NCBI GenBank assembly: GCA_045539475.1
Contig: JAZQFJ010000091.1
Span: 28,003 to 92,002, forward strand
From: Eubacteriales bacterium
Lineage (GTDB): Bacteria > Bacillota > Clostridia > Oscillospirales > JAAYXM01
Direction of reading: 5' to 3'
DNA length: 64,000 nt
In this document: piece after piece, positions 1 through 64,000 of the stretch
How the letters are laid out: each line of letters starts with the position of its first letter
Numbering within the stretch: the first letter of the stretch is position 1
Position numbers and translations under genes: made by a program
The notes under the pieces: generated by a model
What the model was told of the DNA's origin: nothing
Database searches by the model: none
Seen by the model: the letters and a program-made list of their open reading frames with translations, nothing else

Positions 1-1179
1 TGCCCTGAATGTGCAAAGCTCTCAAATGAAGAGAAGTTTATAAACCATGCCGTAAAGCTTATACGCCACCTGAAAGCGAAGGGCATGAAAAATGTTTATA
101 TCTATGCTGATATGCTGATAAATACTGTAGATCCGAAAAAATTCAGGGATATACTTTCAGAAAACGACATTCTCGACGTTACTGTCCTTGATTGGTGGAC
201 ATACAGAAACGATAAAGAACGTATGATGTTCAAAACCATGCATCCGGAACTTAATATGAGGTCAACTGTCAAGCCGTGGAATTCATATTACCATTGGGAT
301 ATGACCTTTGATGCCGTTCCGAATACCTTCAATCTCTGTGAGCTTGCAGATAGTGAAGGGTGCGCTGAAGGATTGCAGGCATATTCTGCGTGGGATAAGG
401 TTTGTGACAAAAACCACGTAAGCATGGCAGACTACAGCTGGAACTTCAAGGGAACGGGGACGGTTTCGGAGTATAATGAACGCTATGCATATCGCCGCTT
501 CGGGAATTATTATGACGAGGCAAAAGAAGCTCTTGCTCTTATGGATAAAATAACGGATGAGGGCATAGGAAACGCAAAGCTCACGGAAACAAACGTGGGA
601 AAGGGTATGGGAAACGTAACGCTTTTGCGCTCGCTTACATATTACGTCTATTCGTATGTTCGTGCAGATAAGCCATATCCGAGAAACTTTCCGGGAGAGC
701 CGTTCGGAAATCTTCTTGAGGACCTCGCTACATACAAGAAACAGCTTCGGAACATCTCAGAGATGGCACAGCGTGCAAGCCAAATCTTTGAGAAACTCTC
801 AAACTATGCCGACTGTGATAACTCACTTGCAAAACGTTTTGAATGTGAAGCAAGAAACTACGGCTGCATAGCAGACGATTATCTCGCCCTCATTGAGATT
901 TATGAGCTTATGGAAAAGAAAGAGAAGAATGAAGCGGTTTCGGGGAAAGTTGTGGCAATCGCAAAAGAAAGAAAGGCAGAAAGGGTTTCGCTTATGCTTG
1001 CTTTCGAGCGCACGAAGGAAGAATTTCTGCTTCCGAGCCATTTGCGTAATCAATCCATCTTCATGCAGCTTTTTACAGATATTGAGAGCTATGCTGTGAA
1101 CACAGAACCCGAAAAGCTTAATTTAAATATGTGCGACCTGAGTGAAATCGGAAGTGAAAACTTCTTTGCTCTGAGATGA
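1..1179 (+). CDS. partial CDS (5' end outside window); hypothetical protein, possibly glycoside-hydrolase-like (GH20-type TIM barrel)
   Basis: Frame 1 is open from nt 1 (CPECAKLSNEEKFINHAVK...) and runs into tracked ORF 85..1179. The family guess rests on overall resemblance only; no catalytic motif was verified. Confidence 0.4.
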   Translation, partial: CPECAKLSNEEKFINHAVKLIRHLKAKGMKNVYIYADMLINTVDPKKFRDILSENDILDVTVLDWWTYRNDKERMMFKTMHPELNMRSTVKPWNSYYHWDMTFDAVPNTFNLCELADSEGCAEGLQAYSAWDKVCDKNHVSMADYSWNFKGTGTVSEYNERYAYRRFGNYYDEAKEALALMDKITDEGIGNAKLTETNVGKGMGNVTLLRSLTYYVYSYVRADKPYPRNFPGEPFGNLLEDLATYKKQLRNISEMAQRASQIFEKLSNYADCDNSLAKRFECEARNYGCIADDYLALIEIYELMEKKEKNEAVSGKVVAIAKERKAERVSLMLAFERTKEEFLLPSHLRNQSIFMQLFTDIESYAVNTEPEKLNLNMCDLSEIGSENFFALR

Positions 1180-1206
1180 TAAATGAATTAAAAGGAGAGA
1201 TACGAA

Positions 1207-2535
1207 ATGTTAAAAGTAGGTTTTTCGAGAGTTGATATTACGCCTCCGCTCGGGCTTAATCTTGCGGGGTATTATCATCACCGCCCGGCAGATAATATCC
1301 TTGATCCGCTTTATGCATCGGCCGTTGCCTTTGACGATGGCGAAAAACGCGGCGTTATCCTCAGCGTTGATAATGCCGGAATCAATCAGGATATTCTCGG
1401 CAGAATCCGAGATTCAATTGCCGAAGCCTGCAATACGGTAAGAGAAGCTGTGTATATCGCCTGCACTCATACTCACCTTGGACCTCAAGTATTTGAGGGA
1501 AAGAATAAGTATGATGATCCGCCGGAATACTTAGGTTTTATCTCAAAAAAAGCGGTTGACGCCGCACGTATTGCAATGGCAGATCTCGCACCTTCAACGT
1601 TGTCATATACTCGCGGTGAGGCAAAGGATGTTTCGTTCCTTCGCCGCTATCGTATGAAGGATGGCTCTGCTCGAACAAACCCGGGATTTCTCAACCCTGA
1701 TGTTGTAGGCTTTATCGGTGAGGTTGATGAGCAGTCTCAGCTTCTTGTCATAAAGCGCGAGGGAAAGCCTGAAATCGGCATCGTGAACTTCCAGGTTCAC
1801 CCCGATGTTATCGGTGGCTGTGGGATTTCGGCAGACTATCCGAAGTTTGTCCGCGATACCTATGAAAAGCTTATTGACAATTCACGTTGCATGTACATCA
1901 ACGGTGCACAGGGTGATAGTAACCATGTCGACATACGCCTCGGCGAGGAGAAATGCCGCGGTGGGTATGACAGAGCGCGCTATATGGGAAGAAAAATCGC
2001 AATGTCTGTTGTTGCAAACTATGAGCTTCGCGAGGAAATAAAAGACACGAAAATTTCCTTTGCAAATAAAATCGTTTCCGTGAAGTACAATAAAGGTACT
2101 CCGGAAGAAGTCGAGTGGGCAAAGGGGCTTATGGCAGAGTATGAGAAGTACGGAGACCCGAACAAAATCCCTGGAATTGCCGAAAAAGTTGCCGGCGGAA
2201 CTCCCGTTCAGCTTGTTGCAAGAGCAAGTAGAATTGCCGGACTTTCAGAACTCAGCGATGAAAAAGAGCTCATTATCTCTGCTCTTGCTGTCGGTGATGT
2301 GGTGTTCGGCGGATTCCCGGGCGAACCGTTCACTGAAATGGGGAGAATTGTCAAGAATAACTCAAAATTTACTCTTACAATCCCGTCTTGCTGCACAAAC
2401 GGCTATGAGGGATATTATCCTATGATGGAGGCGTATGATGAGGCAGGCTATGAAGCAAACTCGGCAAGATATGAAAGAGGAACAGCTGAAAAACTTGCCG
2501 ATGAGCTGACAGGTCTTATAAATTCTTTAAAATAA
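1207..2535 (+). CDS. neutral/alkaline ceramidase-like domain hydrolase (uncharacterised)
   Basis: 442-aa ORF with RBS AAAGGAGAG about 8 nt upstream. The N-terminus MLKVGFSRVDITPPLG..LAGYY resembles the ceramidase_alk N-terminal family. Confidence 0.5.
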   Translation: MLKVGFSRVDITPPLGLNLAGYYHHRPADNILDPLYASAVAFDDGEKRGVILSVDNAGINQDILGRIRDSIAEACNTVREAVYIACTHTHLGPQVFEGKNKYDDPPEYLGFISKKAVDAARIAMADLAPSTLSYTRGEAKDVSFLRRYRMKDGSARTNPGFLNPDVVGFIGEVDEQSQLLVIKREGKPEIGIVNFQVHPDVIGGCGISADYPKFVRDTYEKLIDNSRCMYINGAQGDSNHVDIRLGEEKCRGGYDRARYMGRKIAMSVVANYELREEIKDTKISFANKIVSVKYNKGTPEEVEWAKGLMAEYEKYGDPNKIPGIAEKVAGGTPVQLVARASRIAGLSELSDEKELIISALAVGDVVFGGFPGEPFTEMGRIVKNNSKFTLTIPSCCTNGYEGYYPMMEAYDEAGYEANSARYERGTAEKLADELTGLINSLK

Positions 2536-2580
2536 ACCCAAATAGTATTTTATAGAGAAGAGTAAAGTGTATTGTGACTA

Positions 2581-2610
2581 AAAGCACGGGATTACATTCC
2601 CGTGCTTTTG
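2581..2610 (+). terminator. intrinsic terminator after the ceramidase-like gene
   Basis: AAAGCACGGGA (2581-2591) pairs with TCCCGTGCTTT (2598-2608), loop TTACAT, T-rich 3' side. Confidence 0.7.
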
Positions 2611-2626
2611 TCATGGTGCGCTCCGC

Positions 2627-2655
2627 TTGACAAAGACAGCGCGGAAAGATATAAT
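2627..2655 (+). promoter_or_regulatory. sigma-A type promoter of the lar operon
   Basis: TTGACA (2627-2632), 17-nt spacer, TATAAT (2650-2655), ~37 nt upstream of the larE start. Confidence 0.6.
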
Positions 2656-2691
2656 ATATAATTAAGAAAGTATGACAAAAGAGGTGCCCAA

Positions 2692-3438
2692 ATGACGCTT
2701 GCGCAGTTTTTTTCAGAGCATAAAAATGTCGGAATAGCGCTTTCAGGCGGCGTTGATTCCATATATCTTATGTATGTGGCGGTTTCTTGTGGTGCAGACG
2801 TGCGGGCGTATTTTGCAAAAACAGAGTTTCAGCCTGAGAGTGAGCTTCGTGACGCAACAGAAGCTGCTGGAAAGCTCGGCGTGCCGCTTCGTGTTATTGA
2901 TTTTTCTATTCTTAAAGATAAAAATATAGTTAAAAACGGTGCGGACAGATGCTATTTCTGCAAGCGCGGTATGATGGACAGAATAGCCGCGGCGGCGCAT
3001 AAGGACGGCTGTGAAATCATATGCGACGGGACTAATGCATCGGACGATGTTTCAGAAAGACCAGGCTTTTGCGCACTGGGGGAGTTTTCGGTTGTCTCAC
3101 CGCTGCGCATATGCGGAATGACAAAGGAAGAAATAAGGAATAGTGCCCGTGATGCCAGAATTCGGGTATGGGACAAGCCTTCATATTCTTGCCTTGCGAC
3201 GAGAATAAAGCAGGGAGAGAAAATTACGAAAGAAAAAATATCGCGTGTAAATGAGGCGGAAAAGGAGCTGTTCTCTCTCGGCTTTTCAAATTTCAGGGTG
3301 AGGCTCGGAACGGATGAAACAAAGCTTGAGCTTTCAAAAAAGGACACACAGTTGTATCGGCAGAATCAAAAAGAGACAGAAAAAGTATTGAAAAAGCATT
3401 TTAACTGTGTTATTGTTGAGCCGGAGGCGCGCGAATGA
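2692..3438 (+). CDS. larE: ATP-dependent sacrificial sulfur transferase LarE (PP-loop ATPase)
   Basis: PP-loop SGGVDS near the N-terminus and a CYFCK segment. Sits directly upstream of larB/larC with an ATGA stop/start overlap. Confidence 0.8.
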   Translation: MTLAQFFSEHKNVGIALSGGVDSIYLMYVAVSCGADVRAYFAKTEFQPESELRDATEAAGKLGVPLRVIDFSILKDKNIVKNGADRCYFCKRGMMDRIAAAAHKDGCEIICDGTNASDDVSERPGFCALGEFSVVSPLRICGMTKEEIRNSARDARIRVWDKPSYSCLATRIKQGEKITKEKISRVNEAEKELFSLGFSNFRVRLGTDETKLELSKKDTQLYRQNQKETEKVLKKHFNCVIVEPEARE

Positions 3439-4181
3439 GCAGTTTTCATATTGACATATTAAATAAAGTAAAAAACGGGGAAATGTCCGTCCGCGATGCG
3501 GAAATTATGCTCAAAGCCGAGCCGTTTCGTGATATTGATTTTGCAAAGGTGGATACTCACCGAAGGTTGCGCAACGGAGCGTGCGAGGTCATATATGGCG
3601 AAGGAAAAAGCGCAGAACAGATAAACGGAATTTTAAAAGAGCTGTCATCTGCCGGAGAAAAGAATGTGCTGATAACACGTCTATCTGCCGAAAAGGCAGA
3701 AAAGATACCGGGAATACGATATTTTAAAGAAGCAAAAATCGGTGTTTCAGGAGAAAATGCAAAGAGAACCGGATGCGGCAAAATCTTAGTTATAACTGCG
3801 GGAACGAGCGATATTCCGGTTGCCGAGGAAGCCGCACTGACGGCAGAATTTCTGGGCAACGATGTAAAACGTATATACGATGCGGGGGTTGCAGGACTTC
3901 ACAGATTGCTCCATCATCTCGATGAAATAATGAGCGCAAGTGTTATTATTGCCATTGCAGGAATGGAGGGTGCGCTTGCGAGCGTTGTCGGCGGTCTTTG
4001 TGATTGTCCTGTGATCGCGGTACCCACAAGCGTAGGATACGGTGCGGCGTTTGAGGGAATGGCGGCGCTCCTTGCGATGATGAATTCCTGCGCGAGCGGA
4101 GTGTCGGTTGTAAATATTGATAACGGCTTCGGAGCGGGATATCTTGCAAGTATGATAAATCACGTGGAGGAAAAGAAATGA
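3435..4181 (+). CDS. larB: nickel-pincer cofactor biosynthesis protein LarB (PurE/AIR-carboxylase-like)
   Basis: PurE-like C-terminal half: KILVITAGTSDIPVAEEA, IIAIAGMEGALASVVGG, PVIAVPTSVGYG. Overlaps larE and larC by ATGA. Confidence 0.85.
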   Translation: MSSFHIDILNKVKNGEMSVRDAEIMLKAEPFRDIDFAKVDTHRRLRNGACEVIYGEGKSAEQINGILKELSSAGEKNVLITRLSAEKAEKIPGIRYFKEAKIGVSGENAKRTGCGKILVITAGTSDIPVAEEAALTAEFLGNDVKRIYDAGVAGLHRLLHHLDEIMSASVIIAIAGMEGALASVVGGLCDCPVIAVPTSVGYGAAFEGMAALLAMMNSCASGVSVVNIDNGFGAGYLASMINHVEEKK

Positions 4182-5335
4182 GAACACTTTATCTCGAGCT
4201 TAATATGGGTGCGGCAGGTGATATGCTCGCGGCGGCACTTGCCGGTTTGCTTGATGATACAGAAAGCTTTGTGAAAGAGCTTCGCGGGATGAACATACCG
4301 GGTGCCGAGATAGTCATTGAAGATAAAAAGAGCTTTGGTATCAGCGGAAAGGCTTTTTCCGTGAAGATAAACGGTCACTCTGAGGAAGACGGGCATCACC
4401 ACGGTCACTCAATGCAGGATATCCGTCATATTGTTGAGAAGCTCAATACAAGCGAGGATATAAAGCGTGACATTCTTGCGGTGTATAATATAATTGCCGG
4501 GGCAGAGAGCAAGGTGCATGGCGTGGATGTGCGCGAGGTGCATTTTCACGAGGTGGGGATGCTTGATGCGGTAGCGGATATCGCGGCAGTATGCCTTGCG
4601 ATGAAGAAGCTAAACCCGGAAAGAGTGGTTGCAACTCCGGTTCACGTAGGTTCGGGTACGGTCAAATGTGCGCATGGAACGCTTCCGGTTCCTGCACCTG
4701 CCACAGCGGAGATTTTACGCGGAATACCGATTTACGGCGGGGCGGTGAGAGGTGAACTGTGTACGCCGACGGGCGCGGCGCTTCTTAAATACTTTGTATC
4801 ATCATTCGGGAATATGCCGGTGATAACGACAGAAAAAATCGGTTACGGAATGGGAAAACGCGAGTTTGAGACCGTAAACTGCGTCAGAGCAATGCTCTGT
4901 GAAGAGAACTGCGGCGATGATGTTTCAGAGCTTTCCGCAAACATTGATGATATGACAGGAGAGGATATCGCATACGCGGCAGAAATCTTTTTCTCATCCG
5001 GTGCGCTTGATGTGTGGACGGAGAGCATCGGGATGAAGAAATCCCGACCGGGAACAAAGCTGTGCGTGCTGTGCGAAAAGACACGCGCAGAGGAGTTTGC
5101 AAAGCTTTTACTGATGCATACAACAACCATCGGTGTGAGGGAAAATGTATGCACAAGATATGTTCTTTCGAGAAGGAATGTCACGGAGAAAACTCCGATA
5201 GGTACAGTGCGAAAAAAAGTCTCAGAAGGATACGGAATAAAACGAGAAAAGGTTGAGCACGACGACCTTGTGCGCCTTGCACGTGAAACAGGCAAAAGCC
5301 TTTTGGAAATAAAAAAATTTCTCTCGGGACGGTGA
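4178..5335 (+). CDS. larC: nickel insertion protein LarC (DUF111)
   Basis: N-terminus MRTLYLELNMGAAGDMLAAAL, His-rich stretch HSEEDGHHHGHS, and operon context with larE/larB. Confidence 0.85.
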   Translation: MRTLYLELNMGAAGDMLAAALAGLLDDTESFVKELRGMNIPGAEIVIEDKKSFGISGKAFSVKINGHSEEDGHHHGHSMQDIRHIVEKLNTSEDIKRDILAVYNIIAGAESKVHGVDVREVHFHEVGMLDAVADIAAVCLAMKKLNPERVVATPVHVGSGTVKCAHGTLPVPAPATAEILRGIPIYGGAVRGELCTPTGAALLKYFVSSFGNMPVITTEKIGYGMGKREFETVNCVRAMLCEENCGDDVSELSANIDDMTGEDIAYAAEIFFSSGALDVWTESIGMKKSRPGTKLCVLCEKTRAEEFAKLLLMHTTTIGVRENVCTRYVLSRRNVTEKTPIGTVRKKVSEGYGIKREKVEHDDLVRLARETGKSLLEIKKFLSGR

Positions 5336-5340
5336 GTGAT

Positions 5341-6039
5341 ATGTTCAATATAAAAATTGCAGATATCGTAGTCGGTATAGAAAACAAATACGAATATATC
5401 CGTGAGATGTGCCGTGATTATATAACCGAAGAAGCTGCGGAGTTTTGCATCAGTGTGACTGATGAGGAGATTATGCGAGAGGATGAGGTTGAAAAAAAAG
5501 GATTTCCGCCATTTTATCTTGAGACTCTTGCAGTTTACAGAAAAATCGCCGATATGATGCCGGAATACAACGGTTTTCTCATGCATGGAGTTCTTATGTC
5601 GGCGGAGGGGCGCGGAATTCTTCTTACTGCCGAGAGCGGAACGGGAAAGTCAACCCATGCAGCACTTTGGATGCAGCTTCCGGGAGTCAGGTGCGAGATT
5701 ATAAACGGCGACAAGCCGCTTCTCCGCATAATTGACGGATGTGTTTATGCTTACGGTACCCCGTGGTGCGGAAAAGAAGGAATCCACAAAAATAAGCGTG
5801 TTGCGCTTACCGACATATGCTTTTTGGAACGCGGAAAGGAAAACAGCATCTGCAACGTTGATAAGGGAGAGATAATGCAAAATCTTTTGCCGAGCATACA
5901 CATACCGCAAAATGACGGTGTGATGGCAGTGCTTGACGCGATTGATACGATGGCAAGGCTTGTTAATTTCAGAAGGATAAAATGCAATATGGATATTTCC
6001 GCGGCAGAAACCGCATACAATGAAATCGTGAAGAAATAA
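5341..6039 (+). CDS. P-loop protein, HPr-kinase C-terminal-like (function unknown)
   Basis: Walker-A-like LLTAESGTGKST. The start is ambiguous: ATG 5341, or GTG 5332 overlapping the larC stop. Confidence 0.45.
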   Translation: MFNIKIADIVVGIENKYEYIREMCRDYITEEAAEFCISVTDEEIMREDEVEKKGFPPFYLETLAVYRKIADMMPEYNGFLMHGVLMSAEGRGILLTAESGTGKSTHAALWMQLPGVRCEIINGDKPLLRIIDGCVYAYGTPWCGKEGIHKNKRVALTDICFLERGKENSICNVDKGEIMQNLLPSIHIPQNDGVMAVLDAIDTMARLVNFRRIKCNMDISAAETAYNEIVKK

Positions 6040-6109
6040 TTTACTTTTTTTCATAGATATGGTATACTTATAAAAAAGGCGGATACGCCGGAAATATGGA
6101 GGATTTGAT

Positions 6110-6718
6110 ATGGACAGAATATCTCTTAAGGAAAGAGCAAAGGAACAAATCAGAGGCAAAATATGGGATTTATTTTTGGTGACGCTTGTTGTTTCACTCA
6201 TAACAGGCGCGGTGAACGGAATACTCACCCTGCTTCCGGGAGTTGGAACGGTCGGCGCGATGGTTATAACAGCGCCGCTGTCCATAAGCGTTTTCAAGAT
6301 TTATCTTGACCTCGTAAACGAAAACAAAACCCCGGTTGTCGCAGATGCTTTTTACGGTTATTCGGACTTCGGAAGCTCAGTACTCGTTGTTGTTATTGTG
6401 GCACTTTTCACCTTTCTCTGGTCGCTTCTTTTCGTCATTCCGGGAATCGTTAAGGCGCTCTCTTATTCGCAGGCGTATTACATAATTGCTGAGAATAAAG
6501 GTATGCCGGCGATTGATGCGATAAACCGCTCAAAAGAGATGATGCATGGGCATAAGATGGATTATTTTGTGCTCCAGCTTTCCTTTATAGGTTGGGGACT
6601 TCTCGGAGTTATAACCTGTGGCATTGCATTCATTTGGATAGCTCCGTATATGAATGCAACATACGCAAACTTCTACAACAGCGTAAAAGCATCGTATAAC
6701 GCCGGAAATGTAGCATAA
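6110..6718 (+). CDS. DUF975-family integral membrane protein
   Basis: N-terminal ...LKERAKEQIRGKIW followed by several hydrophobic segments; length and layout are typical of DUF975. Confidence 0.65.
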   Translation: MDRISLKERAKEQIRGKIWDLFLVTLVVSLITGAVNGILTLLPGVGTVGAMVITAPLSISVFKIYLDLVNENKTPVVADAFYGYSDFGSSVLVVVIVALFTFLWSLLFVIPGIVKALSYSQAYYIIAENKGMPAIDAINRSKEMMHGHKMDYFVLQLSFIGWGLLGVITCGIAFIWIAPYMNATYANFYNSVKASYNAGNVA

Positions 6719-6742
6719 AAAACCGCATAATATAAGTAAATA

Positions 6743-6780
6743 TACCCTTGACATTCTCAGGTGTCAAGGGTATACTTTTA
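6743..6780 (+). terminator. hairpin terminator after the DUF975 gene
   Basis: TACCCTTGACA (6743-6753) pairs with TGTCAAGGGTA (6762-6772), followed by TACTTTTAAA. Confidence 0.6.
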
Positions 6781-6810
6781 AATGAATAATCAAATTGAAG
6801 GGTGATTGCA

Positions 6811-7749
6811 ATGATAAAGGTAGGACTTATAGGCTGCGGAAAAATAAGCGTAGGTCAGATTGCGGCATTTGATGCAACAGGAGACGCAAAGATTGTTGCT
6901 GCGTGTGATTTGTCCGAGGAGAACCTCAAAGTTGTCTGTGACAAAACAGGTGCTGTTGGATATAAGGATTATAAGGAGCTTATGACAAAGGAAGAGCTTG
7001 ACCTTGTGGTTATATCGCTTCCCCATTTTCTCCATGGAGAGGCAACGTGCTTTGCGGCACGTCTCGGTATAAACGTATTCCTCGAAAAACCGATGGGGAT
7101 TTCGGTTGCAGATTGCGAGAATATGATAAAGGTATGCAAGGAAAATGACGTTATGCTGTGGGTTGGTCATGCTCATTGTTACCACCCCGCATATATGCGC
7201 GCAAAAGAACTTATAGATTCCGGCGAGCTTGGCGAGCTTGTAAGCTTTGCGGAAACACGCAATATGAATTATTTTGCTGATTCCCGTCCGCGCTGGTTCC
7301 TCAAAAAAGAGCTCTCCGGCGGCGGAATAATGATAAACCTCGGTGCACACTGTCTTGATAAAATGAAGTATTTTTCAGAATCTGAAATTGATGAAATACA
7401 TGGCCAGGTACATATCCGTGAGGGCTTTGACTGTGAGGACAGCGCTCAGTGCTTTGTGAAGATGAAAAACGGGGTTACCGGTGTCATAAACCTTATCGGT
7501 CATACTGCAGCTTCCATGAACCCGACAACAGTCTATCTGACACGCGGCGAAATCCGCATTGGTGGCAAGGTTGAGTATTGCGGAGCAGACGGAGTGTTTA
7601 AAACAGAGGAGATAGGCGGCTCGGGTATGCCTCTGCAAATAAAGGCAGTCGTTGAAACTCTCAAGAAAGGCGAAAAAACACCGTTTATAGGCGGAGATTA
7701 CGGCCTTGACATTGTTCGCGCAATAAAGAAGCTTTACGGAGAAGCATAA
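6811..7749 (+). CDS. Gfo/Idh/MocA family NAD(P)-dependent oxidoreductase
   Basis: Rossmann N-terminus MIKVGLIGCGKIS. RBS GAAGGGTG lies 7 nt before ATG 6811; the track's GTG 6802 sits inside the RBS. Confidence 0.8.
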   Translation: MIKVGLIGCGKISVGQIAAFDATGDAKIVAACDLSEENLKVVCDKTGAVGYKDYKELMTKEELDLVVISLPHFLHGEATCFAARLGINVFLEKPMGISVADCENMIKVCKENDVMLWVGHAHCYHPAYMRAKELIDSGELGELVSFAETRNMNYFADSRPRWFLKKELSGGGIMINLGAHCLDKMKYFSESEIDEIHGQVHIREGFDCEDSAQCFVKMKNGVTGVINLIGHTAASMNPTTVYLTRGEIRIGGKVEYCGADGVFKTEEIGGSGMPLQIKAVVETLKKGEKTPFIGGDYGLDIVRAIKKLYGEA

Positions 7750-7790
7750 ATAACCGTGAGCCAAAAAGTAATAATTTAATATGTTGCTTA

Positions 7791-7819
7791 TTGATAAATA
7801 AGAGCCAATGTGATATAAT
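7791..7819 (+). promoter_or_regulatory. candidate promoter embedded in the oxidoreductase terminator
   Basis: TTGATA (7791-7796), 17-nt spacer ending in TGA, TATAAT (7814-7819). Confidence 0.45.
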
Positions 7820-7845
7820 ACAATTCGTTGCATTGGCTCTTTTCT
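7801..7845 (+). terminator. intrinsic terminator of the oxidoreductase gene
   Basis: AGAGCCAATG (7801-7810) pairs with CATTGGCTCT (7831-7840), then TTTTCTC. Confidence 0.7.
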
Positions 7846-8391
7846 CTATGTGAGAGGAGCTAACAATATGGGTAAAGGCCACAATGGACAGATATGTTCA
7901 TGTGACAGATGACTCGTTGTTAAAAGCAGAGTAACAGTTTGAAAGCAATACACTTTCATAGTGTTAAAAAAATGGCGAAAAAATGGCGAAGTAAATACAT
8001 AGTAAATGCTCAAAACCCTTGAAAATAAAGGAGATGTAGACAAATATGAAATTAGGTATAGTAAGATAACGAGTATTTTTATAACTCAATGTAAAGCACA
8101 TAAAAGTGCATAGAACCCTTGTGCTACAAGGATTTTTTGAAAATCAATTTTATAAAACATCATATAACTCCATAAAGGTTTATAAAAAAATGGTGTAAAA
8201 ATGGTGTAGTAAAAAATAATGATTTAAAGAAAAAGACCATTTGCAACGTTTAATTAAATAACTTGATGAATCCGATTTTGCACTTGGAGCAAAGTCGGAT
8301 TTTTAATTCATAATAACTTTTAGAAACAAAATTAGATATTTTGATTTGCGCGATTAAAATGAAAATAAGACTTGGTTTATTTTGATTTAGC

Positions 8392-8420
8392 TTGACAAGT
8401 TGAAATAAATTTATTAAAAT
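8392..8420 (+). promoter_or_regulatory. candidate promoter of the fic gene
   Basis: TTGACA (8392-8397), 17-nt spacer, TAAAAT (8415-8420). Confidence 0.5.
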
Positions 8421-8453
8421 ATAGATGTAATTTTGATTTGAGAAGGTGTTGAT

Positions 8454-9587
8454 ATGAGCAGATCCGGAGAATATATGACAAATTTAAGCGGAGAGGCTGC
8501 ATACAAATCATTTCGTCCGACACCATTGCCGGTAGAGGTGAATATGGATGCAGAAATGATTTCATTACTCACAGAATCTACAAAAGCTTTGGCAACATTA
8601 GATACACTGTCGAGATATATCCCGAATATGAACATGTTTGTGTCTATGTATGTGCGCAAGGAAGCATTATTGTCATCTCAAATAGAAGGAACACAGGCAA
8701 CATTAGAAGATGTTTTAGATCCTTTAATTGAGAAAAATGCAAACCAGAATGTTGCAGATGTAATTAATTATATAAATGCAACTGAGTTTGCGCTTGATCG
8801 CCTGAATACACTGCCGCTATGTAACAGACTTATAAAAGAAACTCATGAAGTTTTAATGAAGGATGTACGAGGACAGGAAAAGAATCCTGGTGAATTTCGA
8901 TATTCTCAAAACTGGATTGGTGCTGCAGGCAGTACATTGAAAAATGCACGATATATTCCGCCTAATCCCGAAGATATGAAACAGGCGATGTCTGATTTAG
9001 AAAAATATATAAATTCAGATGATGAATTGGATTTGTTGATTCAGGCAGCTTTAATTCATTATCAGTTTGAAACAATACATCCGTTTTTAGATGGCAACGG
9101 CCGTGTAGGAAGATTGCTAATTACTTTGTTCTTGATGGAGAAAAAAAGATTAAATACACCTGCACTTTATATTTCTTATTACCTTAAAAATAATCGAATT
9201 GAATACTATGACCGTATGAGTGAAGTGAGAAACAAGAATAATTACGAACAATGGATAAAGTTCTTTCTTCGTGCAATCAAAGAATCTTCAGAAGATGCAG
9301 TTGAAACAATTAATAAATTATCTGAATTGCATGATAAGAATATTGCAATTATAGAGCAAATGGGCAGAGCTTCAAAAACTGCAAAGGAAATCTTTCATTA
9401 CCTTGAGAAAAATCCTATTATAGACATTAAGAAAACAGCCGAAGAACTGTCGCTTGCATTCAGCACAGTTTCTGCTGGTGTAAAAAGACTTGAGGAGTGC
9501 GGAATTCTTGTTCAAACGAATAATGCAAATCGAAATCGCGTATTTGCTTATGAAGATTATCTTGGGATTTTAAGGAAAGATACCTAA
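8454..9587 (+). CDS. fic: Fic family protein (AMPylase-type, class II autoinhibited) with C-terminal wHTH
   Basis: Intact Fic motif HPFLDGNGRVGR, and the N-terminal inhibitory-helix motif SSQIEG, which matches (S/T)xxxE(G/N). Confidence 0.9.
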   Translation: MSRSGEYMTNLSGEAAYKSFRPTPLPVEVNMDAEMISLLTESTKALATLDTLSRYIPNMNMFVSMYVRKEALLSSQIEGTQATLEDVLDPLIEKNANQNVADVINYINATEFALDRLNTLPLCNRLIKETHEVLMKDVRGQEKNPGEFRYSQNWIGAAGSTLKNARYIPPNPEDMKQAMSDLEKYINSDDELDLLIQAALIHYQFETIHPFLDGNGRVGRLLITLFLMEKKRLNTPALYISYYLKNNRIEYYDRMSEVRNKNNYEQWIKFFLRAIKESSEDAVETINKLSELHDKNIAIIEQMGRASKTAKEIFHYLEKNPIIDIKKTAEELSLAFSTVSAGVKRLEECGILVQTNNANRNRVFAYEDYLGILRKDT

Positions 9588-9626
9588 TGACCAAGATTTT
9601 TATAAAAATAATGGGAGGTTTGAAAG

Positions 9627-10436
9627 TTGGAAGCAATTTTTGTATATTTAACAACCAATAAAGATGCGTTCACTGTTATGGGAGTCTTATTAACTTTGGT
9701 TATAAGCAGTATTTCCTTGTGGTTTTCTGTGAAAAACAATAAGGCAGTGCATTATGTAAATTCAGTAACAAAAAATCGCGTAGAATGGATTGATAAATTA
9801 AGGAAAAATATTGCCGAGTTTATTTCACTTTTAGACACGCAAGATTTAACAGACACATTCGTTGAAATGGATGATTTCGTTAAATATCCTTTTGGTGAAA
9901 AGTTAAGTAGACTTAATCAAATCGGAACAGAAATTAAGTTAATGCTCAATTTTTCAGATGAGTATGATAGAAAGATAATGGATAAGATTGAGCTTATAAT
10001 AATCAATTATAAAAATTTGTTCGTTAAAATTCAAAGAAATATATTAGAGAATGAGAAAAATAAAGCATTAATTTTTACGCCCAACAGTGAAGTTTTAAAA
10101 AAACAAAAATTGATAGAATCACTCAGTGAAGAGTTATTATCAGATATGCAGATATATTTAAAGTCTGAATGGAATCGAGTCAAGTACGAATCAAGAGGAA
10201 AAAATTACGAAAAAGAAACTCAGCTTTTTGATCTTGAAGAATTAATTGCGAAGAAATCAAATGCTGATTATAAAAACAACACTTGGAAAAGATTCTGTAA
10301 AAATACAAAAGCAAAAGTGAAAAGACTTTGGAGTTCGCATCAATGTTCAGTAATTATTATTGTTATTGCCTGCATTATTTTCTTTTTGAATATTCCTAGT
10401 GTTGTAAAAAATATTATTAATTTATTTGTCAAATGA
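9627..10436 (+). CDS. hypothetical membrane protein (N- and C-terminal TM segments, coiled-coil middle)
   Basis: TTG start 8 nt after GGGAGG. Hydrophobic segments VMGVLLTLVISSISLWF and VIIIVIACIIFFL; very AT-rich, Lys/Asn/Ile-rich. Confidence 0.5.
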   Translation: MEAIFVYLTTNKDAFTVMGVLLTLVISSISLWFSVKNNKAVHYVNSVTKNRVEWIDKLRKNIAEFISLLDTQDLTDTFVEMDDFVKYPFGEKLSRLNQIGTEIKLMLNFSDEYDRKIMDKIELIIINYKNLFVKIQRNILENEKNKALIFTPNSEVLKKQKLIESLSEELLSDMQIYLKSEWNRVKYESRGKNYEKETQLFDLEELIAKKSNADYKNNTWKRFCKNTKAKVKRLWSSHQCSVIIIVIACIIFFLNIPSVVKNIINLFVK

Positions 10437-10454
10437 ATACTGATGAAATAAACT

Positions 10455-10487
10455 AAGAGATTCTCTGTTTTGGAGGATCTCTTTTAT
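10455..10487 (+). terminator. hairpin terminator after the 9627..10436 gene
   Basis: AAGAGATTC pairs with GGATCTCTT (9 bp including one G-U), followed by TTATC. Confidence 0.55.
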
Positions 10488-10513
10488 CATATATCAAGAA
10501 AGGAGTGTTCACT

Positions 10514-11542
10514 GTGAAATGCTTGATGAAATATGATTGGGTAAAGCTTCCGCGTACTGCCCTGCCAAAAGGCAAGGGAGTAATGCGCTCGTGGGCACGC
10601 CTTGCATCGCGCGCAGCATTCAGGAAAGGACAAGCTGAGTATTGCGGACACACAAACCCTGTGAATGCCGGAGAATGGTCCGGAGGAATTGTCGGGGTAA
10701 AAAGCATTCTGGGAATAAAGAAACGTTCAGAAGCACTTGAAATGCTCGATAAGCTATCAAAGCTCGGGTATATCGGTTATTCTTTGGATGAACGAACAAA
10801 AAAGCTCACATACAGAATTTGTGATTGGGTGGTTAAATGCTCGGGAGCCGAATGTATGGACGGTAATGTCTATACGACTCAAGGATATGGATTCCTCTGC
10901 CTTCCACGCAATATAACAGAACGGCTTTGTGAAAAGAATTATAAATTTGAAGAATCAGACGCATGGTTGGATTTATGGTGCCACACGGTATTTGAGGATC
11001 CTGACAATGCGTTTTCTTTTTTTGCGCCGGTCATACAATATTCAAAACACGGTGCTATATTGACCTTGGAAACCTTGGGACAGCGTTGGAACTGGGAGAA
11101 AACAAAGGTATGGAGATTTCTGCAAAAGCATGGGGATGTCTTTGCTCTGTACCGTTTACCCGGCTCTTACGGCTGTCTCATTTATAATAAACTTTATCCA
11201 ATAAATAAAGAGGTTTCACTTCCTGCAGAGGAAGAAATTGTGAGTATTCTGGACAGAATACGTATTTTGGGTGTAAATACGCACAAAAGCGCAAATGATC
11301 ACGAACACATGAACAAGCTTGTTTCATGGTACAGCAAAACAGTTGTTCAGGAAATTGTCGCTGAAGCTTTGCAAAATCGCGTTGCACTTTCTGCCCATAT
11401 AATACGCGCGTATATTTCTCCTTGCAGGAATTGTAAGAATTGTGAATATGACTGCGGAAGTATATATAAGAACTCTACCACAGTTATTGAAGCGAATAAC
11501 ATCCGGGGACCATGTTTTCCTTCGGACATAATGAAATGCTAA
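10514..11542 (+). CDS. hypothetical protein with two winged-helix-like segments (possible replication/organiser protein)
   Basis: GTG 10514 lies 8 nt after AGGAG; alternatives are GTG 10505 and ATG 10526. wHTH-like segments: KKRSEALEMLDKLSKLGYIGY and LTLETLGQRWNWEKTKVWRFLQKHG. Confidence 0.45.
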   Translation: MKCLMKYDWVKLPRTALPKGKGVMRSWARLASRAAFRKGQAEYCGHTNPVNAGEWSGGIVGVKSILGIKKRSEALEMLDKLSKLGYIGYSLDERTKKLTYRICDWVVKCSGAECMDGNVYTTQGYGFLCLPRNITERLCEKNYKFEESDAWLDLWCHTVFEDPDNAFSFFAPVIQYSKHGAILTLETLGQRWNWEKTKVWRFLQKHGDVFALYRLPGSYGCLIYNKLYPINKEVSLPAEEEIVSILDRIRILGVNTHKSANDHEHMNKLVSWYSKTVVQEIVAEALQNRVALSAHIIRAYISPCRNCKNCEYDCGSIYKNSTTVIEANNIRGPCFPSDIMKC

Positions 11543-11557
11543 AAGGAGAATCGAAAT

Positions 11558-12190
11558 ATGAATAAAAAGAATAATATATCCCTGTATGAACAGCAGGAAG
11601 AACGCATCAGGGTGCAATCGGATGCGTTTATCACGCTTCTGACAGAACGAGGCATTCTTGGAGATCACAGAATTGATGACCAAAAGATCAGAAGTGCAAG
11701 ACAAACCAAGCAAAAAAACACCTACCACAACACCCTGATGCTCTTGAAAAATTACAGAACAATAGCGTGGATGCTCGAATGTTTCCCCGATGATGTATCA
11801 GTGGAATTGGAACGCCCGTTTGAAAAATTGGACAGGCTCATTGAGAATATTGACCTCGAAGTGGCGATGGGCAACAGAAAGCTTGAAAGCCGCATAGAAG
11901 GTGTGCAAAAATCCCGTATTTTGCTTGATAGGGTGAATGAAGCACTCACTGTCCTGAAGAAAAAGCCTGAAAACGGCGAGCTTTTGTATAACCTCATTTA
12001 TCAGACCTATATAACCCCCGAAAAGCTTGGACTTACGGATGTTCTGTATCGACTGGACATTTCACCAAGGCATTATTACAGACTCCGTTCACAGGCAATC
12101 ACTATTCTGTCAATCCGGTTGTGGGCATCCCCCGGAAAAGATGTGGATTTCTGGCTTGAAATGCTCACATTGCTGGAGGGACTGAGCTAA
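11558..12190 (+). CDS. putative transcription regulator with sigma-70 region-4 / ArpU-like C-terminal HTH
   Basis: C-terminal LDISPRHYYRLRSQAITILSIRLW resembles a region-4 HTH, plus LLKNYRTIAWML. Sits immediately upstream of the TTGGCA-repeat promoter. Confidence 0.4.
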   Translation: MNKKNNISLYEQQEERIRVQSDAFITLLTERGILGDHRIDDQKIRSARQTKQKNTYHNTLMLLKNYRTIAWMLECFPDDVSVELERPFEKLDRLIENIDLEVAMGNRKLESRIEGVQKSRILLDRVNEALTVLKKKPENGELLYNLIYQTYITPEKLGLTDVLYRLDISPRHYYRLRSQAITILSIRLWASPGKDVDFWLEMLTLLEGLS

Positions 12191-12199
12191 TGATTTCGG

Positions 12200-12267
12200 A
12201 CGGCAATAAATTGGCACAAAATTGGCAGAGTTTTGCCGATGACATGCAAATGAAAAAGTGCTACAAT
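12200..12267 (+). promoter_or_regulatory. TTGGCA direct repeats (11-bp phasing) fused to a sigma-A type promoter, copy A
   Basis: aCGGCA 12200, TTGGCA 12211, TTGGCA 12222; ATGACA (12239-12244), 17-nt spacer, TACAAT (12262-12267). The 34-nt core is 33/34 identical to 42770-42803. Confidence 0.6.
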
Positions 12268-12301
12268 GGTAGTGTCCAAAAGTGGGATCGGACAATAAAA
12301 T

Positions 12302-12344
12302 GTCGCTTTTAAAGCTTGATAAGCTTATGAAGGCGACTTTTTTT
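12302..12344 (+). terminator. leader hairpin plus T7 run upstream of the T4SS operon
   Basis: GTCGC (12302-12306) pairs with GCGAC (12333-12337), with an inner AAGCTT/AAGCTT pairing; then TTTTTTT (12338-12344), 35 nt before ATG 12379. Confidence 0.5.
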
Positions 12345-12378
12345 ATTGCCGAAATTTCAAGAAGAGGAGGTTATTAGT

Positions 12379-12747
12379 ATGAACAGACGGTTAAGCGTAA
12401 GCAATAAGCTCCAGACTGCTTACTGGTCGGTAGTAGCTGCGGCATCGGGAATGATTTTATCAATCAACCCGACAATGGCCGCACCTACTGTAGATATCTG
12501 GTCTCGTTTTTCAACGATTATGCAGGATATCTACGGCGAAATCGTTGCTATCAGTACCATCGTTGCAGTAACGGTTGCAGCTATTGCTTTGGTTGTCAGA
12601 ATGGTTTCACGAAACCAGCGTGCTGTTGATGAAGCGACAAGTTGGCTCAAGCGAATTGTAATCACTTGGATCGTTCTTAACTCACTTGGCTTTGTGGTTG
12701 CCTACTTACAGCCTCTAATCCAGGGCGGAAACTATACTGCACCTTAG
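12379..12747 (+). CDS. VirB2/TrbC-like pilin-type small membrane protein (candidate)
   Basis: ATG 12379 follows GAGGAGG. Signal-like N-terminus ending TMAAPT, then two hydrophobic helices. First gene of the T4SS operon. Confidence 0.5.
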   Translation: MNRRLSVSNKLQTAYWSVVAAASGMILSINPTMAAPTVDIWSRFSTIMQDIYGEIVAISTIVAVTVAAIALVVRMVSRNQRAVDEATSWLKRIVITWIVLNSLGFVVAYLQPLIQGGNYTAP

Positions 12748-12783
12748 TGTTTTTTCTGTCGGGCAATATGGAGGTGATGAAAA

Positions 12784-15585
12784 TTGCTTGACTGGATTTT
12801 TGAGGGTATAGTTTCGTGGGTAAGCAGCATTGTAACCGATATGATGGATGCAGTATCCGGTTTATTCCTGAATGCTCTCGGTACGGATATGACGGCGATG
12901 GAGGAATATTTCCCGTTTGTCGAAAAAGCTTTCACCGTTATGCAGTACACAGGATGGGCGATGCTGTTTCTGATAACGGTATGGCAACTGTTCAGAATTT
13001 TCGGAGGTCCGATTACAGAAGCGGAAAATCCGTGGACACTGCTTGCAAAAAGTTGCCTTTTTGCATTGCTTATCGGATATGCGAAGCCTATTTTCACAAC
13101 TGCACTCGACATTGCAACTGCTCCGTATACGGCACTTATGGATCTGACAATGTCAGCTGAGGATTTTACATTTGCAGGTGTCGGAAATGCGTTGAGTAAT
13201 GGTCTCACTACAATCATATCAGTTGTGTCGGTTGTAGGATTATTATTGCTTATCATATTGGAAATCGCATTAGGTTGGAACTATTTCAAATTATTGCTCG
13301 AAACTGTTGAAAGATATGTCGTTGTGGGTGTACTTTGCTATACATCCCCTCTCGCATATGCAATGGGAGCCTCGAAAGCCACAAGCAATGTATTCCGGTC
13401 GTGGTGCCGTATGGTAGGCTCACAGCTTCTGTTACTTGTCATGAATGTATGGTTCCTCAGAGGCTTTAACAGCTCTATGGGGCAGTTCATGGGTAACGGC
13501 GGTGCACTTTCAACCGGACAAGGCAGTATATTTCTGTGGTTGTTTTGCGCATTGGCGTTTTTGAAAACAGCACAGAAGTTTGATAGCTATCTTGCTTCCA
13601 TAGGACTCAATGTAGCTCAGACCGGAAGCAGTATGGGTATGGAACTGCTTATGGCGGCAAGGGTTGTAAGCGGCATAGGCAGCAACGTAAAAAGTGCAGG
13701 AAATGTGTTCAAGGGCGGAGGCTCTGGCACCGGAACAGGCGCGGCTCCGACAGGATTTGCAGGTGGTTTTGCGAACAAGTTCAAAGGCAACAGTTATGTT
13801 CGCGATGCCGTTGTCAATGGCGGTTCGCGCATGGGCATGGGTGGAACCATCGGCTTTGTGGGCAGAATGTTCGGAGGAATGGCGGCGCGAAACGGCGCAA
13901 CCTTAAATGGTGAGTCGATTTCATCTGTTGCATCAAGAACCGCAGATGTTTCAGGCACTATTGCAGGAAACATTGCAGACAGAAGTCTTGGTAATTATAT
14001 GCCACACATGGCAGGTCAAAAGCTTGCTGATACTCAGATTACAGGCGGACATATCAGAACTACGTCTGTTGGTCCGGACGGAAAAAATACTTCTGTTGAG
14101 ATGTTTAGTGCAGCTCAGTATGAGAAGCCGGATGTACCGCATTCCGTAGTGACAGCATCAGATGGCAGTCAGTGGTTCCAAATGGCAAGCGGCAGCGGTG
14201 CAGGCGCATATTATGCTGTCCCCGAATTTAACGGTGATGCATCTGAAGCCGGAAAGGTTTCCGCGACATTCCCCGACGCAGAAGAAGGTACTATCCTCAG
14301 AACTGCAGATGAGGGTGTTATTGAAGCAAGCTTGCCCGGAGAAAATTCATTGTTGTATAGCAGTGCTATGTATACCGAGCCTGAAGGTGAACACTCTGTT
14401 GTAACCGATGCAGACGGTAATGAATGGTACAAGATGTCCGCTGAAGGGATTGCAGACGGTTCGGTCAATGCGCCTGAGTATATTGGTAGCGAGAATGTTT
14501 CCTTCCCCGAAATGGACGACAGAACATCCATTACTGCTGTTGGTGATGGTGTTATGGAAGCAAACGGCGCGGACGGTAGCTCAATGCTTTATAACAGCGA
14601 AATGTATGCTGAGCCTGAAGGCGAGCATTCAGTTGTTACCGACTCAGAAGGTAACAGATGGTATCAGATATCCGGAACGGACACGCCTCCTCAATTTACA
14701 GGAGATAATGGTGTTTCGTTCTCTGCAATGCCTGAAGGCACAGAGTTCACCCAGACTGGAAACGGTGTCGTTGAATCAAGCGGCGCTGACGGTGGTTCAA
14801 CACTTTATAACAGTGCTATGTACGCTGAACCTGAAGGTGATCACAATGTTGTTACAGCCGATGACGGAAGTAACTGGTATCAGATGTCGAGTGCAGACCT
14901 TGCAAACGGCACGGTATCAGCTCCGCAATATATCGGAAATACAGCAGATGCACCTCAAGGTGCTGTCAGATTCCCAGAAATGGCAGACGGAACTACATAT
15001 ACTCCTGCCGGGAACGGTGTTGTTGAAGCAAGCAGAGAACCCGGTAACAACACGCTTTGGTACAGCAGTGCTAATTTTGAAGAGCCTGATGCTCCTCATA
15101 CCGTTATGCAATCCGCTAATGGTGTTGACTGGTATGCGATGCAACCAAACGCAAGTGCTCCTGAATTTGAGGCCGGCGAAGCTGCAAATGCATATAATCG
15201 GGCGCAGTTCGGGTCCTTTATGCCGGGATATGAGCATAATGTTGTTTCTGTTGACGGAAACGGACGTCAGGACGGATACTTTGAGGTTCGCAATAAGGAC
15301 GGCAGTGGTACAATGTTCTACGATACCGCACAATACGCTGCTCCTCGTGGCAATTATCAGGTGTTTGAGGATGTCAACGGAAGTCAATGGTATGCAATCC
15401 ACGGCGAATCGGCTGTTGAAAGAAAGCCTGTATTTGATGCAGACGGTAAGCCTGTATATGAAAACGAGAATACCGTCAAGACAAAGACGGTAGAAACAGT
15501 TCGTTACAAGAATACACCGTCAAGATACAGTGAACCAAAGCGGCGTGAAAAGACAGAAATAAAACAGCCGAAGCGTAAACGATAA
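12784..15585 (+). CDS. VirB6/TrbL-like polytopic T4SS membrane protein with a long repeat-containing C-terminal extension
   Basis: About 290 aa with 6-7 hydrophobic segments, a Gly-rich linker, then six ~75-aa repeats. TTG start 6 nt after GGAGGTG. Confidence 0.7.
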   Translation: MLDWIFEGIVSWVSSIVTDMMDAVSGLFLNALGTDMTAMEEYFPFVEKAFTVMQYTGWAMLFLITVWQLFRIFGGPITEAENPWTLLAKSCLFALLIGYAKPIFTTALDIATAPYTALMDLTMSAEDFTFAGVGNALSNGLTTIISVVSVVGLLLLIILEIALGWNYFKLLLETVERYVVVGVLCYTSPLAYAMGASKATSNVFRSWCRMVGSQLLLLVMNVWFLRGFNSSMGQFMGNGGALSTGQGSIFLWLFCALAFLKTAQKFDSYLASIGLNVAQTGSSMGMELLMAARVVSGIGSNVKSAGNVFKGGGSGTGTGAAPTGFAGGFANKFKGNSYVRDAVVNGGSRMGMGGTIGFVGRMFGGMAARNGATLNGESISSVASRTADVSGTIAGNIADRSLGNYMPHMAGQKLADTQITGGHIRTTSVGPDGKNTSVEMFSAAQYEKPDVPHSVVTASDGSQWFQMASGSGAGAYYAVPEFNGDASEAGKVSATFPDAEEGTILRTADEGVIEASLPGENSLLYSSAMYTEPEGEHSVVTDADGNEWYKMSAEGIADGSVNAPEYIGSENVSFPEMDDRTSITAVGDGVMEANGADGSSMLYNSEMYAEPEGEHSVVTDSEGNRWYQISGTDTPPQFTGDNGVSFSAMPEGTEFTQTGNGVVESSGADGGSTLYNSAMYAEPEGDHNVVTADDGSNWYQMSSADLANGTVSAPQYIGNTADAPQGAVRFPEMADGTTYTPAGNGVVEASREPGNNTLWYSSANFEEPDAPHTVMQSANGVDWYAMQPNASAPEFEAGEAANAYNRAQFGSFMPGYEHNVVSVDGNGRQDGYFEVRNKDGSGTMFYDTAQYAAPRGNYQVFEDVNGSQWYAIHGESAVERKPVFDADGKPVYENENTVKTKTVETVRYKNTPSRYSEPKRREKTEIKQPKRKR
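14095..15480 (+). repeat. six tandem ~72-85-aa coding repeats (core Y.SAMYAEPEGEHSVVTD.DGN.WYQMS)
   Basis: Repeat cores read at KPDVPHSVVTASDGSQWFQM, EPEGEHSVVTDADGNEWYKM, EPEGEHSVVTDSEGNRWYQI, EPEGDHNVVTADDGSNWYQM, EPDAPHTVMQSANGVDWYAM, APRGNYQVFEDVNGSQWYAI. Confidence 0.85.
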
Positions 15586-15593
15586 AACATATT

Positions 15594-15630
15594 CGGACAG
15601 CCTGTTTGAAAACTCAGGCTGTCCGTTTTG
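15594..15630 (+). terminator. intra-operon hairpin plus T-run between the VirB6-like and hydrolase genes
   Basis: CGGACAGCCTG (15594-15604) pairs perfectly with CAGGCTGTCCG (15615-15625), then TTTTG. Confidence 0.65.
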
Positions 15631-15641
15631 TATGAGGAGGT

Positions 15642-17111
15642 GTGCGAGTGTCAGAACCGCAAAAAAACCAAATAGGTGACGGCCATGATAATTATGCCGG
15701 AGCCGCCAAGCAAATGGCAACTGCTGCAAAAGAAGTAAGTAAAGCCGCGGCAAAAACTGCGGCGACGGAAGGTGCAAAAGCAACTGCCAATGCGGCTGCT
15801 GCAACCGTAAAAGCCGGAGTAGAAGGAGGAAAAGCCGTTGCGGAGATAGCAACCGGAACTGCTGCAGGCGGGCCGTGGGGCGCGATTATCGCTGCTGCAT
15901 GGGCCATGAGGCATACCTTATTCAAAATACTTGTTTGTATTTGCCTGTGTCTTGTTTTTTTGATTGTTTTAATCGTATCATTACCGTCCATAATAATGGA
16001 TTACATCTTCGGGACTGATGAAGCTCCGCCTGCTGAAGGAGTCACAGTTACGCAAACATATAACGACCTTGCAGATGCGGTATCGGCGGTGATTGAGGAG
16101 GGGTATAACACCTCTTATGCCGAGGTCGAGAGCATTATTGCAGACGGCGGATATGATTATGATCTATCTATGGCATCACTTATAAATTACGCACAAAGCT
16201 CTGCGGGCTATGATACCTGTTATATTTTAGCTGCATATTCAGCATCTATGGAACAGAGCGGAACAAGTCAGGATGATATGATATCCAAGTTGAGAAGCGT
16301 TTCTGACCGTATGTTTCCTGTCACATATATAGAAAAAACAGGCATAAAAGTAATTACAGCACCAAATGGAGATCAAACGACAGTAACTGTAAAATATGTT
16401 GAATGTACTATCCATCCTTTTGATAATACGGTTATAACAGATGCGTTTGAGATAGACATAAATGCTCAGTACAATCAGTTTAATATCACATATGGAGAAG
16501 CAATTACAAATATGGCAAACTCACTCAAAATGACACTGTACGGCTCTTTGGGAGATGGTCAGGCAGTTCCGCTTACCGATGCAGAGCTTGTAACCTATGT
16601 CAACAGCCAGGGCGTTACCGGTGCAAGAAAAGCACTTCTGGAAACGGGGTTATCTCTTGTCGGTAAGGTTCCGTATTTTTGGGGCGGCAAAAGTGCTGCC
16701 GGTTGGAATGACGAGTGGAATACGCCAAAGGTAGTTACGTCGGCCGGATCGGCAAGTACCGGAACCATTCGACCTTTCGGTCTCGACTGCAGTGGATTCA
16801 CTTCATGGGTGTATTTAACTGCGTTGGATATCAATATAGGAGCCGGTGGCTCCGGACAATATTCCAATACAGTTTCAGTATCAGCTTCGGATTTAAAAGT
16901 CGGAGATCTTGGGTTTCTTGCCAAATCCGGCGGTAACGGCTGGGAACATGTTCTTATGTTTGCAGGATATGGTGATAACGGCGAACGGATGTGGGTTCAC
17001 TCTACCGGTGGTGTTGGTGTCATTCTTAATTCTCCAAGCTACGACTCCGAACTGGTGCTGCGGCGCATAAAGACAATAGATTTTGATACGGCGATTCCCG
17101 TATCTCCATAA
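15642..17111 (+). CDS. T4SS-associated cell-wall hydrolase, N-terminal TM plus C-terminal NlpC/P60 (C40) domain
   Basis: GKVPYFWGGKS...RPFGLDCSGFTSWVY contains the catalytic Cys context. TM segment ILVCICLCLVFLIVLIVSL. Alternative start GTG 15648. Confidence 0.8.
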   Translation: MRVSEPQKNQIGDGHDNYAGAAKQMATAAKEVSKAAAKTAATEGAKATANAAAATVKAGVEGGKAVAEIATGTAAGGPWGAIIAAAWAMRHTLFKILVCICLCLVFLIVLIVSLPSIIMDYIFGTDEAPPAEGVTVTQTYNDLADAVSAVIEEGYNTSYAEVESIIADGGYDYDLSMASLINYAQSSAGYDTCYILAAYSASMEQSGTSQDDMISKLRSVSDRMFPVTYIEKTGIKVITAPNGDQTTVTVKYVECTIHPFDNTVITDAFEIDINAQYNQFNITYGEAITNMANSLKMTLYGSLGDGQAVPLTDAELVTYVNSQGVTGARKALLETGLSLVGKVPYFWGGKSAAGWNDEWNTPKVVTSAGSASTGTIRPFGLDCSGFTSWVYLTALDINIGAGGSGQYSNTVSVSASDLKVGDLGFLAKSGGNGWEHVLMFAGYGDNGERMWVHSTGGVGVILNSPSYDSELVLRRIKTIDFDTAIPVSP

Positions 17112-17119
17112 ACAGGTAG

Positions 17120-17515
17120 GTGATTGAATTGGAAGAAAGAGAATATAACAACATTTATGCAATACCGGCAAACTATACCGATTCCGGTAAACTATTTGGC
17201 GGAATGCTTGAGCCGAGAAATGCCGTCGAAACAGTTATCGTCATACTTCTTATCGGATATCCTGAGCTTATGCTTATTCCTATGCCCGGCACTATCAGAA
17301 TTGTTGTAATGACGATAACGCTGATTCCATTGGCAGTTATTGCGATGATGGGCATTGACGGTGATTCTCTGTTTCAGTATACGGGACACATATTCCGCTA
17401 CTTCCTCAATCGCAGAACATTGCATTTCAGAAGGGTGGGATATAAATATGAGCAAAGCCAACTCAAAAAAAGAAAGAAAACCGACAAAGTCAAGGAAAAA
17501 GCCGGAAAAGCTTGA
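17120..17515 (+). CDS. small two-TM T4SS protein (VirB3/PrgI-like by position and topology)
   Basis: 131 aa with two hydrophobic helices, located directly before and overlapping the VirB4 gene. Confidence 0.45.
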   Translation: MIELEEREYNNIYAIPANYTDSGKLFGGMLEPRNAVETVIVILLIGYPELMLIPMPGTIRIVVMTITLIPLAVIAMMGIDGDSLFQYTGHIFRYFLNRRTLHFRRVGYKYEQSQLKKRKKTDKVKEKAGKA

Positions 17516-19979
17516 GTTTGTACAGGACTTCATACCGGTCAGAAACATAAATTACGGCGTAATTGAAACTACTGATGGCAGGTATATAAAAATATTGGAA
17601 ATAGAACCAATCAACTTTATGCTTCGTTCAAGTGAAGAACAGTTTGGTATTATATCCTCATTTGCAAGCTGGCTCAAAATCTCACCTATGCGACTTCAAT
17701 TCAAGAGCATTACACGTAAGGCTGATTCCGACAAGCATGTTGCTATGGTAAGAAGAGAGCTTGAGGATGAGGAGAACGAACAGTGCAAGCACCTTGGTGA
17801 GGGGTATCTGAAGCTGATCAAAGACGTCGGAAGCCGAGAGGCACTGACCAGACGCTTTTTTCTTATATTTCAGTATGAGGATATGCACCGTACCGATAGT
17901 GATGATATCGGTAAAATCTACGGAGCACTTCAAACCGCCGAACATACTGCAAGAGCGTATTTTCTGCAGTGCGGTAATTCAATATTGCAGCCGAAGGATC
18001 CCGATGAGGCAACAGCGGAAATCCTGTATATGTTCTTCAACAGGCGTTCCTGCGTAGATGAGCCGTTTTCATCCAGAGTAAACCGTGTTGTTGTCGATAC
18101 GATGGCAGCTAAGAACAAAATAATCGGCATAGATCCCGTCCCTCACATAAAAATGGTAAACTTTATCGCACCGAGAGGCATTTGCCTTAAACACAGCAAT
18201 TACATCGTTATGGATGGGCTTTATTACTCATTTCTCTTTATCAAGGGAGACGGGTACCCAAACGCAGTCCGGGCAGGATGGATGTCATCGCTTATAAATG
18301 CAGGCGAAGGCATTGATGTTGATGTTCATCTGCGTCGTGAAAACCGAAGCAAAACCATAGATAAGGTTGCACAACGCATCAGGCTCAACCGCACAAAGCT
18401 TCGCAGTATGCAGGATACAAGCACTGATTATGAGGAACTTACAAACTCAATCCAGTCCGGATATTTTATAAAAAACGGAATTGCCAACAACAACGAGGAC
18501 TTGTTTTATATGTCTGTGTTCATTACAATCTCCGCTAAGAGCTATGATGAACTGATGTGGCGCAAGCAGCAAATGACCGATATGCTCAAATCAATGGATA
18601 TGTATACCAGTGATTGCAGGTTCAAGCAGGAAGCTGCGCTAAAATCCGTTATGCCATTTTTAAGTATTGTTCCATTCCTTGAAAAGAAATCTCAGCGGAA
18701 TGTGTTGACGAGCGGTGCGGCATCCACATATATGTTCACAAGTTTTGAGATGTCCGATGATACAGGAGTTCTGCTCGGTGTCAACCGTCATAACAATTCG
18801 TTGTGTATTGTGGACCTGTTCAATACCAAGAAAAACAAGAACGCAAACCTTAACCTGCTCGGAACAAGTGGCGCAGGCAAGACCTTTACGATGCAGCTCC
18901 TTGCTCTTCGCATGAGGATGCGCGGCATTCAGTGCTATATTCTGGCACCGATCAAGGGACATGAGTTTCGGCGCGCCTGTAACCATATAGGAGGTCAGTA
19001 TGTCAAGATTTCTCCCGGTTCGCCGCATTGCATCAATGTTATGGAGATACGGCATACGCTAACACCTGAAATGGAGCTTATTGACGAGCTTGACTACAGT
19101 GAGCCGACATCAATGCTTGCTCAGAAGGTTCAGCAGCTTATGATTTTCTTCTCGCTTCTCATCCCGGATATGTCCAATGAAGAAGAACAGCTTCTTGACG
19201 AGGCGCTTATAAGAACTTATGCTGATTTCGGAATAACACACGACAACGACTCGCTGTATATTGACAAGGACGCAAACCCTCCGGTAATGAAAAAGATGCC
19301 TATACTCGGTGATCTGCACAGAAACTTACTCGGCAACAAAATGACCGAGCGAGTTGCGGTAATAGTCAGCCGCTTCGTTACAGGCTCGGCACAGTCCTTT
19401 AACCAGCAGACCAACGTGGACCTTACGAACAAATATATTGTACTCGACTTATCCGAGCTGAAGGGTAAGCTTCTGCCTGTTGGAATGATGATAGCCCTTG
19501 ATTATATCTGGGATAATATCAAGGCTGACATCACGAAGAAAAAAGCTATCCTGATCGATGAAATCTGGCAGCTCATAGGCGTTGCGTCCAATAAGAATGC
19601 GGCGGAGTTTTGTTTGACTATATTCAAGACGATACGAGGCTTCGGCGGTGCGGCTATTTCTGCAACACAGGACCTTTCTGATTTCTTTAGTCTTGAGGAC
19701 GGTAAGTATGGCAGAGCTATTATAAATAACTCCAAGAACAAAATAATCCTGAACCTTGAGCCTGATGAAGCCCGGTATGTTCAGGATGTACTGAAGCTTA
19801 CCAAAACAGAAATCCGATCCATTACCCGTTTTGAACGCGGTGAGGCTCTTGTGTATTCCAATAATAACAAAGTTCCCGTCGTTATAAAAGCCTCCAAGGA
19901 GGAACAGGAAATGATTACAACTGACCGTGCTGAGTTGGAAGCGATACTGAAAGAGCGAAGAAAAAACAAAAGCGTATAA
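17448..19979 (+). CDS. VirB4-family T4SS ATPase
   Basis: Walker A LGTSGAGKTF and Walker B AILIDEIW. N-terminus FIPVRNINYGVIETTDGRYIKILEIEPINF is typical of Firmicutes VirB4 homologues. ATG 17448 is preferred over the tracked 17355. Confidence 0.9.
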   Translation: MSKANSKKERKPTKSRKKPEKLEFVQDFIPVRNINYGVIETTDGRYIKILEIEPINFMLRSSEEQFGIISSFASWLKISPMRLQFKSITRKADSDKHVAMVRRELEDEENEQCKHLGEGYLKLIKDVGSREALTRRFFLIFQYEDMHRTDSDDIGKIYGALQTAEHTARAYFLQCGNSILQPKDPDEATAEILYMFFNRRSCVDEPFSSRVNRVVVDTMAAKNKIIGIDPVPHIKMVNFIAPRGICLKHSNYIVMDGLYYSFLFIKGDGYPNAVRAGWMSSLINAGEGIDVDVHLRRENRSKTIDKVAQRIRLNRTKLRSMQDTSTDYEELTNSIQSGYFIKNGIANNNEDLFYMSVFITISAKSYDELMWRKQQMTDMLKSMDMYTSDCRFKQEAALKSVMPFLSIVPFLEKKSQRNVLTSGAASTYMFTSFEMSDDTGVLLGVNRHNNSLCIVDLFNTKKNKNANLNLLGTSGAGKTFTMQLLALRMRMRGIQCYILAPIKGHEFRRACNHIGGQYVKISPGSPHCINVMEIRHTLTPEMELIDELDYSEPTSMLAQKVQQLMIFFSLLIPDMSNEEEQLLDEALIRTYADFGITHDNDSLYIDKDANPPVMKKMPILGDLHRNLLGNKMTERVAVIVSRFVTGSAQSFNQQTNVDLTNKYIVLDLSELKGKLLPVGMMIALDYIWDNIKADITKKKAILIDEIWQLIGVASNKNAAEFCLTIFKTIRGFGGAAISATQDLSDFFSLEDGKYGRAIINNSKNKIILNLEPDEARYVQDVLKLTKTEIRSITRFERGEALVYSNNNKVPVVIKASKEEQEMITTDRAELEAILKERRKNKSV

Positions 19980-20028
19980 TGCGCAAAATACGCATTCCAT
20001 CCATTTTACGCATAAGGAGGTGAAAAAA

Positions 20029-20589
20029 GTGTTGCTTGATGATGAAAAATATGTGATTAAGTGGCTATCTCAGTATGGAGCATTACCGACAACACAGATT
20101 GCAAAAATGCTCCGAAAGAAGCCCGATGTTGCGATGAAGATTATAAAGAATCTGAAACGATTCCATCAGGCGAGCGATGTAAAAGGCGGTTATTATCTGG
20201 GAATTGATCCTATGAGCCAGCCCGATCAGAGAATAATACTTGCTGTGTGGGTGCTTCTCAAATTCATAGACCAGGTCGATCCTATGGCTCACTACCCGGC
20301 AGTGTATCCTTCGCAGATATTTTTCTTGAAGGACAACATCGGGTACGAGATTGTAACGCTGTATGAGGGAGAGGAGCATTTGCTGAAGCTTTTGCAGCCT
20401 GATGAAGATTTGAAATACATTATCATCATCCCTCATATCTCTATGGCGGCAAGGCTTAAACTACCAAAAGCCCCTTGCTTATTTGCAACAGTTGATTTTA
20501 ACGGCAAGGATGAGCCGGATGTTACATTCTACACGGAAGGAGATATTGCGGATGAAACAAAAGAATTCATTTCAAAAAGTGCTGGATAA
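20029..20589 (+). CDS. hypothetical protein (wHTH-like N-terminus) within the T4SS operon
   Basis: GTG 20029 lies ~10 nt after AAGGAGG (the track uses GTG 20020). LSQYGALPTTQIAKML is HTH-like. Confidence 0.45.
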   Translation: MLLDDEKYVIKWLSQYGALPTTQIAKMLRKKPDVAMKIIKNLKRFHQASDVKGGYYLGIDPMSQPDQRIILAVWVLLKFIDQVDPMAHYPAVYPSQIFFLKDNIGYEIVTLYEGEEHLLKLLQPDEDLKYIIIIPHISMAARLKLPKAPCLFATVDFNGKDEPDVTFYTEGDIADETKEFISKSAG

Positions 20590-21256
20590 AGCAGAGAATA
20601 GAATACAGTTAATGAGCGAACAGGCAAAATCTGTTCGCTTTTTATATAACAGCGGACTAATCGATGAAGCCTATGAGAAAGCAATGCAATTGGAGGAAAG
20701 CTCCGAGAAATTAGTTTTACTCACACGTGCACTTCCTGCATACACAGGAAAACCCCAGGCAAGCATGGAAATCAGCAACGTAATCCGAAGCTGCATCCAC
20801 GTTGAAATCGGATTCACTTCTGAAGGCTGGTTTTCGGTTCGCATACCAACCCTTCTCCCCAAGAAAAGCACGGGCTCTGCCGATTATGTCCGCTCGTTCC
20901 TGTATCCGGCTATGAACGATTTTTTCAAAACAGCGCCGCCCGTTCGTTACACCGACTGTGATTTGATTTACAGGCATGTATATGATGAAGCGAGAAACGA
21001 GCGGCAGCGGCGGGATCACGATAATATAGAAATCAACATGGTATCGGATATCATTGCACTGTATGTAATGCCCGATGACGGACCGAGTATATGTTCGCAT
21101 TACTATTGCAGTGCAAAAGGAAAAGACGAGCGCACGGAAATTTATGTAGTACCCAAAAAAGACTTTTCAGTGTGGTTAGCCTTAGAAAAAACAATGCCGG
21201 ATTCGGGGGTGAAGCTTTATGAAACGCCGTTCCTTTCACGAAAAAAACAGATGTAA
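20552..21256 (+). CDS. hypothetical protein
   Basis: ATG 20552 follows GGAG. The ORF continues to 21256 and overlaps the previous gene by 38 nt. Confidence 0.45.
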   Translation: MKQKNSFQKVLDKAENRIQLMSEQAKSVRFLYNSGLIDEAYEKAMQLEESSEKLVLLTRALPAYTGKPQASMEISNVIRSCIHVEIGFTSEGWFSVRIPTLLPKKSTGSADYVRSFLYPAMNDFFKTAPPVRYTDCDLIYRHVYDEARNERQRRDHDNIEINMVSDIIALYVMPDDGPSICSHYYCSAKGKDERTEIYVVPKKDFSVWLALEKTMPDSGVKLYETPFLSRKKQM

Positions 21257-21306
21257 AAATCGCGGAATTTACGGCAAGAAAAATTACACACGTTTAGGAA
21301 AACAGC

Positions 21307-21384
21307 AAAACCGCAGAAAATCAGCGGTTTGGGGTCGATATTCTACTCGGAATTGCGCCAAAGAGAGCAGTCATAATGGCGCAA
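21307..21384 (+). other. two inverted repeats in a 156-bp intergenic gap (candidate oriT or operator)
   Basis: AAAACCGC/GCGGTTT (21307-21330) and TTGCGCCA/TGGCGCAA (21353-21384). Confidence 0.3.
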
Positions 21385-21412
21385 AATTCTTACAGAGCGA
21401 CGGTGAGCAACT

Positions 21413-22546
21413 GTGATACACATTCGCCCGGGCAGTCAGGCGGGCAGTCTGCTCTCCATTCTCTCCGTGGTCGGTGAGTACCCGTATTCATCACTTCGAT
21501 TATTGGGAAATGAGCGTTGCTTTCGTATGACGGTCCATAAGCTTTCTGAGAAACAAGTCTTATACAACTCTGAGTCTGGTGAGCGGCTTACCTGCCGAGC
21601 TCTCAGTATATCCGGGAAAGGTTCCGGGAAAACGATCAGGCTGATGCGACCTGCTCTCTCTATACTGGAATGGATTTCACCTGAAGCTCTCCCTTCATAT
21701 CTGAGCACTTTCCGAAATCACAGGTTTTCGGGAGACGTGTCGCATATCCTGCGAAATCATCGGATTGCAGAAGCGATAGTAATGTGTATGCGAACGGGAA
21801 TGGAGTACCGTCCGTATATGCTGCCCAAGCTTCAGAACAGGGAGATTTTCTCTGTCATACCGAGCCGGACTGTATTTTATCCATCCAGGTGCCTGAAGTA
21901 TATTGGTCAGCTTGAGATGAATAAAACAATGTTCACACGAATTGTCGGTGCTGTATTTTCGCATCGGAAATGCTTTGCAGTGTACAACACCCGCAACTCT
22001 GTTATGAAGTGGTCAGGTATGGGAGAGTTCAAGGCATTGCACAGTTTAATCGAAACCGCCAGATGGAATGCCGGCATTATTGATATTGATTCAGCGATTC
22101 TTTTCGGTCAGTCTGACAAAGTGTTGTTGGATACACTGGAGGACAATGAGGCGAGCAAACGACTTGAGTTTCGGTTTGACAGAATTTATCATCATATACA
22201 CTTTGTGCCGCTCAATGATTACGGCATCAGGTTATTGAAGATTATATGCATCGAGGATGTCAGTAAAAAACTTCTTGATACTCTGTTTGAGTCTGACAGT
22301 TTATCTTGCGGTCTCGGTTCTTTCGAGTATGATGCTTTCTTTGATAATAAATATATATTATCGCACTTGGATGGCGATATCGCGAGGCTCATTCGATTTA
22401 AAGAAGCTGTTTCCGCAAATCGGTATGACAGTGAAGTGATATGCTTCGAGTTCCAGGCGGATTATGTAAACGAGTTTCTTTCAGGACTTGCAAATGTCAA
22501 GGTTATTCAAATGAGTCTGGTGGAAGAAGAACTTGGACTTATGTAA
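21413..22546 (+). CDS. hypothetical protein with wHTH-like N-terminus (possible relaxation/accessory protein)
   Basis: 377-aa ORF with a GTG start, located directly upstream of the coupling protein. No HUH or relaxase motif recognised. Confidence 0.5.
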   Translation: MIHIRPGSQAGSLLSILSVVGEYPYSSLRLLGNERCFRMTVHKLSEKQVLYNSESGERLTCRALSISGKGSGKTIRLMRPALSILEWISPEALPSYLSTFRNHRFSGDVSHILRNHRIAEAIVMCMRTGMEYRPYMLPKLQNREIFSVIPSRTVFYPSRCLKYIGQLEMNKTMFTRIVGAVFSHRKCFAVYNTRNSVMKWSGMGEFKALHSLIETARWNAGIIDIDSAILFGQSDKVLLDTLEDNEASKRLEFRFDRIYHHIHFVPLNDYGIRLLKIICIEDVSKKLLDTLFESDSLSCGLGSFEYDAFFDNKYILSHLDGDIARLIRFKEAVSANRYDSEVICFEFQADYVNEFLSGLANVKVIQMSLVEEELGLM

Positions 22547-22561
22547 GGAGGTGAATTCATC

Positions 22562-24469
22562 ATGGACCGTAAGAAAAGAGCACTGGGAATTGCAATTATT
22601 GTCATACTGGGATTTGCAGCGCTGATGTACTTGTCGGGGCTACTGGGACAATTGCTGGCTAACTATTCCCTCTGGCTGGAATCGGGTGGAATTTCGGGCG
22701 ATACTCCGATGCCCGCATTGAGCTGGAATTTAATAAGATGCTTCCGGCAGTCATTTACTTCTGACGGGTTAAAAGCGATGCTTATAATTCTTGCTGTGGG
22801 TGGTGGCATCTTTGCATATATCAAGCTTCATGATAAGTTTGACGGCAAGGAGTATGATCCGAGAGGATTTGCAAAGAGCAAGACAGGTGCTTATGGTACT
22901 GCATCTTGGATGACAGAAAATGAGATGAAGGATGTTCTTGAAATAGCTACCCCTGGAAAAGCTGAAGGTATTATACTCGGTGAATACAATGGAAATGTGG
23001 TTTGCCTACCAAAGAACACCAAACTGAACCGACACATTGCCATATTCGGTGCATCGGGAACTATGAAGTCGCGCGCCATCATCCGGAACGCATTGTTCCA
23101 AGCAATAAAACGAAGTGAGTCTGTAGTAATCACCGATCCAAAAGGCGAGCTTTATTCGGATACCGCTGAGCTGTTCCGAAGTGAGGGTTACGAAGTAAAG
23201 GTATTCAATCTCGTGCATCCTGAGCATAGTGATTCGTGGAACTGTATGTCAGACTTACAGGGAGATACGCTACTTGCACAAGACTTGACCAATGTCATAA
23301 TTGGGAACACCAGCAGCGGGAAGGGCGACCATTTCTGGGATAACGGCGAAGCTAATCTGTTGAAAGCGCTTGTTTTGTATGTGGACTTTGATCCAAGCAG
23401 AACACCCGAGATGAAAAACCTACCTGCAGTGTATCAGCTTTTGACTCAGTATAGTGAGCGACAGCTTACAGCAATGTTTGAAAAGCTTCCGATGGATCAT
23501 CCGGCACGTGCACCGTATAACTTGTTTGCTCAAGCCAGTGATACTGTGCGTTCGGGAATTATAATCGGACTCGGAACCAGATTGCAGGTACTGCAGAATA
23601 AATCCGTAGCAGCAATCACAAGTCGGTCTGACATAGACCTTACTGCACCGGGTAAACGCAAATGCGCGTATTTTATAATCCTCAGCGACCAGAACACCAC
23701 GATGGCGTTTCTGTCATCTCTGTTCTTTTCATTCCTTTTTACCAAACTGACTCGGTACGCCGACTCCACTTCCGAACAGCGCTGTGACGTGCCCGTTAAT
23801 ATGATACTCGATGAGTTTAATAACATAGGCAAAATCGGAAGTGCGGCAGACGGATCTGACTTTGCAAGAACACTCAGTGTTATTCGTTCAAGGGATATAA
23901 AGGTTATGATGGCTGTACAGAGTCTGGGACAGTTGCAGAACAGGTATCCGAACAACCTTTGGCTTGAGATACTCGGCAATGCGGACTTGCAACTTATGCT
24001 CGGTTGCTCGGATAGCGAAACAGCCAGCTTTTATTCTGAGCGTGCAGGAGAAATGAGCATTCAGATTGATACTACCATGACAGTGCGGCAAACTATGGCA
24101 GTTGCGCAGGTAATACCGCAATATCGTCATACTGAAGGGCAAGGTCGAAGAAAACTTCTTACTCCTGATGAAGTTCTTCGGCTTCCGAACGAAGAACTCC
24201 TGTGTGTTATAAGAGGACAGAATGTACTGAAGCTTGATAAGTTCGATTTTACCAAGCATCCGATGAGCAAAATGATTAAACGCGTTTCCATCATGGACTA
24301 CAACCCGTCGGCGCTTCCTCATACTGATTTCTATAATCCAGTAAATTTGGATACCCAGAGTCCGGCCGAAATGATTCTTCCGGAAAAAAACGAAGAAAAA
24401 CAGCCTGACTCCAAACCGAGTTCAAGGAGAAAACTCTACAGCTCAGCAACCCCGCCAATTGAATTTTAA
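22562..24469 (+). CDS. VirD4/TraG-family type IV coupling protein
   Basis: Two N-terminal TM segments, Walker A IFGASGTMKS, Walker B MILDEFNNIGKI; length 635 aa. Confidence 0.9.
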   Translation: MDRKKRALGIAIIVILGFAALMYLSGLLGQLLANYSLWLESGGISGDTPMPALSWNLIRCFRQSFTSDGLKAMLIILAVGGGIFAYIKLHDKFDGKEYDPRGFAKSKTGAYGTASWMTENEMKDVLEIATPGKAEGIILGEYNGNVVCLPKNTKLNRHIAIFGASGTMKSRAIIRNALFQAIKRSESVVITDPKGELYSDTAELFRSEGYEVKVFNLVHPEHSDSWNCMSDLQGDTLLAQDLTNVIIGNTSSGKGDHFWDNGEANLLKALVLYVDFDPSRTPEMKNLPAVYQLLTQYSERQLTAMFEKLPMDHPARAPYNLFAQASDTVRSGIIIGLGTRLQVLQNKSVAAITSRSDIDLTAPGKRKCAYFIILSDQNTTMAFLSSLFFSFLFTKLTRYADSTSEQRCDVPVNMILDEFNNIGKIGSAADGSDFARTLSVIRSRDIKVMMAVQSLGQLQNRYPNNLWLEILGNADLQLMLGCSDSETASFYSERAGEMSIQIDTTMTVRQTMAVAQVIPQYRHTEGQGRRKLLTPDEVLRLPNEELLCVIRGQNVLKLDKFDFTKHPMSKMIKRVSIMDYNPSALPHTDFYNPVNLDTQSPAEMILPEKNEEKQPDSKPSSRRKLYSSATPPIEF

Positions 24470-24489
24470 TTTATAAGGAGGTATGAATT

Positions 24490-25920
24490 ATGCCAGCTAA
24501 GAAACCTACAGTTACTCCTGAAGAAGTGACAACTCCTCAACTTGAGGGAGAAAATGAAGCTAATTTAATAGACCGTAGTCAGAATTCCGAAGTGGCAACA
24601 TCGTTACCCCAGACCGAAACTGAAATCGTATCTGATGAAGCCACCATCATGAATGCGCTTAACTCCAATAATGAGACTGTATCTGAAGACGTGCCCATTG
24701 TCCAGACCGAACCAAACGAAGAAAACCCTTCAGCCGCCGGCTTTGAAGACGCCATGAATTCAGGAGAAAACAATGCATCTCCTCAGACTGATGCAGAAAC
24801 TCTGGAAAATCTCGCTCCAGAGCCCCCTGCTGCCGAAGAGGCGACAGAAACTCACGATGAGAACCAGACCGAACCTGAAAAGCCAAAGCGAACCCGAAGG
24901 CGGAAAGCGGATCCTGAAGATTCACAAAATCAGTCTGATACAGCGCCTGGTTCTGATAAGAATGCCAACCCGGACGGTGTCGAGATTGCTGATAAGCCTA
25001 AGCTTAGAATCAGTCTGCCAAAGCGCTCGGATATTTTATCAATTGATGACGAGCTGGGTGTCGTCACCGATGCAGATAAAGCAAAGACGGAGCTGCTCGA
25101 CCTGCTCGAATCCTACCGCGGCAAAAAACATCTGTCCGGGAAAATTCAGGGCATTGAAAATCCGACCGGGGAGCCTTCAAAATCCCTTGCAGTCCTTGCT
25201 TACGGTGAGTATAAGGTTATCATTCCTCTGCACGAAGCTGTTGAACCGCCGGATGATTTGAAAGGTCAGCCGCTTGATTATGCACTTAATTATATGCTGA
25301 ACAAACGGCTTGGCGCGGAAGTGGATTATATTGTAAAGGGTATTGATGCAAAAACAAAGATTGTAGTGGGCAGCCGTGTGGAAGCGATGCGGAATAAGCG
25401 CAAGAGCTATTACTTTGGCACAGACCGGGATGGGAACTACCTGCTTTATTCCGATATATGTGCTGAAGTCAGGGTTGTATCCGTAGTACGTTCGGGAATA
25501 TTCGTTGATCTGTTCGGACTTGAGGTGTTCATCCCGTTGCGGGAACTCAGTTATCAGCGGTTAATGGATGCAGAAGGATATTTTGCACCCGGACAAAGAG
25601 CACTCGTGAAAATCCTTGAGATCGACAGGTCAGACCGAAAACATATCCGCGTTAAAGCCTCAGTAAAGCAGGCGGGCGAGAACCCGTATGAAAAGGCACT
25701 ACGTAAGTACACTATAGGGAACCGATATGTCGGTACGGTCAGTCTGGTGGATGTGAACGGGGTATTCGTTTCCCTTGACGGTGGCATTGATTGTTTGTGT
25801 AATTACCCAAAGCGCGGCCGCCCGCCAAAGGGTGCAAGAGTTACCATAAGAGTTCTGGGCATCAACTATAACACCAATCGTATGTGGGGTGCAATCACGC
25901 ACATTGCAGCGGCAAGATAG
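24490..25920 (+). CDS. S1 RNA-binding-domain protein with an acidic disordered N-terminus
   Basis: S1-like OB segments, e.g. ICAEVRVVSVVRSGIFVDLFGLEVFIPLRELS and GNRYVGTVSLVDVNGVFVSLDGGIDCLC. The N-terminal ~170 aa are rich in E/P/T/N/D. Confidence 0.7.
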   Translation: MPAKKPTVTPEEVTTPQLEGENEANLIDRSQNSEVATSLPQTETEIVSDEATIMNALNSNNETVSEDVPIVQTEPNEENPSAAGFEDAMNSGENNASPQTDAETLENLAPEPPAAEEATETHDENQTEPEKPKRTRRRKADPEDSQNQSDTAPGSDKNANPDGVEIADKPKLRISLPKRSDILSIDDELGVVTDADKAKTELLDLLESYRGKKHLSGKIQGIENPTGEPSKSLAVLAYGEYKVIIPLHEAVEPPDDLKGQPLDYALNYMLNKRLGAEVDYIVKGIDAKTKIVVGSRVEAMRNKRKSYYFGTDRDGNYLLYSDICAEVRVVSVVRSGIFVDLFGLEVFIPLRELSYQRLMDAEGYFAPGQRALVKILEIDRSDRKHIRVKASVKQAGENPYEKALRKYTIGNRYVGTVSLVDVNGVFVSLDGGIDCLCNYPKRGRPPKGARVTIRVLGINYNTNRMWGAITHIAAAR

Positions 25921-25959
25921 CGATGTATAAAATGAGTATGACGAGAGGAGGTGTTACAT

Positions 25960-26373
25960 ATGTCAGGTTTTAATCTCAACGCAGAGGAAAAGCAGCGACG
26001 TAAGGAGATATCCGAGCACACCAGAAAAATGATTCTGTCCATACTGGAAATTGAGGAGCAGGATGAAACCTCCGTGATGACCGGATACCGTGGCTATTAC
26101 TTGCAGATTTCCTTTTCTGAGTTACATCCGCTGATGGTATTCTGCCTTGCCCGCCCCCTGAAGAATACAGGTGAAACGAGACAATTAAGGTTTATAAATG
26201 ACTTAAACCTCAAAAGCATTCTGGGCAGTCATTCCATCAACAAAGACGTTGGCTGCTATTCCTACCGCGTAGCACATTGGCTGGATAAAGAGCTTGAGCC
26301 AACCAGATTCTATGAAATCCTTGACCGCTGTGTCGATGAAGCTGATAAGAGCTATAGTCGTCTGGCGGTCTGA
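25960..26373 (+). CDS. hypothetical protein (possibly YbjN-like)
   Basis: ATG 25960 lies 8 nt after GAGGAGG. The family guess is weak. Confidence 0.4.
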   Translation: MSGFNLNAEEKQRRKEISEHTRKMILSILEIEEQDETSVMTGYRGYYLQISFSELHPLMVFCLARPLKNTGETRQLRFINDLNLKSILGSHSINKDVGCYSYRVAHWLDKELEPTRFYEILDRCVDEADKSYSRLAV

Positions 26374-26402
26374 TTTTATATAAAAATAAAAGGAGCGATA
26401 TT

Positions 26403-26588
26403 ATGAAAAGAGATGTCTCTGGGCAGAAATGTCCCTCGTGTGAAACGGGAAGGCAAATGCTTTTTCTTGATCCGCGAGAGCTTTTCTGCCCGTATATTAG
26501 TAATCACAGAGGACATTCATGCGCAATGTATGTCCCGATACAAGCCAATTCAATTTCTGAAATTTACAAGGAGGAATTTGTCAAATGA
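26403..26588 (+). CDS. small Cys-rich (zinc-ribbon-like) protein
   Basis: 61 aa with CPSC...C..., RBS AAAGGAG upstream, and a stop that overlaps the start of the giant gene (ATGA). Confidence 0.45.
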   Translation: MKRDVSGQKCPSCETGRQMLFLDPRELFCPYISNHRGHSCAMYVPIQANSISEIYKEEFVK

Positions 26589-29500
26589 AGACCAAATCAA
26601 AATTAAGATCATTCTTGTCAGCATTACTTGCGCTGGCTATGCTTCTCAGCTCATTCCCGATGATAACTTATGCAGCTCAGTCCAATGAGTATGTAGACCC
26701 TGCAGATATGTGGCTCTCATCCAATAACAGGACCAATGAGCTCGATGTAAATTCAACAACGACGTATGAAACCCAGTATTGTGCTATATGTGATAAGGAA
26801 ACAACGGTGCTTACATACAGAGTGCCCGAATACACACGTTCGGGTGAAACGGCTCTTAACCGAGATGTAAGGTACTCGGATGGCACAAAGATTGACGGAA
26901 GAGGACAAGGAAATCTCGACAGCGGAACCCCGGGCGTTGATGCATATTTTACGGGGTATCATTGGACGAAGGTTGTTTGCCAGAACTGCGGAACGATCAA
27001 CTCGGGAAGCAATCAACAGTCATATGGATTCAATAACAACGTCTATTCGTTGCATAGCTGTGATAATAACTTTTTCCTGCAGTTTGATAACACAACCCAC
27101 GAGCATTACAATGAGGAGTACCACCTTACAACGCTCAAACGTGGCGAATACTGTAAATTCTGCAAAGGTACATATGCAAGAGCAACGCAAGGACTCCAAG
27201 AGCATAGCTTTGTTGAAAATATCGACGGACAGGTCGGAAACAACAGATTTTATATTGCAGAAATCTGTAGTGATTGTGGGTATGAAACAAGTGAATATGT
27301 AACTGCAAAGTCTGTTGTAACTTCCTATTACGGTGTTGAAGACGGAGAAGCACATACTCTCGCTGTAAGCGATTTGTCAGATAGCGGAGTTCGCACTTCC
27401 ATCCGCTACGGAACATCTGCTGACAACTGCACGAAGACATCTGCACCGAATTATACTCAGGCGGGATATTACACGGTTTATTATGAAATAGACTATTCCT
27501 ACGCCGGAGAGGTTATGACAGAAAACGGTGTATCGTATGTATGGCTTGTAGCCGAAGATGAAGATAGCAATGGAACTATAGTAGTTCTTCCGCAAACTCA
27601 CGAGCACGAGTTTCATTATCTTGAAACAATAAAGCCGAGCTGTGATGAGCTTGGATATGACAGATTCCAGTGTAACGGTTGCGGACAGCTTGAGAAGCGA
27701 AACTATACGCCGTCACTCGGTCATGATTATGATGATATCGTTATAAGAGAAGCAACCTGCAAACAGGGCGGTCTTGTGTTAACACTCTGTGCAGATTGCG
27801 GTGACTTCTATCAAACGACAACTGCAACGGGCGCTCATTCATACAAGTCTGTAAACCATACCCCGACTTGCCGTAACGTAGGATACACAGAGTACACATG
27901 CGAAGTGTGTGGCGATAATTACATTAATAACATTCAGCCGCTTATCTCTCACTCATATGAGAGAATTACAAAAGAGCCTACATGTATAGATCGTGGCTAT
28001 ACAACATCCACCTGTACGATGTGCGGATATAATTATGTTGATGACTATGTCGATGAGTTGGGACACAGTTGGGATGAGGGGCATACAGTAACCGCGTCCA
28101 CCTGCACAGGCGAAGGTATTATGGAGTACAACTGCCAAAACACAGGTTGTACTGAAAAGATGATTCAGGCAATGGATGCTGCCGGACACACTCCGGGGGA
28201 CGAAGCAACCTGCACAGAACCTCAGAAGTGTATTGAGTGTGAAACAGTGCTTGAACTTCCGAAAGGACATGCCTATGACAGTGAAGTTACAGCCCCTACT
28301 TGCACTGCAATGGGATACACGACCAATTCCTGCATAAGCTGCGGGGACACGTACTTGTCAGATTATGTGGATCCTACTCCTCACGAATACGAGGAAACAG
28401 TTATTCCGGCGACCTGTACGAGCCTGGGGTATTCAGTATTCAGGTGCGCAGATTGCGATGATGAGTACAAAGCGGACTACACCGATATGCTGGAGCACAC
28501 CTACGTTGAAGACGTTACGGCTCCGACCTGTACCAGTCTGGGATATTCGACATTTACCTGTTCCGGGTGCGATGCAAGCTACGTGGGCAACTATGTGGAT
28601 AAGACACCTCATAATTATAACAAAGAGGTAATCCCACCAACGTGTGTGGAGCACGGACATTCCGTGTACGAGTGTCCTGATTGCGGAGCAAGCTACATTG
28701 ATGAGATTGTGGAGAGCACCGAGCATACATATGAGGAAACAAAGATTCCTGCAACATGTACATCACTCGGCTACAGTATTTTCAAATGCACCGACTGTGA
28801 TGATGAGTATGTAAGCAACTATGTGGATAAGCTTCCTCATGACTATGAAGCAACTGTTATTCCTGCAACATGTACCGGTCTTGGACATTCCGAGTATCAG
28901 TGCAAGAACTGCCCGGATAATTATAAGAGCGACTACACAGAGCCGACGGGACATAATCCGTCAGACTGGATTATAGATACCCCTGCAACCATCGAGCACG
29001 CAGGAGCTAAGCATATCGAATGCTTAACCTGCGGAATAGCACTTCAGGAATCGGAGATTCCGCAGCTCATTGATGTGGATCGCAGCGATGAGGACGGCGA
29101 AGCTTTAGTTGGCGCATACAGCATCATCCTGACAGACTCAAAGAACATCCCTGTTTTTGACAGCGAGATTACAATTGATGTCAATGACAATGTCACCATC
29201 AGACTTCCGGAGAAAAGGCTACTGGACTATAAGGACCAGACAACTATCACTGTTTTCAATACCGAAACGCAGGAAGCTGTAACGGGACTTCGGATCTTTG
29301 TTTATGATGCAGCGAATAATGCAGCAACAGGTGCAACAGATGCAAACGGACAGCTTAAGGTTCCGAATAATCAGTCCTCTACAGGAGATGATAACGGAAC
29401 CATCGGCAAAGACGAAAATGAAGAAAAGCTTACGTTTGTTGTCCGTGTATCCGACAAGGAAAATGTGGTTATTCCGGATTGTGATGTTTACATCGGCGAG

Positions 29501-31948
29501 AGCAATAATATTGTAGTGGATCTCCCCGAAGGCATAAAGCCATCTGTTGAAGCTCCCGTAATTGTAACTGTTGAGGATCAGTATGGTAATCCGCAGAAGA
29601 ATGTTACCATCATTGCACTCGGCGACAATGATTATATAGAAAAAGGCAAAACCGACATCTATGGCCGTGTCACACTCCCGATGGTAAACGAAGGTTTTAC
29701 AAATGATGAAGGGCACGTAACTGTCGATAACATCAATGTTATTGTCAACGACGAAATCGGTCTGATAGCAGATGCGTTTGTTAAACACAACGAGGATGGA
29801 ACCGTTTCGGTTACGCTTCCTGAAGGAAAAGGCATCAGCCATTCAAATCGCATTACGGTAACAGTACTCGACTCTGAAGCTCTGGCAGTTAAAGATAAGT
29901 CAATTACTGTAACTGATCTTGAAGAAAAGACTTATACCGACATAACGGATGAATCCGGCAAAATCGTTGTCCCGCCGCTTTCGGAAGATTACTCGGATGA
30001 AACCGGTATGGCAGTTGTAAATGGATACACTGTGTTTATCGCCGACGAAATAAATCCGATTGTTGATGCCTTTATTGAAATTGAGAACGGTGCTATCAGT
30101 ATCGCGCTTCCTGAAGGTGCAAATATTGATTATAACAACCGTATCACGGCGACCGTTACAAAGGATGACGAGCCTGTCAAGGATATCCCTGTTAGCTTTA
30201 CCGATACAACAGGTAAGACCGAAATCAATCTGACAGACGAGAATGGTAAGGCAGTTGTCCCGCCTGCAAACATTGATTTCACTGATGTGAATGGATTTGC
30301 GCAGGTTGACGGATATTCCGTAACAGTTAACGATGAAAAGGGCTTTGTGGAAAAGGCGTTTATAACTCACACGGAAGACGATAAGCTTGATATAAAGCTT
30401 CCGGATAATCTCTTGATCGAGTACGGCAACAGAATAACCGTGCAGGTGCTTGATAAAGAAACGCAGGCGCCGGTGAAAGACCTCGTGGTCATTGTAAACG
30501 AAGTCATTGTTCCGACAGAGTCCGGCGAAGAAACACCTGTGGGCAAGACTATGACGGATACCACTGATTCCAAGGGTATCGCGGTATTCCCACCGCTTTC
30601 TGAAGACATCACTGACAACGAAGGTGGTTCCAACGTAACCGACAAGACCGAAGAAGAGGACAAGGATACTGACGGAGACGGAACTCCCGACACTCCGGGT
30701 GAAACGATCGAACAACAGTATATCGTATCGGTAAAGGATACCAAGGGTATCATCCCTGATGCGTTCGTGAAAATCAGTAACGGCAAGATCAGTGTTACAT
30801 TACCTGAAGGAAAGACTTTGACAACAAGTAATCAGACAACAGTCACGGTTCTTGATAAAGAGTCAAAGCCGATATCGGGTGTAAGCGTTACAATCACTGA
30901 CAGCAGCAACACCTCCAAATCCGGCACCACCAATGCAAACGGTCAGGTGACACTTCCCGTCAAGTCCTCCGGTGGAGGTGGCGGTGGCGGCGGTAGCAGC
31001 TCCTCTGGCGGAGGTGGTGGCTACTACAGTGGCGGCGGAATCGGAGGCTCATACTCATCTACAACCGTGAATGTTGTCGATAAGGACGGCAAGACCGTAT
31101 CTGTTTCCAAGTCCACAACCACGACCCAAGCTACACTCACACTTCCTGCAGGCAAAAATCTGCTCAAGGATGATAACTATTATAAAATTACGGTAACTTC
31201 TGGTTCTCAGGCAAAACCTGGTTATACTGTTGTACTGAAAGACAGAAGCGGTAACGAAGTAAGCGGAGTCACGGATGCTTCCGGTAAGCTAACGCTCCCG
31301 GGTGTTAAGCATACAGCATATATCTTCGGATATCCGGATGGAACCTTCAGACCGAATGGTAACATGAGAAGAAGCGAAGCTGCGGCAATCTTTGCGCGTC
31401 TTATTGCGGAAGCGAAGAATGAAAGTATTAGCGGCAGAGCTTCTTTCAAGGACGTTGATTCTGATGAGTGGTATGCATCTTATGTTGCATATCTTGAAAA
31501 ATATGACGTAATACGCGGATACTCCGATAATACATTCCGCGCAGACAACCAGGTCACACGCGCGGAGTTTGTCGCTATGAGCGTCCGATACTACGATTTA
31601 TTCGGCGATTTACCATCTGTTTCAAACACCAATAGATACAGTGATGTGTCTTCAAGCTACTGGGCGGTTAAAGAAATCTCCGTCGCAAAAGAAATAGGTT
31701 GGCTCAACGGATATGCTGACGGCACATTCCGCGGTGATAACAAAATTACGCGCGCAGAAGCCGTGACCGTAATTAACCATGCAACGGAACGTAATCCTGA
31801 TAAAGAGCATATCAACGAAAACTTCACCAAGCTCAACAGATTTACGGATATAACCGATAGCAGCGCATGGTTTTTCTATAATGTGATGGAGTCTTGTAAC
31901 ACACATCTCGGCGCGGCATCAAGCGACGGCGAGAACTGGATAGACTAA
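26585..31948 (+). CDS. 1787-aa secreted surface protein: Cys/His mini-domain repeats, Ig-like repeats, Gly linker, three C-terminal SLH domains
   Basis: Signal peptide MKTKSKLRSFLSALLALAMLLSSFPMITYA. About 13 repeats of H.Y..(5-7)..TC...GY....C..C...Y, then ~95-aa repeats with TDE.GK.VVPP. SLH motifs: FGYPDGTFRPNGNMRRSEAA, IRGYSDNTFRADNQVTRAEF, LNGYADGTFRGDNKITRAEA. Confidence 0.85.
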   Translation: MKTKSKLRSFLSALLALAMLLSSFPMITYAAQSNEYVDPADMWLSSNNRTNELDVNSTTTYETQYCAICDKETTVLTYRVPEYTRSGETALNRDVRYSDGTKIDGRGQGNLDSGTPGVDAYFTGYHWTKVVCQNCGTINSGSNQQSYGFNNNVYSLHSCDNNFFLQFDNTTHEHYNEEYHLTTLKRGEYCKFCKGTYARATQGLQEHSFVENIDGQVGNNRFYIAEICSDCGYETSEYVTAKSVVTSYYGVEDGEAHTLAVSDLSDSGVRTSIRYGTSADNCTKTSAPNYTQAGYYTVYYEIDYSYAGEVMTENGVSYVWLVAEDEDSNGTIVVLPQTHEHEFHYLETIKPSCDELGYDRFQCNGCGQLEKRNYTPSLGHDYDDIVIREATCKQGGLVLTLCADCGDFYQTTTATGAHSYKSVNHTPTCRNVGYTEYTCEVCGDNYINNIQPLISHSYERITKEPTCIDRGYTTSTCTMCGYNYVDDYVDELGHSWDEGHTVTASTCTGEGIMEYNCQNTGCTEKMIQAMDAAGHTPGDEATCTEPQKCIECETVLELPKGHAYDSEVTAPTCTAMGYTTNSCISCGDTYLSDYVDPTPHEYEETVIPATCTSLGYSVFRCADCDDEYKADYTDMLEHTYVEDVTAPTCTSLGYSTFTCSGCDASYVGNYVDKTPHNYNKEVIPPTCVEHGHSVYECPDCGASYIDEIVESTEHTYEETKIPATCTSLGYSIFKCTDCDDEYVSNYVDKLPHDYEATVIPATCTGLGHSEYQCKNCPDNYKSDYTEPTGHNPSDWIIDTPATIEHAGAKHIECLTCGIALQESEIPQLIDVDRSDEDGEALVGAYSIILTDSKNIPVFDSEITIDVNDNVTIRLPEKRLLDYKDQTTITVFNTETQEAVTGLRIFVYDAANNAATGATDANGQLKVPNNQSSTGDDNGTIGKDENEEKLTFVVRVSDKENVVIPDCDVYIGESNNIVVDLPEGIKPSVEAPVIVTVEDQYGNPQKNVTIIALGDNDYIEKGKTDIYGRVTLPMVNEGFTNDEGHVTVDNINVIVNDEIGLIADAFVKHNEDGTVSVTLPEGKGISHSNRITVTVLDSEALAVKDKSITVTDLEEKTYTDITDESGKIVVPPLSEDYSDETGMAVVNGYTVFIADEINPIVDAFIEIENGAISIALPEGANIDYNNRITATVTKDDEPVKDIPVSFTDTTGKTEINLTDENGKAVVPPANIDFTDVNGFAQVDGYSVTVNDEKGFVEKAFITHTEDDKLDIKLPDNLLIEYGNRITVQVLDKETQAPVKDLVVIVNEVIVPTESGEETPVGKTMTDTTDSKGIAVFPPLSEDITDNEGGSNVTDKTEEEDKDTDGDGTPDTPGETIEQQYIVSVKDTKGIIPDAFVKISNGKISVTLPEGKTLTTSNQTTVTVLDKESKPISGVSVTITDSSNTSKSGTTNANGQVTLPVKSSGGGGGGGGSSSSGGGGGYYSGGGIGGSYSSTTVNVVDKDGKTVSVSKSTTTTQATLTLPAGKNLLKDDNYYKITVTSGSQAKPGYTVVLKDRSGNEVSGVTDASGKLTLPGVKHTAYIFGYPDGTFRPNGNMRRSEAAAIFARLIAEAKNESISGRASFKDVDSDEWYASYVAYLEKYDVIRGYSDNTFRADNQVTRAEFVAMSVRYYDLFGDLPSVSNTNRYSDVSSSYWAVKEISVAKEIGWLNGYADGTFRGDNKITRAEAVTVINHATERNPDKEHINENFTKLNRFTDITDSSAWFFYNVMESCNTHLGAASSDGENWID

Positions 31949-31959
31949 TTTTAAAAACA

Positions 31960-31988
31960 AGGTCCGGAGGACTTATTTCTCCGGACCT
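31960..31988 (+). terminator. hairpin after the giant surface-protein gene (weak T-run)
   Basis: AGGTCCGGAG pairs with CTCCGGACCT (10 bp), followed by TCATAAT. Confidence 0.45.
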
Positions 31989-32010
31989 TCATAATAAAGG
32001 AGTGAACTTG

Positions 32011-32517
32011 ATGAAAACTAAGCTTTTTAGCATGGTATTTGCCATACTCATATTTTGTGCATCAGTTACCAACGTCTTTGCAGCTCAGGGGACCGAGGGT
32101 AATGAGCTTCAAGTGGTTGAACCCCAACAACTTGAAATTCAGCTCGGTATAGAATGGGCAGGGGTTGAATTTATGCTCAGAACTGATGCAGGCGTATATC
32201 CAACAATCATTGCGGTAGATAAAACCGGAGTATTATCACTTGAAATCGGAGGCAGTAAGGAATATATCCTTTCTTGCCTGCATTCATCTGTCGCAATTCC
32301 TGATGCAATGTTATTGCAAGCTCCTGTCACGAGCGAGAATGAACCTCAGACAACTGTCATGGCGGAAATTGAAGGCATTGAAAAGGTAATTCCTGTATCA
32401 CACATTGTTATGTTTGTTGTAGGCAGCATAGTTGCTGTAGGTATTCTGATTGCAATTTACGTCTCAAATAAAAATAAGCGTGTTGTGCAAGATGACGAAG
32501 ATGATGACGAGTTTTAA
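32011..32517 (+). CDS. small secreted, C-terminally membrane-anchored protein
   Basis: ATG 32011 follows AAGGAG. Signal peptide ...VTNVFAAQG, C-terminal TM MFVVGSIVAVGILIAIYV, acidic tail DDEDDDEF. Confidence 0.55.
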   Translation: MKTKLFSMVFAILIFCASVTNVFAAQGTEGNELQVVEPQQLEIQLGIEWAGVEFMLRTDAGVYPTIIAVDKTGVLSLEIGGSKEYILSCLHSSVAIPDAMLLQAPVTSENEPQTTVMAEIEGIEKVIPVSHIVMFVVGSIVAVGILIAIYVSNKNKRVVQDDEDDDEF

Positions 32518-32608
32518 TAAAAATTGCTCTCCAGACTGACTTCAAAACCGAAAAAGCAAAACTTTGAGAAAAGTTATGTTGAATATTCACAAATCTTTAC
32601 CAATAGGC

Positions 32609-32637
32609 TTGACGAAAGGGTTGCATTTTGATATACT
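32609..32637 (+). promoter_or_regulatory. sigma-A type promoter with extended -10
   Basis: TTGACG (32609-32614), 17-nt spacer ending in TGA, TATACT (32632-32637). Confidence 0.6.
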
Positions 32638-32644
32638 ATAACCG

Positions 32645-32895
32645 TGACAGGAGCTTGCATCCAGGCTCTCGGTACATCGGACGAATTCCCGGTGTTAGAC
32701 TTGTTGATGATTGATACAAGGAACCGTTACGGATTTAGCGCACAGAGCGATCCATAATGATGCAAGCCAAATTGAATATGGGGCCGGAGGGCTGCTTAAT
32801 ACTTTACAGAGTCAATCGTCGGGATGAGACAACAAAATTCCCGACACGTTGGCTCTGTATTGCCATTTTTGCAGACTTTCCGGCCTTTTTCTTTA
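32645..32895 (+). ncRNA. ~250-nt structured 5' leader (two multi-stem domains, the second closed by a terminator-like stem plus U-run)
   Basis: Pairings read by eye: GCTTGCATC 32653-61 with GATGCAAGC 32759-67; GGCCGGA 32782-88 with TCCGGCC 32879-85, then TTTTT; CAGAGTC 32807-13 with GGCTCTG 32851-57; GTCGGGA 32818-24 with TCCCGAC 32839-45. Confidence 0.5.
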
Positions 32896-32913
32896 CAATC
32901 GGAGGTGACTTTA

Positions 32914-33384
32914 ATGAGTAAAAAGACTAAAAAAAGAAAGGGATTGAACAAAGCTCCCATGCGGTGCCCGTATTGCGGCAGCAGTGTGATTCTGCGAAGT
33001 GCTGACGGTATTTATCAGGACAACAGCAGAAATACTATGCTTTATGTATGTTCACACTATCCGGAGTGTGATGCTTACGTAAGAACACATTCCGGGACCA
33101 GGGTTCCGGTCGGTAGTATGGCAAACTCCGAGCTCAGGGCACTGCGCAGGAGCGCTCATCATTATTTCGACCAGCTATATAAGTCCGGGTTCATGTCAAA
33201 GGACGATGCATATTACTGGCTTTCGAGTATTATTGATGCCCCGCTGTCTCAGGCGCATATTGGATACCTGAGCGAATATTACTGTAAGCAGGTCATTGAG
33301 CAGAGTAAAGCATATCTTGAGCAGTGTCGCAGTAAAAGGAAGAAATCCGGGCTATATAAGGCAGGGGGTGCGCTTGCATCATGA
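32914..33384 (+). CDS. zinc-ribbon protein, DUF3268-like
   Basis: ATG 32914 lies 7 nt after GGAGGTG. Motifs CPYCGSS...CSHYPECDAYV, then GSMANSELRALRRSAHHYFDQLY and AHIGYLSEYYCKQVIE, matching my recollection of the DUF3268 pattern. Confidence 0.55.
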   Translation: MSKKTKKRKGLNKAPMRCPYCGSSVILRSADGIYQDNSRNTMLYVCSHYPECDAYVRTHSGTRVPVGSMANSELRALRRSAHHYFDQLYKSGFMSKDDAYYWLSSIIDAPLSQAHIGYLSEYYCKQVIEQSKAYLEQCRSKRKKSGLYKAGGALAS

Positions 33385-33926
33385 AACTCACTCTGCAGCA
33401 ACAAAAATTAGTCGAAGATAATCTCGGTTTGGTAGGCAAAGTAATTCAGCAAAAGGTCCGCGGCTTACATAACATTCCTCATTATACATATGACGACCTG
33501 TTCCAGATCGGTTGTATCGGGCTCAGCAAAGCTGCAGCGACGGATAAGGGTGGGACATTTTCGACATATGCATACAGACTGATCTGGAATGAAATATGCG
33601 ACACTCTCGTGTATGCATCAAAAAAGTATTCAAGGGAGGATGCGTATGAGGATGTTGGACTTGTTTTCAAGGAAGAGACTAAAGATTTTGGCGATACAGC
33701 AAAGATAGAGCTATATGATGTTATATCGGAGGCGAAGCGTAATGTTTCGCCATCGGTTGCACTTGGCATTGATGCTTTGCTCCTTATGAACGATGGATAT
33801 ACCGCTAAAGACATCGGCTCTTTATTCGGTAAGACAACAAATACGATAACGGCACTTATATCTAAGGCAAAAAAGCATCTTCGCTCTATTCCCGAGCTTC
33901 GGGCTCTTAACCGCGAATCGGTATGA
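33381..33926 (+). CDS. sigma-70 family RNA polymerase sigma factor (small, group 4-like)
   Basis: Region 2-like DDLFQIGCIGLSKAA...FSTYAYRLIWNEI and region 4 HTH YTAKDIGSLFGKTTNTITALISKAKKHL. ATGA overlap with the upstream gene. Confidence 0.8.
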   Translation: MKLTLQQQKLVEDNLGLVGKVIQQKVRGLHNIPHYTYDDLFQIGCIGLSKAAATDKGGTFSTYAYRLIWNEICDTLVYASKKYSREDAYEDVGLVFKEETKDFGDTAKIELYDVISEAKRNVSPSVALGIDALLLMNDGYTAKDIGSLFGKTTNTITALISKAKKHLRSIPELRALNRESV

Positions 33927-34297
33927 AGAAAAAACTGTTTATTATCCCGGTACTATTCTTTGTGTTGGTAATGGTTTTGTTCCGCTGTGTTATTTACATC
34001 GGATATGTTCCGTCAGGATCAATGGAGCCGACTATCCCGGCAGGAAGTAAGGTGATAGGTATTCGAATAATCCCGGAGCTTGAGAAAGGTGATATTATTG
34101 TTTTCGGGTATGGAGATACATATATGATCAAGCGCATTGCCGCGAGCCCCGGGGACAAAGTAGGAGGAGGTATTGTACCGGAAGATTGCTATTACGTTCT
34201 TGGTGACAATTCAGCAAATTCCTATGATTCGAGATACTGGGAGAATCCATTTGTGCATCGCAGCAGAATCAAGGCGATAATTATTTGCAAGGTATAA
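33923..34297 (+). CDS. signal peptidase I (S26 family, short form)
   Basis: Catalytic Ser box SGSMEPT, Lys box MIKRIAASPGD, box E LGDNSANSYDSRYW. ATGA overlap with the sigma gene. Confidence 0.85.
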   Translation: MKKKLFIIPVLFFVLVMVLFRCVIYIGYVPSGSMEPTIPAGSKVIGIRIIPELEKGDIIVFGYGDTYMIKRIAASPGDKVGGGIVPEDCYYVLGDNSANSYDSRYWENPFVHRSRIKAIIICKV

Positions 34298-34305
34298 AAC
34301 AAAGG

Positions 34306-34348
34306 CCGTCTGTAGAATTGATATCTACAGACGGCTGATACTTTTTTG
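34306..34348. terminator. bidirectional terminator between convergent genes
   Basis: GCCGTCTGTAGA (34306-34317) pairs with TCTACAGACGGC (34325-34336); T-runs on both sides. Confidence 0.7.
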
Positions 34349-34356
34349 TTTTGAGG

Positions 34357-34635
34357 TTATTCTTTTTTGCTACCGATAATTCTGTCGGGAAAGACTGATG
34401 CGTTAATTAAATCGCCCGGATCCACTTCCAAAGCATCGGCAATGTTAAAGAATACCTCCAGGGAGAATGGATGTGCAATACCCGGTGCTTCAATCGCACT
34501 AATGTGCGAACGACTGACCTGAGCAAGTTCGGCCAGCTTTTCCTGCGACAAACCACGCATTTTACGAAGTGTGGATATTGCGATACCGAGTTGTATGAAC
34601 CTATCGCGGTTCTTGAAACCGACTATACCACTCAT
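34357..34635 (-). CDS. XRE-family helix-turn-helix transcriptional regulator
   Basis: LRKMRGLSQEKLAELAQVSRSHISAIE is a classic Cro/C1-type HTH. Confidence 0.85.
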   Translation of the reverse strand: MSGIVGFKNRDRFIQLGIAISTLRKMRGLSQEKLAELAQVSRSHISAIEAPGIAHPFSLEVFFNIADALEVDPGDLINASVFPDRIIGSKKE

Positions 34636-34905
34636 TTCAGATCACCTGCCTCTTATATATTATTATACTTCCTGACAGTGTTTATGTCTGTGTTTTTCGG
34701 TAAGCACTTGACTAAAGTGGTAAGCAGAAGTATAATAAAATGTAAATGTGCTTATAAAGGTGAGCGTATTTGTGTGAGGGTGAGCAACTATGGGTTTTAT
34801 CTGTAGTGGCTATATTGGAGAAAGACGGTCACCGCTTTTGCTATGTGGGAACCAGTAATAGTAACAAAGCGGAAAATGAAGTGGGTTTGTTAAGGAAGTG
34901 AAGGT

Positions 34906-36036
34906 ATGAGAGAAAGAATCCTGTCGCTTATTATTGTGTGTCTGTTTATATTAAGCTTGCCAATTACAGCTTTTGCCCATAGCGGCAGAACGGATGGCAG
35001 AGGCGGACATAAAGATAATAAGAACAAAAGCGGACTCGGACGTTATCACTACCACTGCGGCGGATATCCTCCGCATCTACACACAAGCGGTGTATGTCCA
35101 TACAGAGGCGGAGCCGGCTCGTCAAGCAAGCGTTCATCTTACTCAAGCACTCCGAAACCGGTGTACGCGACAAGAATCAATGCAGTTAATATTCCGGGTA
35201 GCATAAATGCAGGAGAATCTGCAACACTTAAAGCAGCTGTATATCCGTCAAATGCAGAAGATAAGACTGTATATTGGGAAAGCTCAAACCCGAGCGTGTT
35301 ATCAGTGAGCTTGACGGGGGAATTAACCGCTGTTGGCGTTGGGACAGCAACAATCACTGCAAAGACATCGAGAGGAACATCAAAGAAATTCAATATCATG
35401 GTAAAGGAAGTATTTGCAGATAGCATCAACATTTCTGATAACAAAGATGAAATTCTGCTCGGGGATAGCGAATATCTGAAATGCGTGTTTATGCCACAAA
35501 ACACCACTAATAAAGCGGTGCAATGGGCCTCATCTGATGAAAATGTGCTTTCTGTGTCTGCTGACGGCAGAATAATTGGTAAAGGTGTAGGTGTTGCAAC
35601 TGTTACAGCAACACATAAGGAGCTGACAGATACCTTGGTAATTGAGGTAAAGCCCATTGATGCTAAAAGCGTTGAGTTTATATTGCCTGATGATATTGAA
35701 AGAAACGAGGCTCAGACACCAAGAATAAAGAAGAACAGTACATTACAGATTCAAGCTATAATCGAACCTGAGAACACTACATATAAGGAGATTGAATGGA
35801 GTGTAAGTGATGAAACTGTTGCTTCCATAGATGAAAGCGGATTGCTTACTGCTTATGAAACGGGAACGGTTGTGATTACCGCAACAGCAGTAAGTGGTGT
35901 GTCAGAAGAAATTGAGATAGAGATATATTCTGATATAGGATATGCTGTTGCGGGTGTCGGAGGCGCTGTTGCAATTGCTGCAGGTGGAGCTGCCTGGTAT
36001 TACAGAAAGAAGAAAAAGGAAGAAGAAGCTGAATAA
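34906..36036 (+). CDS. secreted YHYH-domain protein with three Big_2 (Ig-like) domains and a C-terminal TM anchor
   Basis: Signal peptide, HSGRTDGRGGHKD...YHYHCGGYPPHLH, Big_2-like LTAVGVGTATITAKT / IIGKGVGVATVTATH / LTAYETGTVVITATA, and C-terminal AVAGVGGAVAIAAGGAAWYYRKKKK. Confidence 0.75.
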   Translation: MRERILSLIIVCLFILSLPITAFAHSGRTDGRGGHKDNKNKSGLGRYHYHCGGYPPHLHTSGVCPYRGGAGSSSKRSSYSSTPKPVYATRINAVNIPGSINAGESATLKAAVYPSNAEDKTVYWESSNPSVLSVSLTGELTAVGVGTATITAKTSRGTSKKFNIMVKEVFADSINISDNKDEILLGDSEYLKCVFMPQNTTNKAVQWASSDENVLSVSADGRIIGKGVGVATVTATHKELTDTLVIEVKPIDAKSVEFILPDDIERNEAQTPRIKKNSTLQIQAIIEPENTTYKEIEWSVSDETVASIDESGLLTAYETGTVVITATAVSGVSEEIEIEIYSDIGYAVAGVGGAVAIAAGGAAWYYRKKKKEEEAE

Positions 36037-36067
36037 CATAGAGGTTGCAAATCAGTTACATAATTAG

Positions 36068-36108
36068 AAAGAGGACTTCGGAACTTTAGTACTTCCGAAG
36101 TCCTCTTT
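36068..36108. terminator. bidirectional terminator
   Basis: AAAGAGGACTTCGGAA (36068-36083) pairs perfectly with TTCCGAAGTCCTCTTT (36093-36108). Confidence 0.8.
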
Positions 36109-36111
36109 CAT

Positions 36112-36726
36112 CTATATTTCAGAAAATGCCAACCATTGCACTGTATAGGTGTCATATGAAAATCTGCATCCGGCGCTGTTTTCAACCCAGTCGCATTTGA
36201 TACTGTACCATCCGCGAAGTTTTGATCGCAGGTGTGAATCCGTTGAAATCGGTTCAACCCATACTCTGTCATATTCTCGAAGCTCGAAACTTTCAAGGGG
36301 CTGTGTTTTTGGAACTGCACCTTCTGAATATTCCGGAGCTTTGTAATATATCTCTTTCGCTTCCTCAAACGGCACAACGACATTGTCCGGAGCTAAAAGC
36401 AGCATGCTTATAGAATCAACAATCATCCAGCCGTATTCGGTTGACCATACCGGTTGTCCGTGCATGATACGAAGGTTTGTCTGAGGTATCTGAATATCTG
36501 ATTTTTCACTTCCGTTTAGCCGAACACTGCCATTTGTTGTGTTACCAAGCAGGAAATCTGTTGAAACCTTATATAACTCAGCCATTTTGAGAACACTGTC
36601 AATGGTCGGAGATTTTCTTCCGGCTTCCCATGAACTGAGCGTTGGTTGAGAAACGCCAAGCTTTTCCGCTGCCTCAAGCAACTTCAGTTTACACATCTTT
36701 CTTGCTGTTTTGAATTGTCTTGGCAT
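36112..36726 (-). CDS. XRE-family HTH regulator with an uncharacterised ~130-aa C-terminal domain (repressor candidate)
   Basis: N-terminal KLKLLEAAEKLGVSQPTLSSWEAGRKSPTIDSVLKMAELYKVSTDFLLG. Confidence 0.75.
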   Translation of the reverse strand: MPRQFKTARKMCKLKLLEAAEKLGVSQPTLSSWEAGRKSPTIDSVLKMAELYKVSTDFLLGNTTNGSVRLNGSEKSDIQIPQTNLRIMHGQPVWSTEYGWMIVDSISMLLLAPDNVVVPFEEAKEIYYKAPEYSEGAVPKTQPLESFELREYDRVWVEPISTDSHLRSKLRGWYSIKCDWVENSAGCRFSYDTYTVQWLAFSEI

Positions 36727-36798
36727 ATTATCACCGCCTGAATCGGATATAGAGATGTTTTAACGCGGTCAAAAGTCATCATTCTTGTCGGTGTTTTA

Positions 36799-36960
36799 TT
36801 ATCCCCGGCAATTTAAGCTCATTTCCCGTTTACGTTCTTCATATTCGGAAATTTCGCTCTCGTTTGCAGATCGGATATTAAATTTACCGCAATCGGGGCA
36901 TTGTTCTGGTTCACTTGTTCTTTCAAAAAGAAACCGACAGTTATCACATGCATATATCAT
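36799..36960 (-). CDS. 53-aa zinc-ribbon (rubredoxin-like) protein, not in the ORF track
   Basis: My translation: MIYACDNCRFLFERTSEPEQCPDCGKFNIRSANESEISEYEERKREMSLNCRG. CxxC...CxxC, with an AGGGTGA RBS upstream. Confidence 0.45.
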   Translation of the reverse strand: MIYACDNCRFLFERTSEPEQCPDCGKFNIRSANESEISEYEERKREMSLNCRG

Positions 36961-36979
36961 CTTTAGTCACCCTGCAAAG

Positions 36980-37150
36980 TTATTTTAGAATAATCCATTT
37001 GACATTTTTTCTATCACCGTCATTATCTATAATCTCAGCTTTTTGCAATTTAGTCAAATATCGCTGCACTGATCGTAATGGAATTGGCAATGCATCAGAT
37101 ATTTCTCTTGATGAAGCAGTAGGATTTTTTGAGATAAATTTAAGAATCAT
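36980..37150 (-). CDS. 56-aa winged-helix DNA-binding protein, not in the ORF track
   Basis: My translation: MILKFISKNPTASSREISDALPIPLRSVQRYLTKLQKAEIIDNDGDRKNVKWIILK. The RBS is weak. Confidence 0.4.
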   Translation of the reverse strand: MILKFISKNPTASSREISDALPIPLRSVQRYLTKLQKAEIIDNDGDRKNVKWIILK

Positions 37151-37261
37151 TTCTTTGTTCGCGCCAATGTTCGCGCCATGTATTGTGCTGCTGCCGACAT
37201 CGCCGACATCTCTTATATTAAGAAAAAGTGTGATTCTGTCGGGTTACGGAAGTTAAGTCAA

Positions 37262-37471
37262 TCATTTCGAATTCTCCTTGCAATTGGATTTTATATATTT
37301 ACCGCTCTTTATCCGAGCATCAGCAGGTTTTTGAGCAGTTATAGGTATCATCCATGTGTTACCGATTTTCTGAGAATCAGCGATTCGACCTTCGGCGCAC
37401 AGAATTGCAACCCTTCTGTTTGAAAGTCCCCACTTGGCAGCGGCTTCTGTAGTAGAAATGAATTTCACCAT
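37262..37471 (-). CDS. excisionase-type / MerR-like small HTH DNA-binding protein
   Basis: MVKFISTTEAAAKWGLSNRRVAILCAEGRIADSQKIGNTWMIP is the HTH_17 pattern. ATG 37471 lies 5 nt after GGAG (the track uses GTG 37477). Confidence 0.65.
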   Translation of the reverse strand: MVKFISTTEAAAKWGLSNRRVAILCAEGRIADSQKIGNTWMIPITAQKPADARIKSGKYIKSNCKENSK

Positions 37472-37500
37472 ACTCACTCCAGTCAGATATCATATAATAT

Positions 37501-37529
37501 ATTATATTCGCTTTGCTGAATAATATCAA
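37501..37529 (-). promoter_or_regulatory. candidate promoter of the minus-strand Xis-like operon
   Basis: On the minus strand: TTGATA, 17-nt spacer, TATAAT (plus-strand coordinates 37524-37529 and 37501-37506). Confidence 0.5.
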
Positions 37530-37617
37530 GTTGTTTCGTATTAATTTCTTTGGATTGTTGTAAATTTCAAATCATATCCGTGTAATTATATTGAAAACAT
37601 GAAAGGAGGTTTTCAGT

Positions 37618-38220
37618 ATGAGAAAAAACAAAATACGCATCATATCCATTTTAATAGCGGTGATTACGGTGTTTTCCGTCATACCGGCGCACGCTCAGAC
37701 AATCCCGCGCGAAGCTATTCCGGACAACACTCCCCAGCAAGCTGTCGATGTTGCAGAACACTACATTAAAAACACATTGATAAAGGTGCAGAATGGGATG
37801 GGGTATGCTGATGCAAAGGGTGAATCCAACAGAATCCTATTCAAAGCCTTTATCAACAAACAGACCTGCGGATACAGCTACGGTTTACTCACGATTATTG
37901 CAAATAACGCAATGTTCGAGTATAGGGATATGTATTTGCGTCCACAGGCTTATGCCGCATATGAAAAGCAGGTTAAAATTCTGCTTGCAGATTTAATTAA
38001 AGCTGTTGAGTGTGGGAAGATTACTTATGCTGATGCCAAGAAAGAGGCATACAATCGAATCTACAAATCTGTTGACCCGTCATATAACCCGAGCGACAGG
38101 TTCCTCGTTGACTTTTGTTATTGGGATGTGATTTCGGTAGACGGTGCTATGTTCAACAGAGCAAGAAAGGTTCTGCTTGATGCAGAAGCGAGATACAAGA
38201 AGCAATCCCTATGCGCTTAG
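37618..38220 (+). CDS. secreted hypothetical protein
   Basis: Signal peptide MRKNKIRIISILIAVITVFSVIPAHAQ, with RBS AAAGGAGG upstream. Confidence 0.6.
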   Translation: MRKNKIRIISILIAVITVFSVIPAHAQTIPREAIPDNTPQQAVDVAEHYIKNTLIKVQNGMGYADAKGESNRILFKAFINKQTCGYSYGLLTIIANNAMFEYRDMYLRPQAYAAYEKQVKILLADLIKAVECGKITYADAKKEAYNRIYKSVDPSYNPSDRFLVDFCYWDVISVDGAMFNRARKVLLDAEARYKKQSLCA

Positions 38221-38229
38221 TCAAAACGC

Positions 38230-38362
38230 TTGCATTATCGGGTAATGTTTGATATAATATAAATATAAGTTTCACAGTTACCCTATAAGGTAATTACAGT
38301 TTTCTTTGTCTGCAAAGTGTCTGAAGGTCTTGTACCATCAGGCACTTTTTTATTTTCTTATG
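38230..38362 (+). ncRNA. promoter + ~95-nt structured leader/small RNA + intrinsic terminator, repeat family copy 1 of 3
   Basis: TTGCAT 38230-35, 17-nt spacer, TATAAT 38253-58, ATAAGTTTCA, hairpin GTTACC/GGTAAT, then terminator AGTGTCTGA...TCAGGCACT followed by TTTTTTATTTTC. Confidence 0.6.
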
Positions 38363-38450
38363 CTTCTTTGTCAAGAAGCACATAACTGCACAGAGCGCAG
38401 GAGCGTTCCTCCGCGTTTGTGTCGTATATACTCAAGGGTGAAAACTCAAA

Positions 38451-38490
38451 AGAACTCAGAGAATGAAGATATTCTTTGAGTTCTTTTTTT
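38451..38490 (+). terminator. strong intrinsic terminator downstream of copy 1
   Basis: AGAACTCAGAGAAT (38451-64) pairs with ATTCTTTGAGTTCT (38471-84), 14 bp with one G-U, then TTTTTT. Confidence 0.8.
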
Positions 38491-38595
38491 ATATAAACAA
38501 GTGCCTTCAAGGCTCTGTTCAGGTATATTCCGGGGAGTCTTAAGGCTTACCCGCAATATAAATATTTTTCTATATAAGGAGGTAGGTGCTTATGA

Positions 38596-39069
38596 ATGTG
38601 CATCTGCAAATCAATCAAAAAGGCGGTGATTCATTTGTTTGATGATCTGCCTGAGACAGACTATGTCCTGTTTCTTATTCCTACACTGGCAGAGATTATC
38701 TGTGAAGATGTAACGGACAAAGTTCGTGAACTTCATTTCTCTGCATACAGACAGCTTCAGGCACATCTGAACTTCTATAAGGGACGAGGATATTGCGAGA
38801 AGCTACTGTGTAGAATTGCGAAAAAGAAAGGACAACTGATTCTCAAAACCACATCAAAGGCTAAAATGGAAAAGCTTATGAAGCCTCAAGCTCCACATTA
38901 TAACGGTGCAGAGTTCATACCGGACGAATACAACGTTCCGGAAGAAGAACTTATATGCTGGAGCGAAACTTCCTTTTTAGGACCTCTGAATCACATTGCT
39001 TACAAGAGGTACATGAAGGTGTTCGGTGAAGTTTTTCCGGATGAAGCCAAAAAATTATTACAACCATGA
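38596..39069 (+). CDS. hypothetical protein
   Basis: 157-aa ORF ending in an ATGA overlap with ligA. Its ATG is 12-13 nt from GGAGG, and an out-of-frame ATG at 38592 is better placed. Confidence 0.45.
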   Translation: MCICKSIKKAVIHLFDDLPETDYVLFLIPTLAEIICEDVTDKVRELHFSAYRQLQAHLNFYKGRGYCEKLLCRIAKKKGQLILKTTSKAKMEKLMKPQAPHYNGAEFIPDEYNVPEEELICWSETSFLGPLNHIAYKRYMKVFGEVFPDEAKKLLQP

Positions 39070-41069
39070 AAGGAGACTGCACAATAATGAGTGCGAATAA
39101 GTATCAGACAAATCTTGAAAGGATGAAAGAACTCATCCATATTCTTAACGAGGCAGATATTGCTTACTATCGGGATGATAATCCTATTATGACCGATTTT
39201 GACTACGACAGGCTCTTTGATGAGCTGAGCGGTCTTGAGCGGGACACAAAGCTTATTCTGTCCAATTCACCCACCCAGAAGGTGTCGGGAGAAATACTTG
39301 AGGAGCTTACCGAAGTAAGACACACAAAGCCGATGCTTTCTGCAGGAAAAACAAAATCTGTTGCGGATCTTGCGAAGTTTGCAGGAGATAAGGATGTTAT
39401 CTTGTCGTGGAAGCTTGACGGTCTTACTCTTGTACTTCGGTATGAGAACGGCGAGCTTGTCCAAGCGATTACACGCGGTCGTGAAGGCATAATCGGAGAA
39501 GATGTTACGCATACGGCGAAAGTATTCCTCAATATACCGCTGACTGTTCCGGTAAAGGAATCGTTTGAAGTCAGAGGCGAAGGCGTGATATCATGGCAAA
39601 ACTTTGATGAGATCAATTCCGGTCTGCCGGAACCATATGCAAATCCGAGAGGCTTGGCATCCGGAAGCACCAGGAAACTTAATGCAAATGAAGCAAAGAA
39701 AAGATGTTTGGAGTTTTATGCCTTTGAGTTGATTTCTGATAAAATCAGTCATTATGATAAAGAGGAACAGCTCCACTTCCTTGCTTCAAACGGCTTTGAT
39801 GTTGTCCCGCATAAAAGGATTTACGGACCTTCTACACTTGAGGAGATTCAGCATGAAGTTGACAGATTCAATCCCAAGGAATACAAATACGCAGTGGATG
39901 GACTCATTATGGAATATGCTGATATCGCTTATGGTAAGAGCCTTGGAGCAACAGGTCATCATGAGCGCCGACTGATAGCCCTTAAATGGGAAGACGAGCT
40001 TTATGATACTAAGTTTCTTGGAGTCGAGCTTGCTACTACCAGAACAGGTATGGTAAGCCTTACTGCCATTCTGGAACCGGTTACTATCGACGGTACGGTT
40101 GTCACCAGGGCATACCTGCATAATTTTGACATTTTCAACAGTTTCCAGTTCGGAATCGGTGATACGGTCAAGGTTTATAAAGCAAATATGATTATTCCGC
40201 AGATTCAGGAGAATGTTACGCAGAGTAATACATATCAGCTGCCTATGACTTGTCCGTGCTGCGGCGAACCTTTAACAGTGAAGGCTACATCCGGCGGAAC
40301 GAGCTTTTTGTATTGCAATAATTCCGAGTGTCCTGCAAGACTGGTCCAGAAGTTCGTGCACTTCTGCGAGAAAACACGTATGAACATTGAGGGACTTTCG
40401 GAAAGGACCCTGGAAAAGTTTATCGGACGTGGATGGATACGCAATTTTGGAGACCTGTATGAGCTTGAAAAACATAAGGATGAAATTGTAAATACAGAAG
40501 GCTTTGGTGAAAAATCATATCAGCGATTGCAGGCATCTATCGAAAAGAGCCGAAAATGTACGCTCGATAAGTTTATTGCCGGACTTGGTATTCCTATGGT
40601 TGGAAGACATGCAGGAAAAATCATCAACCAGTATTTTGACGGAGACTGGAATGCTTTTGAGCAGGCTATCATTGATGGCTATGACTTCACAGCACTTCCT
40701 GATTTCGGTCAGACTATGCGTGCCAACATATACACATGGTATGCAGATGAGGAGGAAGCAAAGCTTTGGCGTCCGCTACTTGATAAAATCAAATTTATAA
40801 AGGAGAATCATACTATGAACGCTACTGAGAAAACAGTATTTTACGGAAAAACCATCGTTGCTACAGGAAAGCTTGAGAACTATACCCGTGATGAAATTCA
40901 GGCGAAGATCATTTCGCTGGGTGCAACCCCGGCTTCATCTGTAACAAAAAAGACAGACTATGTAATCGTCGGTGAAAAGGCTGGGAACAAGCTTCAAAAA
41001 GCGTTAAATCTTGGCATCCGAACACTGACAGAAGAAGAGTTTGAAAACTTGCTGGTATCCGATAAGTAA
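39066..41069 (+). CDS. ligA: NAD-dependent DNA ligase LigA (element-borne copy)
   Basis: Ia domain DIAYYRDDNPIMTDFDYDRLFDEL, adenylation motif SWKLDGLTL (KxDG), C4 zinc finger CPCCGEPL...CNNSECPA, C-terminal BRCT-like KTIVATGKLENYTRDEIQAKIISLGA. Alternative start ATG 39087. Confidence 0.9.
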   Translation: MKGDCTIMSANKYQTNLERMKELIHILNEADIAYYRDDNPIMTDFDYDRLFDELSGLERDTKLILSNSPTQKVSGEILEELTEVRHTKPMLSAGKTKSVADLAKFAGDKDVILSWKLDGLTLVLRYENGELVQAITRGREGIIGEDVTHTAKVFLNIPLTVPVKESFEVRGEGVISWQNFDEINSGLPEPYANPRGLASGSTRKLNANEAKKRCLEFYAFELISDKISHYDKEEQLHFLASNGFDVVPHKRIYGPSTLEEIQHEVDRFNPKEYKYAVDGLIMEYADIAYGKSLGATGHHERRLIALKWEDELYDTKFLGVELATTRTGMVSLTAILEPVTIDGTVVTRAYLHNFDIFNSFQFGIGDTVKVYKANMIIPQIQENVTQSNTYQLPMTCPCCGEPLTVKATSGGTSFLYCNNSECPARLVQKFVHFCEKTRMNIEGLSERTLEKFIGRGWIRNFGDLYELEKHKDEIVNTEGFGEKSYQRLQASIEKSRKCTLDKFIAGLGIPMVGRHAGKIINQYFDGDWNAFEQAIIDGYDFTALPDFGQTMRANIYTWYADEEEAKLWRPLLDKIKFIKENHTMNATEKTVFYGKTIVATGKLENYTRDEIQAKIISLGATPASSVTKKTDYVIVGEKAGNKLQKALNLGIRTLTEEEFENLLVSDK

Positions 41070-41087
41070 TTTATCAGCACATTATTG

Positions 41088-41124
41088 CGGCGTAGCAAAT
41101 CTTAGGATTGCTGCGCCGTTTTTC
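41088..41124 (+). terminator. intrinsic terminator after ligA
   Basis: CGGCGTAGCAA pairs with TTGCTGCGCCG (11 bp with one G-U), then TTTTT. Confidence 0.8.
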
Positions 41125-41142
41125 ATTTATGGAGGAAATTTT

Positions 41143-41652
41143 ATGTATAACGGTAAAGAATCGAAATCCGACCGCTTCATAAGGATTGCAGAGGCGAGAG
41201 TCAATAAGCTCATCAAAATGATCAGGCTTCTCGGAAACTGCTCTATGAAATGCAATTATGAGTTCACTCAAAATCAGGTCAGTCAGATATTTTCAATTCT
41301 CTATGATGAACTGTATAAAGCGCGTGCAAAATATTCAATTGCAAAACGCGATAAAAAACGGTTCTCGCTCTCAAATGAGTCTGAGAAATATATGCAGGAA
41401 TACCCTCATACTGATTTGCAGCTTCCGGACGGGACAACGATCAGAGCGACAGCGATTGATGATGAGAACTTCCCGGCGATTAATATTGACCTTATAGATT
41501 TTGAGAAGGACGAACGTCTTTGCTTTGTGGAATACAATCCGGAACGCAGCTCCTGTCACAAGGTTTGCATAGGTGTTTATCAGAGTGATAAAGACGAAAC
41601 TGTATTCTATGAGCAATATGTCCGTGACAATTCACATTCACAGCCTTTATAG
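41143..41652 (+). CDS. hypothetical protein
   Basis: ATG 41143 follows GGAGG. The tracked upstream extension (41041) overlaps ligA and its terminator. Confidence 0.55.
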   Translation: MYNGKESKSDRFIRIAEARVNKLIKMIRLLGNCSMKCNYEFTQNQVSQIFSILYDELYKARAKYSIAKRDKKRFSLSNESEKYMQEYPHTDLQLPDGTTIRATAIDDENFPAINIDLIDFEKDERLCFVEYNPERSSCHKVCIGVYQSDKDETVFYEQYVRDNSHSQPL

Positions 41653-41669
41653 GCAGAAAGGAAATCATT

Positions 41670-42089
41670 ATGAATAATCGTGTCAAATATGCCATGAAGC
41701 TTCACTGGAACGAGGTGGCAAACATTATCGGTAGAATTATATCCACTTTGCTTGGACGTGAAGTAATCTGTACCGCAAGGTACGAAGACTATAACTATTG
41801 GTGTGCAGCCACGACGGAAGACGATACATTCACAGTGGAAGAACTTAATATATTGCTTAACTTTATCGCTGCAGATGCAAGTGTCCGCTACGACAATATC
41901 CCTCATGATGCAGGCACAAGCAGATCTATTGCCATGAACCTTTCGGAGATGCTGCTTTCGTTATGTCTGGAAACAACCTGGGAGCACGCATCAATCTGCA
42001 GAGATGGGCTATGGCTCGTTGGTATTGATGATGTATCTGCACTTTCAAAATCTATCAGTAAGCGAGGTGTTGGTAATGTCACAGCTTAA
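41670..42089 (+). CDS. hypothetical protein
   Basis: 139-aa ORF with RBS AAAGGAAA upstream; its start lies within a 38-nt junction that is repeated at 56786. Confidence 0.5.
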   Translation: MNNRVKYAMKLHWNEVANIIGRIISTLLGREVICTARYEDYNYWCAATTEDDTFTVEELNILLNFIAADASVRYDNIPHDAGTSRSIAMNLSEMLLSLCLETTWEHASICRDGLWLVGIDDVSALSKSISKRGVGNVTA

Positions 42090-42675
42090 TGTCAATCAGA
42101 TAACTCGCAAGGACGCGAGAAACCGCTTTGTTGAAAGCCTCAACGATGCATTTGATATAGGTAAAATCCATTTTGTATTTGCTACATACGATGTGAACAA
42201 GCCATCAGGCCAGCGACAGACCAATAATGTCCATATATACATCAATGTGGACGAATATCTGGAGTTGTGCCGAAAACTGGAATGCGGTGAATTCAAGCAT
42301 ATGATGCAGACCAAGAAGAAAAATAAAGACGATAGTCCTTTGTTTGAACACCTTGGCGGTACATCAGCGAAAATTCTTGCTGAAAGAGGCAGGACTCGCA
42401 AAGACGGGAAAAGCTTATCAAGAACAGCAAAGCTCACGGTCGGAGACAGTACTGATCTTGTATTTTGGGTGAACAGCGGTCCCGGAGAAGCTGATGCTAA
42501 GGGACTTATTGTTCCAAAGTTCGGCAGTAAACCGGAAAACTCCGTGGTTCTCGGTATGAGTTTTGAGTCATTCAGTGAGCTGTTGCTATCTACCAAAATG
42601 CATTATTTTGCATGGCTTGCTACTAAATACGCAAAGGCAGCTGATAAAAGCTCTCGTGTGGGAGATAACGCATAA
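42076..42675 (+). CDS. hypothetical protein
   Basis: ATG 42076 lies 7 nt after GAGGTG and overlaps the previous gene by 14 nt. Confidence 0.5.
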   Translation: MSQLNVNQITRKDARNRFVESLNDAFDIGKIHFVFATYDVNKPSGQRQTNNVHIYINVDEYLELCRKLECGEFKHMMQTKKKNKDDSPLFEHLGGTSAKILAERGRTRKDGKSLSRTAKLTVGDSTDLVFWVNSGPGEADAKGLIVPKFGSKPENSVVLGMSFESFSELLLSTKMHYFAWLATKYAKAADKSSRVGDNA

Positions 42676-42714
42676 TGTTGGAACCGAAAACAGTGATTGC
42701 TGTACAGTTATGAA

Positions 42715-42753
42715 GAGACGGTGGGCATAATTATATGCCTTCCGTCTCGTTTT
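42715..42753 (+). terminator. intrinsic terminator
   Basis: GAGACGG.GGGCATA pairs with TATGCC.TCCGTCTC, then GTTTT. Confidence 0.7.
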
Positions 42754-42758
42754 ATATA

Positions 42759-42827
42759 TTGGCATAAACTTGGCACAAAATTGGCACAGTTTTGCCGATG
42801 ACAAGATAATGTGCAACGCGGTATAAT
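42759..42827 (+). promoter_or_regulatory. TTGGCA x3 (11-bp phasing) fused to a sigma-A type promoter, copy B
   Basis: TTGGCA at 42759, 42770 and 42781; ATGACA (42798-42803), 18-nt spacer, TATAAT (42822-42827). Confidence 0.6.
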
Positions 42828-42839
42828 AGTAACGTCGAT

Positions 42840-42875
42840 AAGTGGGTTCGTAATCTGATCCCACTTGATTTTTTT
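42840..42875 (+). terminator. leader hairpin plus T7 run between promoter B and the first gene
   Basis: AAGTGGG (42840-46) pairs with CCCACTT (42860-66), then GATTTTTTT; the RBS follows at ~42881. Confidence 0.55.
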
Positions 42876-42889
42876 GTAAAAGGAGTATT

Positions 42890-43264
42890 ATGAAAATGAA
42901 ATATTGTCCATACTGCGGTGCTGATCTGTTAGGCGGTACCGCTTCTTTCTGTTCGGAATGCGGAAAGCCTATCAGAAAACGAAAACAGGATGCAAAAAGT
43001 GGGAAAAAGTATCAGACACATAAAAGAAAGAAAAACAAATACGTGGCGGCTGAAGAAATTGTTCTTGACAAGGAAGCACCCCCTGATGAAACTGCAGAAA
43101 CCGTTGATGATGGATATGACGGATACTATGATGATGTCCGACCTGCAGATGAGAATATTGAGCGTCCGGGGCTGGATAAAGCAATTGTTAAGAATCTCAT
43201 CGTTATTATCGCCGGAGTAATTGCGGCTATAAGTATTTGCGTCATGGCGATGTACTTTATGTAG
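42890..43264 (+). CDS. zinc-ribbon protein with C-terminal TM anchor
   Basis: YCPYCGADL...FCSECGKPI, a basic then acidic linker, and C-terminal LIVIIAGVIAAISICVMAMYF. Confidence 0.6.
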   Translation: MKMKYCPYCGADLLGGTASFCSECGKPIRKRKQDAKSGKKYQTHKRKKNKYVAAEEIVLDKEAPPDETAETVDDGYDGYYDDVRPADENIERPGLDKAIVKNLIVIIAGVIAAISICVMAMYFM

Positions 43265-43317
43265 TAGTTGTAAATCAGTGTGGAAACTCGTGTAATTAGT
43301 ATGAGGTGATTTTTTCT

Positions 43318-43881
43318 ATGCTGTACTTATCAAAAGGTGTTTTGTGTAAGGACTCGACAACAGATACAGTCCGTGTTGCGCGTGGGGATGCAGTGTTTGT
43401 TCTGACAAAATCTGAATCCGAAATCTGGCTTAACGGCAGGTTTAATATAGTTTCCGTTACTGATGATAAAAAGGTAAATGCTGTAATCTCACTATATGAA
43501 AAGGGACTTGCAGAATTTGATGAACTATCCGATGCGCTTGGGCAATACAGACTTCTGTCGCGTTGTATCTGCTGTCCTGCCAAATCCGCATTTATCAAGG
43601 CACCGCTTTTAAAGACGGAAAAAACTGTGATGCTATGGCTTGATAATGCAGGAATCCGTCTTTCAACTGCAGAGCTTGTATATCTTATGGAAAATAAGGT
43701 CAGACCTTCGGGTAATCTTTTCGGCGATGAAAACGCCCAGGCACTTATAGAAACAATATATACCAAAGATACGATTTTCGATAATATCCTTGAAAACCGT
43801 ATGGAATACGCGAAATGCAGAAACGAGATTGTTTGTGCGATTCTGACTCTACTAAAAAAGAAAAGGATTGTGATGCTGTAA
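43318..43881 (+). CDS. hypothetical protein
   Basis: ATG 43318 lies 8 nt after GAGGTGA. Confidence 0.5.
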   Translation: MLYLSKGVLCKDSTTDTVRVARGDAVFVLTKSESEIWLNGRFNIVSVTDDKKVNAVISLYEKGLAEFDELSDALGQYRLLSRCICCPAKSAFIKAPLLKTEKTVMLWLDNAGIRLSTAELVYLMENKVRPSGNLFGDENAQALIETIYTKDTIFDNILENRMEYAKCRNEIVCAILTLLKKKRIVML

Positions 43882-44330
43882 TGTTTCTTAAAGAGCTTTA
43901 TCGGGACTTACCGTATATACTGAAGAAGAAAATAGTAATTCATGCTGCAATTGCATTGTTGGCAATGATTTTGTTGTTTGTAATAAGCTTTTGTTTTTCG
44001 GATATTATACTGATGCTCCCCTGTTTGTTTTTGAGCGGTCTGATGATAGTGAAAGCTGCGTTTTTGTTTTACAATTGCATTGCCGGTAACTACATTGAGA
44101 TTACCGGCATATGCTCCGATGTGGAAAAAACGACTATCAGGAAGAAGGTTAAGTATGTAATCCTGAGAGCAGAAGATAAAAAGTTAAAGCTCAATACTCA
44201 TTACAACTTGAAAAATATATGTGTCGGAGATGCTTTGACAGTGTATATATCAAAAAAGGCGTCGCTATATTATAAGGACGGAATGTATATTGCCAATGAG
44301 TTTTACGGAGTTGTCGTTAATGATGATTAA
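43881..44330 (+). CDS. hypothetical membrane protein
   Basis: TAATG overlap with the previous gene; two hydrophobic helices followed by a soluble C-terminal domain. Confidence 0.5.
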   Translation: MFLKELYRDLPYILKKKIVIHAAIALLAMILLFVISFCFSDIILMLPCLFLSGLMIVKAAFLFYNCIAGNYIEITGICSDVEKTTIRKKVKYVILRAEDKKLKLNTHYNLKNICVGDALTVYISKKASLYYKDGMYIANEFYGVVVNDD

Positions 44331-44342
44331 TTGATTAATGAA

Positions 44343-44470
44343 TTGACTATTTTTACTTGATATGATATAATAAAAATATAAGTTTCAAGGTTTCAGTAAG
44401 AGAAATCACAGTTATCCAAGTTTACAAAGTGTCAATGAGCACATTCGTGCTTTTTGGCACTTTTTTATTT
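44343..44470 (+). ncRNA. promoter + structured leader/small RNA + terminator, repeat family copy 2 of 3
   Basis: TTGACT 44343-48, 17-nt spacer, TATAAT 44366-71, ATAAGTTTCA, hairpin GGTTTC/GAAATC, terminator AGTGTCAA...TTGGCACT followed by TTTTTTATTTTC. Confidence 0.6.
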
Positions 44471-44546
44471 TCTTGATTTCTGCCCGGCTACGGGTTGAAA
44501 TAAATATATTTTTTTAGCAGGTAACCCCTGCAGAAAGGAGTTTTCC

Positions 44547-45041
44547 ATGTTGAAAGTATTCTCAACAAATGTCGTTGTATCGAAAGGTTTCAACGGCGCC
44601 CCGGCACTCAAATTTTTCAAGGACGACAACACCAATACCAGGAGCGTCAGATTCCGTATTGGTAAGAAGGTCTATGACTCGCGTGCCGAAAACAATGCCC
44701 GATGGCTTAATTACAGCGTCAAGGCTTTTAATGGCTTGTGCGACCGCATCGAGAAGATGAATATTGAAGAAGGTGCGTACTTGAACATTTCAGGCAGACT
44801 TGACGAAGAGACGTGGACGGATCAGAACAGCGGAGAGACGAAGATGGCAGTGGTCATCATCCTTGATGAGATAGAATATGCCGGCGTCGCGAAACCAAAG
44901 GAAGGTTCAGCTAACGTCCAGACAGCCAAAGCAAACGCTTCAGCAGCTCCTGAAGCACCCGCGCAGAACCCCACAGACTCCGATAATTTTACCGGTTTCC
45001 AGAATTTCGGCGGCAGTGGCGGAATGTTCGATGAAGAATAG
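44547..45041 (+). CDS. ssb: single-stranded DNA-binding protein
   Basis: OB-fold N-terminal ~110 aa, a Gly/Pro/Ala-rich linker, and the acidic C-terminal tip GGMFDEE. Confidence 0.8.
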   Translation: MLKVFSTNVVVSKGFNGAPALKFFKDDNTNTRSVRFRIGKKVYDSRAENNARWLNYSVKAFNGLCDRIEKMNIEEGAYLNISGRLDEETWTDQNSGETKMAVVIILDEIEYAGVAKPKEGSANVQTAKANASAAPEAPAQNPTDSDNFTGFQNFGGSGGMFDEE

Positions 45042-45069
45042 GAGCTAAAGTGAGATCCGGCGTAAATTA

Positions 45070-45113
45070 AGCGCACATGAGTATCTTTTGATAATCTCGT
45101 GTGCGCTTTTTTT
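45070..45113 (+). terminator. intrinsic terminator after ssb
   Basis: AGCGCACATGAG pairs with CTCGTGTGCGCT, then TTTTTTT. Confidence 0.75.
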
Positions 45114-45134
45114 GCGCCTGTGAGGAGGTAGTGT

Positions 45135-45518
45135 ATGACAAACGAAAGCTTTACCCTCTTATCAAATGAGGAAAAGAACAGAAAACTCAAAAACGTATTG
45201 CTCGAAAAGTCGGATAAGCGGCTTACTGAGGAGGAAACCAGAATTATCATGATCCATATTTCTCTCAATAAGCAATATGTTATCAAGAACTATTCGGAGC
45301 CTATGAGTTTTCTCGCTGCTTTAGCTGCTTCGGACAGCTATGAAAGCCAGACAATACTCGGCAGTGCTTTGGCAGGAGTCCCCGACATTTCAATGACTAT
45401 GTTCGATGATTCCAACGCTGCCGCGGTAATCACAAAAACAAACCGAGACGGGAATCCACTGTATTGTGTTCATGTGTATATCCCGTCATCCCGTACCGAA
45501 AGGAGATCTGAGATATGA
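45135..45518 (+). CDS. hypothetical protein
   Basis: 127-aa ORF with RBS GAGGAGG upstream. Confidence 0.55.
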   Translation: MTNESFTLLSNEEKNRKLKNVLLEKSDKRLTEEETRIIMIHISLNKQYVIKNYSEPMSFLAALAASDSYESQTILGSALAGVPDISMTMFDDSNAAAVITKTNRDGNPLYCVHVYIPSSRTERRSEI

Positions 45519-46258
45519 AAGTACCCGTAGGGAAGGGCACTATTGTAAGAGAGACTTTGCTCATCATAATAGCATTGATGCTGTTTGTGTTTATGTGCAG
45601 GCTGTGGCCGATACTGCTCTTTATGATTGTCGCTTTGTTTGTTGCAATGATTATTCTGCTATTTAAAGCATCGTCAGAGCCGAAAACGGTTGAGCCGAAG
45701 CCCATACCGTCAACAGTAAGACAACCGGTACGGATACCTTCGCAAAATGATGTATACGCACTTGCGTATTCTGTCATACTCAGACGGATTACCGAGCTTG
45801 TCCATGAAAAATATCCTCAGGCGCGTTGGATTTGGGAAGCGTCAAATGCACGCAACCTTATAGAAAACGGGGAAGATGTATACATTCTCTTGAATCGTGC
45901 CGGAGGATATGGCAGGGCTATGGTTAAAATAGTCAACCTGAGTGTCGTGGATGTCGTGTTTGGTGTTCCGGAAATTGACACATTCCCCGATGCTGCGGAT
46001 ACAGACGCTGAAGACGCGGATGAGGGTGTGCCGGAAAACTATGAGCTGATAGCCTTTGAATGGGTTCAGGCACACATTATTGATCTGAACAACAGATGCA
46101 ATGAAGCTATCGGTGAAGGCAAAAATATGGTCATCATTACGGAGGCTGAGCTTCCTGTACGGGAGAGTTGGATTGATGTATGTAAACAGCTTCAGAAGTC
46201 CGAAATCGAAAACCTTGAATGTATTCCGGAGGGAATACAGATTAATCTCACGCATTGA
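45515..46258 (+). CDS. hypothetical membrane protein
   Basis: ATGA overlap with the previous gene; N-terminal TM pair LLIIIALMLFVFMCRLWPILLFMIVALFVAMIILLF. Confidence 0.5.
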   Translation: MKVPVGKGTIVRETLLIIIALMLFVFMCRLWPILLFMIVALFVAMIILLFKASSEPKTVEPKPIPSTVRQPVRIPSQNDVYALAYSVILRRITELVHEKYPQARWIWEASNARNLIENGEDVYILLNRAGGYGRAMVKIVNLSVVDVVFGVPEIDTFPDAADTDAEDADEGVPENYELIAFEWVQAHIIDLNNRCNEAIGEGKNMVIITEAELPVRESWIDVCKQLQKSEIENLECIPEGIQINLTH

Positions 46259-46278
46259 AATGCAGAAAGGAATTTACA

Positions 46279-48153
46279 ATGAGTAATGTCACTAATCTTT
46301 TTAATTTCGGTCGCGCTCTGCCACATCCATTTGATAGCGTGACAAATAAGAAAGTCAAGGTATCGTCAAAGTATGGAGACGGAACCACATCAACATTGTG
46401 TTCGACGGTTATAAAAGCCGTGAATGCCGCTTGTGCTTGCATGAACGGTACAGGACAGGGTGCGTTTGGAACGCTTGACAGCAAGGGTATTGCTGAATAT
46501 AAGTCATCAAACAGCGCTGATGAATATCATTTGGTTGTGTATGACAGCACGGTAGGAAATCTTCTCGCTTGCGTATATGATAAAAGCACGGAAGTGATTG
46601 AAACATATACAGCTCATTCCTCTGCAAGAGACGGCGCTGCTATTGTTATGGCCATGCTCCCGGCTCTTATGGTGGATGATGAGTTCAAGGAGAATTTTGA
46701 TACATATTATGATCAGTTTCTTGCAGGATTTCTGGATATGGCTGTTACCACGGAGGCGATGGCATATATGTGTGACAACGCATATCGCCGCATCAAGGAC
46801 GATGGCTGTGCAGCGCATGTCCCTGTAGAGATTGACAAATCGGGTAATATCATGCACGTGTCGAGAAGTCATATTGACTCAGGTAATTTTACTCCGCATG
46901 CAGTTATTGGCGGAGAGTTTACTATTTTCGGTTCCACCGGACCTGCAACGATCAAAAAAGCCAGTACCTTCATTGAGCACAGTGACTTTGTAAGAAAATA
47001 CCCATTGAATTCATCAAGAGCACTTACCCCCGAAGAAGAGCTGATGGTGCCCGAGCTTCCTGAATGGTATATCATACCTCCGGAGGTCGTAGACATTTGC
47101 AAGCACGCACAGCACACCACAGGAAAGTCAATGCAGATGCGAAACTTTCTTTTACGTGGTCCTGCCGGTACAGGTAAGACAATGGGAGCAAAGGCTGTTG
47201 CAGCAGGACTCGGGCTTCCGTATAAGAAGTATACCTGCTCTGCTGGAACGGAAATATATGATTTTATCGGTCAGATCTTTCCGGATGCCGAAGGAGGCTC
47301 AACAGGAGATATACAGCTTGACCGTGAACGGCAACAGCTAAAGAGCATGGGTGGAATCAACTATACAAACGTTGCGAAGCTTATGAACCTGCCCGATCTG
47401 GACGATATGGATTACGATCCCCAAGGCGTGTATAAAGCGCTCACAGGGAAGGATAAGCCAAACGCATCCACTCAGGACTGTATGCTTATCGTGCTCAATA
47501 AAGTGACAGATAAGATAAAAGAGCTTTCCAGACGCGATGAAGCAAGTGCGTCACAAGGGCAGAGTTTCACTTATGTCGAAACCGATTTTCTGACAGCGCT
47601 CAAGAACGGATATGTTGTTGAGGTGCAAGAACCCACCACAATTATGCAACCGGGTGTATTGGTCGGACTCAACTCATTGCTTGAGCAGACCGGATCCATC
47701 ACGCTCCCGACCGGTGAGGTTATCGAACGCCATCCTGATGCTGTGGTTATCGTTACTACTAATATAAGCTATGAAGGCTGCCGCGGTATGAACCAGTCTG
47801 TCATTGACAGAATGAGTCTGGTGTGCGATGTCGAGGCTCCGGCACCTGAAGTAATGGTCCAGAGAGCGATGAGTGTCACCGGCGCAACTGATGAATACCA
47901 AGTAAGCCAAATGGTTCAGGTGGTAAACGATATTGCGGAATACTGCAGAACTCATGGCGTTACCGATGGTTCCTACGGCATGAGAAGCCTGATCGACTGG
48001 ATTGAAAGCAGTGCGATCACGAACAATGTCTATGAATCGGCATTATACACCATTATAAGCAAAGCCACTACGGACGAACTGGAACGTGAGGCTTTGATAA
48101 CATCAGTGCTTGAGCCTATTTTTGCTCCACCGAGGAAAAGAGCTTCAGCATAA
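46279..48153 (+). CDS. AAA+ ATPase (MoxR / CbbQ / CobS-like, AAA_5) with a ~290-aa unknown N-terminal domain
   Basis: Walker A LLRGPAGTGKTM and Walker B-like GYVVEVQEP, plus ITLPTGEVIERHPDAVVIVTTN. ATG 46279 follows AAAGGAA. Confidence 0.75.
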   Translation: MSNVTNLFNFGRALPHPFDSVTNKKVKVSSKYGDGTTSTLCSTVIKAVNAACACMNGTGQGAFGTLDSKGIAEYKSSNSADEYHLVVYDSTVGNLLACVYDKSTEVIETYTAHSSARDGAAIVMAMLPALMVDDEFKENFDTYYDQFLAGFLDMAVTTEAMAYMCDNAYRRIKDDGCAAHVPVEIDKSGNIMHVSRSHIDSGNFTPHAVIGGEFTIFGSTGPATIKKASTFIEHSDFVRKYPLNSSRALTPEEELMVPELPEWYIIPPEVVDICKHAQHTTGKSMQMRNFLLRGPAGTGKTMGAKAVAAGLGLPYKKYTCSAGTEIYDFIGQIFPDAEGGSTGDIQLDRERQQLKSMGGINYTNVAKLMNLPDLDDMDYDPQGVYKALTGKDKPNASTQDCMLIVLNKVTDKIKELSRRDEASASQGQSFTYVETDFLTALKNGYVVEVQEPTTIMQPGVLVGLNSLLEQTGSITLPTGEVIERHPDAVVIVTTNISYEGCRGMNQSVIDRMSLVCDVEAPAPEVMVQRAMSVTGATDEYQVSQMVQVVNDIAEYCRTHGVTDGSYGMRSLIDWIESSAITNNVYESALYTIISKATTDELEREALITSVLEPIFAPPRKRASA

Positions 48154-48180
48154 CTATTATGAGAGGAGGTTAACCCTGTA

Positions 48181-50481
48181 ATGGCAAGGGTGAATCACAA
48201 ATTAGTCAAAGAGCGCTTGAACGAAAAGCGCAGTAAAATAACTGATCGCCAGTTCTTCACATCACGACTGCTCGCAGGTCACTTTGAAGACATGGCGGCT
48301 GCACAGACACGGCGGTATAAATATAACCGCCGTGTCCACGTCAATCTTGTATGGGAACCTGACAGCAATATGATGGCGATGACGAACAACAGAGTTATTC
48401 TCATCAATTGCGGTAATAAGTTCATTACCAAGGTCAGAGGGCGCGAGAACCGCTATCAGATAGTGTGCGGGTTCTTTGCTCACGAGCTTGGACATGTTCT
48501 TTATACAGACTTTCTTGCAGGTCAGACTCATATCAATTTACTTGGACAAGGCAAATGGTTTCCTGAAAAGCCGATTTTAAAGACGAATGCAGATATACGA
48601 AACGAAGCCGCGCTTTGGGATTATGCAAATGATTCCGAAGAAAATATGCAGGCAGTACAGTATATAGCCTCTGAAATCAGCAATGTCATTGAGGATGGAT
48701 ACATAGAGGATCGTATGCTGCTGAATTTTCCCGGCAGACTGAAATACGGTCTGGAAAGCTTGAGAGATATTCATTTTGAGCAGATGCCAACCGTTACTCA
48801 ACTTATTGAAGAAGAGGACGATGGTAAAAGACATTTGTTTGAAAGTATCTTGCAAAATATTCTGTCTTATGTCAAGTTCGGTGAGATAAAATACGGAGAT
48901 GAGCCGCTTAATGATGTGCGCATTAAAACTGTTTTTGATCTCATTCTTGATATAGACAGTGCCCTGATAAGCAATTCAGCCAAAGACAGAATACGGATAA
49001 CCAATTATATCCTTGTCCACTGCTGGGAGTATCTTTCGGATTATCTGGAGGAATGTAAGAAACGGCATCAGGAAGCAGTCGCTTCCGGTGCGGCTGGTAC
49101 AATTTCGGAAACACTTGCAGGAATGCTCGGCTCAATTACCGGCGGATCCTTGACAGGTACAGGTGACGGAACTCCCGTTGCGCAGTCTTCCGGTGGTCCG
49201 GTCAATACGGTAACAGCGATAAGGCGTGCAAAAACCAAAGCCGATGCCGGGAAGGCTGATGAAGAGAAAGCCGAAGATGCGACTGGAAACGGGTCCGGTG
49301 ATGATAATAATGCTTCTCAGACCGGAACGGAAAATGAAAATGCTCTGTCTGGGTCTGGAGATGATGACGGTACCGATCCGGTCGAAGAGGGTTTGAACCC
49401 CATTGACGACGGTGGGAACAGAGGCGGAAAGCAAGAGGTGTCTGAGTCTGAGGGCGGACGAATTCCGTATCATCAGACCAACACACTGTATGCACCTGAA
49501 GGCGGAACGACTGAATATGACAATGATTATCAGCGTGAAAAGTATGACAGAGCCGCTACGGACATTGAAAGGATACTTGATAAAATGGCAGAAAAGGCCG
49601 CTTGTACTGAGCTTGAGAACGCCAGAATCAAGGAACTGCGTGATGTGGCTCAAAACATCTCATACGGAGATATTCACAGCGGTGTCAACGTCCGTATAAA
49701 TCGCATAAACAGTGTGGATGAGGAGCTTGTAGAGCAATTTAATGATATTGCAGCACCGCTGCTTGCCATATCCAAACAGTTGACACGCAGTGTTATTCGT
49801 CAGTTCGATGATTATAGACGCGGTGGTAAACAAACAGGGCTTATGATGGGACGAAGGCTTGAAGTGAGAGCTTTATGCAGAAACGATGGCAAGGTCTTTT
49901 CAAAGAACGCCCTTCCTAATGAAATTCCGCAATTGTCGGTGGGGCTCCTACTTGATGAATCAGGTTCTATGGGATGCGATGACCGTTGTACATATGCAAG
50001 AGCCGCAGCTATTATCCTGCATGATTTTTGTGAAAGTCTGGATATCCCGGTTATGGTCTACGGTCATTCAACCAGCGGCAGTGATGTCTGTTTATATTCA
50101 TATGCCGAGTTTGAAGGCTTTGATAATAACGACAAATACCGTCTGATGGATATTCACGCCAGAGGCAGTAACCGCGACGGTGCGGCGCTCAGGTTTGTTG
50201 CGGAGCAATTGTCCAAGAGAACTGAGGATGTTAGAATCCTCATACTGGTTTCAGACGGACAACCTGCGCATTCAGGATACAGCGGAACCGCAGCCGAGGA
50301 AGACCTGCGCGGTATCAAGCAGGAATACCAGAGAAAAGGCATCTTGTTCATTGCTGCAGCCATTGGGGATGATAAGGTGAATATTGAAAGGATATACGGC
50401 AATTCATTTTTGGATATAACCGACCTTTCCCAGCTCCCCGTTAAGCTGACATCTATAATCAGAAAACACTTAAGATTTTAA
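48181..50481 (+). CDS. von Willebrand factor A (CobT-like) protein with an N-terminal HExxH motif and an acidic low-complexity centre
   Basis: MIDAS LLLDESGSM and ILVSDGQPA; N-terminal FFAHELGHVLYTDF; central stretch DEEKAEDATGNGSGDDNNASQTGTENE. Confidence 0.75.
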   Translation: MARVNHKLVKERLNEKRSKITDRQFFTSRLLAGHFEDMAAAQTRRYKYNRRVHVNLVWEPDSNMMAMTNNRVILINCGNKFITKVRGRENRYQIVCGFFAHELGHVLYTDFLAGQTHINLLGQGKWFPEKPILKTNADIRNEAALWDYANDSEENMQAVQYIASEISNVIEDGYIEDRMLLNFPGRLKYGLESLRDIHFEQMPTVTQLIEEEDDGKRHLFESILQNILSYVKFGEIKYGDEPLNDVRIKTVFDLILDIDSALISNSAKDRIRITNYILVHCWEYLSDYLEECKKRHQEAVASGAAGTISETLAGMLGSITGGSLTGTGDGTPVAQSSGGPVNTVTAIRRAKTKADAGKADEEKAEDATGNGSGDDNNASQTGTENENALSGSGDDDGTDPVEEGLNPIDDGGNRGGKQEVSESEGGRIPYHQTNTLYAPEGGTTEYDNDYQREKYDRAATDIERILDKMAEKAACTELENARIKELRDVAQNISYGDIHSGVNVRINRINSVDEELVEQFNDIAAPLLAISKQLTRSVIRQFDDYRRGGKQTGLMMGRRLEVRALCRNDGKVFSKNALPNEIPQLSVGLLLDESGSMGCDDRCTYARAAAIILHDFCESLDIPVMVYGHSTSGSDVCLYSYAEFEGFDNNDKYRLMDIHARGSNRDGAALRFVAEQLSKRTEDVRILILVSDGQPAHSGYSGTAAEEDLRGIKQEYQRKGILFIAAAIGDDKVNIERIYGNSFLDITDLSQLPVKLTSIIRKHLRF

Positions 50482-50583
50482 TAATCAACAGTTGCCCGAA
50501 TGAGGGTAAAAAAATGATCGATACGGGCAACTGCAATATCTGCTGTTGCCCGTGATATGTCTTATCACGAAAGGAGCATTTAT

Positions 50584-51702
50584 ATGCATTTTTTAAATTT
50601 GATAACAGTAGATATACCTACAATCACACCTGAGCCTGAGATGGATGCACGAGTTCAAGAAGAACTTGAGAAATTAAAGGCTATAAGGACGGATAAGAAT
50701 TTCTTTGCGGACTACTACATAGAAAAGCTCAACAGCCGTTCCAATGCGTTCGGACGCAAAGTTGATACGGAAATCGACATAAAGCTTGAACCGTACAATG
50801 AGCAGACCGAAAACCCTGAATACCTTGAATTTGATGATCGTACCGATGAGATTCGCCAGGACTATGAAACAGGTAAAACCGATTGCATCAAATTTCCCGG
50901 CGGAAAATACTACAGTGTATATCATTATATGGTTCGCAATAAATTCATTATTGGCGAAGACGGTTTGGTTTATCAGAAGGATTTCGGACAATTACATCAC
51001 CCAAAACGCTCGAAACGTGCAAAGAAAATGACAGCATTTAAAGACTTCCCATATAAGAAGATGTATAAGACTATGGATGCATTTGCACGAGAAGAATATT
51101 GTCTTTACTATAATGAAGACTTTAAGGGATATGGTTATTTGTGTAATCCGAATGCTTTCTATGACTGGTATCAGATCGGTGGTCGCTGGCCGTTTGTATT
51201 CCTTGTTAAAGATAGCTGCCAAGAGTTTTCAATCGGAGAACGTAGCTGGGGTATTCATGAAGTTCCACCTTCACCCGATGGTTACAGATGGGTATGTGCA
51301 GCTCGTAAAAAGGATATTCAATGGAAAGTTATGTTTGAGTGCAGAAAAGAAAATGCGATCAAAAACTTCCATGAACTTGAAAAAGGCTTCGCTGAGGGTA
51401 AAATTCCTGAAGGTTGGTATGGGAATATCAACGAAAAAGGAATTGTCGGGTTTATGGAAATGCTCTATGTCAAAGGCGAAACTGTACAACAGTACCTTGC
51501 CCGACATAGAATTATCCGTAAATACAAATACCCGTCTTTCCCTTATGGTTATCTTGATGATCAGGGCGAATATCACAGCGAAGACTCAATGCCTTCTAAG
51601 AATGACAAAAAGGCAAAGCGTATGTGGCATAGAAAAGTCAATCGCTTTATTGACTCACTCCACGATGAGACCGTTTTGGTCGTTGTTGACTGTCATATTT
51701 AA
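50584..51702 (+). CDS. hypothetical protein
   Basis: ATG 50584 follows AAAGGAG. Contains the conserved-looking segment NPNAFYDWYQIGGRWPF. Confidence 0.5.
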   Translation: MHFLNLITVDIPTITPEPEMDARVQEELEKLKAIRTDKNFFADYYIEKLNSRSNAFGRKVDTEIDIKLEPYNEQTENPEYLEFDDRTDEIRQDYETGKTDCIKFPGGKYYSVYHYMVRNKFIIGEDGLVYQKDFGQLHHPKRSKRAKKMTAFKDFPYKKMYKTMDAFAREEYCLYYNEDFKGYGYLCNPNAFYDWYQIGGRWPFVFLVKDSCQEFSIGERSWGIHEVPPSPDGYRWVCAARKKDIQWKVMFECRKENAIKNFHELEKGFAEGKIPEGWYGNINEKGIVGFMEMLYVKGETVQQYLARHRIIRKYKYPSFPYGYLDDQGEYHSEDSMPSKNDKKAKRMWHRKVNRFIDSLHDETVLVVVDCHI

Positions 51703-51716
51703 TGAGGTGCTGGAAA

Positions 51717-52610
51717 ATGATTTTGAATGAACATGGTAAATCCTTTGAGTATGACGGCATTAAGTATGCTATAGGCGATGTTGTCATCGGTACTGATGTA
51801 AGTGAGTATGAAGGACTGGCAGGTACAATAATCGAAATCCGAGACGGCGAAGACAAGGAAACAGAAAACGAAACACCTGATATTTACTGTTCTTTTGAAC
51901 CGCCTTTGTTACCTGAAGATGTAAGGATTCTTGAAGAAACCTTTTCAGACCTTTACGAAGCGCCTAAGACAATTGAGGATATCTTGCTTGATATGGTAAT
52001 TATGGCTCCTGAGATGATTGTTCCTGCGGATAAGCGTTCCCGAAATGTCCGAAAAATTAAATTATATGCCGTTACAGAAGACTGGGTTAATAATGATGAT
52101 GAATATGGGCAATCGACTACGCTTTTTGCAACAAAGGAAGCTGCTCTGAAGGAGTTCAAACTTCTTCTTGCGACCGAGGCTCTTAATGGCATTATTTCGA
52201 ATATCAAGGGAACCTATGATTATGTCGAGGAATTCAGTTCTATAGACTACAAGTGTTATGCGGATGGTTTCCATGAAGGAAACCATTATCACGTTGCAGT
52301 TGAAGAAATGGAACTGTTCCTTACTCCGTCATCCCTTGAGCAAATGAGAAAACTTGCACAGGATATTGCATACTGTGCGGATTTCATTGAGCAGATTGAA
52401 CCTTGGGAAGAAATTGCCGAGATGTCCACATCACAGTATCATAAGATGATTACCGATCCGGAACTGCCGGAACGCATCAGGAAAGCTATTGATATGAATG
52501 ATGGTTACTGGGATTCTTACTGGCAGAGCATTTCTGAAGTGGCTCATCGCATTGTCAAAGAAGCCAAAGGAGATGGATGTAATGCAAATTCCGAAAACCT
52601 GTCTTCATAA
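51717..52610 (+). CDS. hypothetical protein
   Basis: ATG 51717 lies 7 nt after GAGGTG. Confidence 0.5.
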   Translation: MILNEHGKSFEYDGIKYAIGDVVIGTDVSEYEGLAGTIIEIRDGEDKETENETPDIYCSFEPPLLPEDVRILEETFSDLYEAPKTIEDILLDMVIMAPEMIVPADKRSRNVRKIKLYAVTEDWVNNDDEYGQSTTLFATKEAALKEFKLLLATEALNGIISNIKGTYDYVEEFSSIDYKCYADGFHEGNHYHVAVEEMELFLTPSSLEQMRKLAQDIAYCADFIEQIEPWEEIAEMSTSQYHKMITDPELPERIRKAIDMNDGYWDSYWQSISEVAHRIVKEAKGDGCNANSENLSS

Positions 52611-52800
52611 ACATCGTGTTGAGCAGTATGGTGATTACTGCAGAACGAGTCTTTTCTTTATTTCATACGGAGCAACATTAACCTGTATTGACTGTCAGAA
52701 AACATATTCTTATCGCAGTCTGAGGTTAAATATGCATCCCATAAAATACATAAAAAACCGTCGCAAAGAACGGTTGTATCAAGATGAATTACCATTTTAA
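52582..52800 (+). CDS. small Cys-containing hypothetical protein
   Basis: ATG 52582 follows AAAGGAG; 72 aa. Confidence 0.35.
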   Translation: MQIPKTCLHKHRVEQYGDYCRTSLFFISYGATLTCIDCQKTYSYRSLRLNMHPIKYIKNRRKERLYQDELPF

Positions 52801-52817
52801 TTTAAGGAGGTCCCACT

Positions 52818-53366
52818 ATGACTTTTTTTGATTTTCTACAATTGGTTGGAGGCTTGATATTGGCTTTTGGCTATCTGCCTCAAATCACACAATTGCTCCG
52901 TACAAAATCTTGCGGAGATCTTAATCTTAAAACATATCTGTATCTCACATTGGGTATAGGATTGATGGAAATATACGCAGTCGATTTGTCAAAGAACGAC
53001 TATGGGGATATGTTTTTGATAACAAACACACTTTCACTAATACTCGTATCATTGATTTCTACCTTGATTATCAGATACAGACTTCGTGAGTATAATCGTA
53101 TTATGAAAGAGCGTAATCCTGATTTGGTTACACATCATGCATATTATGTTACAAAATGGGAAGACGGCTCAAAGGTAATTACTCCGTGTGAAGTAAACGT
53201 CAGAACGAAGGAGATTACGAAAATTTATAGTTCTCCATACGATATTGATTCGACATTGGAATCAGAAGCACTTCTGCTTTATGATACCGAGTATGAGGTT
53301 TATTCTGAAGAACACTGCACCACCAAACGCACGGCAAACATAGAAGACAATTGGGTTCCGTGGTAA
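52818..53366 (+). CDS. PQ-loop (SemiSWEET-like) three-TM domain fused to a ~90-aa soluble C-terminal domain
   Basis: LILAFGYLPQITQLLRTKSCGDLNLKTYLYL carries the PQ motif in TM1, followed by two further TM helices. Confidence 0.55.
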   Translation: MTFFDFLQLVGGLILAFGYLPQITQLLRTKSCGDLNLKTYLYLTLGIGLMEIYAVDLSKNDYGDMFLITNTLSLILVSLISTLIIRYRLREYNRIMKERNPDLVTHHAYYVTKWEDGSKVITPCEVNVRTKEITKIYSSPYDIDSTLESEALLLYDTEYEVYSEEHCTTKRTANIEDNWVPW

Positions 53367-53381
53367 TTGCGGAGGTGTATT

Positions 53382-54308
53382 ATGAGTAAACCCAATCGTG
53401 CTCTTACCAGCATAGTGTCATACCCGGAACGTGGTGAAGGTGGAAATAACCGTTATCGTGGCAACTGTTCCCCGAGGCTTATCGAGGACCTGATAGGTTT
53501 TTTCAAACCCGGTGAAGTTTGCGATTACATGTGCGGCAGCGGAACAACAAGAGCTGCTGCAGATAAATGCGGTATCAAAAGCCATCTTTACGATCTGCAC
53601 AGTGGGTTTGACATAATGAATTGTGAGATTCAGGAACGCCCTGAGTTCATTTTCTGGCATCCTCCATACTGGGATATAATAAAATACTCGGATGTTATGT
53701 ATAAGGCGTCTGATGTTGAAAATCGGTATGGATACAATCCTATGCAGTTTGATCTATCCCGGATACCGACATGGGAAGGTTTTGTCAAAGCAATGAATTA
53801 TGCTATGATGAAGCAATTTGCATCGCTTGAAAAAGGTGGACGTGTAGCGGTACTTATGGGTGACATCAAGAAAAAGGGTAAGCTATACAGTATGCTGTCT
53901 GAAATAATTAAGCCAGGTACACTTGAGAATATCATTATCAAGACCCAGCATAACTGCGTTTCGGACAACACGACTTATAGCGGCACATTCATTCCGATTT
54001 TGCACGAGTATGTGATGATTGTTCGCAAGGACGAATCGCTCATTATCCCGGTTATCACTGCTAAAGAGTATATAACCGATATGCGTGATATCAAAGAAGC
54101 GTCGTGGAAGGATGTTATCGCCTCTGTCCTGGAGAAAAGCGACTCTGAAGTTTCACTTGCGTATCTTTACGAGCAGCTTGCAAACCATAAAAAGACAAGA
54201 ACAAATAAATGGTGGAGAGAGAAAATCCGCCAGACCTTGCAGTGCAATCCTGCACACTTTCTTCATACCGGTCGCGGTATGTGGAAGCTTAACAGGAGTA
54301 CAGCATAG
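53382..54308 (+). CDS. orphan DNA methyltransferase (candidate; motif I then motif IV order)
   Basis: AdoMet-binding CDYMCGSGTT and a catalytic-type FWHPPYW motif. ATG 53382 follows GGAGGTG. Confidence 0.6.
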   Translation: MSKPNRALTSIVSYPERGEGGNNRYRGNCSPRLIEDLIGFFKPGEVCDYMCGSGTTRAAADKCGIKSHLYDLHSGFDIMNCEIQERPEFIFWHPPYWDIIKYSDVMYKASDVENRYGYNPMQFDLSRIPTWEGFVKAMNYAMMKQFASLEKGGRVAVLMGDIKKKGKLYSMLSEIIKPGTLENIIIKTQHNCVSDNTTYSGTFIPILHEYVMIVRKDESLIIPVITAKEYITDMRDIKEASWKDVIASVLEKSDSEVSLAYLYEQLANHKKTRTNKWWREKIRQTLQCNPAHFLHTGRGMWKLNRSTA

Positions 54309-54316
54309 TTTAGTTG

Positions 54317-54347
54317 AGAGGGGTGTTATTTCGGTAGCACCTCTTTT
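54317..54347 (+). terminator. hairpin terminator after the methyltransferase gene
   Basis: AGAGGGGTG pairs with CACCTCT (one bulge), then TTTTGC. Confidence 0.5.
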
Positions 54348-54394
54348 GCTTTAGTGGAATAAGCGTACATTGCCCTATTTCTTCTGCAAATGAA

Positions 54395-54516
54395 TTGACT
54401 ATAATGAGGTTTTCTGATATAATAAATATATAAGTTTCAAGGTTTCCATAGAGAAATCACAGTTATCAGAGTTTACGAAGTGTCGTTTGCGCCATGCGCA
54501 GATGGCACTTTTTTGT
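54395..54516 (+). ncRNA. promoter + structured leader/small RNA + terminator, repeat family copy 3 of 3
   Basis: TTGACT 54395-400, 17-nt spacer, TATAAT 54418-23, ATAAGTTTCA, hairpin GGTTTC/GAAATC, terminator AGTGTC..TGCGC CAT GCGCA..GGCACT followed by TTTTTTGTTTTC. Confidence 0.6.
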
Positions 54517-54620
54517 TTTCTCGCCCAATATTTTGGACACAAGCCGACATCACCTTCGGGTTATGTTGGCTTTTGTTATATATTATCAAAGGCGAAAGCC
54601 TCAAAGAAAGGAGCATTTCT

Positions 54621-55760
54621 ATGCTACAATGTCAAGACGGTTTTTACACCACGTTCAGTTCCTATCCCACAATGAGGAACTACCATGAGGAACAGGCGAA
54701 AGAAAGCAGGTGGGTTCGCTGCAAGGTAAACGAGCTGCAGATTGAAGCACTTGACGATCCTTCGACTATGTACTCACGCCCCATCCCGTTTGCTTCGGGA
54801 ATCACAAGTGAAGCTGTGCACGACACAGCGAAAAACCTCGGCCTGGCTATGGATATTGATGGTAAAGCATACCCCATCCGTACCACGGCCTACAAAAGCC
54901 TGCTCGACAGAGCGAAAATCGGAGGCACCGTTCTCCCCAAACTCAGCCGAAAAGTGTTATCGGATGTTCTGAACGAATGTCTGAAGCTCTATCCCTCGGA
55001 TGCGCTTGTGCTCATAAGGGATCAGAAGGTATCCGCCGTTCACTCAGGTGATGAAGTGGATTATTCCGTTCTGCCGATTGATGAGCTTCTGGGCACTCTT
55101 CAGGATAAGCTGGATGCACGCTTTCCGGGAAACGAGTTTGAATACGGTTACTCGGATCATTCGATTACCAGTGCATCTTGGACGATGCCGAATCAAAAGG
55201 ATGACCTTGTCGGCGATTATGCAAAGCATTTGACCGCAATAGGTAAATCATACCTTGCAAAGAACCTTGTGCCGGGTATCAGGTTTATAACGTCGGACAC
55301 GGGGGTTGCTTCCGCAAAGGTATCGGCTCTGCTTATGGGCGGTCAGTATCCTATCCATATAGGGAGCTGTATTGCGGTGGATCACAGACATCAGTCCAAG
55401 GTCGAGAATTTTACAAATGCACTCGACCAGCTCTTTGCTCAGTTCGGGGATTCTGTTGCAAAGCTTCAGAAGCTTACGGAGATTACACTGTCATATCCGG
55501 TCAATGCAATGACAAGGATTTGCAAAAAACTCAGTATGCCGAAGAAAGCTGCACTCGGAGCAATCCGGATGTTTGAGATGTCATACGGTGGCGGACCTGC
55601 AACGGCTCATGACGTGTTTATGGCGATGCAGGAAATTATGTTTCTTCTAAAAACAGAGAATACCCCGGAGAGTAAGCTCTTGTTTATTGAAGAGAACCTT
55701 GCCAGAACCCTGTCTTTTGATTGGGATCAGTATGACCTTGCAAAGGCGGTGAACTACTGA
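54621..55760 (+). CDS. DUF932-family protein (common on conjugative elements)
   Basis: ATG 54621 follows AAAGGAG. The tracked extension (54480) would run through the copy-3 terminator. The family call is by overall resemblance. Confidence 0.55.
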   Translation: MLQCQDGFYTTFSSYPTMRNYHEEQAKESRWVRCKVNELQIEALDDPSTMYSRPIPFASGITSEAVHDTAKNLGLAMDIDGKAYPIRTTAYKSLLDRAKIGGTVLPKLSRKVLSDVLNECLKLYPSDALVLIRDQKVSAVHSGDEVDYSVLPIDELLGTLQDKLDARFPGNEFEYGYSDHSITSASWTMPNQKDDLVGDYAKHLTAIGKSYLAKNLVPGIRFITSDTGVASAKVSALLMGGQYPIHIGSCIAVDHRHQSKVENFTNALDQLFAQFGDSVAKLQKLTEITLSYPVNAMTRICKKLSMPKKAALGAIRMFEMSYGGGPATAHDVFMAMQEIMFLLKTENTPESKLLFIEENLARTLSFDWDQYDLAKAVNY

Positions 55761-56797
55761 TGGCAGCACCGATTATCCTGTGTGACACTGCCGGGATGGA
55801 CAGACCGACTTGGCTGGCCTGCCGAATGCACGGACCAAAGGGTGATATACCTTATACGGTCGGCGGCAGCGATGTTGCAGCGATTTTTGGTGTATCACCG
55901 TGGACAACACCCTTAGAGCTTTGGATGATCAAAAAAGGAAGAGCAAAGCCTTCTGTGAAGGCGAACGCAAATCAGCTGGAGATGGGACATTTCCTTGAAC
56001 CGATTGCAGCACACTTTTATGCGTTGAAGACAGGAAATACTGTGATTGAGGATACTAATATGTATCAGCACGCAGACCATAAATATGCATTGGCAGACAT
56101 TGATCGCCGAATTATTCGTGCGAACGACGGCGAACCAGGTGTACTGGAATGCAAAAGCTGTACATATCACAATGCTTCGGAATGGGCGGACGGGAAATAT
56201 CCGTTGTACTATGAATTTCAGCTCAGATACTATCTTGCAGTTCTCGACTTGAGTTTCGGAGACTTCTCAGCGTTATGGGGAAATAACCCCGATAACGATA
56301 TGGCTATGCCGGGGCTTACCCGGGACAAAGCCAAGGAGGATATGATATTTGAACGTCTTGACGAATGGATATGGAGTCTTGAGCATGATAAGCCGCCTAC
56401 GATGGACAGTATTGCGCCTAAGCTCGCTCTTGAATCTCTTGCAAGAATTTACGGAGCCGGTGACCCCAGTCTCCCGACAATAAATTTACCTGCGAAGTTC
56501 GAGAGACATGCACGTCGAATCCTTACCTTGCAGGATGAAATAGCGCTTTGCAAGAGCGATATCAAAAAATATGAAAAGGAGATAGAGGCACATTCAGTGC
56601 GAATCGCGGAGTTGATGAAGAAACACGAGCATGGGGTTATGGAAACAACCACAGATAGAATTCTTATTGATTTCGCAACTAAAACATCAACACGAACAGA
56701 CACAACACTGCTTAAGAAAAAGTATCCGGCTATCCATAACGAGCTGGTAACAACATCTGAAAGCAGAAAACTTAAATTGTCTGTCCAGCCTTTATAG
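55760..56797 (+). CDS. YqaJ-like (lambda-exonuclease fold) recombination exonuclease
   Basis: YTVGGSDVAAIFGVSPWTTPLELWMIKKGR is the YqaJ signature; also LECKS. Confidence 0.75.
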   Translation: MAAPIILCDTAGMDRPTWLACRMHGPKGDIPYTVGGSDVAAIFGVSPWTTPLELWMIKKGRAKPSVKANANQLEMGHFLEPIAAHFYALKTGNTVIEDTNMYQHADHKYALADIDRRIIRANDGEPGVLECKSCTYHNASEWADGKYPLYYEFQLRYYLAVLDLSFGDFSALWGNNPDNDMAMPGLTRDKAKEDMIFERLDEWIWSLEHDKPPTMDSIAPKLALESLARIYGAGDPSLPTINLPAKFERHARRILTLQDEIALCKSDIKKYEKEIEAHSVRIAELMKKHEHGVMETTTDRILIDFATKTSTRTDTTLLKKKYPAIHNELVTTSESRKLKLSVQPL

Positions 56798-56813
56798 GCA
56801 GAAAGGAACCATT

Positions 56814-57383
56814 ATGAATAATAACAATATTTTAAACTGCGAATGGGAACGATTTCTTGACACACAGATGCTTGATTACAACCGTTGTTGTCAAAAAGCA
56901 TATATTTGCTCTCCGCTCGGTGCGGAATCCAAAGATGTAATTCTGGAGAATATGCACTGTGCAAGAGCGTATATGCTTTATGCAGACGCAAGGCTCAATG
57001 TTGTATCAAGAGCACCTCATGCGTATTTACCTCTGCTGATCAGTGAAAAAACACCTGCAGAACGAGCACTCGCGCTTGAGTTCGGTATAAAGCTTCTTGA
57101 ACAGAGTGAAATACTTCTTGTATGTGGTATGCGTATCAGTGCGGGTATGAGAAACGAAATCGCAAGGGCTGCCGCACTCCGTATGGAAATAGTTACTTTC
57201 GACGACGATATGTTTACGGAAGTGAAGAAAATCGTTACCAAAAACGGAGGGAACAAAACTCTTGTCACACTTAATAGGGATCATCCTCTGTTAGCGTCAT
57301 TGAACCCCATTTATTACAAAGGTGGTGATGAGTTGTGGTCAGATTTCTTGAAAAGCTTAGGCTGCGCTCACAACAAAAAATGA
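56814..57383 (+). CDS. DUF4406 / nucleoside 2-deoxyribosyltransferase-like protein
   Basis: YICSPLGA...ILLVCGMRISAGMRNEIARAAALRMEIVTFD matches the usual layout of the family. Confidence 0.4.
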   Translation: MNNNNILNCEWERFLDTQMLDYNRCCQKAYICSPLGAESKDVILENMHCARAYMLYADARLNVVSRAPHAYLPLLISEKTPAERALALEFGIKLLEQSEILLVCGMRISAGMRNEIARAAALRMEIVTFDDDMFTEVKKIVTKNGGNKTLVTLNRDHPLLASLNPIYYKGGDELWSDFLKSLGCAHNKK

Positions 57384-57406
57384 CGGATTTTCGCGATAAT
57401 AAAGCG

Positions 57407-57520
57407 AACTCCCGGAACGGATCACAATCGTATGCTTGTAATCTCAAAACAACAGGACGCAGTCTTGTTTCAGAGATAATTGATAAGTTTTTCGATATGA
57501 TTCGTCGCCGGGAGTTTTTC
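57407..57520 (+). other. ~110-nt long imperfect hairpin closed by a 9-bp stem plus T-run, upstream of the helicase gene
   Basis: AACTCCCGG (57407-15) pairs with CCGGGAGTT (57508-16), then TTTTT. Inner stem AACAGGAC/GTCTTGTT (57450-57469). Confidence 0.5.
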
Positions 57521-57575
57521 TTTTCCCGGACATATAACTTGTTTGCTCTTGCGGTTATAAGAAAGGAGCGATGAT

Positions 57576-59759
57576 ATGTTATGTCGGTTTAGCAGGTTGG
57601 TTTATCCGCAAAGGCTTGAGAGCATATCCCCCGGCAGCTACATGGTAGCACTCTACACGCCTTGTGAAAGGATTCTCGACAGTACCGGTGAGGCTCTTAA
57701 AACAATCAAGGCTGTGGGGTATTCGTTGCCCACTTCGGATTTGTTTCGCTATGAGCTGAAAGGTCAGTGGAATAAGAACTCAAGACATGGTCTTCAGTTT
57801 GAGGTGGAAACATTTGAGGAAGTTATTCCTCCGACAAAGGAAGGTGTTATTGCATACCTCTCATCGGGACAGATTAAAGGCATAGGTCCAAAGCTTGCAG
57901 AAAAGATATATTCGGTTTTTGGGCTGGACGCGTTGAATGTACTGGATTCGGAGCCTGAAAAACTCATAGTTATTCCGGGAATAAGCGAAGCTAAGCTCGA
58001 AAAGATTTATGATTCATATCTTGCTAACCGCGCAGCGAGAAACGTCATTGCCTTTCTTACTCCATACGGGATTACGCCGAACCGCGCATTAAAGCTCTAT
58101 AAGGAATACGGTAACGATGCCATAAAGATTGTGAAGGAACATCCGTACAGACTTTGTGAGCTTGCAGGTGTAGGATTCAAGACCGCGGATAAGATTGCAA
58201 TGAGTATGGGATTTGATATGCTCTCTCCGGAAAGGATCTCTGAAGGGATACTCTATACGCTGACAAACGCAGAGGAAAGCGGACATCTGTGCATAGAGAA
58301 GGATAATTTCATCGGTGAGTGTATGAAAACACTTGATACGCCCGAACTTACCGCCGGAATAGTCGGAAGGCATGCAAACGAACTTATACGAAACCAAAGA
58401 ATTTGTGTATATGACGACTGCCTTTACAGCGGCAGGACGTATATTGCAGAAAAAGCACTCGCGATATATCTTGAGCGTCAGATTTCATTGTGTCGGAATT
58501 ATCAGTATGACAATCTTGATGTCGAGCTGGATAACGAGGAACGGTTGCTGAAAATAAAGTTTGCACCCGAGCAACGTGAGGCAGTTAAGACCGCGCTCAC
58601 TAACGGGATCTCCATCATTACCGGAGGTCCCGGTACGGGAAAGACTATGATACAGCGTGCCATACTCGATATTTACAGCCACAGAAACCCGCGGAATATC
58701 ATCTGTTGCTGTGCGCCTACGGGACGTGCGGCACGGCGCATGGAAGAATCTACGGGATATGCAGCATCTACCATTCATAAAGCACTTTGTCTGGCGGCAG
58801 GTGAAGACGGCGAATACGGAAGTCCGGAAAACATTGATGCAAACCTTGTTCTCATCGATGAGACTTCAATGCTCGATGTATATTTGTCCGGAAAGCTGTT
58901 TTCTGCCTTAAAAACAGGCACACAAGTAATTTTTGTCGGAGATGCCGACCAGTTGCCTTCAGTTGGTCCGGGCGCTGTTCTGAACGAAATGATATGCTGT
59001 GGCAGGATTCCTACCGTAAAGCTTGAAAGGGTGTTCAGGCAAGCATCCGGCAGCCGCATTGCTACAAACGCAAAGCTTATCAAGCAGAACAATGTGGGGC
59101 TTGAATACGGTGATGATTTTCAGTTTATAGATTCGAGCGATATTTCGGCTTCGGCAGAGATTATTGCACGAATTTATGCTGAGGAAGTCGAAAGATACGG
59201 AGTGGATAATGTTGCACTGCTTACACCATTTCGGCAGAAGACCGATACCGGTGCAAATGCTCTGAACGAAAGAATACGCGATATTATTAATCCGAGCTCA
59301 CCTCAGAAACTTGAGATTACTCGCGGAATCCGCATATTTCGCTGTGGGGACAAGGTCATGCAGATAAAGAATCGGGACGATGTCAGTAATGGTGATATAG
59401 GTTATATTATCAAAATCGAAGAAGAAGCCGGAGAAAAAACGGCGTTTATTGATTTTGGTGACGGCAGAGTCAAGGAATATGATCCCGCAGACCTCGATCT
59501 TATCGATCTCGGTTATGCATCCACCATCCACAAGGCTCAAGGCGCTGAGTATAAGTCAGTTATCATTAACCTGCAGAATGCGCATTATGTGATGCTCACA
59601 CGACCGCTTGTTTATACTGCGGTAACGCGTGGTAAAGAGCATGTCATATTTGTAGGTCAAAGACGTGCGCTATGCACTGCAATTAAAAGAACAGATACCG
59701 ATAAGCGAGGCACGCGCCTTGCGAAGCGGTTGTGTGATTACTCTAATCTTAACTCTTGA
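57576..59759 (+). CDS. RecD-like SF1 DNA helicase (HhH plus AAA_30 plus UvrD_C)
   Basis: Walker A ITGGPGTGKTM, motif VGDADQLPSVGPG, motif VI-type TIHKAQGAEYKSVI. Confidence 0.9.
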   Translation: MLCRFSRLVYPQRLESISPGSYMVALYTPCERILDSTGEALKTIKAVGYSLPTSDLFRYELKGQWNKNSRHGLQFEVETFEEVIPPTKEGVIAYLSSGQIKGIGPKLAEKIYSVFGLDALNVLDSEPEKLIVIPGISEAKLEKIYDSYLANRAARNVIAFLTPYGITPNRALKLYKEYGNDAIKIVKEHPYRLCELAGVGFKTADKIAMSMGFDMLSPERISEGILYTLTNAEESGHLCIEKDNFIGECMKTLDTPELTAGIVGRHANELIRNQRICVYDDCLYSGRTYIAEKALAIYLERQISLCRNYQYDNLDVELDNEERLLKIKFAPEQREAVKTALTNGISIITGGPGTGKTMIQRAILDIYSHRNPRNIICCCAPTGRAARRMEESTGYAASTIHKALCLAAGEDGEYGSPENIDANLVLIDETSMLDVYLSGKLFSALKTGTQVIFVGDADQLPSVGPGAVLNEMICCGRIPTVKLERVFRQASGSRIATNAKLIKQNNVGLEYGDDFQFIDSSDISASAEIIARIYAEEVERYGVDNVALLTPFRQKTDTGANALNERIRDIINPSSPQKLEITRGIRIFRCGDKVMQIKNRDDVSNGDIGYIIKIEEEAGEKTAFIDFGDGRVKEYDPADLDLIDLGYASTIHKAQGAEYKSVIINLQNAHYVMLTRPLVYTAVTRGKEHVIFVGQRRALCTAIKRTDTDKRGTRLAKRLCDYSNLNS

Positions 59760-59772
59760 AAGGAGAATACAA

Positions 59773-60222
59773 ATGGCTACTATATTGGCTAAATTCAAGA
59801 AAAGGCAATCCGACATAAATGAGCAGATTGCTGCAAGCAGCCTTCCGCTTGACGAGTTGCTTGTTATGCAGGAGCTCAATTATCGCATCAGTGTACTGGA
59901 AACATTCCAGTCCTTTTGTAAGACGGCTCCGGCAACAACTGATGCAAAGGTTCTTGTGCAGCATTACAGGCTTGTTGATGTTTGTGTGCGTTATCTGCTC
60001 ACAGACCATAAGTTCGGACTGTCAACCGATGAAAAAGGTAAAACAAAGCGCGAAACAGCACATAAAGTTTTGGAAGAGATAATCCTCACCAACCAAAGAC
60101 AGTTTTCGAGCTTTGTGGCTGAAACGCAGGATCAATACAAACGGAGGCTCTCTGAATATATCAATGCAATTTTACCTATGTGGTTGCAGTACAGAGACAC
60201 CTACATAACAATAACTCTATAG
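59773..60222 (+). CDS. hypothetical protein
   Basis: ATG 59773 follows AAGGAGA; 149 aa. Confidence 0.5.
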   Translation: MATILAKFKKRQSDINEQIAASSLPLDELLVMQELNYRISVLETFQSFCKTAPATTDAKVLVQHYRLVDVCVRYLLTDHKFGLSTDEKGKTKRETAHKVLEEIILTNQRQFSSFVAETQDQYKRRLSEYINAILPMWLQYRDTYITITL

Positions 60223-60233
60223 GAGGATCAGGT

Positions 60234-61007
60234 ATGAGTCAGAAAAACTCGAATGAGAAAGCGGCTATGATGCCATATATAGAAGACATCAATAAAATCG
60301 AAGGCTTTGATCCCGCACCGTTTGCGATAGATTATACCGACCTGAAAACAGGAGAGGTAAGAAAACGCTTGCCGGTTGTGATCAGGATTGCAATGTTTCG
60401 TATGAAGCATCTGCAAGGAAAGATTGCGGTTCAGGCAACTGCCGTTAAAGACGGCTTTGTCGCACAGGCAAGGGTATATCCGAACTACAAAGACGGTCCG
60501 GATGAGTTCCTTGCCGAAGCCTCGGCTTTCAGGGGCGCGTGTCCGGATAAACCCTCTGTTTCACCACGCGAATGGGCGCAAACGGCAGCCGTAGGGATTG
60601 CGCTTCGCAATGCCGGATTCGGAGTACAGTTTGATGTTGCAGGCGAAGATGTTGTTGAAACTATGGATGATGAATTTTCAGGCTCAACAGAAACATCGGC
60701 TTCAGGTGTAAAACCGGATGTAATGCCTTCAGGTTCAGAGAAAAGTCCGGATGCAGAATATACTGTTGCGCCGACATACAACGCTGAACCGCCCAAAGAA
60801 CTGACGCTTGAGGAACGGGTTCAGGAAGCTATGAAGGTTCCTTGCCCGATTGCCAAATTTAACGGCAGACCGCTTGGAGAGGTTCTTCGTGAAGACCAGA
60901 ATGCTGTTGTGTGGACGGCTACAAAATTCAGCGGTGATGAAAAAATCAGAGAAGCTGCACAGCTTATATGTGAATATGCCATGGAGCAGACACAAACTGA
61001 TGCGTAA
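60234..61007 (+). CDS. Rad52/Sak-like single-strand annealing protein (candidate)
   Basis: LPVVIRIAMFRMKHLQGKIAV and AQTAAVGIALRNAGFGVQF resemble the R..WFR and AeT.A..RAL...GfG segments of phage Sak/Rad52-type proteins. Confidence 0.45.
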   Translation: MSQKNSNEKAAMMPYIEDINKIEGFDPAPFAIDYTDLKTGEVRKRLPVVIRIAMFRMKHLQGKIAVQATAVKDGFVAQARVYPNYKDGPDEFLAEASAFRGACPDKPSVSPREWAQTAAVGIALRNAGFGVQFDVAGEDVVETMDDEFSGSTETSASGVKPDVMPSGSEKSPDAEYTVAPTYNAEPPKELTLEERVQEAMKVPCPIAKFNGRPLGEVLREDQNAVVWTATKFSGDEKIREAAQLICEYAMEQTQTDA

Positions 61008-61060
61008 ATTTTTCGGGAAATCAGGGGATGGCATTAAGCTGTCCCCGGAAAGGAGTCTGT

Positions 61061-62125
61061 ATGGAGCGGTTCCACATAACGGATGTAATATCGTTGCTTA
61101 ACTTACCACCTCCGCCGCAAGGACGTAGTTCATACTACATACAATGTCCATGCTGTGATGATTCCCCACGCGAAAAGCATCTGAATATCAACTTAAGAAA
61201 GGATGTATTCCGATGTCCTAAATGCGGTGTTTTCGGCGGTATCTTTGATTTCTACGCGTTATTCACGGGAGTGCCGAGAGATAAAGTGCATAAAACACTT
61301 CTAAATAGCCTCGGTGCTCCTGAAAAGCTCAACAGGAGCAGAAAAAATGTTACATGCACTCCTGTTGTTGAATGCCCTGTTACGGATATCGAAACACGCC
61401 ACGCTACATATTCCGCGCTCCTTTCCAAGCTATCGCTTGCTCAGGACCACAGACAAAATCTTCTTGAGCGAGGATTAACCGATGATGATATATCAAGGCT
61501 CGGCTACAGAACAACGCCGGTTGTCGGTATGTCAGTCATCGCCAGACAGCTTCAGACTGAAGGATATTATCTTGCCGGTGTTCCCGGATTCTTCAGAACA
61601 GACAGCGGAGAATGGTCTTTTGTTCAGGAGCAAAGAGGAATCCTTATTCCGGTAAGAGATGTACGAGGCAGAATACAGGGACTTCAAATACGCCGTGATA
61701 ATGTTCAGAAACGAAAATTCAGGTGGGTTTCCAGTGCTGATAAAAAGGACGGATGCCGGGCTGAGGCGTGGACGCATATCGCCGGTCCCGTAAGACCAAT
61801 GGCAGTGCTTACTGAGGGACCGATGAAGGCAGATGTGATTCATTCACTTACAGGGCTCACGGTAATCGCGGTTCCGGGAGTGAATACTTTAACTCAGCTT
61901 GAGAAGACGTTGAAGGAATTACGCAAAGAAGGATTATGCGAAATAATGACCGCCTTCGATATGGATTTATCCACGAACGAGCATGTTCAAAAAGCGTACA
62001 ATCAACTGCTTAAGCTTCTTGATGATATGAACTTCAGATTTGGGACCTATGTATGGATCCCCTATTATAAAGGACTCGATGATTTTATTTGGGAATATAT
62101 GCTCAAATGCAGAAAATCACAGTAA
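61061..62125 (+). CDS. zinc-finger (CHC2-type) plus Toprim-domain primase-like protein
   Basis: CPCCDDSPREKHLNINLRKDVFRCPKCG, Toprim-like AVLTEGPMKADVIHSLTGLTVIAVPGV and AFDMDLS. ATG 61061 follows AAAGGAG. Confidence 0.7.
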   Translation: MERFHITDVISLLNLPPPPQGRSSYYIQCPCCDDSPREKHLNINLRKDVFRCPKCGVFGGIFDFYALFTGVPRDKVHKTLLNSLGAPEKLNRSRKNVTCTPVVECPVTDIETRHATYSALLSKLSLAQDHRQNLLERGLTDDDISRLGYRTTPVVGMSVIARQLQTEGYYLAGVPGFFRTDSGEWSFVQEQRGILIPVRDVRGRIQGLQIRRDNVQKRKFRWVSSADKKDGCRAEAWTHIAGPVRPMAVLTEGPMKADVIHSLTGLTVIAVPGVNTLTQLEKTLKELRKEGLCEIMTAFDMDLSTNEHVQKAYNQLLKLLDDMNFRFGTYVWIPYYKGLDDFIWEYMLKCRKSQ

Positions 62126-62132
62126 TAATTTA

Positions 62133-62170
62133 TGAGGTACAGCTACACAAAACGCTGTACCTCATTTTTT
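62133..62170 (+). terminator. intrinsic terminator after the primase gene
   Basis: TGAGGTACAGC pairs with GCTGTACCTCA (11 bp), then TTTTTT. Confidence 0.85.
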
Positions 62171-62264
62171 GTGAGTATTTAACCGATAAAAAACGTATTT
62201 TGTTGTAAATGCGCATTTTAAAACGTGTAATTTATATAGATTAATAAAAATTGGAGGTATAAAA

Positions 62265-63182
62265 ATGTTAATTTCAATCGACCATGGTAATTCAGCTATC
62301 AAGACTCTGAACCACTCGTTCGTTTCGGGGCTGTCCGAACACACAGTGAGACCGCCAATCTCAGATGAGATACTTGAGTATGGAGGAAGCTACTGGACGC
62401 TCAGCAGTAAACGGATTACATACATGATGGATAAAACCGAGGACGAGCGATTTTTTGTTCTGACGCTGTTTGCTATTGCAAAAGAGCTTGAATCCGCAGG
62501 CAGATATATGCCTGTAGAGAATATTGACCTTGCAGTCGGACTTCCGCCTGAGCATTACGGTGTGTTAAAAGAGCGTTTTGCAAACTATTTCAAGAAAGAA
62601 AATGAAGTTCGCTTTGTTTATAACGACAGGGCGTATTGTATCGTTATAAACAGAGTAATGGTGTTTCCACAGGCTTATGCGGCTGTTGTTCCCAAGAGCA
62701 ACCTTGTTGTAACTACCATGCGAATGTTCGTTGTAGATATAGGCGGATACACAACTGATGTGCTTCTCCTTCGTAACGGTAAGCCGGATATGCAGTTCTG
62801 CCGAAGTCTGGAGTCGGGGATTATAACGATGAACAATGAGATTGCCCGCAAGGTTAATATACTGCATAACATGAATATTGACGACGAGCACGTCAGTGCT
62901 GTTCTCAGTGGTAAAGAAACTATCCTGCCGCAAGAGGTCAAGGATGCAATAGTGGCAGAAACGAAAATCCATGCAAAGGGCATTCTGGATCAGCTCCGTG
63001 AACTGCAGGTGGATTTGCGTTCAAACCCGGCAATATTTGTCGGAGGGGGAAGTATTCTGCTCCGTCCGTTTATTGAAAATTCCCCGTTAGTGGCAAAGGC
63101 GGAATTTATTACTTCGACGAATGCGAATACCATAGGGTATGATATGCTCGGTCGGATGAAGCTTTCCAAATCGACCTCATAA
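62265..63182 (+). CDS. ParM/StbA-like actin-type partition ATPase
   Basis: MLISIDHGNSAIKT (phosphate 1), VVDIGGYTTDVLLL (phosphate 2), IFVGGGSILL (adenosine). Confidence 0.75.
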   Translation: MLISIDHGNSAIKTLNHSFVSGLSEHTVRPPISDEILEYGGSYWTLSSKRITYMMDKTEDERFFVLTLFAIAKELESAGRYMPVENIDLAVGLPPEHYGVLKERFANYFKKENEVRFVYNDRAYCIVINRVMVFPQAYAAVVPKSNLVVTTMRMFVVDIGGYTTDVLLLRNGKPDMQFCRSLESGIITMNNEIARKVNILHNMNIDDEHVSAVLSGKETILPQEVKDAIVAETKIHAKGILDQLRELQVDLRSNPAIFVGGGSILLRPFIENSPLVAKAEFITSTNANTIGYDMLGRMKLSKSTS

Positions 63183-63196
63183 AAGGAGGTTTTCTG

Positions 63197-63562
63197 ATGT
63201 TCAAAGACGGTAAGTACCGATTTTCGCTCGGCTTTGGCTGTGGTGAGAAGGAGAGACGTGTCGGCGAGTTTCTGGAACGGCTCGGAAATCGCAAGAGCAG
63301 TCTGATTGTTGATGTACTGAATGAGTATATTGACAATCATCCAGAGCTTGAAAACTCGTATGGGAAAATACAGATAAAGATTTCTGCTCCCACACCTGAT
63401 TACAGCAGAGAGAAAATTGAGAAGATGGTACGTGAACTGGTTGGTGAAATGATTGCAAATACAAAGGCTGCCGCCAATACACAGAGCATATCTGAAGGTA
63501 TTGATGCCGGCAGCCTGGATGAAAACATTGCTATGATGCTTGATAATCTTGATGGGTTTTGA
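63197..63562 (+). CDS. ParR-like ribbon-helix-helix adaptor (candidate)
   Basis: Small gene directly after parM. N-terminal YRFSLGFGCGEKERRVGEFLERL fits a beta-strand plus helix (RHH). Confidence 0.45.
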   Translation: MFKDGKYRFSLGFGCGEKERRVGEFLERLGNRKSSLIVDVLNEYIDNHPELENSYGKIQIKISAPTPDYSREKIEKMVRELVGEMIANTKAAANTQSISEGIDAGSLDENIAMMLDNLDGF

Positions 63563-63613
63563 TGGGGTGAATGATGAACTGCGACTAACGCCTCGCAAAG
63601 CGCGCGGTAAAGG

Positions 63614-64000
63614 TTGCCCGAAGATTTATCCGAAGAACGAAAGCTTATTGTGAAGAAAGCGTGCTCACTCGTTGGTAAGGTAACATACTTTTGGGGCGGT
63701 AAATCATCGTGCATAGGTTGGGATTCCGAATGGGGTAAGATGAAGCTTGTAACAGCGGAAGGCAGTCGCACAACGGGATATATGCGCCCGTTCGGACTTG
63801 ATTGTTCGGGATTCGTCACTTGGGTATTCATCAACGCCGGATTCTCCGAAAGCTACATCGGTCACGGCGTTGGAAATCAGGCGGCAAAGGGTGTTCGTAT
63901 AACTTGGGATGAAGCAGAACCCGGTGACCTTGCTGTATATTCCGATAGCTCACACATCGGCATAGTAGCCGGACGCAAAAACAACGGAAGCCTTCTCGTC
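63614..64000 (+). CDS. second NlpC/P60 (C40) peptidase, 3' end outside window, start uncertain
   Basis: LVGKVTYFWGGKSS...RPFGLDCSGFVTWVF parallels the 15642..17111 hydrolase. The frame opens only after the stop at 63608; possible starts are TTG 63614 or GTG 63650. Confidence 0.6.
   Translation, partial: MPEDLSEERKLIVKKACSLVGKVTYFWGGKSSCIGWDSEWGKMKLVTAEGSRTTGYMRPFGLDCSGFVTWVFINAGFSESYIGHGVGNQAAKGVRITWDEAEPGDLAVYSDSSHIGIVAGRKNNGSLLV

What the first reader, a model, noticed from the sequence alone, without database searches (positions are those of the whole stretch)
32609..32913. ~250-nt multi-stem leader RNA upstream of the zinc-ribbon / sigma / signal-peptidase operon
A strong promoter (TTGACG-17-TGATATACT) is followed by two structured domains. 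Domain 1 is closed by a perfect 9-bp helix (32653-61 / 32759-67) and encloses at least three short hairpins. Domain 2 is closed by GGCCGGA/TCCGGCC (32782-88 / 32879-85) followed by TTTTT. It encloses nested helices CAGAGTC/GGCTCTG and GTCGGGA/TCCCGAC, and ends 15 nt before the RBS. An aptamer-like domain followed by a terminator-containing domain is the layout of a riboswitch or protein-dependent attenuator. The first gene looks DUF3268-like. As far as I recall, comparative-genomics surveys have proposed a candidate cis-regulatory RNA class named after DUF3268 genes in Clostridia, with unknown ligand and function. I cannot confirm that this sequence belongs to it.
Basis: partly seen in the sequence, partly recalled or inferred. 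Interest (0 to 1): 0.65.

Follow-up and report, generated by a model that had tools for sequence, protein, structure and literature searches.

The report
Known DUF3268 leader RNA plus terminator
This is a textbook copy of an already catalogued but functionally unexplained bacterial RNA (Rfam "DUF3268 RNA"), sitting with an unusually long, sequence-frozen terminator in front of a zinc-ribbon/sigma-factor/signal-peptidase operon of a conjugative element from gut Clostridia.

Summary
Domain 1 (32646-32768) is a full-length, high-scoring member of Rfam RF02966, DUF3268 RNA (103 bits; threshold 65). This family is known from Weinberg et al. 2017, and its k-junction has been crystallised (PDB 8ITS), but no function is assigned. 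The first gene is a true DUF3268 protein.

Beyond the Rfam model, the whole leader is conserved in 46 of 50 related loci: a sigma-A-type promoter, the motif, a 28-38 bp unbranched hairpin with a U-run (domain 2), then the RBS 12-16 nt later. The base of that terminator is almost invariant (about 0.9 identity, against 0.44 at third codon positions). It even survives in a variant leader that lacks the k-junction.

I found no conserved antiterminator helix and no leader peptide. My best reading is a cis-acting attenuator that terminates by default. Read-through would need a trans-acting factor, possibly the co-encoded DUF3268 protein or RNA polymerase. It gates a sigma-factor operon in a conjugative element.

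Identity is near certain; the mechanism is inference. Novelty: already known family. Interest is moderate, because the context makes an orphan RNA testable.

The parts
32609..32637 (+). Sigma-A-type promoter: TTGACG, 17-nt spacer, extended -10 TG-n-TATACT. The likely transcription start is about 32644-32647.
   Evidence: Across 39 leaders the -35 is 0.93 identical and the -10 is 0.84, while the spacer is only 0.43. That pattern is typical of a real promoter.
32646..32768 (+). P1 is 32653-61/32759-67. It encloses P2 with a three-way k-junction (arms P2a and P2b) and the P3 hairpin.
   Evidence: 103.3 bits, full model coverage; covariation in P1, P2, P2a, P2b and P3.
32769..32779 (+). Conserved linker AAATTGAATAT. 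Its TTG may add 3 bp to P1 by pairing with CAG at 32648-50. Its A/T-rich part lies directly 5' of the terminator stem.
   Evidence: alignment pairs 50-52/183-185, with G-U to G-C changes only. Mean pairwise identity 0.74.
32780..32887 (+). Domain 2: one long unbranched hairpin of 36 bp. It has an outer stem GGCCGGAGGGCUGC/GCAGACUUUCCGGCC, a middle stem and an inner stem with a 14-nt loop.
   Evidence: -57 kcal/mol, z = -8.65; 28-38 bp in all 39 leaders; the G-U pairs fit the + strand RNA only.
32886..32894 (+). U-tract (TTTTTCTTT) directly after the stem, which completes an intrinsic terminator.
   Evidence: T-run conserved, 0.85 identity.
32901..32916 (+). RBS GGAGG (32901-05) and start codon ATG (32914) of the DUF3268 gene. 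The gap from U-tract to RBS is too short to hold a promoter.
   Evidence: The RBS is 0.92 identical. The CGGAGG sequence is complementary to the terminator's 3' arm UUUCCG.
32914..33384 (+). DUF3268 zinc-ribbon protein gene (156 aa).
   Evidence: PF11672, E = 1e-51. AlphaFold model: Zn-ribbon plus helical domain, pLDDT 73.
33381..33926 (+). Sigma-70 family sigma factor (181 aa; regions 2 and 4). Its start overlaps the DUF3268 stop codon (ATGA).
   Evidence: Present in 48/50 loci.
33923..34297 (+). Signal peptidase I (S26 family, 124 aa).
   Evidence: Present in 45/50 loci.
34304..34336 (.). Bidirectional terminator that closes the three-gene operon.
   Evidence: 13-bp stem, detected on both strands.

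Best explanation
The region is the 5' leader of a three-gene regulatory operon (DUF3268 zinc-ribbon protein, sigma factor, signal peptidase) carried by a conjugative element of gut Clostridia.

A strong housekeeping-type promoter starts transcription a few bases before a DUF3268 RNA (RF02966). This is a three-way-junction RNA that contains a k-junction. About 12 nt later comes an exceptionally long hairpin (about 36 bp) with a U-tract. This is an intrinsic terminator, and it sits only about 10-15 nt before the RBS.

No promoter fits between the terminator and the gene, so the operon can only be transcribed by read-through. The leader is therefore a cis-acting transcription attenuator (inferred from the anatomy).

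The two domains fold independently and no competing antiterminator helix is encoded. Termination is therefore the default state. Read-through most likely needs a trans-acting factor that recognises the conserved junction of domain 1 and/or the sequence-invariant base of the terminator. Candidates are the co-inherited DUF3268 protein (feedback), another protein of the element, or RNA polymerase itself (inference).

The same hairpin is also the first strong terminator met by the upstream transfer-gene array, so it insulates the sigma-factor operon from that transcription.
For: Identity: RF02966 at 103 bits, full length; PF11672 gene downstream.

Conservation of the whole leader: 46/50 gene-anchored loci have a full-length leader homolog. 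35 of 40 loci scanned reach the Rfam threshold. All 3 RNA-anchored hits also carry the terminator and the gene.

Structure: 97.2% of cells paired, 26 compensatory pairs, 0/500 shuffles reach the observed values.

Terminator: a single hairpin of 28-38 bp plus a U-run in 39/39 leaders. G-U pairs show that it acts as RNA on the + strand. The RBS follows within 12-16 nt.

Sequence-level selection on the terminator base: arm identity 0.905/0.866, against 0.44 at third codon positions and 0.43 in the promoter spacer. The 7 core pairs never change on both sides. The base and the UCAGGCUC junction are retained in the L045/L046 variant leader, which has lost the k-junction and gets no Rfam hit even at E<=10.

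No antiterminator: the best partner of the terminator's 5' arm is no better than in shuffles (z from -1.4 to +1.3), and only 5-6 bp alternative runs exist.

No leader peptide.

Context: T4SS/T4CP conjugation genes lie upstream on the same strand. There is no + strand terminator between 20640 and the leader.

Precedents: attenuators and antitermination commonly gate conjugation modules in Gram-positive bacteria (PMC13401043, PMC8191782, PMC11658703).
Against: There are no expression data, so neither termination nor read-through has been shown. The factor is unidentified.

The DUF3268 protein has no recognisable RNA-binding fold. Foldseek gives no hit with E<1, and there is no PDB sequence homolog.

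DUF3268 proteins occur widely in phages and plasmids without this RNA. A Vescimonas plasmid has the DUF3268-sigma pair without the leader. The protein therefore does not intrinsically need the RNA.

Failing to find an antiterminator by thermodynamic and compatibility scans does not exclude a tertiary or kinetic switch.

Rfam files the family as 'Gene; sRNA'.
Confidence: 0.5

Rival explanations
1. Small-molecule or ion riboswitch. Domain 1 is an aptamer whose ligand-dependent folding changes the efficiency of the downstream terminator.
For: A complex junction RNA with nearly invariant junction nucleotides (J1/2 0.94 and GGAACCGUUACGGAU 0.93 identity). A terminator follows immediately. The k-junction is the architectural element also used by TPP riboswitches, and it can substitute for one (PMC10573300).
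Against: There is no conserved mutually exclusive helix between the aptamer and the terminator. The arms radiating from the k-junction are the least conserved parts (0.59 and 0.51), and they are dispensable in the L045/L046 variant. The RNA is tied to a single gene family on a mobile element rather than to a set of metabolically related genes.
Confidence: 0.15
2. Stand-alone small RNA. The roughly 245-nt transcript that ends at the long hairpin is the functional product and acts in trans, for example on a protein such as the sigma factor or RNA polymerase. The hairpin is simply its terminator and stabiliser, and also the end-of-operon insulator for the upstream transfer genes. The downstream operon is fed only by leakage.
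For: The RNA has its own strong, conserved promoter. The terminator is very stable. Rfam types the family as sRNA. The hairpin is the first strong terminator after the upstream array. In pLS20, stems of 15 bp or more make terminators resistant to processive antitermination and mark operon ends (PMC10325885).
Against: The motif-terminator-RBS-gene spacing is fixed, and the RNA never occurs away from a DUF3268 gene in the 49 instances seen. Trans-acting sRNAs are not usually locked to one downstream gene in one orientation. The operon has no other visible promoter.
Confidence: 0.2
3. Cis-acting RNA that modifies RNA polymerase into a terminator-resistant form, in the manner of put, EAR, canT or conAn2. 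Polymerases that have transcribed domain 1 would pass the terminator.
For: The position matches those elements: immediately after a promoter, immediately before a terminator, and with no alternative pairing needed. Such RNAs are documented in conjugative elements (PMC11658703; PMC8191782). The L046 variant carries a second small hairpin with a U-run before the long terminator. That favours a mechanism that does not depend on the terminator's sequence.
Against: If the RNA acted alone, the terminator would be constitutively bypassed and pointless. In pLS20, long stems defeat RNA-mediated antitermination, and here the stem is more than twice that length. The operon has only three genes and ends at an ordinary 13-bp terminator. 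There is no ConAn1 (PF17362) or NusG/LoaP homolog among the ORFs scanned.
Confidence: 0.1
4. DNA-level element. The long, conserved inverted repeat would be an oriT-like or operator site rather than an RNA structure.
For: The arms of the inverted repeat are nearly invariant in sequence, and it lies inside a conjugative element.
Against: G-U pairs at four positions of the outer stem (6-10 sequences each) would be C-A mismatches on the other strand or in duplex-symmetric sites. The interior is replaced by unrelated sequences that keep only the hairpin shape. The U-tract and RBS placement is that of a terminator.
Confidence: 0.03

Closest known systems
DUF3268 RNA motif (Rfam RF02966; Weinberg et al. 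2017, PMC5737381; k-junction crystal structure PDB 8ITS, Li et al. 2023, PMC10573300)
   Same: Domain 1 matches the full model at 103 bits. It has the same helices, the same conserved junction nucleotides, the same position upstream of a DUF3268 gene and the same taxonomic range (Clostridia).
   Different: Nothing differs in domain 1. The Rfam model stops at P1. It does not include the conserved promoter, the linker or the long sequence-invariant terminator. The held literature assigns no function ('no function has been ascribed').
Zipper-type attenuator cATT of the pLS20 conjugation operon (PMC13401043)
   Same: It is a leader of a conjugation-associated operon that gates the first regulatory gene. 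It has a long imperfect central hairpin flanked by two segments that are complementary to each other, and each flank can form its own small hairpin. Here those are AGCC-GGAA-GGCU and AG(A)CC-UUCC-GGCU followed by U's. The trigger is unknown in both systems.
   Different: In pLS20 the fully zipped hairpin is the antiterminator. Here the fully zipped hairpin ends directly at the U-tract, so it is itself the terminator. There is also no sequence similarity, a different host clade, and here an additional structured domain lies upstream.
TerR, the long-stem terminator of pLS20 that resists antitermination (PMC10325885)
   Same: An intrinsic terminator with a stem far longer than usual, located at the end of a conjugation gene array.
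   Different: TerR has a 15-bp stem, while this hairpin has 28-38 bp with a sequence-invariant base. Resistance to antitermination has not been tested here. This hairpin also sits inside a leader.
Cis-acting processive antiterminator RNAs: Tn916 canT, pLS20 conAn2 with ConAn1, HK022 put, B. subtilis EAR
   Same: A structured RNA transcribed just before terminators in a mobile element. Pairing of an RNA with a small co-encoded protein is known from conAn.
   Different: There is no homology. ConAn1 is Pfam PF17362, not DUF3268. Those systems serve long multi-terminator operons, whereas this operon has three genes.
TPP riboswitch (for the k-junction architecture only)
   Same: It contains a k-junction that sets two helical arms side by side. 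[quoted passage not shown]
   Different: The arms here carry no conserved internal loops (identity 0.5-0.6) and are absent from a natural variant. There is no Rfam TPP hit and no link to thiamine genes.

Membership tests
Rfam RF02966 DUF3268 RNA | Covariance-model score at or above the curated gathering score (65.3 bits), over the full model | tested here: met
   103.3 bits, E = 1.5e-20, model positions 1-121 of 121, not truncated.
Rfam RF02966 DUF3268 RNA | Helices P1, P2, P2a, P2b and P3 maintained by compensatory changes among relatives | tested here: met
   Helices 2-7 each have 1-5 pairs with changes on both sides and are 94-100% paired. Slid controls are at most 39% paired.
Rfam RF02966 DUF3268 RNA | Located in the potential 5' UTR of a gene encoding a DUF3268 (PF11672) domain, in Clostridia | tested here: met
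   PF11672 with E = 1e-51 for the ORF starting 146 nt after the motif. The arrangement is the same in 35/40 scanned loci from Lachnospiraceae, Oscillospiraceae and Ruminococcaceae.
Rfam RF02966 DUF3268 RNA | k-junction: a three-way junction with tandem sheared G-A pairs | tested here: inconclusive
   The consensus AGA and GGAA nucleotides flanking P2b are present here and nearly invariant in the alignment. The three-dimensional fold cannot be tested with these tools, and the crystallised sequence is only in a supplement that is not held.
Metabolite riboswitch with a terminator expression platform | Conserved structured aptamer followed by an intrinsic terminator | tested here: met
Metabolite riboswitch with a terminator expression platform | Mutually exclusive antiterminator (or anti-antiterminator) pairing that links the aptamer to the terminator | tested here: not met
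   Only 5-6 bp alternative runs were found. The best duplex of the terminator's 5' arm with the upstream RNA is not better than in dinucleotide shuffles (z from -1.4 to +1.3).
Metabolite riboswitch with a terminator expression platform | Specific binding of a small ligand | not testable with these tools
   This needs in-line probing, ITC or SHAPE.
Metabolite riboswitch with a terminator expression platform | Association with several gene families related to one metabolite | tested here: not met
   Every instance precedes the same DUF3268 gene. The sigma factor follows in 48/50 loci and the signal peptidase in 45/50.
conAn bipartite processive antitermination system | ConAn1 protein (Pfam PF17362, pXO2-34) encoded next to the RNA component | tested here: not met
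   The adjacent protein is PF11672. No PF17362 hit was found in any of the 46 ORFs scanned. Not every small ORF of the element was scanned.
conAn bipartite processive antitermination system | Located at the start of a long conjugation operon that contains many terminators | tested here: not met
   The leader heads a three-gene operon that is closed by a terminator at 34304-34336. The transfer genes lie upstream of it.
Zipper-type attenuator (cATT) | A long central hairpin flanked by complementary segments, each of which can form its own small hairpin | tested here: met
   The arms AGCCGGA(A/G)GGCU and AG(A)CCUUCCGGCU are each self-complementary. This is seen as a local hairpin in truncated folds, and the arms are invariant.
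Zipper-type attenuator (cATT) | The zipped form is the antiterminator and prevents the terminator hairpin from forming | tested here: not met
   Here the zipped form ends directly at the U-tract, so it is itself the terminator.
Intrinsic (Rho-independent) terminator | G+C-rich stem immediately followed by a U-tract on the transcribed strand | tested here: met
   GGCCGGA...UCCGGCC followed by UUUUU. Conserved in 39/39 leaders. Termination activity itself has not been tested.
Long-stem terminator resistant to antitermination (TerR type) | Stem much longer than the usual 9 +/- 2 bp (TerR: 15 bp) | tested here: met
   28-38 bp, median 36. The reference values come from PMC10325885.
Long-stem terminator resistant to antitermination (TerR type) | Resists a processive antitermination system of the same element | not testable with these tools
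   No antitermination system has been identified in this element. This needs reporter assays.

The most novel reading that the evidence does not exclude
The DUF3268 RNA and the sequence-frozen, roughly 36-bp terminator may together form one regulatory device of a kind not yet described. It would be an attenuator without any antiterminator helix. In this reading a folded junction RNA, alone or with the DUF3268 zinc-ribbon protein, captures or melts the terminator's self-complementary 5' arm (the AGCC-GGAA-GGCU mini-hairpin), or acts on the polymerase. That would switch on a sigma factor encoded by the element, and with it conjugative transfer in gut Clostridia.
Probability: 0.15. Interest if true: 0.7.

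Novelty: already known. Interest (0 to 1): 0.4.

Why it matters
DUF3268 RNA is an orphan. [quoted passage not shown]

The work here does not discover the RNA, but it makes the question experimentally approachable. The RNA belongs to a fixed leader that controls an operon of a zinc-ribbon protein, a sigma factor and a signal peptidase, inside conjugative elements that are common in human and animal gut Clostridia. The leader consists of a promoter, the motif, a very long terminator with an invariant base, and the RBS.

If the leader controls the element's sigma factor, it would be a checkpoint for horizontal gene transfer in the gut microbiota. The invariant terminator base and the natural variant without a k-junction indicate which nucleotides to mutate first.

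Tried and rejected
1. Classic antiterminator. I searched all column pairs and all stacked compatible runs in the 39-sequence alignment. I also searched for the best duplex partner of each terminator arm. The recurrent partner was junction CCAGGCUYUCGG, which resembles the terminator's 3' arm. It is not better than in dinucleotide shuffles, so I rejected it as evidence.

2. Leader peptide, or the 54-codon ORF at 32757-32921. It is not conserved. Nine leaders have no ATG ORF of 10 or more codons, and frames differ in the others.

3. Internal promoter between the terminator and the gene. None was found, and the gap is only 12-16 nt.

4. Membership in conAn. Rejected, because ConAn1 is PF17362.

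5. Function of the DUF3268 protein from structure. The AlphaFold model has pLDDT 73. Foldseek against the PDB gives nothing with E<1. phmmer against the PDB gives nothing significant. NCBIfam has no family for it.

6. DNA similarity of the operon to annotated plasmids and phages. No match.

7. RNA-anchored census with the 15-mer GGAACCGTTACGGAT. Of 189 loci, 186 were chance hits and only 3 were true instances. None of the true instances was in viral contigs, so this census is too small to say much.

8. More examples of the L045/L046 variant leader. L045 and L046 are identical, and no close protein relatives were among the 120 homologs listed. I ran no further search on this.

9. Weinberg 2017 supplement. 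It is not held, and the main text does not discuss this motif.

Full report
OBSERVATION.
- The promoter is TTGACG, a 17-nt spacer, then TG-n-TATACT (32609-32637). It scores 10/12 with an extended -10.
- GCTTGCATC (32653-61) is the exact reverse complement of GATGCAAGC (32759-67).
- GGCCGGA (32782-88) pairs with TCCGGCC (32879-85) and is followed by TTTTT.
- The nested helices CAGAGTC/GGCTCTG (one G-U pair) and GTCGGGA/TCCCGAC are present.
- The RBS GGAGG lies 15 nt after the stem, and the ATG is at 32914.
- Domain 2 alone folds at -57 kcal/mol with z = -8.65. The whole leader has z = -5.67.

IDENTITY. A scan of the whole window against Rfam 15 gives a single hit above threshold: RF02966, DUF3268 RNA, at 32646-32768 (+). 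The score is 103.3 bits (gathering score 65.3), E = 1.5e-20, over model positions 1-121 of 121. The ORF that follows (32914-33384) is PF11672 DUF3268 with E = 1e-51. The next two ORFs are a sigma-70 family factor (regions 2 and 4) and a type I signal peptidase. The sigma gene overlaps the DUF3268 stop codon (ATGA). A bidirectional terminator closes the operon at 34304-34336.

The family comes from Weinberg et al. 2017 (PMC5737381). Its main text does not discuss this motif, and the supplement is not held. Lilley and colleagues recognised a k-junction in it and solved that part (PDB 8ITS). [quoted passage not shown] A full-text search finds no other paper on the RNA.

THE LEADER IS LARGER THAN THE RFAM MOTIF.
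- I collected 50 loci encoding relatives of the DUF3268 protein from GTDB species genomes. They come from Lachnospiraceae, Oscillospiraceae, Ruminococcaceae and unclassified Clostridia. L004 encodes an identical protein.
- nhmmer with window 32600-32925 finds a full-length leader homolog in 46 of the 50.
- Rfam confirms RF02966 in 35 of the 40 loci scanned.
- The exceptions are one contig truncated inside the leader (L039), two gene fragments (L048, L050), and L045/L046 (discussed below).

In the alignment of 39 non-redundant leaders (A1), the conserved parts run in this order:
- a promoter whose hexamers are conserved (0.93 and 0.84 mean pairwise identity) while its spacer is not (0.43);
- the motif;
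- a linker, TTGAATAT;
- a long hairpin whose outer arms GCCGGAAGGCUGC / GCAG(A)CCUUCCGGC are almost invariant (0.905 and 0.866);
- a U-run;
- the RBS, 12-16 nt later.

STRUCTURE TEST. For the two-domain structure (53 pairs in 9 helices), 97.2% of cells are standard pairs, against 32-39% when partners are slid by 1-3 columns. 26 pairs show changes on both sides, and none of 500 column shuffles reaches any observed measure (RNAalifold). All helices of the Rfam motif covary, and so does the middle helix of domain 2.

The seven core pairs of the terminator base never change on both sides. G-U pairs occur at four outer-stem positions, in 6-10 sequences each. They would be C-A mismatches on the opposite strand, so the hairpin acts as RNA on the + strand.

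DOMAIN 2 IS AN UNUSUAL TERMINATOR. In all 39 leaders it folds as one unbranched hairpin of 28-38 bp (median 36; -35 to -55 kcal/mol) followed by a U-run. This holds although the interior exists in at least five unrelated versions. Length is therefore conserved as a property in its own right. For comparison, B. subtilis terminators average 9 +/- 2 bp, and the 15-bp stem of pLS20 TerR is already called extraordinary (PMC10325885).

The invariance of the base is not due to recent common ancestry. In the same loci, third codon positions of the adjacent gene are 0.44 identical and second positions 0.88.

Each arm is also self-complementary (AGCC-GGAA-GGCU), and it forms a small hairpin in truncated transcripts.

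A NATURAL VARIANT. L045 and L046 come from two species but have identical leaders. They have an intact DUF3268-sigma-peptidase operon and the same promoter. They also keep a P1-like stem, the junction strands UUCAGGCUC and CAAUAGCG, and the same terminator base plus U-run. The k-junction domain and P3, however, are replaced by two simple hairpins, and an extra small hairpin with UUUU is inserted. Rfam gives no DUF3268 hit there even at E<=10. The terminator base and the junction strands are therefore the most persistent parts of the device. This is a single example.

WHAT IT CONTROLS AND WHERE.
- The first 8 kb or so of the window is host DNA (LarB/LarC/LarE-like genes).
- The rest is a large conjugative element. 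It encodes a TrbL/VirB6-like protein, an NlpC/P60 hydrolase, a VirB4-type ATPase, a VirD4/TraG coupling protein and a 1787-aa surface protein. It also encodes an NAD-dependent ligase, a RecD2-type helicase, a YqaJ recombinase, a methylase and an actin-like partition protein.
- The module of a 171-aa membrane protein gene, the leader, DUF3268, sigma factor and signal peptidase is conserved (43, 46, 50, 48 and 45 of 50 loci).
- No convincing + strand terminator lies between 20640 and the leader, and none lies in the 91-nt gap before its promoter. Domain 2 is therefore also the first strong stop for the upstream transfer-gene array.

MECHANISM. What is shown: a conserved promoter, a conserved structured RNA, a conserved terminator-shaped hairpin, and no room or signal for another promoter before the gene.

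What follows from that: the operon is transcribed only by read-through, so the leader is a cis-acting attenuator.

I looked hard for the element that would make it a classical riboswitch or an alternative-structure attenuator, and did not find one.
- The only compatible alternative runs are 5-6 bp.
- The recurrent best partner of the terminator's 5' arm is the junction CCAGGCUYUCGG, which resembles the terminator's 3' arm. It is no better than in shuffled sequence.
- No leader ORF is conserved.

I therefore infer that termination is the default state, and that read-through needs a trans-acting factor that recognises specific sequence. This would also explain why the terminator base cannot drift. 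The candidates are:
- the DUF3268 protein, which is always co-inherited, has a basic N-terminus and a Topo-I-type zinc ribbon, and would give a feedback loop;
- another protein of the element, where the S1-domain protein at 24490-25920 is the only predicted RNA binder;
- RNA polymerase itself.

Evidence against an obligate RNA-protein partnership: DUF3268 proteins are widespread in phages (571 records) and plasmids (78 records) that do not carry this RNA. A Vescimonas plasmid has the DUF3268-sigma pair with neither the motif nor the long terminator. The structure model of the protein (pLDDT 73) has no significant fold match.

COMPARISON WITH KNOWN SYSTEMS. Attenuators and antiterminators at the head of conjugation modules are established in Bacilli.
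- The pLS20 zipper attenuator (PMC13401043) shares the three-segment topology. Its logic is opposite, because there the zipped form is the antiterminator.
- conAn (PMC8191782) pairs an RNA with a small protein, but that protein is PF17362.
- Tn916 canT (PMC11658703) is a cis-acting RNA thought to modify the polymerase.
- TerR shows that long stems resist such modification.

The present leader works like a member of this general class, but it is not a member of any of these families. The only family it belongs to is RF02966.

VERDICT. The feature is an already known RNA family of unknown function, in canonical form. What this analysis adds:
- the extended and conserved leader architecture;
- the invariant, very long terminator;
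- the absence of an antiterminator;
- the variant without a k-junction;
- the setting in a conjugative element, in front of a sigma-factor operon.

These points are inference from sequence. None has been tested experimentally.

Noticed in passing
L045:2715-3000 and L046:2715-3000: A variant leader, identical in two species. It has the same promoter, a P1-like stem, the junction strands UUCAGGCUC and CAAUAGCG, and the same terminator base. The k-junction and P3 are replaced by two simple hairpins, and an extra small hairpin with UUUU is inserted. Rfam gives no hit even at E<=10. It may be a second, minimal form of the DUF3268 leader.
   Followed up: partly
window 32874-32885 and 32900-32905: The terminator's 3' arm (UUUCCG) is complementary to the RBS region CGGAGG in at least 87% of leaders, and the 5' arm CCGGA(A/G)GG resembles the RBS. 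This could be chance purine/pyrimidine complementarity, or it could be a translational layer of control.
   Followed up: partly
window 32644-32650 with 32731-32736: The 5' tail CGUG(A/G)C, which is nearly invariant and lies just at the likely transcription start, can pair with the invariant junction GUUACG (6 bp, compatible in at least 87% of sequences). It could be a pseudoknot, or merely a conserved initial transcribed sequence. There is no covariation to decide between the two.
   Followed up: no
L009:2718-2790: One locus keeps the motif (96 bits) and the terminator but has lost the promoter and the first bases of the leader, which are replaced by unrelated sequence. There the RNA could only be made by read-through from upstream.
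   Followed up: no
L054:12142-13156: A metagenomic instance in which the DUF3268 gene is followed directly by the signal peptidase, with no tblastn match to the sigma factor between them.
   Followed up: no
window 24490-25920: A 476-aa protein with an S1 RNA-binding domain, encoded within the transfer-gene array between the coupling protein and the surface protein. It is the only predicted RNA-binding protein of the element, and so a candidate partner for the leader.
   Followed up: no
window 26585-31948: A 1787-aa secreted protein with many Cys-rich repeats (CxxC pairs), a long repeat region, a Gly/Ser stretch and an SLH-like C-terminus. It is probably the surface adhesin of the conjugative element. 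Only 6 of 50 related loci have a similar C-terminus upstream of the leader.
   Followed up: no
window 6738-6777: A 15-16 bp perfect inverted repeat that contains a TTGACA on each strand, so two divergent promoter-like sites are embedded in one palindrome. It lies between a DUF975 gene and an oxidoreductase gene in the host part of the window, and it looks like an operator.
   Followed up: no
window 1-8000 versus 8400-64000: The left end carries host genes (LarE-like ATP-pyrophosphatase, LarB-like AIR carboxylase, LarC nickel insertion protein). The mobile element seems to begin near the Fic/DOC gene (8454-9587). It also carries an NAD-dependent ligase (39066-41069), an AAA_5/VWA pair (46255-50481) and an actin-like partition protein (62265-63182). 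I did not look for an integrase, a relaxase or the element ends.
   Followed up: no
L240 (NZ_AP023417.1 51824-52895): In Vescimonas fastidiosa plasmid pMM35_02, a distant DUF3268 protein (38% identity) is again followed immediately by a sigma-70 family factor, without the RNA. The DUF3268-sigma pairing is therefore older or wider than the RNA, which hints that the zinc-ribbon protein works with the sigma factor.
   Followed up: partly

What the first reader, a model, noticed from the sequence alone, without database searches (positions are those of the whole stretch)
38230..38362. Thrice-repeated promoter / structured leader / terminator module heading the DNA-processing operons (copy 1)
Three ~125-nt + strand segments (38230-38362, 44343-44470, 54395-54516) align almost base for base. 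Each has a -35 (TTGCAT or TTGACT), an exact 17-nt spacer ending in TGA, and a TATAAT -10. After that come ATAAGTTTCA, a 6-bp hairpin, A.TMACAGTT.TC...GT.T.C.AAGTGTC, a second hairpin, and GGCACTTTTTT.TTTTCT. Both hairpins keep their pairing while the sequence changes. Hairpin 1 is GTTACC/GGTAAT in copy 1 but GGTTTC/GAAATC in copies 2-3. Hairpin 2 keeps the base AGTGTC/GGCACT around three unrelated, self-complementary interiors. That is compensatory variation, which points to selection on a folded RNA (or ssDNA) rather than plain duplication. Each copy heads a co-oriented operon: unknown gene plus ligA, ssb, and DUF932-YqaJ-helicase-primase. I see no other promoter between the U-tract and the first gene, so downstream expression would need terminator read-through. 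I do not recognise this as a known RNA family. It looks like an element-wide antitermination or riboregulatory device, or a family of small RNAs.
Basis: seen in the sequence. Interest (0 to 1): 0.8.

Follow-up and report, generated by a model that had tools for sequence, protein, structure and literature searches.

The report
Repeated promoter–leader–terminator RNA module
Three copies of a strong promoter followed by an ~85-base folded RNA and a transcription stop signal sit in front of the DNA-handling operons of a gut-bacterial conjugative element. The module belongs to a widespread RNA family absent from Rfam that most likely controls whether transcription continues into those genes.

Summary
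A covariance model built from relatives finds exactly three copies in the window, scoring 82-102 bits against at most 33 bits anywhere else.

Each copy has these parts:
- a near-consensus sigma-A promoter (TTGAC[T/G], 17 bases, TGnTATAAT)
- a predicted ~85-nt transcript with a covarying hairpin
- single-stranded AGU-type heptamers about 8-9 nt apart
- an intrinsic terminator whose 5' flank is the last heptamer (AGUGUC)

The family is common in gut and rumen Clostridia. A DNA-pattern scan of genomes gave 47 loci. In an independent search anchored on the SSB protein, 79 of 80 metagenome loci carry the module about 80 nt upstream of ssb. No Rfam family matches.

The window holds a conjugative element. 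Two related loci end in Tn916-type regulatory and integrase genes. The modules head the ligA, ssb and DUF932-like/YqaJ/RecD2 operons. No other promoter lies between module and gene. Two of the three leader classes contain a second terminator, and the leader downstream of the terminator also shows conserved RNA pairing.

Best reading (about 0.45): a cis-acting leader for factor-dependent, probably processive, antitermination. Main rival (about 0.25): a family of sibling small RNAs. The mechanism is inferred, not shown.

The parts
38230..38258 (+). Copy 1 promoter: -35 TTGCAT, 17-nt spacer, TG-extended -10 TATAAT
   Evidence: Read directly from the sequence. The family-wide consensus is TTGAC[T/G]-17-TATAAT in 34 of 35 distinct relatives.
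38264..38357 (+). Copy 1 transcript (predicted start about 38265). Heptamer AGTTTCA 38268-38274; hairpin 1 38276-38295; AGTTTTC 38298-38304; AGTGTCT 38316-38322, which forms the 5' base of terminator 38314-38348; U-tract to 38357.
   Evidence: R1 match of 81.6 bits. Fold of -23.6 kcal/mol, z = -3.5.
38358..38595 (+). Copy 1 downstream leader, with conserved hairpins and a second strong terminator at 38448-38487. It ends at the RBS and ATG of the 157-aa gene (38596), which is followed by ligA at 39066-41069.
   Evidence: Terminator scan. Alignment with L160 shows compensatory changes. LigA domains.
44343..44371 (+). Copy 2 promoter: TTGACT, 17 nt, TGATATAAT
   Evidence: 11/12 match with TG extension.
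44377..44472 (+). Copy 2 transcript. AGTTTCA 44381-44387; hairpin 1 44389-44407; AGTTATC 44410-44416; AGTTTAC 44419-44425; AGTGTCA 44428-44434 at the base of terminator 44426-44463; then the U-tract.
   Evidence: R1 match of 102 bits. Fold z = -4.65. Heptamer statistics.
44473..44546 (+). ssb leader after the terminator: long hairpin hp3 44475-44501 (GAUUUC..inner stem..GAAAU), UUGAAAUAAAU, hairpin hp4 44517-44531, then the RBS. ssb is at 44547-45041.
   Evidence: Conserved and covarying in 28 aligned relatives. SSB Pfam hit.
54395..54423 (+). Copy 3 promoter: TTGACT, 17 nt, TGATATAAT
   Evidence: 11/12 match with TG extension.
54429..54520 (+). Copy 3 transcript. AGTTTCA 54433-54439; hairpin 1 54441-54458; AGTTATC 54461-54467; AGTTTAC 54470-54476; AGTGTCG 54479-54485 at the base of terminator 54477-54511; then the U-tract.
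   Evidence: R1 match of 87.7 bits. The terminator scan finds 16 pairs.
54521..54620 (+). Copy 3 downstream leader: second terminator-like hairpin 54541-54572 with tail UUUUGUUAU, small hairpin 54591-54600, RBS 54607-54613. The 379-aa DUF932-like gene starts at 54621, followed by YqaJ, DUF7768 and RecD2.
   Evidence: The second hairpin covaries among class B relatives. Gene families.

Best explanation
Each module is the 5' leader of an operon for handling incoming or replicating element DNA. The three operons are the 157-aa gene plus LigA; SSB through the AAA/VWA genes to the methylase; and DUF932-like, YqaJ and RecD2.

A near-consensus housekeeping promoter fires constitutively. By default the transcript ends after about 85 nt at a strong intrinsic terminator, and in two of the three leader classes a second terminator follows.

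The approximately 55 nt made before the terminator carry a recognition element:
- an invariant AGU(U/A)UCA at positions +4 to +10
- a hairpin of variable sequence
- two looser AGU heptamers
- an invariant AGUGUC that is itself the 5' flank of the terminator stem

A factor that reads these repeats would hold the last heptamer single-stranded and/or make the polymerase terminator-resistant, so that transcription runs on into the operon. That factor could be an element- or host-encoded RNA-binding protein, or RNA polymerase itself as with put RNA.

Shown here: the anatomy, the conservation, the covariation, the linkage to the downstream gene, and the absence of another promoter. Inferred: that read-through is regulated, that the heptamers are a binding site, and that the effect is processive.
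For: 1. The promoter is under selection. TTGAC[T/G], exactly 17 nt, then TATAAT occurs in 34 of 35 distinct relatives while the spacer sequence varies freely.
2. Both hairpins form only on the sense strand and covary. Reverse-strand hits score at most 36 bits.
3. In the search anchored on the SSB protein, which does not depend on any DNA pattern, 79 of 80 loci carry the module directly upstream of ssb. AGTGTC and the 5' AGT[T/A]TC are invariant in all 41 distinct sequences.
4. AGT is 3.7-fold enriched before the terminator. Heptamer spacing clusters at 8-9 nt, and the last heptamer lies in the terminator's 5' strand.
5. No sigma-A-like promoter lies between the U-tract and the start codon in any class.
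6. Classes B and C have a second, covarying terminator. That calls for processive read-through.
7. The ssb leader downstream of the terminator keeps RNA pairing through sequence change, so read-through transcripts are under selection.
8. The module stays with the downstream gene when other DNA is inserted upstream: AbiE/GNAT cargo in L270 and L271, and a reverse-strand ORF in L185.
9. RNA-based antitermination across internal terminators is established for conjugative elements of Firmicutes: conAn in pLS20 (PMC8191782) and canT in Tn916 (PMC11658703). Relatives of this element end in Tn916-type regulatory and integrase genes.
Against: - No transcript data exist.
- No trans-acting factor was identified. 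Among about 75 ORFs scanned there is no Pfam hit to NusG, Q, ANTAR, HutP, TRAP or CAT-RBD families, and no ConAn1 homologue.
- No conserved alternative (antiterminator) fold exists.
- All loci belong to one syntenic element family, so the association with three gene classes rests on few independent events.
- A promoter plus terminator with conserved single-stranded motifs is also the standard anatomy of a stand-alone small RNA.
- The second terminators carry no heptamer, so a simple terminator-melting protein would not suffice for classes B and C.
Confidence: 0.45

Rival explanations
1. The modules are three sibling small-RNA genes. The ~85-nt RNA is the product and acts in trans, by base pairing or as a sponge for a protein that binds AGUNUCA. 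The downstream operons are transcribed from far upstream by polymerase made terminator-resistant by a canT-like element, so the module terminators double as internal insulators.
For: - The anatomy is the canonical one for a small RNA: strong promoter, short structured RNA, conserved unpaired motifs, strong terminator.
- Several copies per element, as with known sibling sRNAs.
- Relatives have a Tn916-like right end (HTH_3, Sigma70_r4, HTH_16, integrase) where canT sits in Tn916 (PMC11658703).
- The double terminators suggest that module-born transcripts are meant to stop.
Against: - No cluster of complementary sites occurs elsewhere in the window.
- The modules are always placed 80-290 nt upstream of a co-oriented gene and stay there after upstream insertions.
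- The operons would otherwise depend on transcripts that first cross the rest of the element, tens of kilobases, with no local promoter.
- Only one element family is sampled, so the linkage is weak evidence either way.
Confidence: 0.25
2. This is an unregulated attenuator and insulator. The terminator ends the upstream operon, and a fixed small leak from a very strong promoter sets a low constitutive level of the downstream genes. The conserved motifs only serve promoter escape, RNA stability or termination efficiency.
For: - Upstream genes end 10-90 nt before the -35 with no terminator of their own.
- The promoter-then-terminator order gives a simple way to tune output.
- No factor was found.
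Against: - Invariance of two heptamers, of a fixed U.G wobble (39 of 41) and of heptamer spacing across many host families is more than a generic terminator needs.
- Hairpin 1 has no obvious role in this scheme.
- The element also uses the conventional terminator-then-promoter order elsewhere, at 42664-42827.
Confidence: 0.12
3. The heptamers are DNA operators. A repressor of the element binds the direct repeats from +4 to +60 and blocks the strong promoter or elongation, and the RNA structure is incidental.
For: - Direct repeats lie immediately downstream of the start site.
- An HTH_3 repressor-like gene lies on the opposite strand at 36112-36726.
Against: - Hairpin 1 and the terminator covary and tolerate G.U pairs only on the sense strand.
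- The 8-9-bp spacing is off the helical repeat.
- An operator has no reason to coincide with the terminator's 5' flank.
Confidence: 0.08
4. The module is a single-stranded-DNA promoter or priming site (Frpo/ssi or sso type) used when the element enters a recipient as a single strand.
For: There is a striking parallel with F and ColIb leading regions, where a repeated promoter element precedes ssb and other establishment genes (PMC11541004). The region holds ssb and a methylase, and in relatives AbiE.
Against: - The -35 and -10 boxes are colinear and are not rebuilt by a long hairpin in the template strand.
- Complementarity around the -10 box is no better than in permuted pairs: 3.41 against 3.24 +/- 0.10, reached by 29 of 500 permutations.
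- The folds form on the sense strand.
- The oriT and the transferred strand are unknown.
Confidence: 0.03

Closest known systems
Lambdoid late-gene control: pR' - qut - 6S RNA - tR' with Q protein
   Same: A strong constitutive promoter gives a short terminated transcript by default. The genes behind it need read-through of that terminator and of further ones. There is a conserved sequence in the initially transcribed region.
   Different: - No Q-family protein was detected (Pfam and PHROGs scans).
- The promoter spacer, where lambda's Q-binding site lies, is not conserved.
- The conserved part here is transcribed and includes a covarying hairpin.
- There are three copies per element.
put RNA of phage HK022, EAR RNA of Bacillus eps operons (cis-acting RNA antiterminators)
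   Same: A short structured RNA made just after a promoter is thought to act on the polymerase that made it. put also occurs in more than one copy per genome.
   Different: put has two stem-loops and EAR is about 120 nt. Here there is one hairpin plus single-stranded heptamers, and the terminator is part of the conserved unit. No match to any Rfam model.
conAn (pLS20 family) and canT (Tn916) antitermination of conjugation operons
   Same: These are conjugative elements of Firmicutes with internal terminators and an RNA element that lets transcription pass. Relatives of this element have Tn916-type regulation and integrase genes.
   Different: - conAn2 is 260-600 nt and follows the conAn1 gene. 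canT is 341-452 nt. Both are single-copy at the head of the conjugation operon.
- Here the pre-terminator element is about 55 nt, occurs three times, and heads the DNA-processing operons rather than the type IV secretion genes.
- No ConAn1 homologue was found.
HutP- and TRAP-type attenuation proteins (oligomers reading spaced triplets next to or inside a terminator)
   Same: Short repeats at regular spacing in a single-stranded leader, with the last one inside the 5' strand of the terminator. This is the logic by which HutP opens the hut terminator.
   Different: The motif here is AGUNUCA at 8-9-nt spacing rather than UAG or GAG triplets at 5-7 nt. No HutP or TRAP family hit was found among the element's proteins. 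The second terminators lack the motif.
Frpo/ssi single-strand promoters in plasmid leading regions
   Same: A promoter element repeated about three times in front of ssb and other establishment or anti-defence genes, all in one orientation (PMC11541004).
   Different: Frpo is a roughly 300-nt hairpin that rebuilds the -35 and -10 boxes in single-stranded DNA. This is an ordinary double-strand promoter followed by a terminator.
Sibling small RNAs (e.g. LhrC1-5, csRNAs) and protein-sponge RNAs (CsrB type)
   Same: Several paralogous ~90-nt RNAs, each with its own promoter and terminator, carrying repeated short unpaired motifs.
   Different: Those genes are not tied to the 5' end of particular operons. 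Here every copy is the only promoter in front of a gene.

Membership tests
Any Rfam 15 family | Match to a covariance model at or near its gathering score | tested here: not met
   The whole window at gathering score returns only DUF3268 RNA at 32646-32768. With E-value thresholds on each copy, the best scores are 17-22 bits against gathering scores of at least 47.
Intrinsic (Rho-independent) terminator | G+C-containing stem-loop immediately followed by a U-run on the transcribed strand | tested here: met
   Stems of 10-16 pairs followed by U6-7 in all copies. 97.9% of cells are paired across 41 distinct relatives.
Sigma-A (sigma-70 type) promoter | -35 TTGACA-like and -10 TATAAT-like hexamers 17 +/- 1 nt apart | tested here: met
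   11/12 matches with a TG extension for copies 2 and 3; copy 1's hexamers were read from the sequence. TTGAC[T/G]-17-TATAAT in 34 of 35 distinct relatives. Activity was not tested.
Riboswitch / classical attenuator | Conserved alternative pairing (antiterminator) that excludes the terminator | tested here: not met
   The consensus fold of the RNA truncated before the 3' strand of the terminator shows only hairpin 1. The individual folds share no alternative helix.
Riboswitch / classical attenuator | Ligand-binding aptamer with conserved junction or loop nucleotides | tested here: inconclusive
   The hairpin 1 loop is not conserved. The conserved bases are linear heptamers. Ligand binding cannot be tested here.
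conAn antitermination system | ConAn1-like protein gene followed by a 260-600-nt conAn2 RNA at the start of the conjugation operon | tested here: not met
   phmmer --max and tblastn of pLS20 ConAn1 against the window give nothing below E = 0.7. The size and position of the module also differ. Caveat: ConAn1 orthologues share only 13-33% identity, so a distant homologue could be missed.
canT of Tn916 | 341-452-nt cis-acting RNA between orf8 and xis that confers processive antitermination | not testable with these tools
   No canT sequence or model was at hand. The size and location differ from the module. The equivalent right-end region lies outside the window.
Frpo/ssi single-strand promoter | Long intrastrand hairpin that places the -35 and -10 boxes in duplex form | tested here: not met
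   The DNA fold of the template strand leaves the promoter in weak, non-conserved pairing. The complementarity test was not significant.
Q-type antitermination | Q-family protein plus a binding site at the promoter and a sigma-dependent proximal pause | tested here: inconclusive
   No Q-family hit in the Pfam or PHROGs scans. The spacer is not conserved. A -10-like TAnnnT overlaps the first heptamer in many relatives but not all. Pausing cannot be tested here.
Trans-acting small RNA gene | Own promoter and terminator | tested here: met
Trans-acting small RNA gene | Complementary targets or a partner protein | tested here: inconclusive
   There are no clusters of TGANACT in the window, and the count equals expectation (20 against 18.8). 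Targets in the host genome could not be searched.

The most novel reading that the evidence does not exclude
This is a previously undescribed antitermination system. A protein, or the polymerase itself, reads four AGUNUCA heptamers in a ~55-nt nascent leader. The last heptamer is the 5' flank of the terminator. Reading them licenses three constitutive promoters to express the SSB, ligase and recombination 'establishment' operons of a large family of gut Clostridia conjugative elements. That would make it a Gram-positive, double-strand-DNA counterpart of Frpo-driven early expression.
Probability: 0.3. Interest if true: 0.75.

Novelty: new variant of a known kind. Interest (0 to 1): 0.6.

Why it matters
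Conjugative elements move resistance and fitness genes through the gut microbiota. How Gram-positive elements time the genes that protect and complete incoming DNA (SSB, ligase, methylase, recombination proteins) is largely unknown.

This module is a compact, highly conserved and abundant control point placed in front of exactly those operons. It is absent from Rfam and unlike the conAn and canT elements in size, copy number and position.

It gives a concrete target:
- a ~125-bp cassette that can be put on reporters
- a four-heptamer motif to mutate
- an RNA bait to fish for the factor

If the factor exists, it would add a new type to the short list of antitermination systems. If the RNA acts in trans instead, it is a new multicopy small-RNA family of mobile elements.

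Tried and rejected
1. My first DNA pattern (TAAGTTTCA..ACAGTTNTC) in viral contigs gave 44 loci, all chance matches inside genes.
2. A terminator-only pattern gave 92 loci, of which only 4 were true relatives.
3. Plasmid and phage BLAST: no plasmid hit, and one 'Bacteriophage sp.' fragment that is really this element.
4. Alternative antiterminator fold: none is conserved.
5. Frpo-like hairpin around the promoter: not supported.
6. Trans targets: no complementary clusters in the window.
7. Candidate factors:
   - Pfam, PHROGs and NCBIfam scans of about 75 ORFs found only one RNA-binding-domain protein, the tandem-S1 protein at 24490-25920.
   - No close relative of that protein was found in viral contigs, so co-occurrence could not be tested.
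   - No ConAn1 homologue.
8. The relaxase and oriT were not found in the window, so 'leading region' could not be established. The look-up beyond the window's right end hit a short contig.
9. A PDB fold search of the 379-aa protein gave nothing significant. Only the viral library gave DUF932.
10. A mobile promoter-terminator cassette (MITE-like) was rejected: there are only three syntenic positions and no terminal repeats.

Full report
**The observation**

Each begins with a near-consensus housekeeping promoter:
- Copy 1: TTGCAT 38230-38235, 17 nt, TGATATAAT ending at 38258.
- Copy 2: TTGACT 44343-44348, with TATAAT at 44366-44371.
- Copy 3: TTGACT 54395-54400, with TATAAT at 54418-54423.

Copies 2 and 3 score 11/12 with a TG extension in the promoter scan.

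The transcribed part folds into a small 5' hairpin and a long terminator hairpin followed by a U-run. The energies lie 3.5-4.75 standard deviations below shuffles, and 0 of 200 shuffles fold as well.

A covariance model built from relatives was run over the whole window with filters off. It finds exactly these three sites (102, 87.7 and 81.6 bits). Everything else scores at most 33 bits, and the best of those are reverse-strand echoes of the same terminators.

**The element that carries it**

- The first 8 kb look chromosomal: LarE/LarB/LarC-like genes and an oxidoreductase.
- A Gram-positive type IV secretion set follows: a TrbL/VirB6-like protein, an NlpC/P60 hydrolase, PrgI, a VirB4-type ATPase and a VirD4 coupling protein.
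- Next come SLH and LPXTG surface proteins, a DUF3268 zinc-finger gene with its known RNA motif, a sigma factor, and a reverse-strand HTH_3 repressor-like gene.
- The last part is the DNA-handling region that the three modules divide. It holds a 157-aa gene plus NAD-ligase; SSB; AAA and VWA proteins; a methylase; a 379-aa protein; YqaJ; DUF7768; a RecD2 helicase; DUF3854; and an actin-like partition protein.
- Relatives continue to the right with HTH_3, a Sigma70_r4 protein, HTH_16 and a Tn916-type integrase.

The window therefore holds a conjugative element, and two related loci show it is an integrative one with a Tn916-like control and recombination end. It is not a phage, even though fragments of it are filed as viral in IMG/VR and GenBank.

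The 379-aa protein has no Pfam or NCBIfam hit. Its AlphaFold model (pLDDT 74) matches DUF932 proteins in the viral structure library at E = 2e-11.

**The family**

A specific three-part DNA pattern found 47 loci in one-genome-per-species bacterial genomes. Nearly all are gut or rumen Clostridia (Oscillospiraceae, Lachnospiraceae, Faecalimonas, Ruminococcus and others), often with two copies per contig. The loci contain 38 distinct sequences.

That search forced several motifs to be present, so I repeated it without reference to the RNA. An alignment of the SSB proteins was used to fetch 80 metagenome loci. The model found the module directly upstream of ssb in 79 of them, at 64-103 bits.

In the 41 distinct sequences of this unbiased set:
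- The 5' AGT(T/A)TC and the AGTGTC at the terminator base are invariant.
- The promoter is TTGAC(T/G), exactly 17 nt, then TATAAT in 34 of 35 distinct upstream regions, while the spacer sequence varies freely.
- The -10 box lies 9-10 nt before the first AGT, which puts that heptamer at about +4 to +10 of the RNA.

**Structure**

On the unbiased set, 95.5% of cells form standard pairs, against 41-57% when the 3' partners are slid by one to three columns. Double (compensatory) changes number 52, against 11.7 +/- 4.5 in shuffles, and 0 of 500 shuffles reach the observed value. Four of the six pairs of hairpin 1 and three inner pairs of the terminator show compensatory changes.

Several positions are G.U or U.G, including an almost invariant U.G in the terminator base (39 of 41). 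The reverse strand scores at most 36 bits. The fold therefore belongs to the sense strand, as expected for RNA.

Nothing in Rfam 15 matches, either at gathering scores or at loose E-values.

**The single-stranded part**

Before the terminator, AGT is 3.7 times more frequent than base composition predicts (156 against 42.7).

The RNA reads:
- AGU(U/A)UCA
- hairpin 1
- AGU(W)(U)NC
- AGUU(U)NCA
- AGUGUCA

The last three sit 8-9 nt apart in most sequences. The first and last heptamers are invariant, and the last is the 5' flank of the terminator stem.

No conserved alternative helix competes with the terminator. This is therefore not a classical two-state attenuator or riboswitch.

**Link to the genes**

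All 38 distinct copies from the DNA-pattern search, except one on a 562-bp fragment, and all those from the SSB-anchored search are followed within 80-290 nt by a co-oriented gene with a strong ribosome-binding site. Those genes fall into three classes:
- Class A: ssb.
- Class B: the DUF932-like gene.
- Class C: a 115-157-aa gene followed by ligA.

No sigma-A-like promoter lies between the U-tract and the start codon.

Class B leaders contain a second covarying terminator-like hairpin. Class C leaders contain a second strong terminator at 38448-38487 plus further conserved hairpins.

The ssb leader after the terminator has a long hairpin with an inner stem that covaries, and a second hairpin just before the ribosome-binding site. 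There is no room for a promoter between the terminator and these structures. They can only exist in transcripts that passed the terminator, so read-through RNA is under selection.

When extra DNA is inserted, it goes upstream of the module and never between module and gene. The examples are an AbiE toxin-antitoxin pair, an acetyltransferase and a DUF3789 gene in L270 and L271, and a reverse-strand ORF in L185.

The upstream operons end 10-90 nt before the -35 box with no terminator of their own. Elsewhere the element uses the ordinary terminator-then-promoter order, at 42664-42827.

**Interpretation**

The best-supported reading is a cis-acting leader. A strong constitutive promoter's output is stopped by default and is released into the operon when something recognises the nascent ~55-nt element.

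The overlap of an invariant heptamer with the terminator's 5' strand suggests binding that keeps that strand unpaired, which is the logic of HutP. The tandem terminators in two classes suggest that the polymerase becomes generally terminator-resistant, as with Q, N, put, conAn or canT.

RNA-based antitermination is documented in conjugative elements of Firmicutes (PMC8191782, PMC11658703). Those elements are 260-600 nt, single-copy, and sit at the head of the conjugation operon. No ConAn1 homologue is present here. This would therefore be a different system with the same purpose.

I put this reading at about 0.45, because nothing about transcripts or factors is shown.

The only protein of the element with an RNA-binding domain is a tandem-S1 protein next to VirD4. 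It is a candidate and nothing more.

**Rivals**

1. Sibling small RNAs (about 0.25). The short RNA is the product, acting in trans or as a protein sponge. The operons are expressed by terminator-resistant polymerase arriving from a Tn916-like promoter and canT-like element. The anatomy fits. The fixed position in front of genes, the lack of local promoters, and the long path such transcripts would have to travel around the element argue against it. However, all loci are one syntenic family, so the linkage is few events.
2. An unregulated leak-and-insulate device (about 0.12). This does not explain the invariant heptamers, their spacing, or the fixed wobble pair.
3. DNA operators for a repressor (about 0.08). 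This does not explain sense-strand covariation or the overlap with the terminator.
4. A single-strand promoter of the Frpo type (about 0.03). The biological parallel is attractive, since Frpo is a repeated promoter element before ssb and other establishment genes (PMC11541004). It fails its defining test. The promoter is not rebuilt by an intrastrand hairpin, and complementarity around the -10 box is no better than in permuted pairs.

**Verdict**

This is a real, abundant and previously uncatalogued structured RNA module of a family of gut Clostridia conjugative elements.

In kind it belongs with promoter-proximal termination and antitermination leaders. In sequence, size, copy number and motif architecture it matches none of the described ones.

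It is worth experimental follow-up. The cassette is small, the predictions are sharp, and isolates that carry it exist.

Noticed in passing
window 32646-32768 (+): A clean match to the DUF3268 RNA motif (RF02966, 103 bits against a gathering score of 65). It lies just after a promoter-like site and upstream of a DUF3268 zinc-finger gene (32824-33384), a sigma-70-type factor (33381-33926) and an S26 signal peptidase (33923-34297). It is a second, unrelated candidate regulatory RNA in the same element.
   Followed up: partly
window 38525-38587 (+): A weak match to the cow-rumen-4 RNA motif (24.3 bits, gathering score 48.5, E = 0.1), right before the ribosome-binding site of the first gene after copy 1. 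The region is conserved in L160.
   Followed up: partly
window 44475-44501 (+) and relatives: The long hairpin in the ssb leader has the same outer arms as hairpin 1 of the module (GRUUUC/GAAAU), around an inner stem that covaries. The 27-29-nt palindrome starting GUUUC and ending GAAAU resembles a CRISPR repeat. It could be a solitary-repeat decoy or just a duplicated module arm.
   Followed up: no
window 54621-55760 (+): The 379-aa protein has no Pfam or NCBIfam hit and nothing significant in the PDB. Its AlphaFold model matches DUF932 proteins of phages at E = 2e-11. It has about 1680 homologues in gut Firmicutes, always next to a YqaJ exonuclease in the loci examined here.
   Followed up: yes
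L270 5993-10001, L271 5948-10001: In relatives from other hosts, an AbiEi/AbiEii toxin-antitoxin pair, a GNAT acetyltransferase, a DUF4314 gene and a 36-aa DUF3789 gene are inserted between the methylase and the module. This gives the stretch the look of an anti-defence island.
   Followed up: partly
L270 17477-21140, L271, L272: The right end of related elements carries HTH_3, a 135-aa Sigma70_r4 protein, HTH_16, DUF6462 and an integrase with the Tn916-type Integrase_DNA domain. This is the Tn916 orf9/orf7/orf8/xis/int layout. A gap of about 420 nt after the HTH_16 gene sits where canT lies in Tn916.
   Followed up: no
window 42664-42827 (+): A conventional junction: a strong terminator followed by two overlapping promoter-like sites (ATGACA-18-TATAAT, 11/12) in front of a three-gene operon of small, mostly membrane proteins (42890-44330). 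That operon is conserved upstream of the ssb module in about 30 loci.
   Followed up: partly
window 24490-25920 (+): A 476-aa protein with tandem S1 RNA-binding domains at its C-terminal end and an N-terminal 290 residues of unknown type. It is encoded directly after the VirD4 coupling protein, an unusual partner for a type IV secretion system.
   Followed up: partly
L045 (GenBank MT837680), L049, L053, L120 (IMG/VR): Records filed as bacteriophage or viral contigs carry the module, ssb and the DUF932-like gene in the same order as this conjugative element. They are probably misclassified fragments of such elements.
   Followed up: partly
window 1-8400: The left end looks like host chromosome: LarE-, LarB- and LarC-like lactate-racemase maturation genes, DUF975 and a Gfo/Idh/MocA oxidoreductase. 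A Fic/DOC gene follows at 8454-9587, near the likely left boundary of the element.
   Followed up: no

What the first reader, a model, noticed from the sequence alone, without database searches (positions are those of the whole stretch)
44343..44470. Copy 2 of the repeated leader module sits directly upstream of ssb
This copy has the same architecture as 38230-38362. The terminator base AGTGTCAA/TTGGCACT encloses an inner GAGCAC/GTGCTT helix, followed by a U-tract. ssb starts 77 nt later, preceded only by two short hairpins (CCCG/CGGG, GCAGG/CCTGC) and its RBS. In conjugative plasmids, ssb is a classic early leading-region gene, so this leader may time early expression in the recipient.
Basis: partly seen in the sequence, partly recalled or inferred. 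Interest (0 to 1): 0.65.

Follow-up and report, generated by a model that had tools for sequence, protein, structure and literature searches.

The report
Repeated promoter-leader-terminator cassette before ssb
A compact, conserved switch-like unit (strong promoter, about 50 nt of structured RNA, strong terminator) sits in front of ssb and two other DNA-handling operons of a gut Clostridia conjugative element; it defines a large RNA family that has no match in Rfam 15.

Summary
At 44343-44470 there is a near-consensus sigma-A-type promoter, a structured leader and a strong intrinsic terminator, 77 nt before ssb. The window holds exactly three copies (38230-38355, 44343-44470, 54395-54518).

The cassette belongs to a large family. 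I found 122 distinct sequences in gut Clostridia genomes and metagenomes. It lies upstream of 79 of 80 ssb homologues that were fetched by protein similarity alone. Both helices covary. No Rfam 15 family matches.

The conserved parts are:
- Four single-stranded AGU-containing motifs (R1-R4) at roughly 8-10 nt spacing, once the P1 hairpin is discounted.
- The base of the terminator, which is sequence-invariant and includes a G-U pair.

No alternative antiterminator fold is conserved, so termination is the default state. The ligase-type and recombinase-type leaders carry a second conserved terminator.

Best reading: this is a factor-dependent, probably processive, antitermination gate for three DNA-processing or establishment operons of a conjugative element. 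The factor is unknown.

'Leading region' and 'early expression in the recipient' remain untested. Only the anatomy and conservation are shown; the mechanism is inferred.

The parts
44343..44348 (+). -35 hexamer TTGACT of copy 2
   Evidence: Promoter scan gives 11 of 12 matches with a 17-nt spacer. gATTGACtat is conserved across 122 distinct cassettes.
44363..44371 (+). Extended -10, TGATATAAT
   Evidence: TGnTATAAT is essentially invariant in the family.
44381..44387 (+). R1: single-stranded AGUUUCA at about +4 of the predicted RNA
   Evidence: AGU(U/A)UCA is nearly invariant in the set fetched through SSB protein. It starts 8-10 nt after the -10 hexamer in most cassettes. The transcription start site is inferred, not measured.
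44389..44407 (+). P1 hairpin, GGUUUC/GAAAUC
   Evidence: Found by single-sequence folding. All 6 pairs covary across the family, and 5 of 6 covary in the unbiased set.
44408..44425 (+). R2 (ACAGUU) and R3 (AAGUUUAC), single-stranded conserved motifs
   Evidence: Alignments A3, A4 and A6. The AGU triplets recur every 8-10 nt.
44426..44466 (+). Intrinsic terminator. Invariant base: R4 AAGUGUC at 44427-44433 pairs with GGCACUU. The upper stem is variable and covaries. U-tract at 44461-44466.
   Evidence: Family mean dG is -17.9 kcal/mol, with 11-17 bp stems and at least 7 U among the 9 nt after GGCAC.
44483..44494 (+). H3, a small hairpin (CCCG/CGGG) specific to the ssb-type 5'UTR
   Evidence: In ssb homologues the arms change together: CCUGC/GCAGG, CUCC/GGAG, CCGG/CCGG.
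44495..44506 (+). Conserved UUGAAAUAAAUA in the ssb-type 5'UTR
   Evidence: Nearly invariant in 38 distinct ssb leaders. It is partly complementary to R1, but there is no compensatory change, so its function is unknown.
44517..44540 (+). H4 hairpin (GCAGG/CCUGC) abutting the RBS AGAAAGGAG
   Evidence: Conserved position; possibly a translational operator (inference).
44547..45041 (+). ssb-like gene, 164 aa
   Evidence: Pfam SSB E 4.5e-6 and PHROG 44. It is the first downstream gene for 33 of the 113 cassettes found in the stored loci plus the window, and for 79 of 80 metagenome loci.
38230..38355 (+). Copy 1 of the cassette, heading a 157-aa ORF and the NAD-dependent ligase operon
   Evidence: 90 bits.
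38448..38494 (+). Second strong terminator-like hairpin in the copy-1 5'UTR
   Evidence: 18-bp stem followed by U7. An equivalent hairpin followed by UUUUUUAUAUA is present in related ligase-type leaders.
54395..54518 (+). Copy 3 of the cassette, heading a 379-aa ORF, a YqaJ exonuclease and a RecD2-like helicase
   Evidence: 102 bits.
54541..54577 (+). Second terminator-like hairpin in the copy-3 5'UTR (AAGCCGACA/UGUUGGCUU followed by UUUUGUU)
   Evidence: Conserved in 17 related leaders, and 5 of 9 pairs show changes on both sides.

Best explanation
The cassette is a cis-acting transcription gate.

Proposed sequence of events:
1. A strong host sigma-A-type promoter fires.
2. RNA polymerase makes about 50 nt of leader: R1, the P1 hairpin, R2 and R3.
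3. By default it stops at the built-in intrinsic terminator and releases an RNA of about 90 nt.
4. The operon behind the cassette is expressed only when a trans-acting factor recognises the conserved single-stranded AGU motifs and the invariant base of the terminator on the nascent RNA. The factor is unidentified and could be element- or host-encoded.
5. The polymerase then becomes resistant to termination.

The three operons are ligase, ssb with AAA/VWA genes, and recombinase/exonuclease/helicase. The ligase-type and recombinase-type leaders contain a second, unrelated terminator, so the read-through is probably processive, as with N/nut, put or LoaP, rather than a block of one hairpin.

Shown: the anatomy, the conservation, the RNA-level structure and the linkage to the operons. 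Inferred: the transcription start, termination in vivo, the existence of a factor and processivity.
For: - There are three copies in the window and none expected by chance.
- The family is large and restricted to Clostridia conjugative-element contexts.
- In an ascertainment-free test, 79 of 80 loci fetched by an SSB protein profile carry the cassette on the same strand, about 75-80 nt before ssb in most loci (about 120-200 nt in a few).
- RNA-level structure is supported. 96% of cells are paired, against 77% (A4) and 89% (A6) in shuffles and 38-49% in slid controls. P1 and the upper terminator stem covary. G-U pairs are retained, which makes the structure strand-specific.
- Conservation lies downstream of the transcription start. 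The spacer and the region upstream of -35 carry no information across 122 cassettes, and they differ among the three copies in this one element.
- The terminators are strong: mean -17.9 kcal/mol, 11-17 bp, at least 7 U.
- Folding the leader without the 3' arm of the terminator shows no conserved competing helix for R4, so the default state is OFF.
- No other sigma-A-like promoter lies between the terminator and the genes.
- Second conserved terminators occur in the ligase-type and recombinase-type leaders.
- The base of the terminator, including its U-G pair, is invariant in 42-44 of 44 unbiased sequences while the top varies freely. This argues for sequence-specific recognition and not only pairing.
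Against: - No antiterminator protein was recognised. There are no NusG/KOW, Q, N, ANTAR, CAT/RBD, HutP or TRAP domains among about 70 window ORFs scanned with Pfam.
- The only recognisable RNA-binding protein is an S1-repeat protein at 24490-25920. It sits in the transfer-gene cluster and could equally bind ssDNA.
- The motifs are invariant across elements whose SSBs are only 45-70% identical. That is unusual for an element-specific factor and fits a host factor or ligand better.
- There are no expression data. A strong promoter followed by a strong terminator is also what a stand-alone sRNA gene looks like.
- The ssb-type leader has no clear second terminator.
Confidence: 0.5

Rival explanations
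1. The cassettes are stand-alone genes for an abundant trans-acting small RNA of about 90 nt, present in three paralogous copies. The downstream operons receive only leakage or are transcribed by another route.
For: - The promoter is near-consensus and the terminator efficient, giving a discrete RNA of about 90 nt.
- Conserved single-stranded motifs could serve as seed or protein-binding regions.
- A conserved terminator base plus U-tail is typical of chaperone-bound sRNAs (general knowledge).
- Double terminators would isolate the sRNA from the operon behind it.
Against: - Orientation and distance relative to the downstream gene are fixed: 79 of 79 cassettes are co-directional with ssb, and each of the three types keeps its own orthologous operon.
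- No alternative sigma-A-like promoter lies between terminator and gene.
- No complementary target was found in the window.
Confidence: 0.15
2. The cassette is a constitutive attenuator and insulator with no sensor. The terminator ends the upstream operon and lets a fixed small fraction of transcripts from the strong promoter through. The conserved motifs serve RNA stability or termination efficiency.
For: - Each cassette follows the stop codon of the preceding operon with no other terminator in between.
- pLS20 EGeRS1 regions also block read-through into establishment operons (PMC8708921).
- No factor was identified.
Against: - A generic insulator does not need four invariant single-stranded motifs, a covarying P1 and a sequence-invariant terminator base with a fixed G-U pair.
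- Tandem strong terminators would leave almost no expression of genes that are conserved and presumably needed.
Confidence: 0.15
3. The leader is a riboswitch-like sensor of a small molecule or ion. Ligand binding engages R4 and opens the base of the terminator.
For: - The hallmark pattern is present: invariant unpaired nucleotides between covarying helices, conserved across elements whose proteins have diverged.
- Invariance fits a universal ligand.
- No protein factor was found.
Against: - The fold is very small and simple: one hairpin plus linear repeats.
- No pseudoknot or alternative pairing is detectable.
- The AGU motifs are periodic, which suggests an oligomeric protein.
- The fixed position at the extreme 5' end is not a riboswitch trait.
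- A second terminator would remain unregulated.
Confidence: 0.1
4. The conserved motifs act on DNA. R1-R4 form an array of direct-repeat operators just downstream of the start site for an element repressor, giving zygotic induction in recipients as with Reg576 and EGeRS2 of p576. The RNA hairpins are secondary.
For: - The repeats have a period of about 8-10 bp.
- The element has a leftward regulator operon with HTH_3, HTH_17 and wHTH proteins at 36112-37477.
- In one relative (L237) the cassette lies 135 nt from a divergent HTH_3 gene.
- p576 uses a repeated strong promoter plus operators before its establishment operons (PMC8708921).
Against: - P1 covaries and keeps G-U pairs, so selection acts on the RNA strand.
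- The R1-R4 span varies from 41 to 50 nt with P1 length, so helical phasing is not kept.
- The p576 dual motif TTATCCCnnTTATCCC is absent from the cassettes. There are 7 loose matches in the window against 5.5 expected, none in a cassette.
- An operator model does not explain the terminator.
Confidence: 0.07

Closest known systems
Phage lambda PR'-6S RNA-tR' late-gene gate (Q antitermination)
   Same: A constitutive strong promoter is followed by a short terminated transcript directly upstream of the regulated operon. Expression requires a factor that makes RNA polymerase termination-resistant (established knowledge).
   Different: - Q is loaded through a DNA site in or next to the promoter, together with a sigma-dependent pause.
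- Here the spacer and upstream DNA are not conserved, even among the three copies in one element.
- Conservation here is in a structured RNA.
- No Q-family protein was found in the Pfam scans.
- The cassette is used three times per element.
Lambda N/nut and HK022 put RNA (RNA-directed processive antitermination)
   Same: Short promoter-proximal RNA signals, made of a single-stranded box plus a hairpin, reprogramme RNA polymerase to pass several terminators. put works without a phage protein, which would fit the invariance seen here.
   Different: - There is no boxA or boxB consensus.
- The P1 loop is not conserved.
- The terminator itself, with an invariant base, is part of the conserved unit.
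- No N-like protein was identified.
- Nothing comparable matched at a permissive Rfam threshold.
EGeRS1 (pLS20) and EGeRS2 (p576) establishment-gene regulatory sequences, PMC8708921
   Same: A repeated, conserved regulatory sequence sits immediately upstream of several operons of DNA-establishment-type genes on a Gram-positive conjugative element. EGeRS2 contains a strong sigma-A promoter. EGeRS1 blocks read-through.
   Different: - EGeRS1 is 420-750 bp, GC-rich and has no constitutive promoter.
- EGeRS2 relies on Reg operators (TTATCCC dual motifs), which are absent from the cassettes.
- The cassette here is about 130 bp and combines a promoter with a covarying RNA leader and an intrinsic terminator.
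conAn (pLS20 family) and canT (Tn916) antitermination systems of Gram-positive conjugative elements, PMC8191782 and PMC11658703
   Same: Both are RNA-based, cis-acting processive antitermination in Gram-positive conjugative elements, used to pass terminators inside or in front of element operons.
   Different: - conAn2 is 260-600 bp and works with the ConAn1 protein.
- canT needs about 340-450 nt.
- Each occurs once, ahead of the conjugation operon, and does not include its own promoter and terminator.
- The leader here is about 50 nt, occurs three times, and precedes DNA-processing operons rather than the type IV secretion operon.
HutP/TRAP-type RNA-binding attenuation proteins of Bacillus
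   Same: Triplet motifs recur at regular spacing in a leader, and the last one overlaps the 5' arm of a terminator. An oligomeric protein binding them would decide whether the terminator forms (established knowledge). Here AGU recurs every 8-10 nt and the last repeat is the terminator arm.
   Different: - The triplet and spacing differ: UAG with a 4-nt spacer for HutP, and G/UAG with a 2-3-nt spacer for TRAP.
- No HutP or TRAP domain was found.
- Such proteins act on one terminator only, whereas two of the three leader types here have a second terminator.

Membership tests
Intrinsic (Rho-independent) terminator | A stable G+C-containing hairpin immediately followed by a U-tract | tested here: met
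   Copy 2 has 16 pairs across the outer and inner stems followed by U6, with dG -24.8 and z = -5.25. The family mean is -17.9 kcal/mol, with at least 7 U in the 9 nt after the stem. Termination in vivo was not tested.
Sigma-70/sigma-A promoter | -35 TTGACA-like and -10 TATAAT-like hexamers 16-18 bp apart | tested here: met
   TTGACT-17-TATAAT with TG at -15/-14, 11 of 12 matches. Conserved in 122 cassettes. Activity was not tested.
Any Rfam 15 family | Score at or above the family's gathering threshold | tested here: not met
   The only hit in the window is DUF3268 RNA, elsewhere. A permissive scan of 44330-44560 gave a best hit of 22 bits against a 47-bit threshold (rimP leader), which is noise.
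Lambda Q-type gate | A conserved Q-binding DNA element in or next to the promoter, and a Q-family protein | tested here: not met
   The spacer and upstream DNA carry no information and differ among the three copies. No Q-family Pfam hit was found among the scanned ORFs.
Lambda N/nut | boxA consensus plus a boxB hairpin with a conserved loop, and an arginine-rich N protein | tested here: not met
   No boxA-like string is present. P1 loop sequences are not conserved. No N-like protein was recognised, although small basic proteins are hard to detect.
HK022 put / EAR-type RNA antiterminators | A cis-acting RNA sufficient for processive antitermination without an element protein | not testable with these tools
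   This needs reporter or in vitro transcription assays. The architecture differs (two stem-loops and no built-in terminator in put), and the permissive Rfam scan of the cassette returned only noise.
conAn2 / canT | A 260-600-nt (conAn2) or roughly 340-450-nt (canT) structured region, present once upstream of the conjugation operon; ConAn1 protein for conAn | tested here: not met
   The leader here is about 50 nt, present three times, and not upstream of the type IV secretion genes.
EGeRS2 (p576) | A strong promoter flanked by Reg dual motifs TTATCCCnnTTATCCC | tested here: not met
   A promoter is present, but the dual motif is absent from the cassettes and not enriched in the window: 7 matches against 5.5 expected.
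EGeRS1 (pLS20) | A 420-750-bp GC-rich, multi-hairpin region without a constitutive promoter | tested here: not met
   The cassette is about 130 bp, 29-34% G+C, and has a consensus promoter.
Frpo-type single-stranded-DNA promoter of leading regions | -35 and -10 boxes formed inside a long imperfect hairpin of the transferred strand | tested here: not met
   The promoter hexamers lie on one strand with normal spacing. No inverted repeat encloses them in all copies. The one 14-nt match between the -35 region and R4 in copy 2 is absent from copy 1.
Leading-region / establishment genes of a conjugative element | Location next to oriT on the first-transferred side, with transient expression in the recipient | not testable with these tools
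   Type IV secretion genes are present, but no relaxase or oriT was recognised in the window. Expression timing needs mating experiments.

The most novel reading that the evidence does not exclude
The leader is a new, unusually compact class of antitermination signal, about 50 nt long. It reads something universal in the host: RNA polymerase or a Nus-type factor (as put does), or a small molecule (as a riboswitch does). That would explain why its single-stranded motifs and terminator base are invariant across elements whose proteins have diverged by half. It would be the master gate for the establishment and DNA-processing regulon of a widespread family of gut Clostridia conjugative elements.
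Probability: 0.25. Interest if true: 0.8.

Novelty: new variant of a known kind. Interest (0 to 1): 0.6.

Why it matters
How Gram-positive conjugative elements time the expression of establishment and DNA-processing genes (ssb, ligase, recombination, anti-restriction) is known for only a few Bacillus plasmids and Tn916. This cassette offers several things:
- It is a defined, 130-bp, easily mutated candidate control point.
- It occurs in at least 122 distinct sequence variants, nearly all in gut Clostridia genome and metagenome assemblies, including cultured strains.
- If a factor gates it, finding that factor would reveal a new antitermination system.
- If it is constitutive, it is a natural promoter-insulator part for Clostridia.
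- In either case it is a candidate new RNA family for Rfam, and a marker for finding the establishment regulon of these elements.

Tried and rejected
- **Phage reading.** PHROG hits ('terminase', 'tail') first suggested a phage. Pfam and tblastn showed instead a VirB4/TrsE-like ATPase, a coupling protein and SLH/Big surface proteins, so I rejected it.
- **Known RNA family.** None matched in Rfam 15, at gathering or at permissive thresholds.
- **First pattern scan of IMG/VR.** The R1...ACAGTT pattern gave 69 hits, all chance matches.
- **Close relatives.** None were found in INPHARED or PLSDB. The only trace is one unannotated faecal contig.
- **Alternative antiterminator helix.** None is conserved when the leader is folded without the 3' arm of the terminator.
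- **Leader peptide.** There is no RBS or short ORF. The ORFs that start inside the terminators are spurious extensions.
- **Antisense partner or second target in the window.** None was found.
- **Antisense promoter made by the reverse complement of R1 or R4.** No usable -10 lies at the right distance (read from the sequence).
- **Frpo-like ssDNA promoter.** Rejected.
- **Long-range pairing of R1 with UUGAAAUAAAU in the ssb UTR.** The two are complementary in copy 2, but nothing compensates where R1 is AGUAUCA.
- **Pairing of the P1 3' arm with the GGUUUCU after the terminator.** It does not covary when P1 changes.
- **Conserved operator around the promoter.** None.
- **p576 Reg motif.** Absent from the cassettes.
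- **The gene just upstream of copy 1 (200 aa) as a Q-like factor.** It has a signal peptide and is not conserved next to other ligase-type cassettes.
- **The first gene after copy 1 (157 aa) as an N-like factor.** It is not conserved in the sister subfamily.
- **S1-repeat protein co-occurrence.** The IMG/VR scan found no relatives, so this is uninformative.
- **PDB sequence searches of unknown neighbours.** Empty.

Full report
**Observation.**
- A -35 hexamer TTGACT at 44343-44348, a 17-nt spacer, and an extended -10 TGATATAAT at 44363-44371.
- A transcribed leader ending in a long hairpin at 44426-44463. The outer stem AAAGUGUCAA/UUGGCACUUU encloses GAGCAC/GUGCUU, and a U-tract follows at 44461-44466.
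- The 93-nt RNA folds at -24.8 kcal/mol, z = -5.25, and none of 200 shuffles does as well.
- ssb starts at 44547, 77 nt after 44470. It is preceded by CCCG/CGGG (44483-44494), GCAGG/CCUGC (44517-44531) and the RBS AGAAAGGAG.

Copy 1 at 38230-38355 has the same plan. A third copy lies at 54395-54518. Shared strings of 19-25 nt occur three times, against 0.00-0.04 expected.

**What the window is.** PHROG matches ('terminase', 'tail') first suggested a phage. That was wrong. Pfam and tblastn show the following:
- A VirB4/TrsE-like ATPase (17355-19979).
- A type IV coupling protein (22562-24469, T4SS-DNA_transf, E 3e-54).
- An NlpC/P60 hydrolase and a weak TrbL-like hit.
- A 1787-aa SLH/Big surface protein.
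- A Toprim/DUF3854 primase-like protein and a ParM/Alp7A-like actin.
- Lar-cofactor genes and other chromosomal genes at 1-8 kb.

The window is therefore a conjugative element, probably integrated, of a Clostridia-type host. All three cassettes are on the + strand and each heads an operon of DNA-handling genes:
- Copy 1: a 157-aa ORF and an NAD-dependent ligase.
- Copy 2: ssb, an AAA_5 ATPase and a CobT/VWA protein.
- Copy 3: a 379-aa ORF, a YqaJ exonuclease, a RecD2-like helicase, and further on the primase-like and ParM-like genes.

**A large family.** Three IMG/VR loci fetched through SSB homologues of about 50% identity all carried the same cassette before ssb. A pattern taken from the conserved strings gave the following:
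- 6 IMG/VR loci.
- The real hits are nearly all in gut Clostridia: Lachnospiraceae, Ruminococcaceae, Acutalibacteraceae and relatives. Contigs often carry several copies, and a few carriers are cultured strains.

I aligned 73 sequences (A3) and built a covariance model (R1). The model finds exactly three copies in the window (105, 102 and 90 bits), with filters on or off.

The pattern scan forces some columns to be invariant, so I ran an unbiased test. I fetched 80 metagenome loci with an SSB protein profile only (47-70% identity). The model found the cassette in 79 of them, always on the ssb strand, and in most ending about 75-80 nt before the ATG (about 120-200 nt in a few loci).

No Rfam 15 family matches, at gathering or at permissive thresholds. 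INPHARED and PLSDB hold no close relatives; the only trace is one unannotated faecal contig.

**Anatomy of the family.** These figures come from 122 distinct sequences.
- **Promoter.** gATTGACtat, a 17-nt spacer, TGnTATAAT. The rest of the promoter region carries no information.
- **R1.** AGU(U/A)UCA starts 8-10 nt after the -10 hexamer, at about +4 of the RNA. The start site is inferred.
- **P1.** A 6-7-bp hairpin whose sequence and loop vary freely.
- **R2.** A(C/U)AGU(U/A).
- **R3.** (A/G)AGUUU(A/U)C.
- **R4.** A(A/C)AGUGUC, which is the 5' arm of the terminator base. It pairs with GGCACUU.
- **Upper stem.** Variable.
- **Tail.** At least 7 U in the 9 nt after the stem, usually followed by (G/A)UUU(U)C.

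The AGU triplets of R2, R3 and R4 are 8-10 nt apart. R1 joins the same register if P1 is folded out.

**Structure support.**
- On 86 distinct CM-aligned sequences, 96.4% of cells pair. Shuffled columns give 77.0% and slid partners give 38-49%. The covariation score is 0.53 against 0.17, and no shuffle of 500 reaches it.
- All six P1 pairs and the six upper terminator pairs show double changes.
- The unbiased set gives 96.1% against 88.7%, and 0.34 against 0.19.
- G-U pairs are kept, so the structure belongs to the + strand RNA.
- In the unbiased set AGUGUC is invariant, GGCAC is present in 41 of 44, and the U-G pair in the base is kept in 42 of 44.

The terminator base is therefore conserved as sequence and not only as pairing.

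**Default state and what lies behind the terminator.**
- The terminators are strong: mean -17.9 kcal/mol, 11-17 bp.
- Folding the leader up to R4 shows no conserved helix that could compete with the terminator.
- No leader peptide is present.
- No antisense partner was found in the window.
- No other sigma-A-like promoter lies between terminator and gene.

The predicted default is therefore an RNA of about 90 nt and a silent operon.

The cassettes fall into three orthologous types, each with its own downstream 5'UTR.
- **ssb type.** Two small hairpins that covary among homologues, plus an invariant UUGAAAUAAAU.
- **Ligase type.** A second terminator-like hairpin at 38448-38494 in the window: an 18-bp stem followed by U7.
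- **Recombinase type.** A second terminator-like hairpin at 54541-54577. It is conserved in 17 relatives, and 5 of 9 pairs change on both sides.

A device that only melts the first hairpin could not express these last two operons.

**Mechanism.** I commit to a factor-dependent antitermination gate, probably processive, at 0.5 confidence. Host polymerase starts at the strong promoter. Unless the nascent leader is recognised through its AGU motifs and the terminator base, transcription ends at the built-in terminator. Recognition makes the polymerase read through this terminator and the next one.

The anatomy, conservation and linkage are shown. Start site, termination, factor and processivity are inferred. 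Two observations pull in different directions about the factor:
- The periodic triplets resemble binding sites of oligomeric RNA-binding proteins such as HutP or TRAP, or tandem S1/OB domains.
- The complete invariance of the motifs, across elements whose SSBs are only about half identical, fits a host component or a ligand better than an element-specific protein.

The window encodes one recognisable RNA-binding protein, an S1-repeat protein at 24490-25920. It lies in the transfer-gene cluster and may bind ssDNA. No NusG, Q, N, ANTAR, CAT, HutP or TRAP domain was found in about 70 ORFs scanned.

**Rivals.**
- A stand-alone sRNA gene (0.15). This fits promoter plus terminator, but not the fixed orientation and distance to three orthologous operons or the lack of other promoters.
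- A constitutive insulator or attenuator (0.15). This explains why each cassette also ends the preceding operon, but not the invariant unpaired motifs.
- A riboswitch-like sensor (0.10). This fits the conservation pattern, but the fold is minimal and no alternative pairing exists.
- A DNA operator array (0.07). This is contradicted by covariation, by retained G-U pairs and by the variable length of the R1-R4 span.

**Comparison with known systems.**
- Functionally the closest are the lambda PR'-6S-tR' gate and nut/put-type RNA signals.
- In conjugative elements the closest are the repeated establishment-gene regulatory sequences of pLS20 and p576 (PMC8708921), and the conAn and canT antiterminators (PMC8191782, PMC11658703).

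The cassette fails the defining features of each:
- No Q-binding DNA element or Q protein.
- No boxA or boxB.
- About 50 nt instead of 260-600 nt.
- Three copies, not located before the type IV secretion operon.
- No Reg dual motifs.
- Not a promoter-less GC-rich region.
- Not a hairpin-embedded ssDNA promoter.

It therefore works like an antitermination leader, but it is not a member of any described family that I could test.

It is partly supported. The element is conjugative, the cassette is a repeated leader, and it is the likely promoter of ssb. Two points remain open. No relaxase or oriT was found, so 'leading region' cannot be assigned. An OFF-by-default gate also does not by itself give early expression in a naive recipient, unless the factor is host-encoded or transferred with the DNA.

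**Verdict.** This is a real, widespread structured RNA leader with no match in Rfam 15 and none I could find in the literature searched, and its logic can be tested. It is a new variant of a known kind of control. Interest is 0.6.

Noticed in passing
window 32646-32768 (+), with genes 32824-34297: A full-length DUF3268 RNA (Rfam RF02966, 103 bits) sits directly upstream of a DUF3268 zinc-finger protein, a sigma-70-like factor (regions 2 and 4) and an S26 signal peptidase. This is a second, separate RNA-linked regulatory module in the same element.
   Followed up: partly
window 54395-54518 (+): A third copy of the cassette, not mentioned in the finding. It heads a 379-aa ORF, a YqaJ exonuclease and a RecD2-like helicase.
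   Followed up: yes
window 38448-38494 and 54541-54577 (+): Second terminator-like hairpins lie inside the 5'UTRs behind copies 1 and 3, and they are conserved in relatives. The ligase-type 5'UTR is about 250 nt long and carries several more conserved hairpins.
   Followed up: partly
window 44483-44540 (+): The ssb-specific 5'UTR has two small hairpins that change on both arms among homologues, an invariant UUGAAAUAAAU between them, and a second hairpin that abuts the RBS. This may be a translational operator for SSB.
   Followed up: partly
window 17355-19979, 26585-31948, 34906-36036: PHROGs labels a VirB4/TrsE-like conjugation ATPase as 'terminase large subunit' and Ig/SLH surface proteins as 'tail'. 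This false phage signal is corrected by Pfam and tblastn.
   Followed up: yes
window 1-8400: Chromosomal-looking genes (LarE/LarB/LarC-like at 2692-5335, an oxidoreductase) are followed by a drop in G+C to 0.32 at 8-10 kb and a Fic gene at 8454-9587. This is the likely left end of an integrated element. No tRNA gene is present.
   Followed up: partly
window 36112-37530 (-): A leftward regulator operon encodes HTH_17 (71 aa), a winged-helix protein (56 aa), a 53-aa zinc-ribbon protein (weak, sub-threshold Spt4/RpoE2-finger hit) and an HTH_3 repressor-like protein (204 aa). It lies behind a TTGATA-17-TATAAT promoter-like site at 37529-37501.
   Followed up: no
window 24490-25920 (+): A 476-aa protein with an acidic, low-complexity N-terminal half and S1 repeats in the C-terminal half is encoded right after the coupling protein. 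It is the only recognisable RNA/ssDNA-binding protein near the transfer genes.
   Followed up: partly
window 46255-50481 (+): An AAA_5 (MoxR-like) ATPase and a CobT/VWA protein follow ssb. This pair stays syntenic with the cassette in 30-39 related loci, and its role is unknown.
   Followed up: no
L199:1677-1784 and L240:1954-2056: Two family members have a normal leader and terminator but lack a recognisable promoter at the usual distance. They may be decayed copies or leaders used inside an operon.
   Followed up: no
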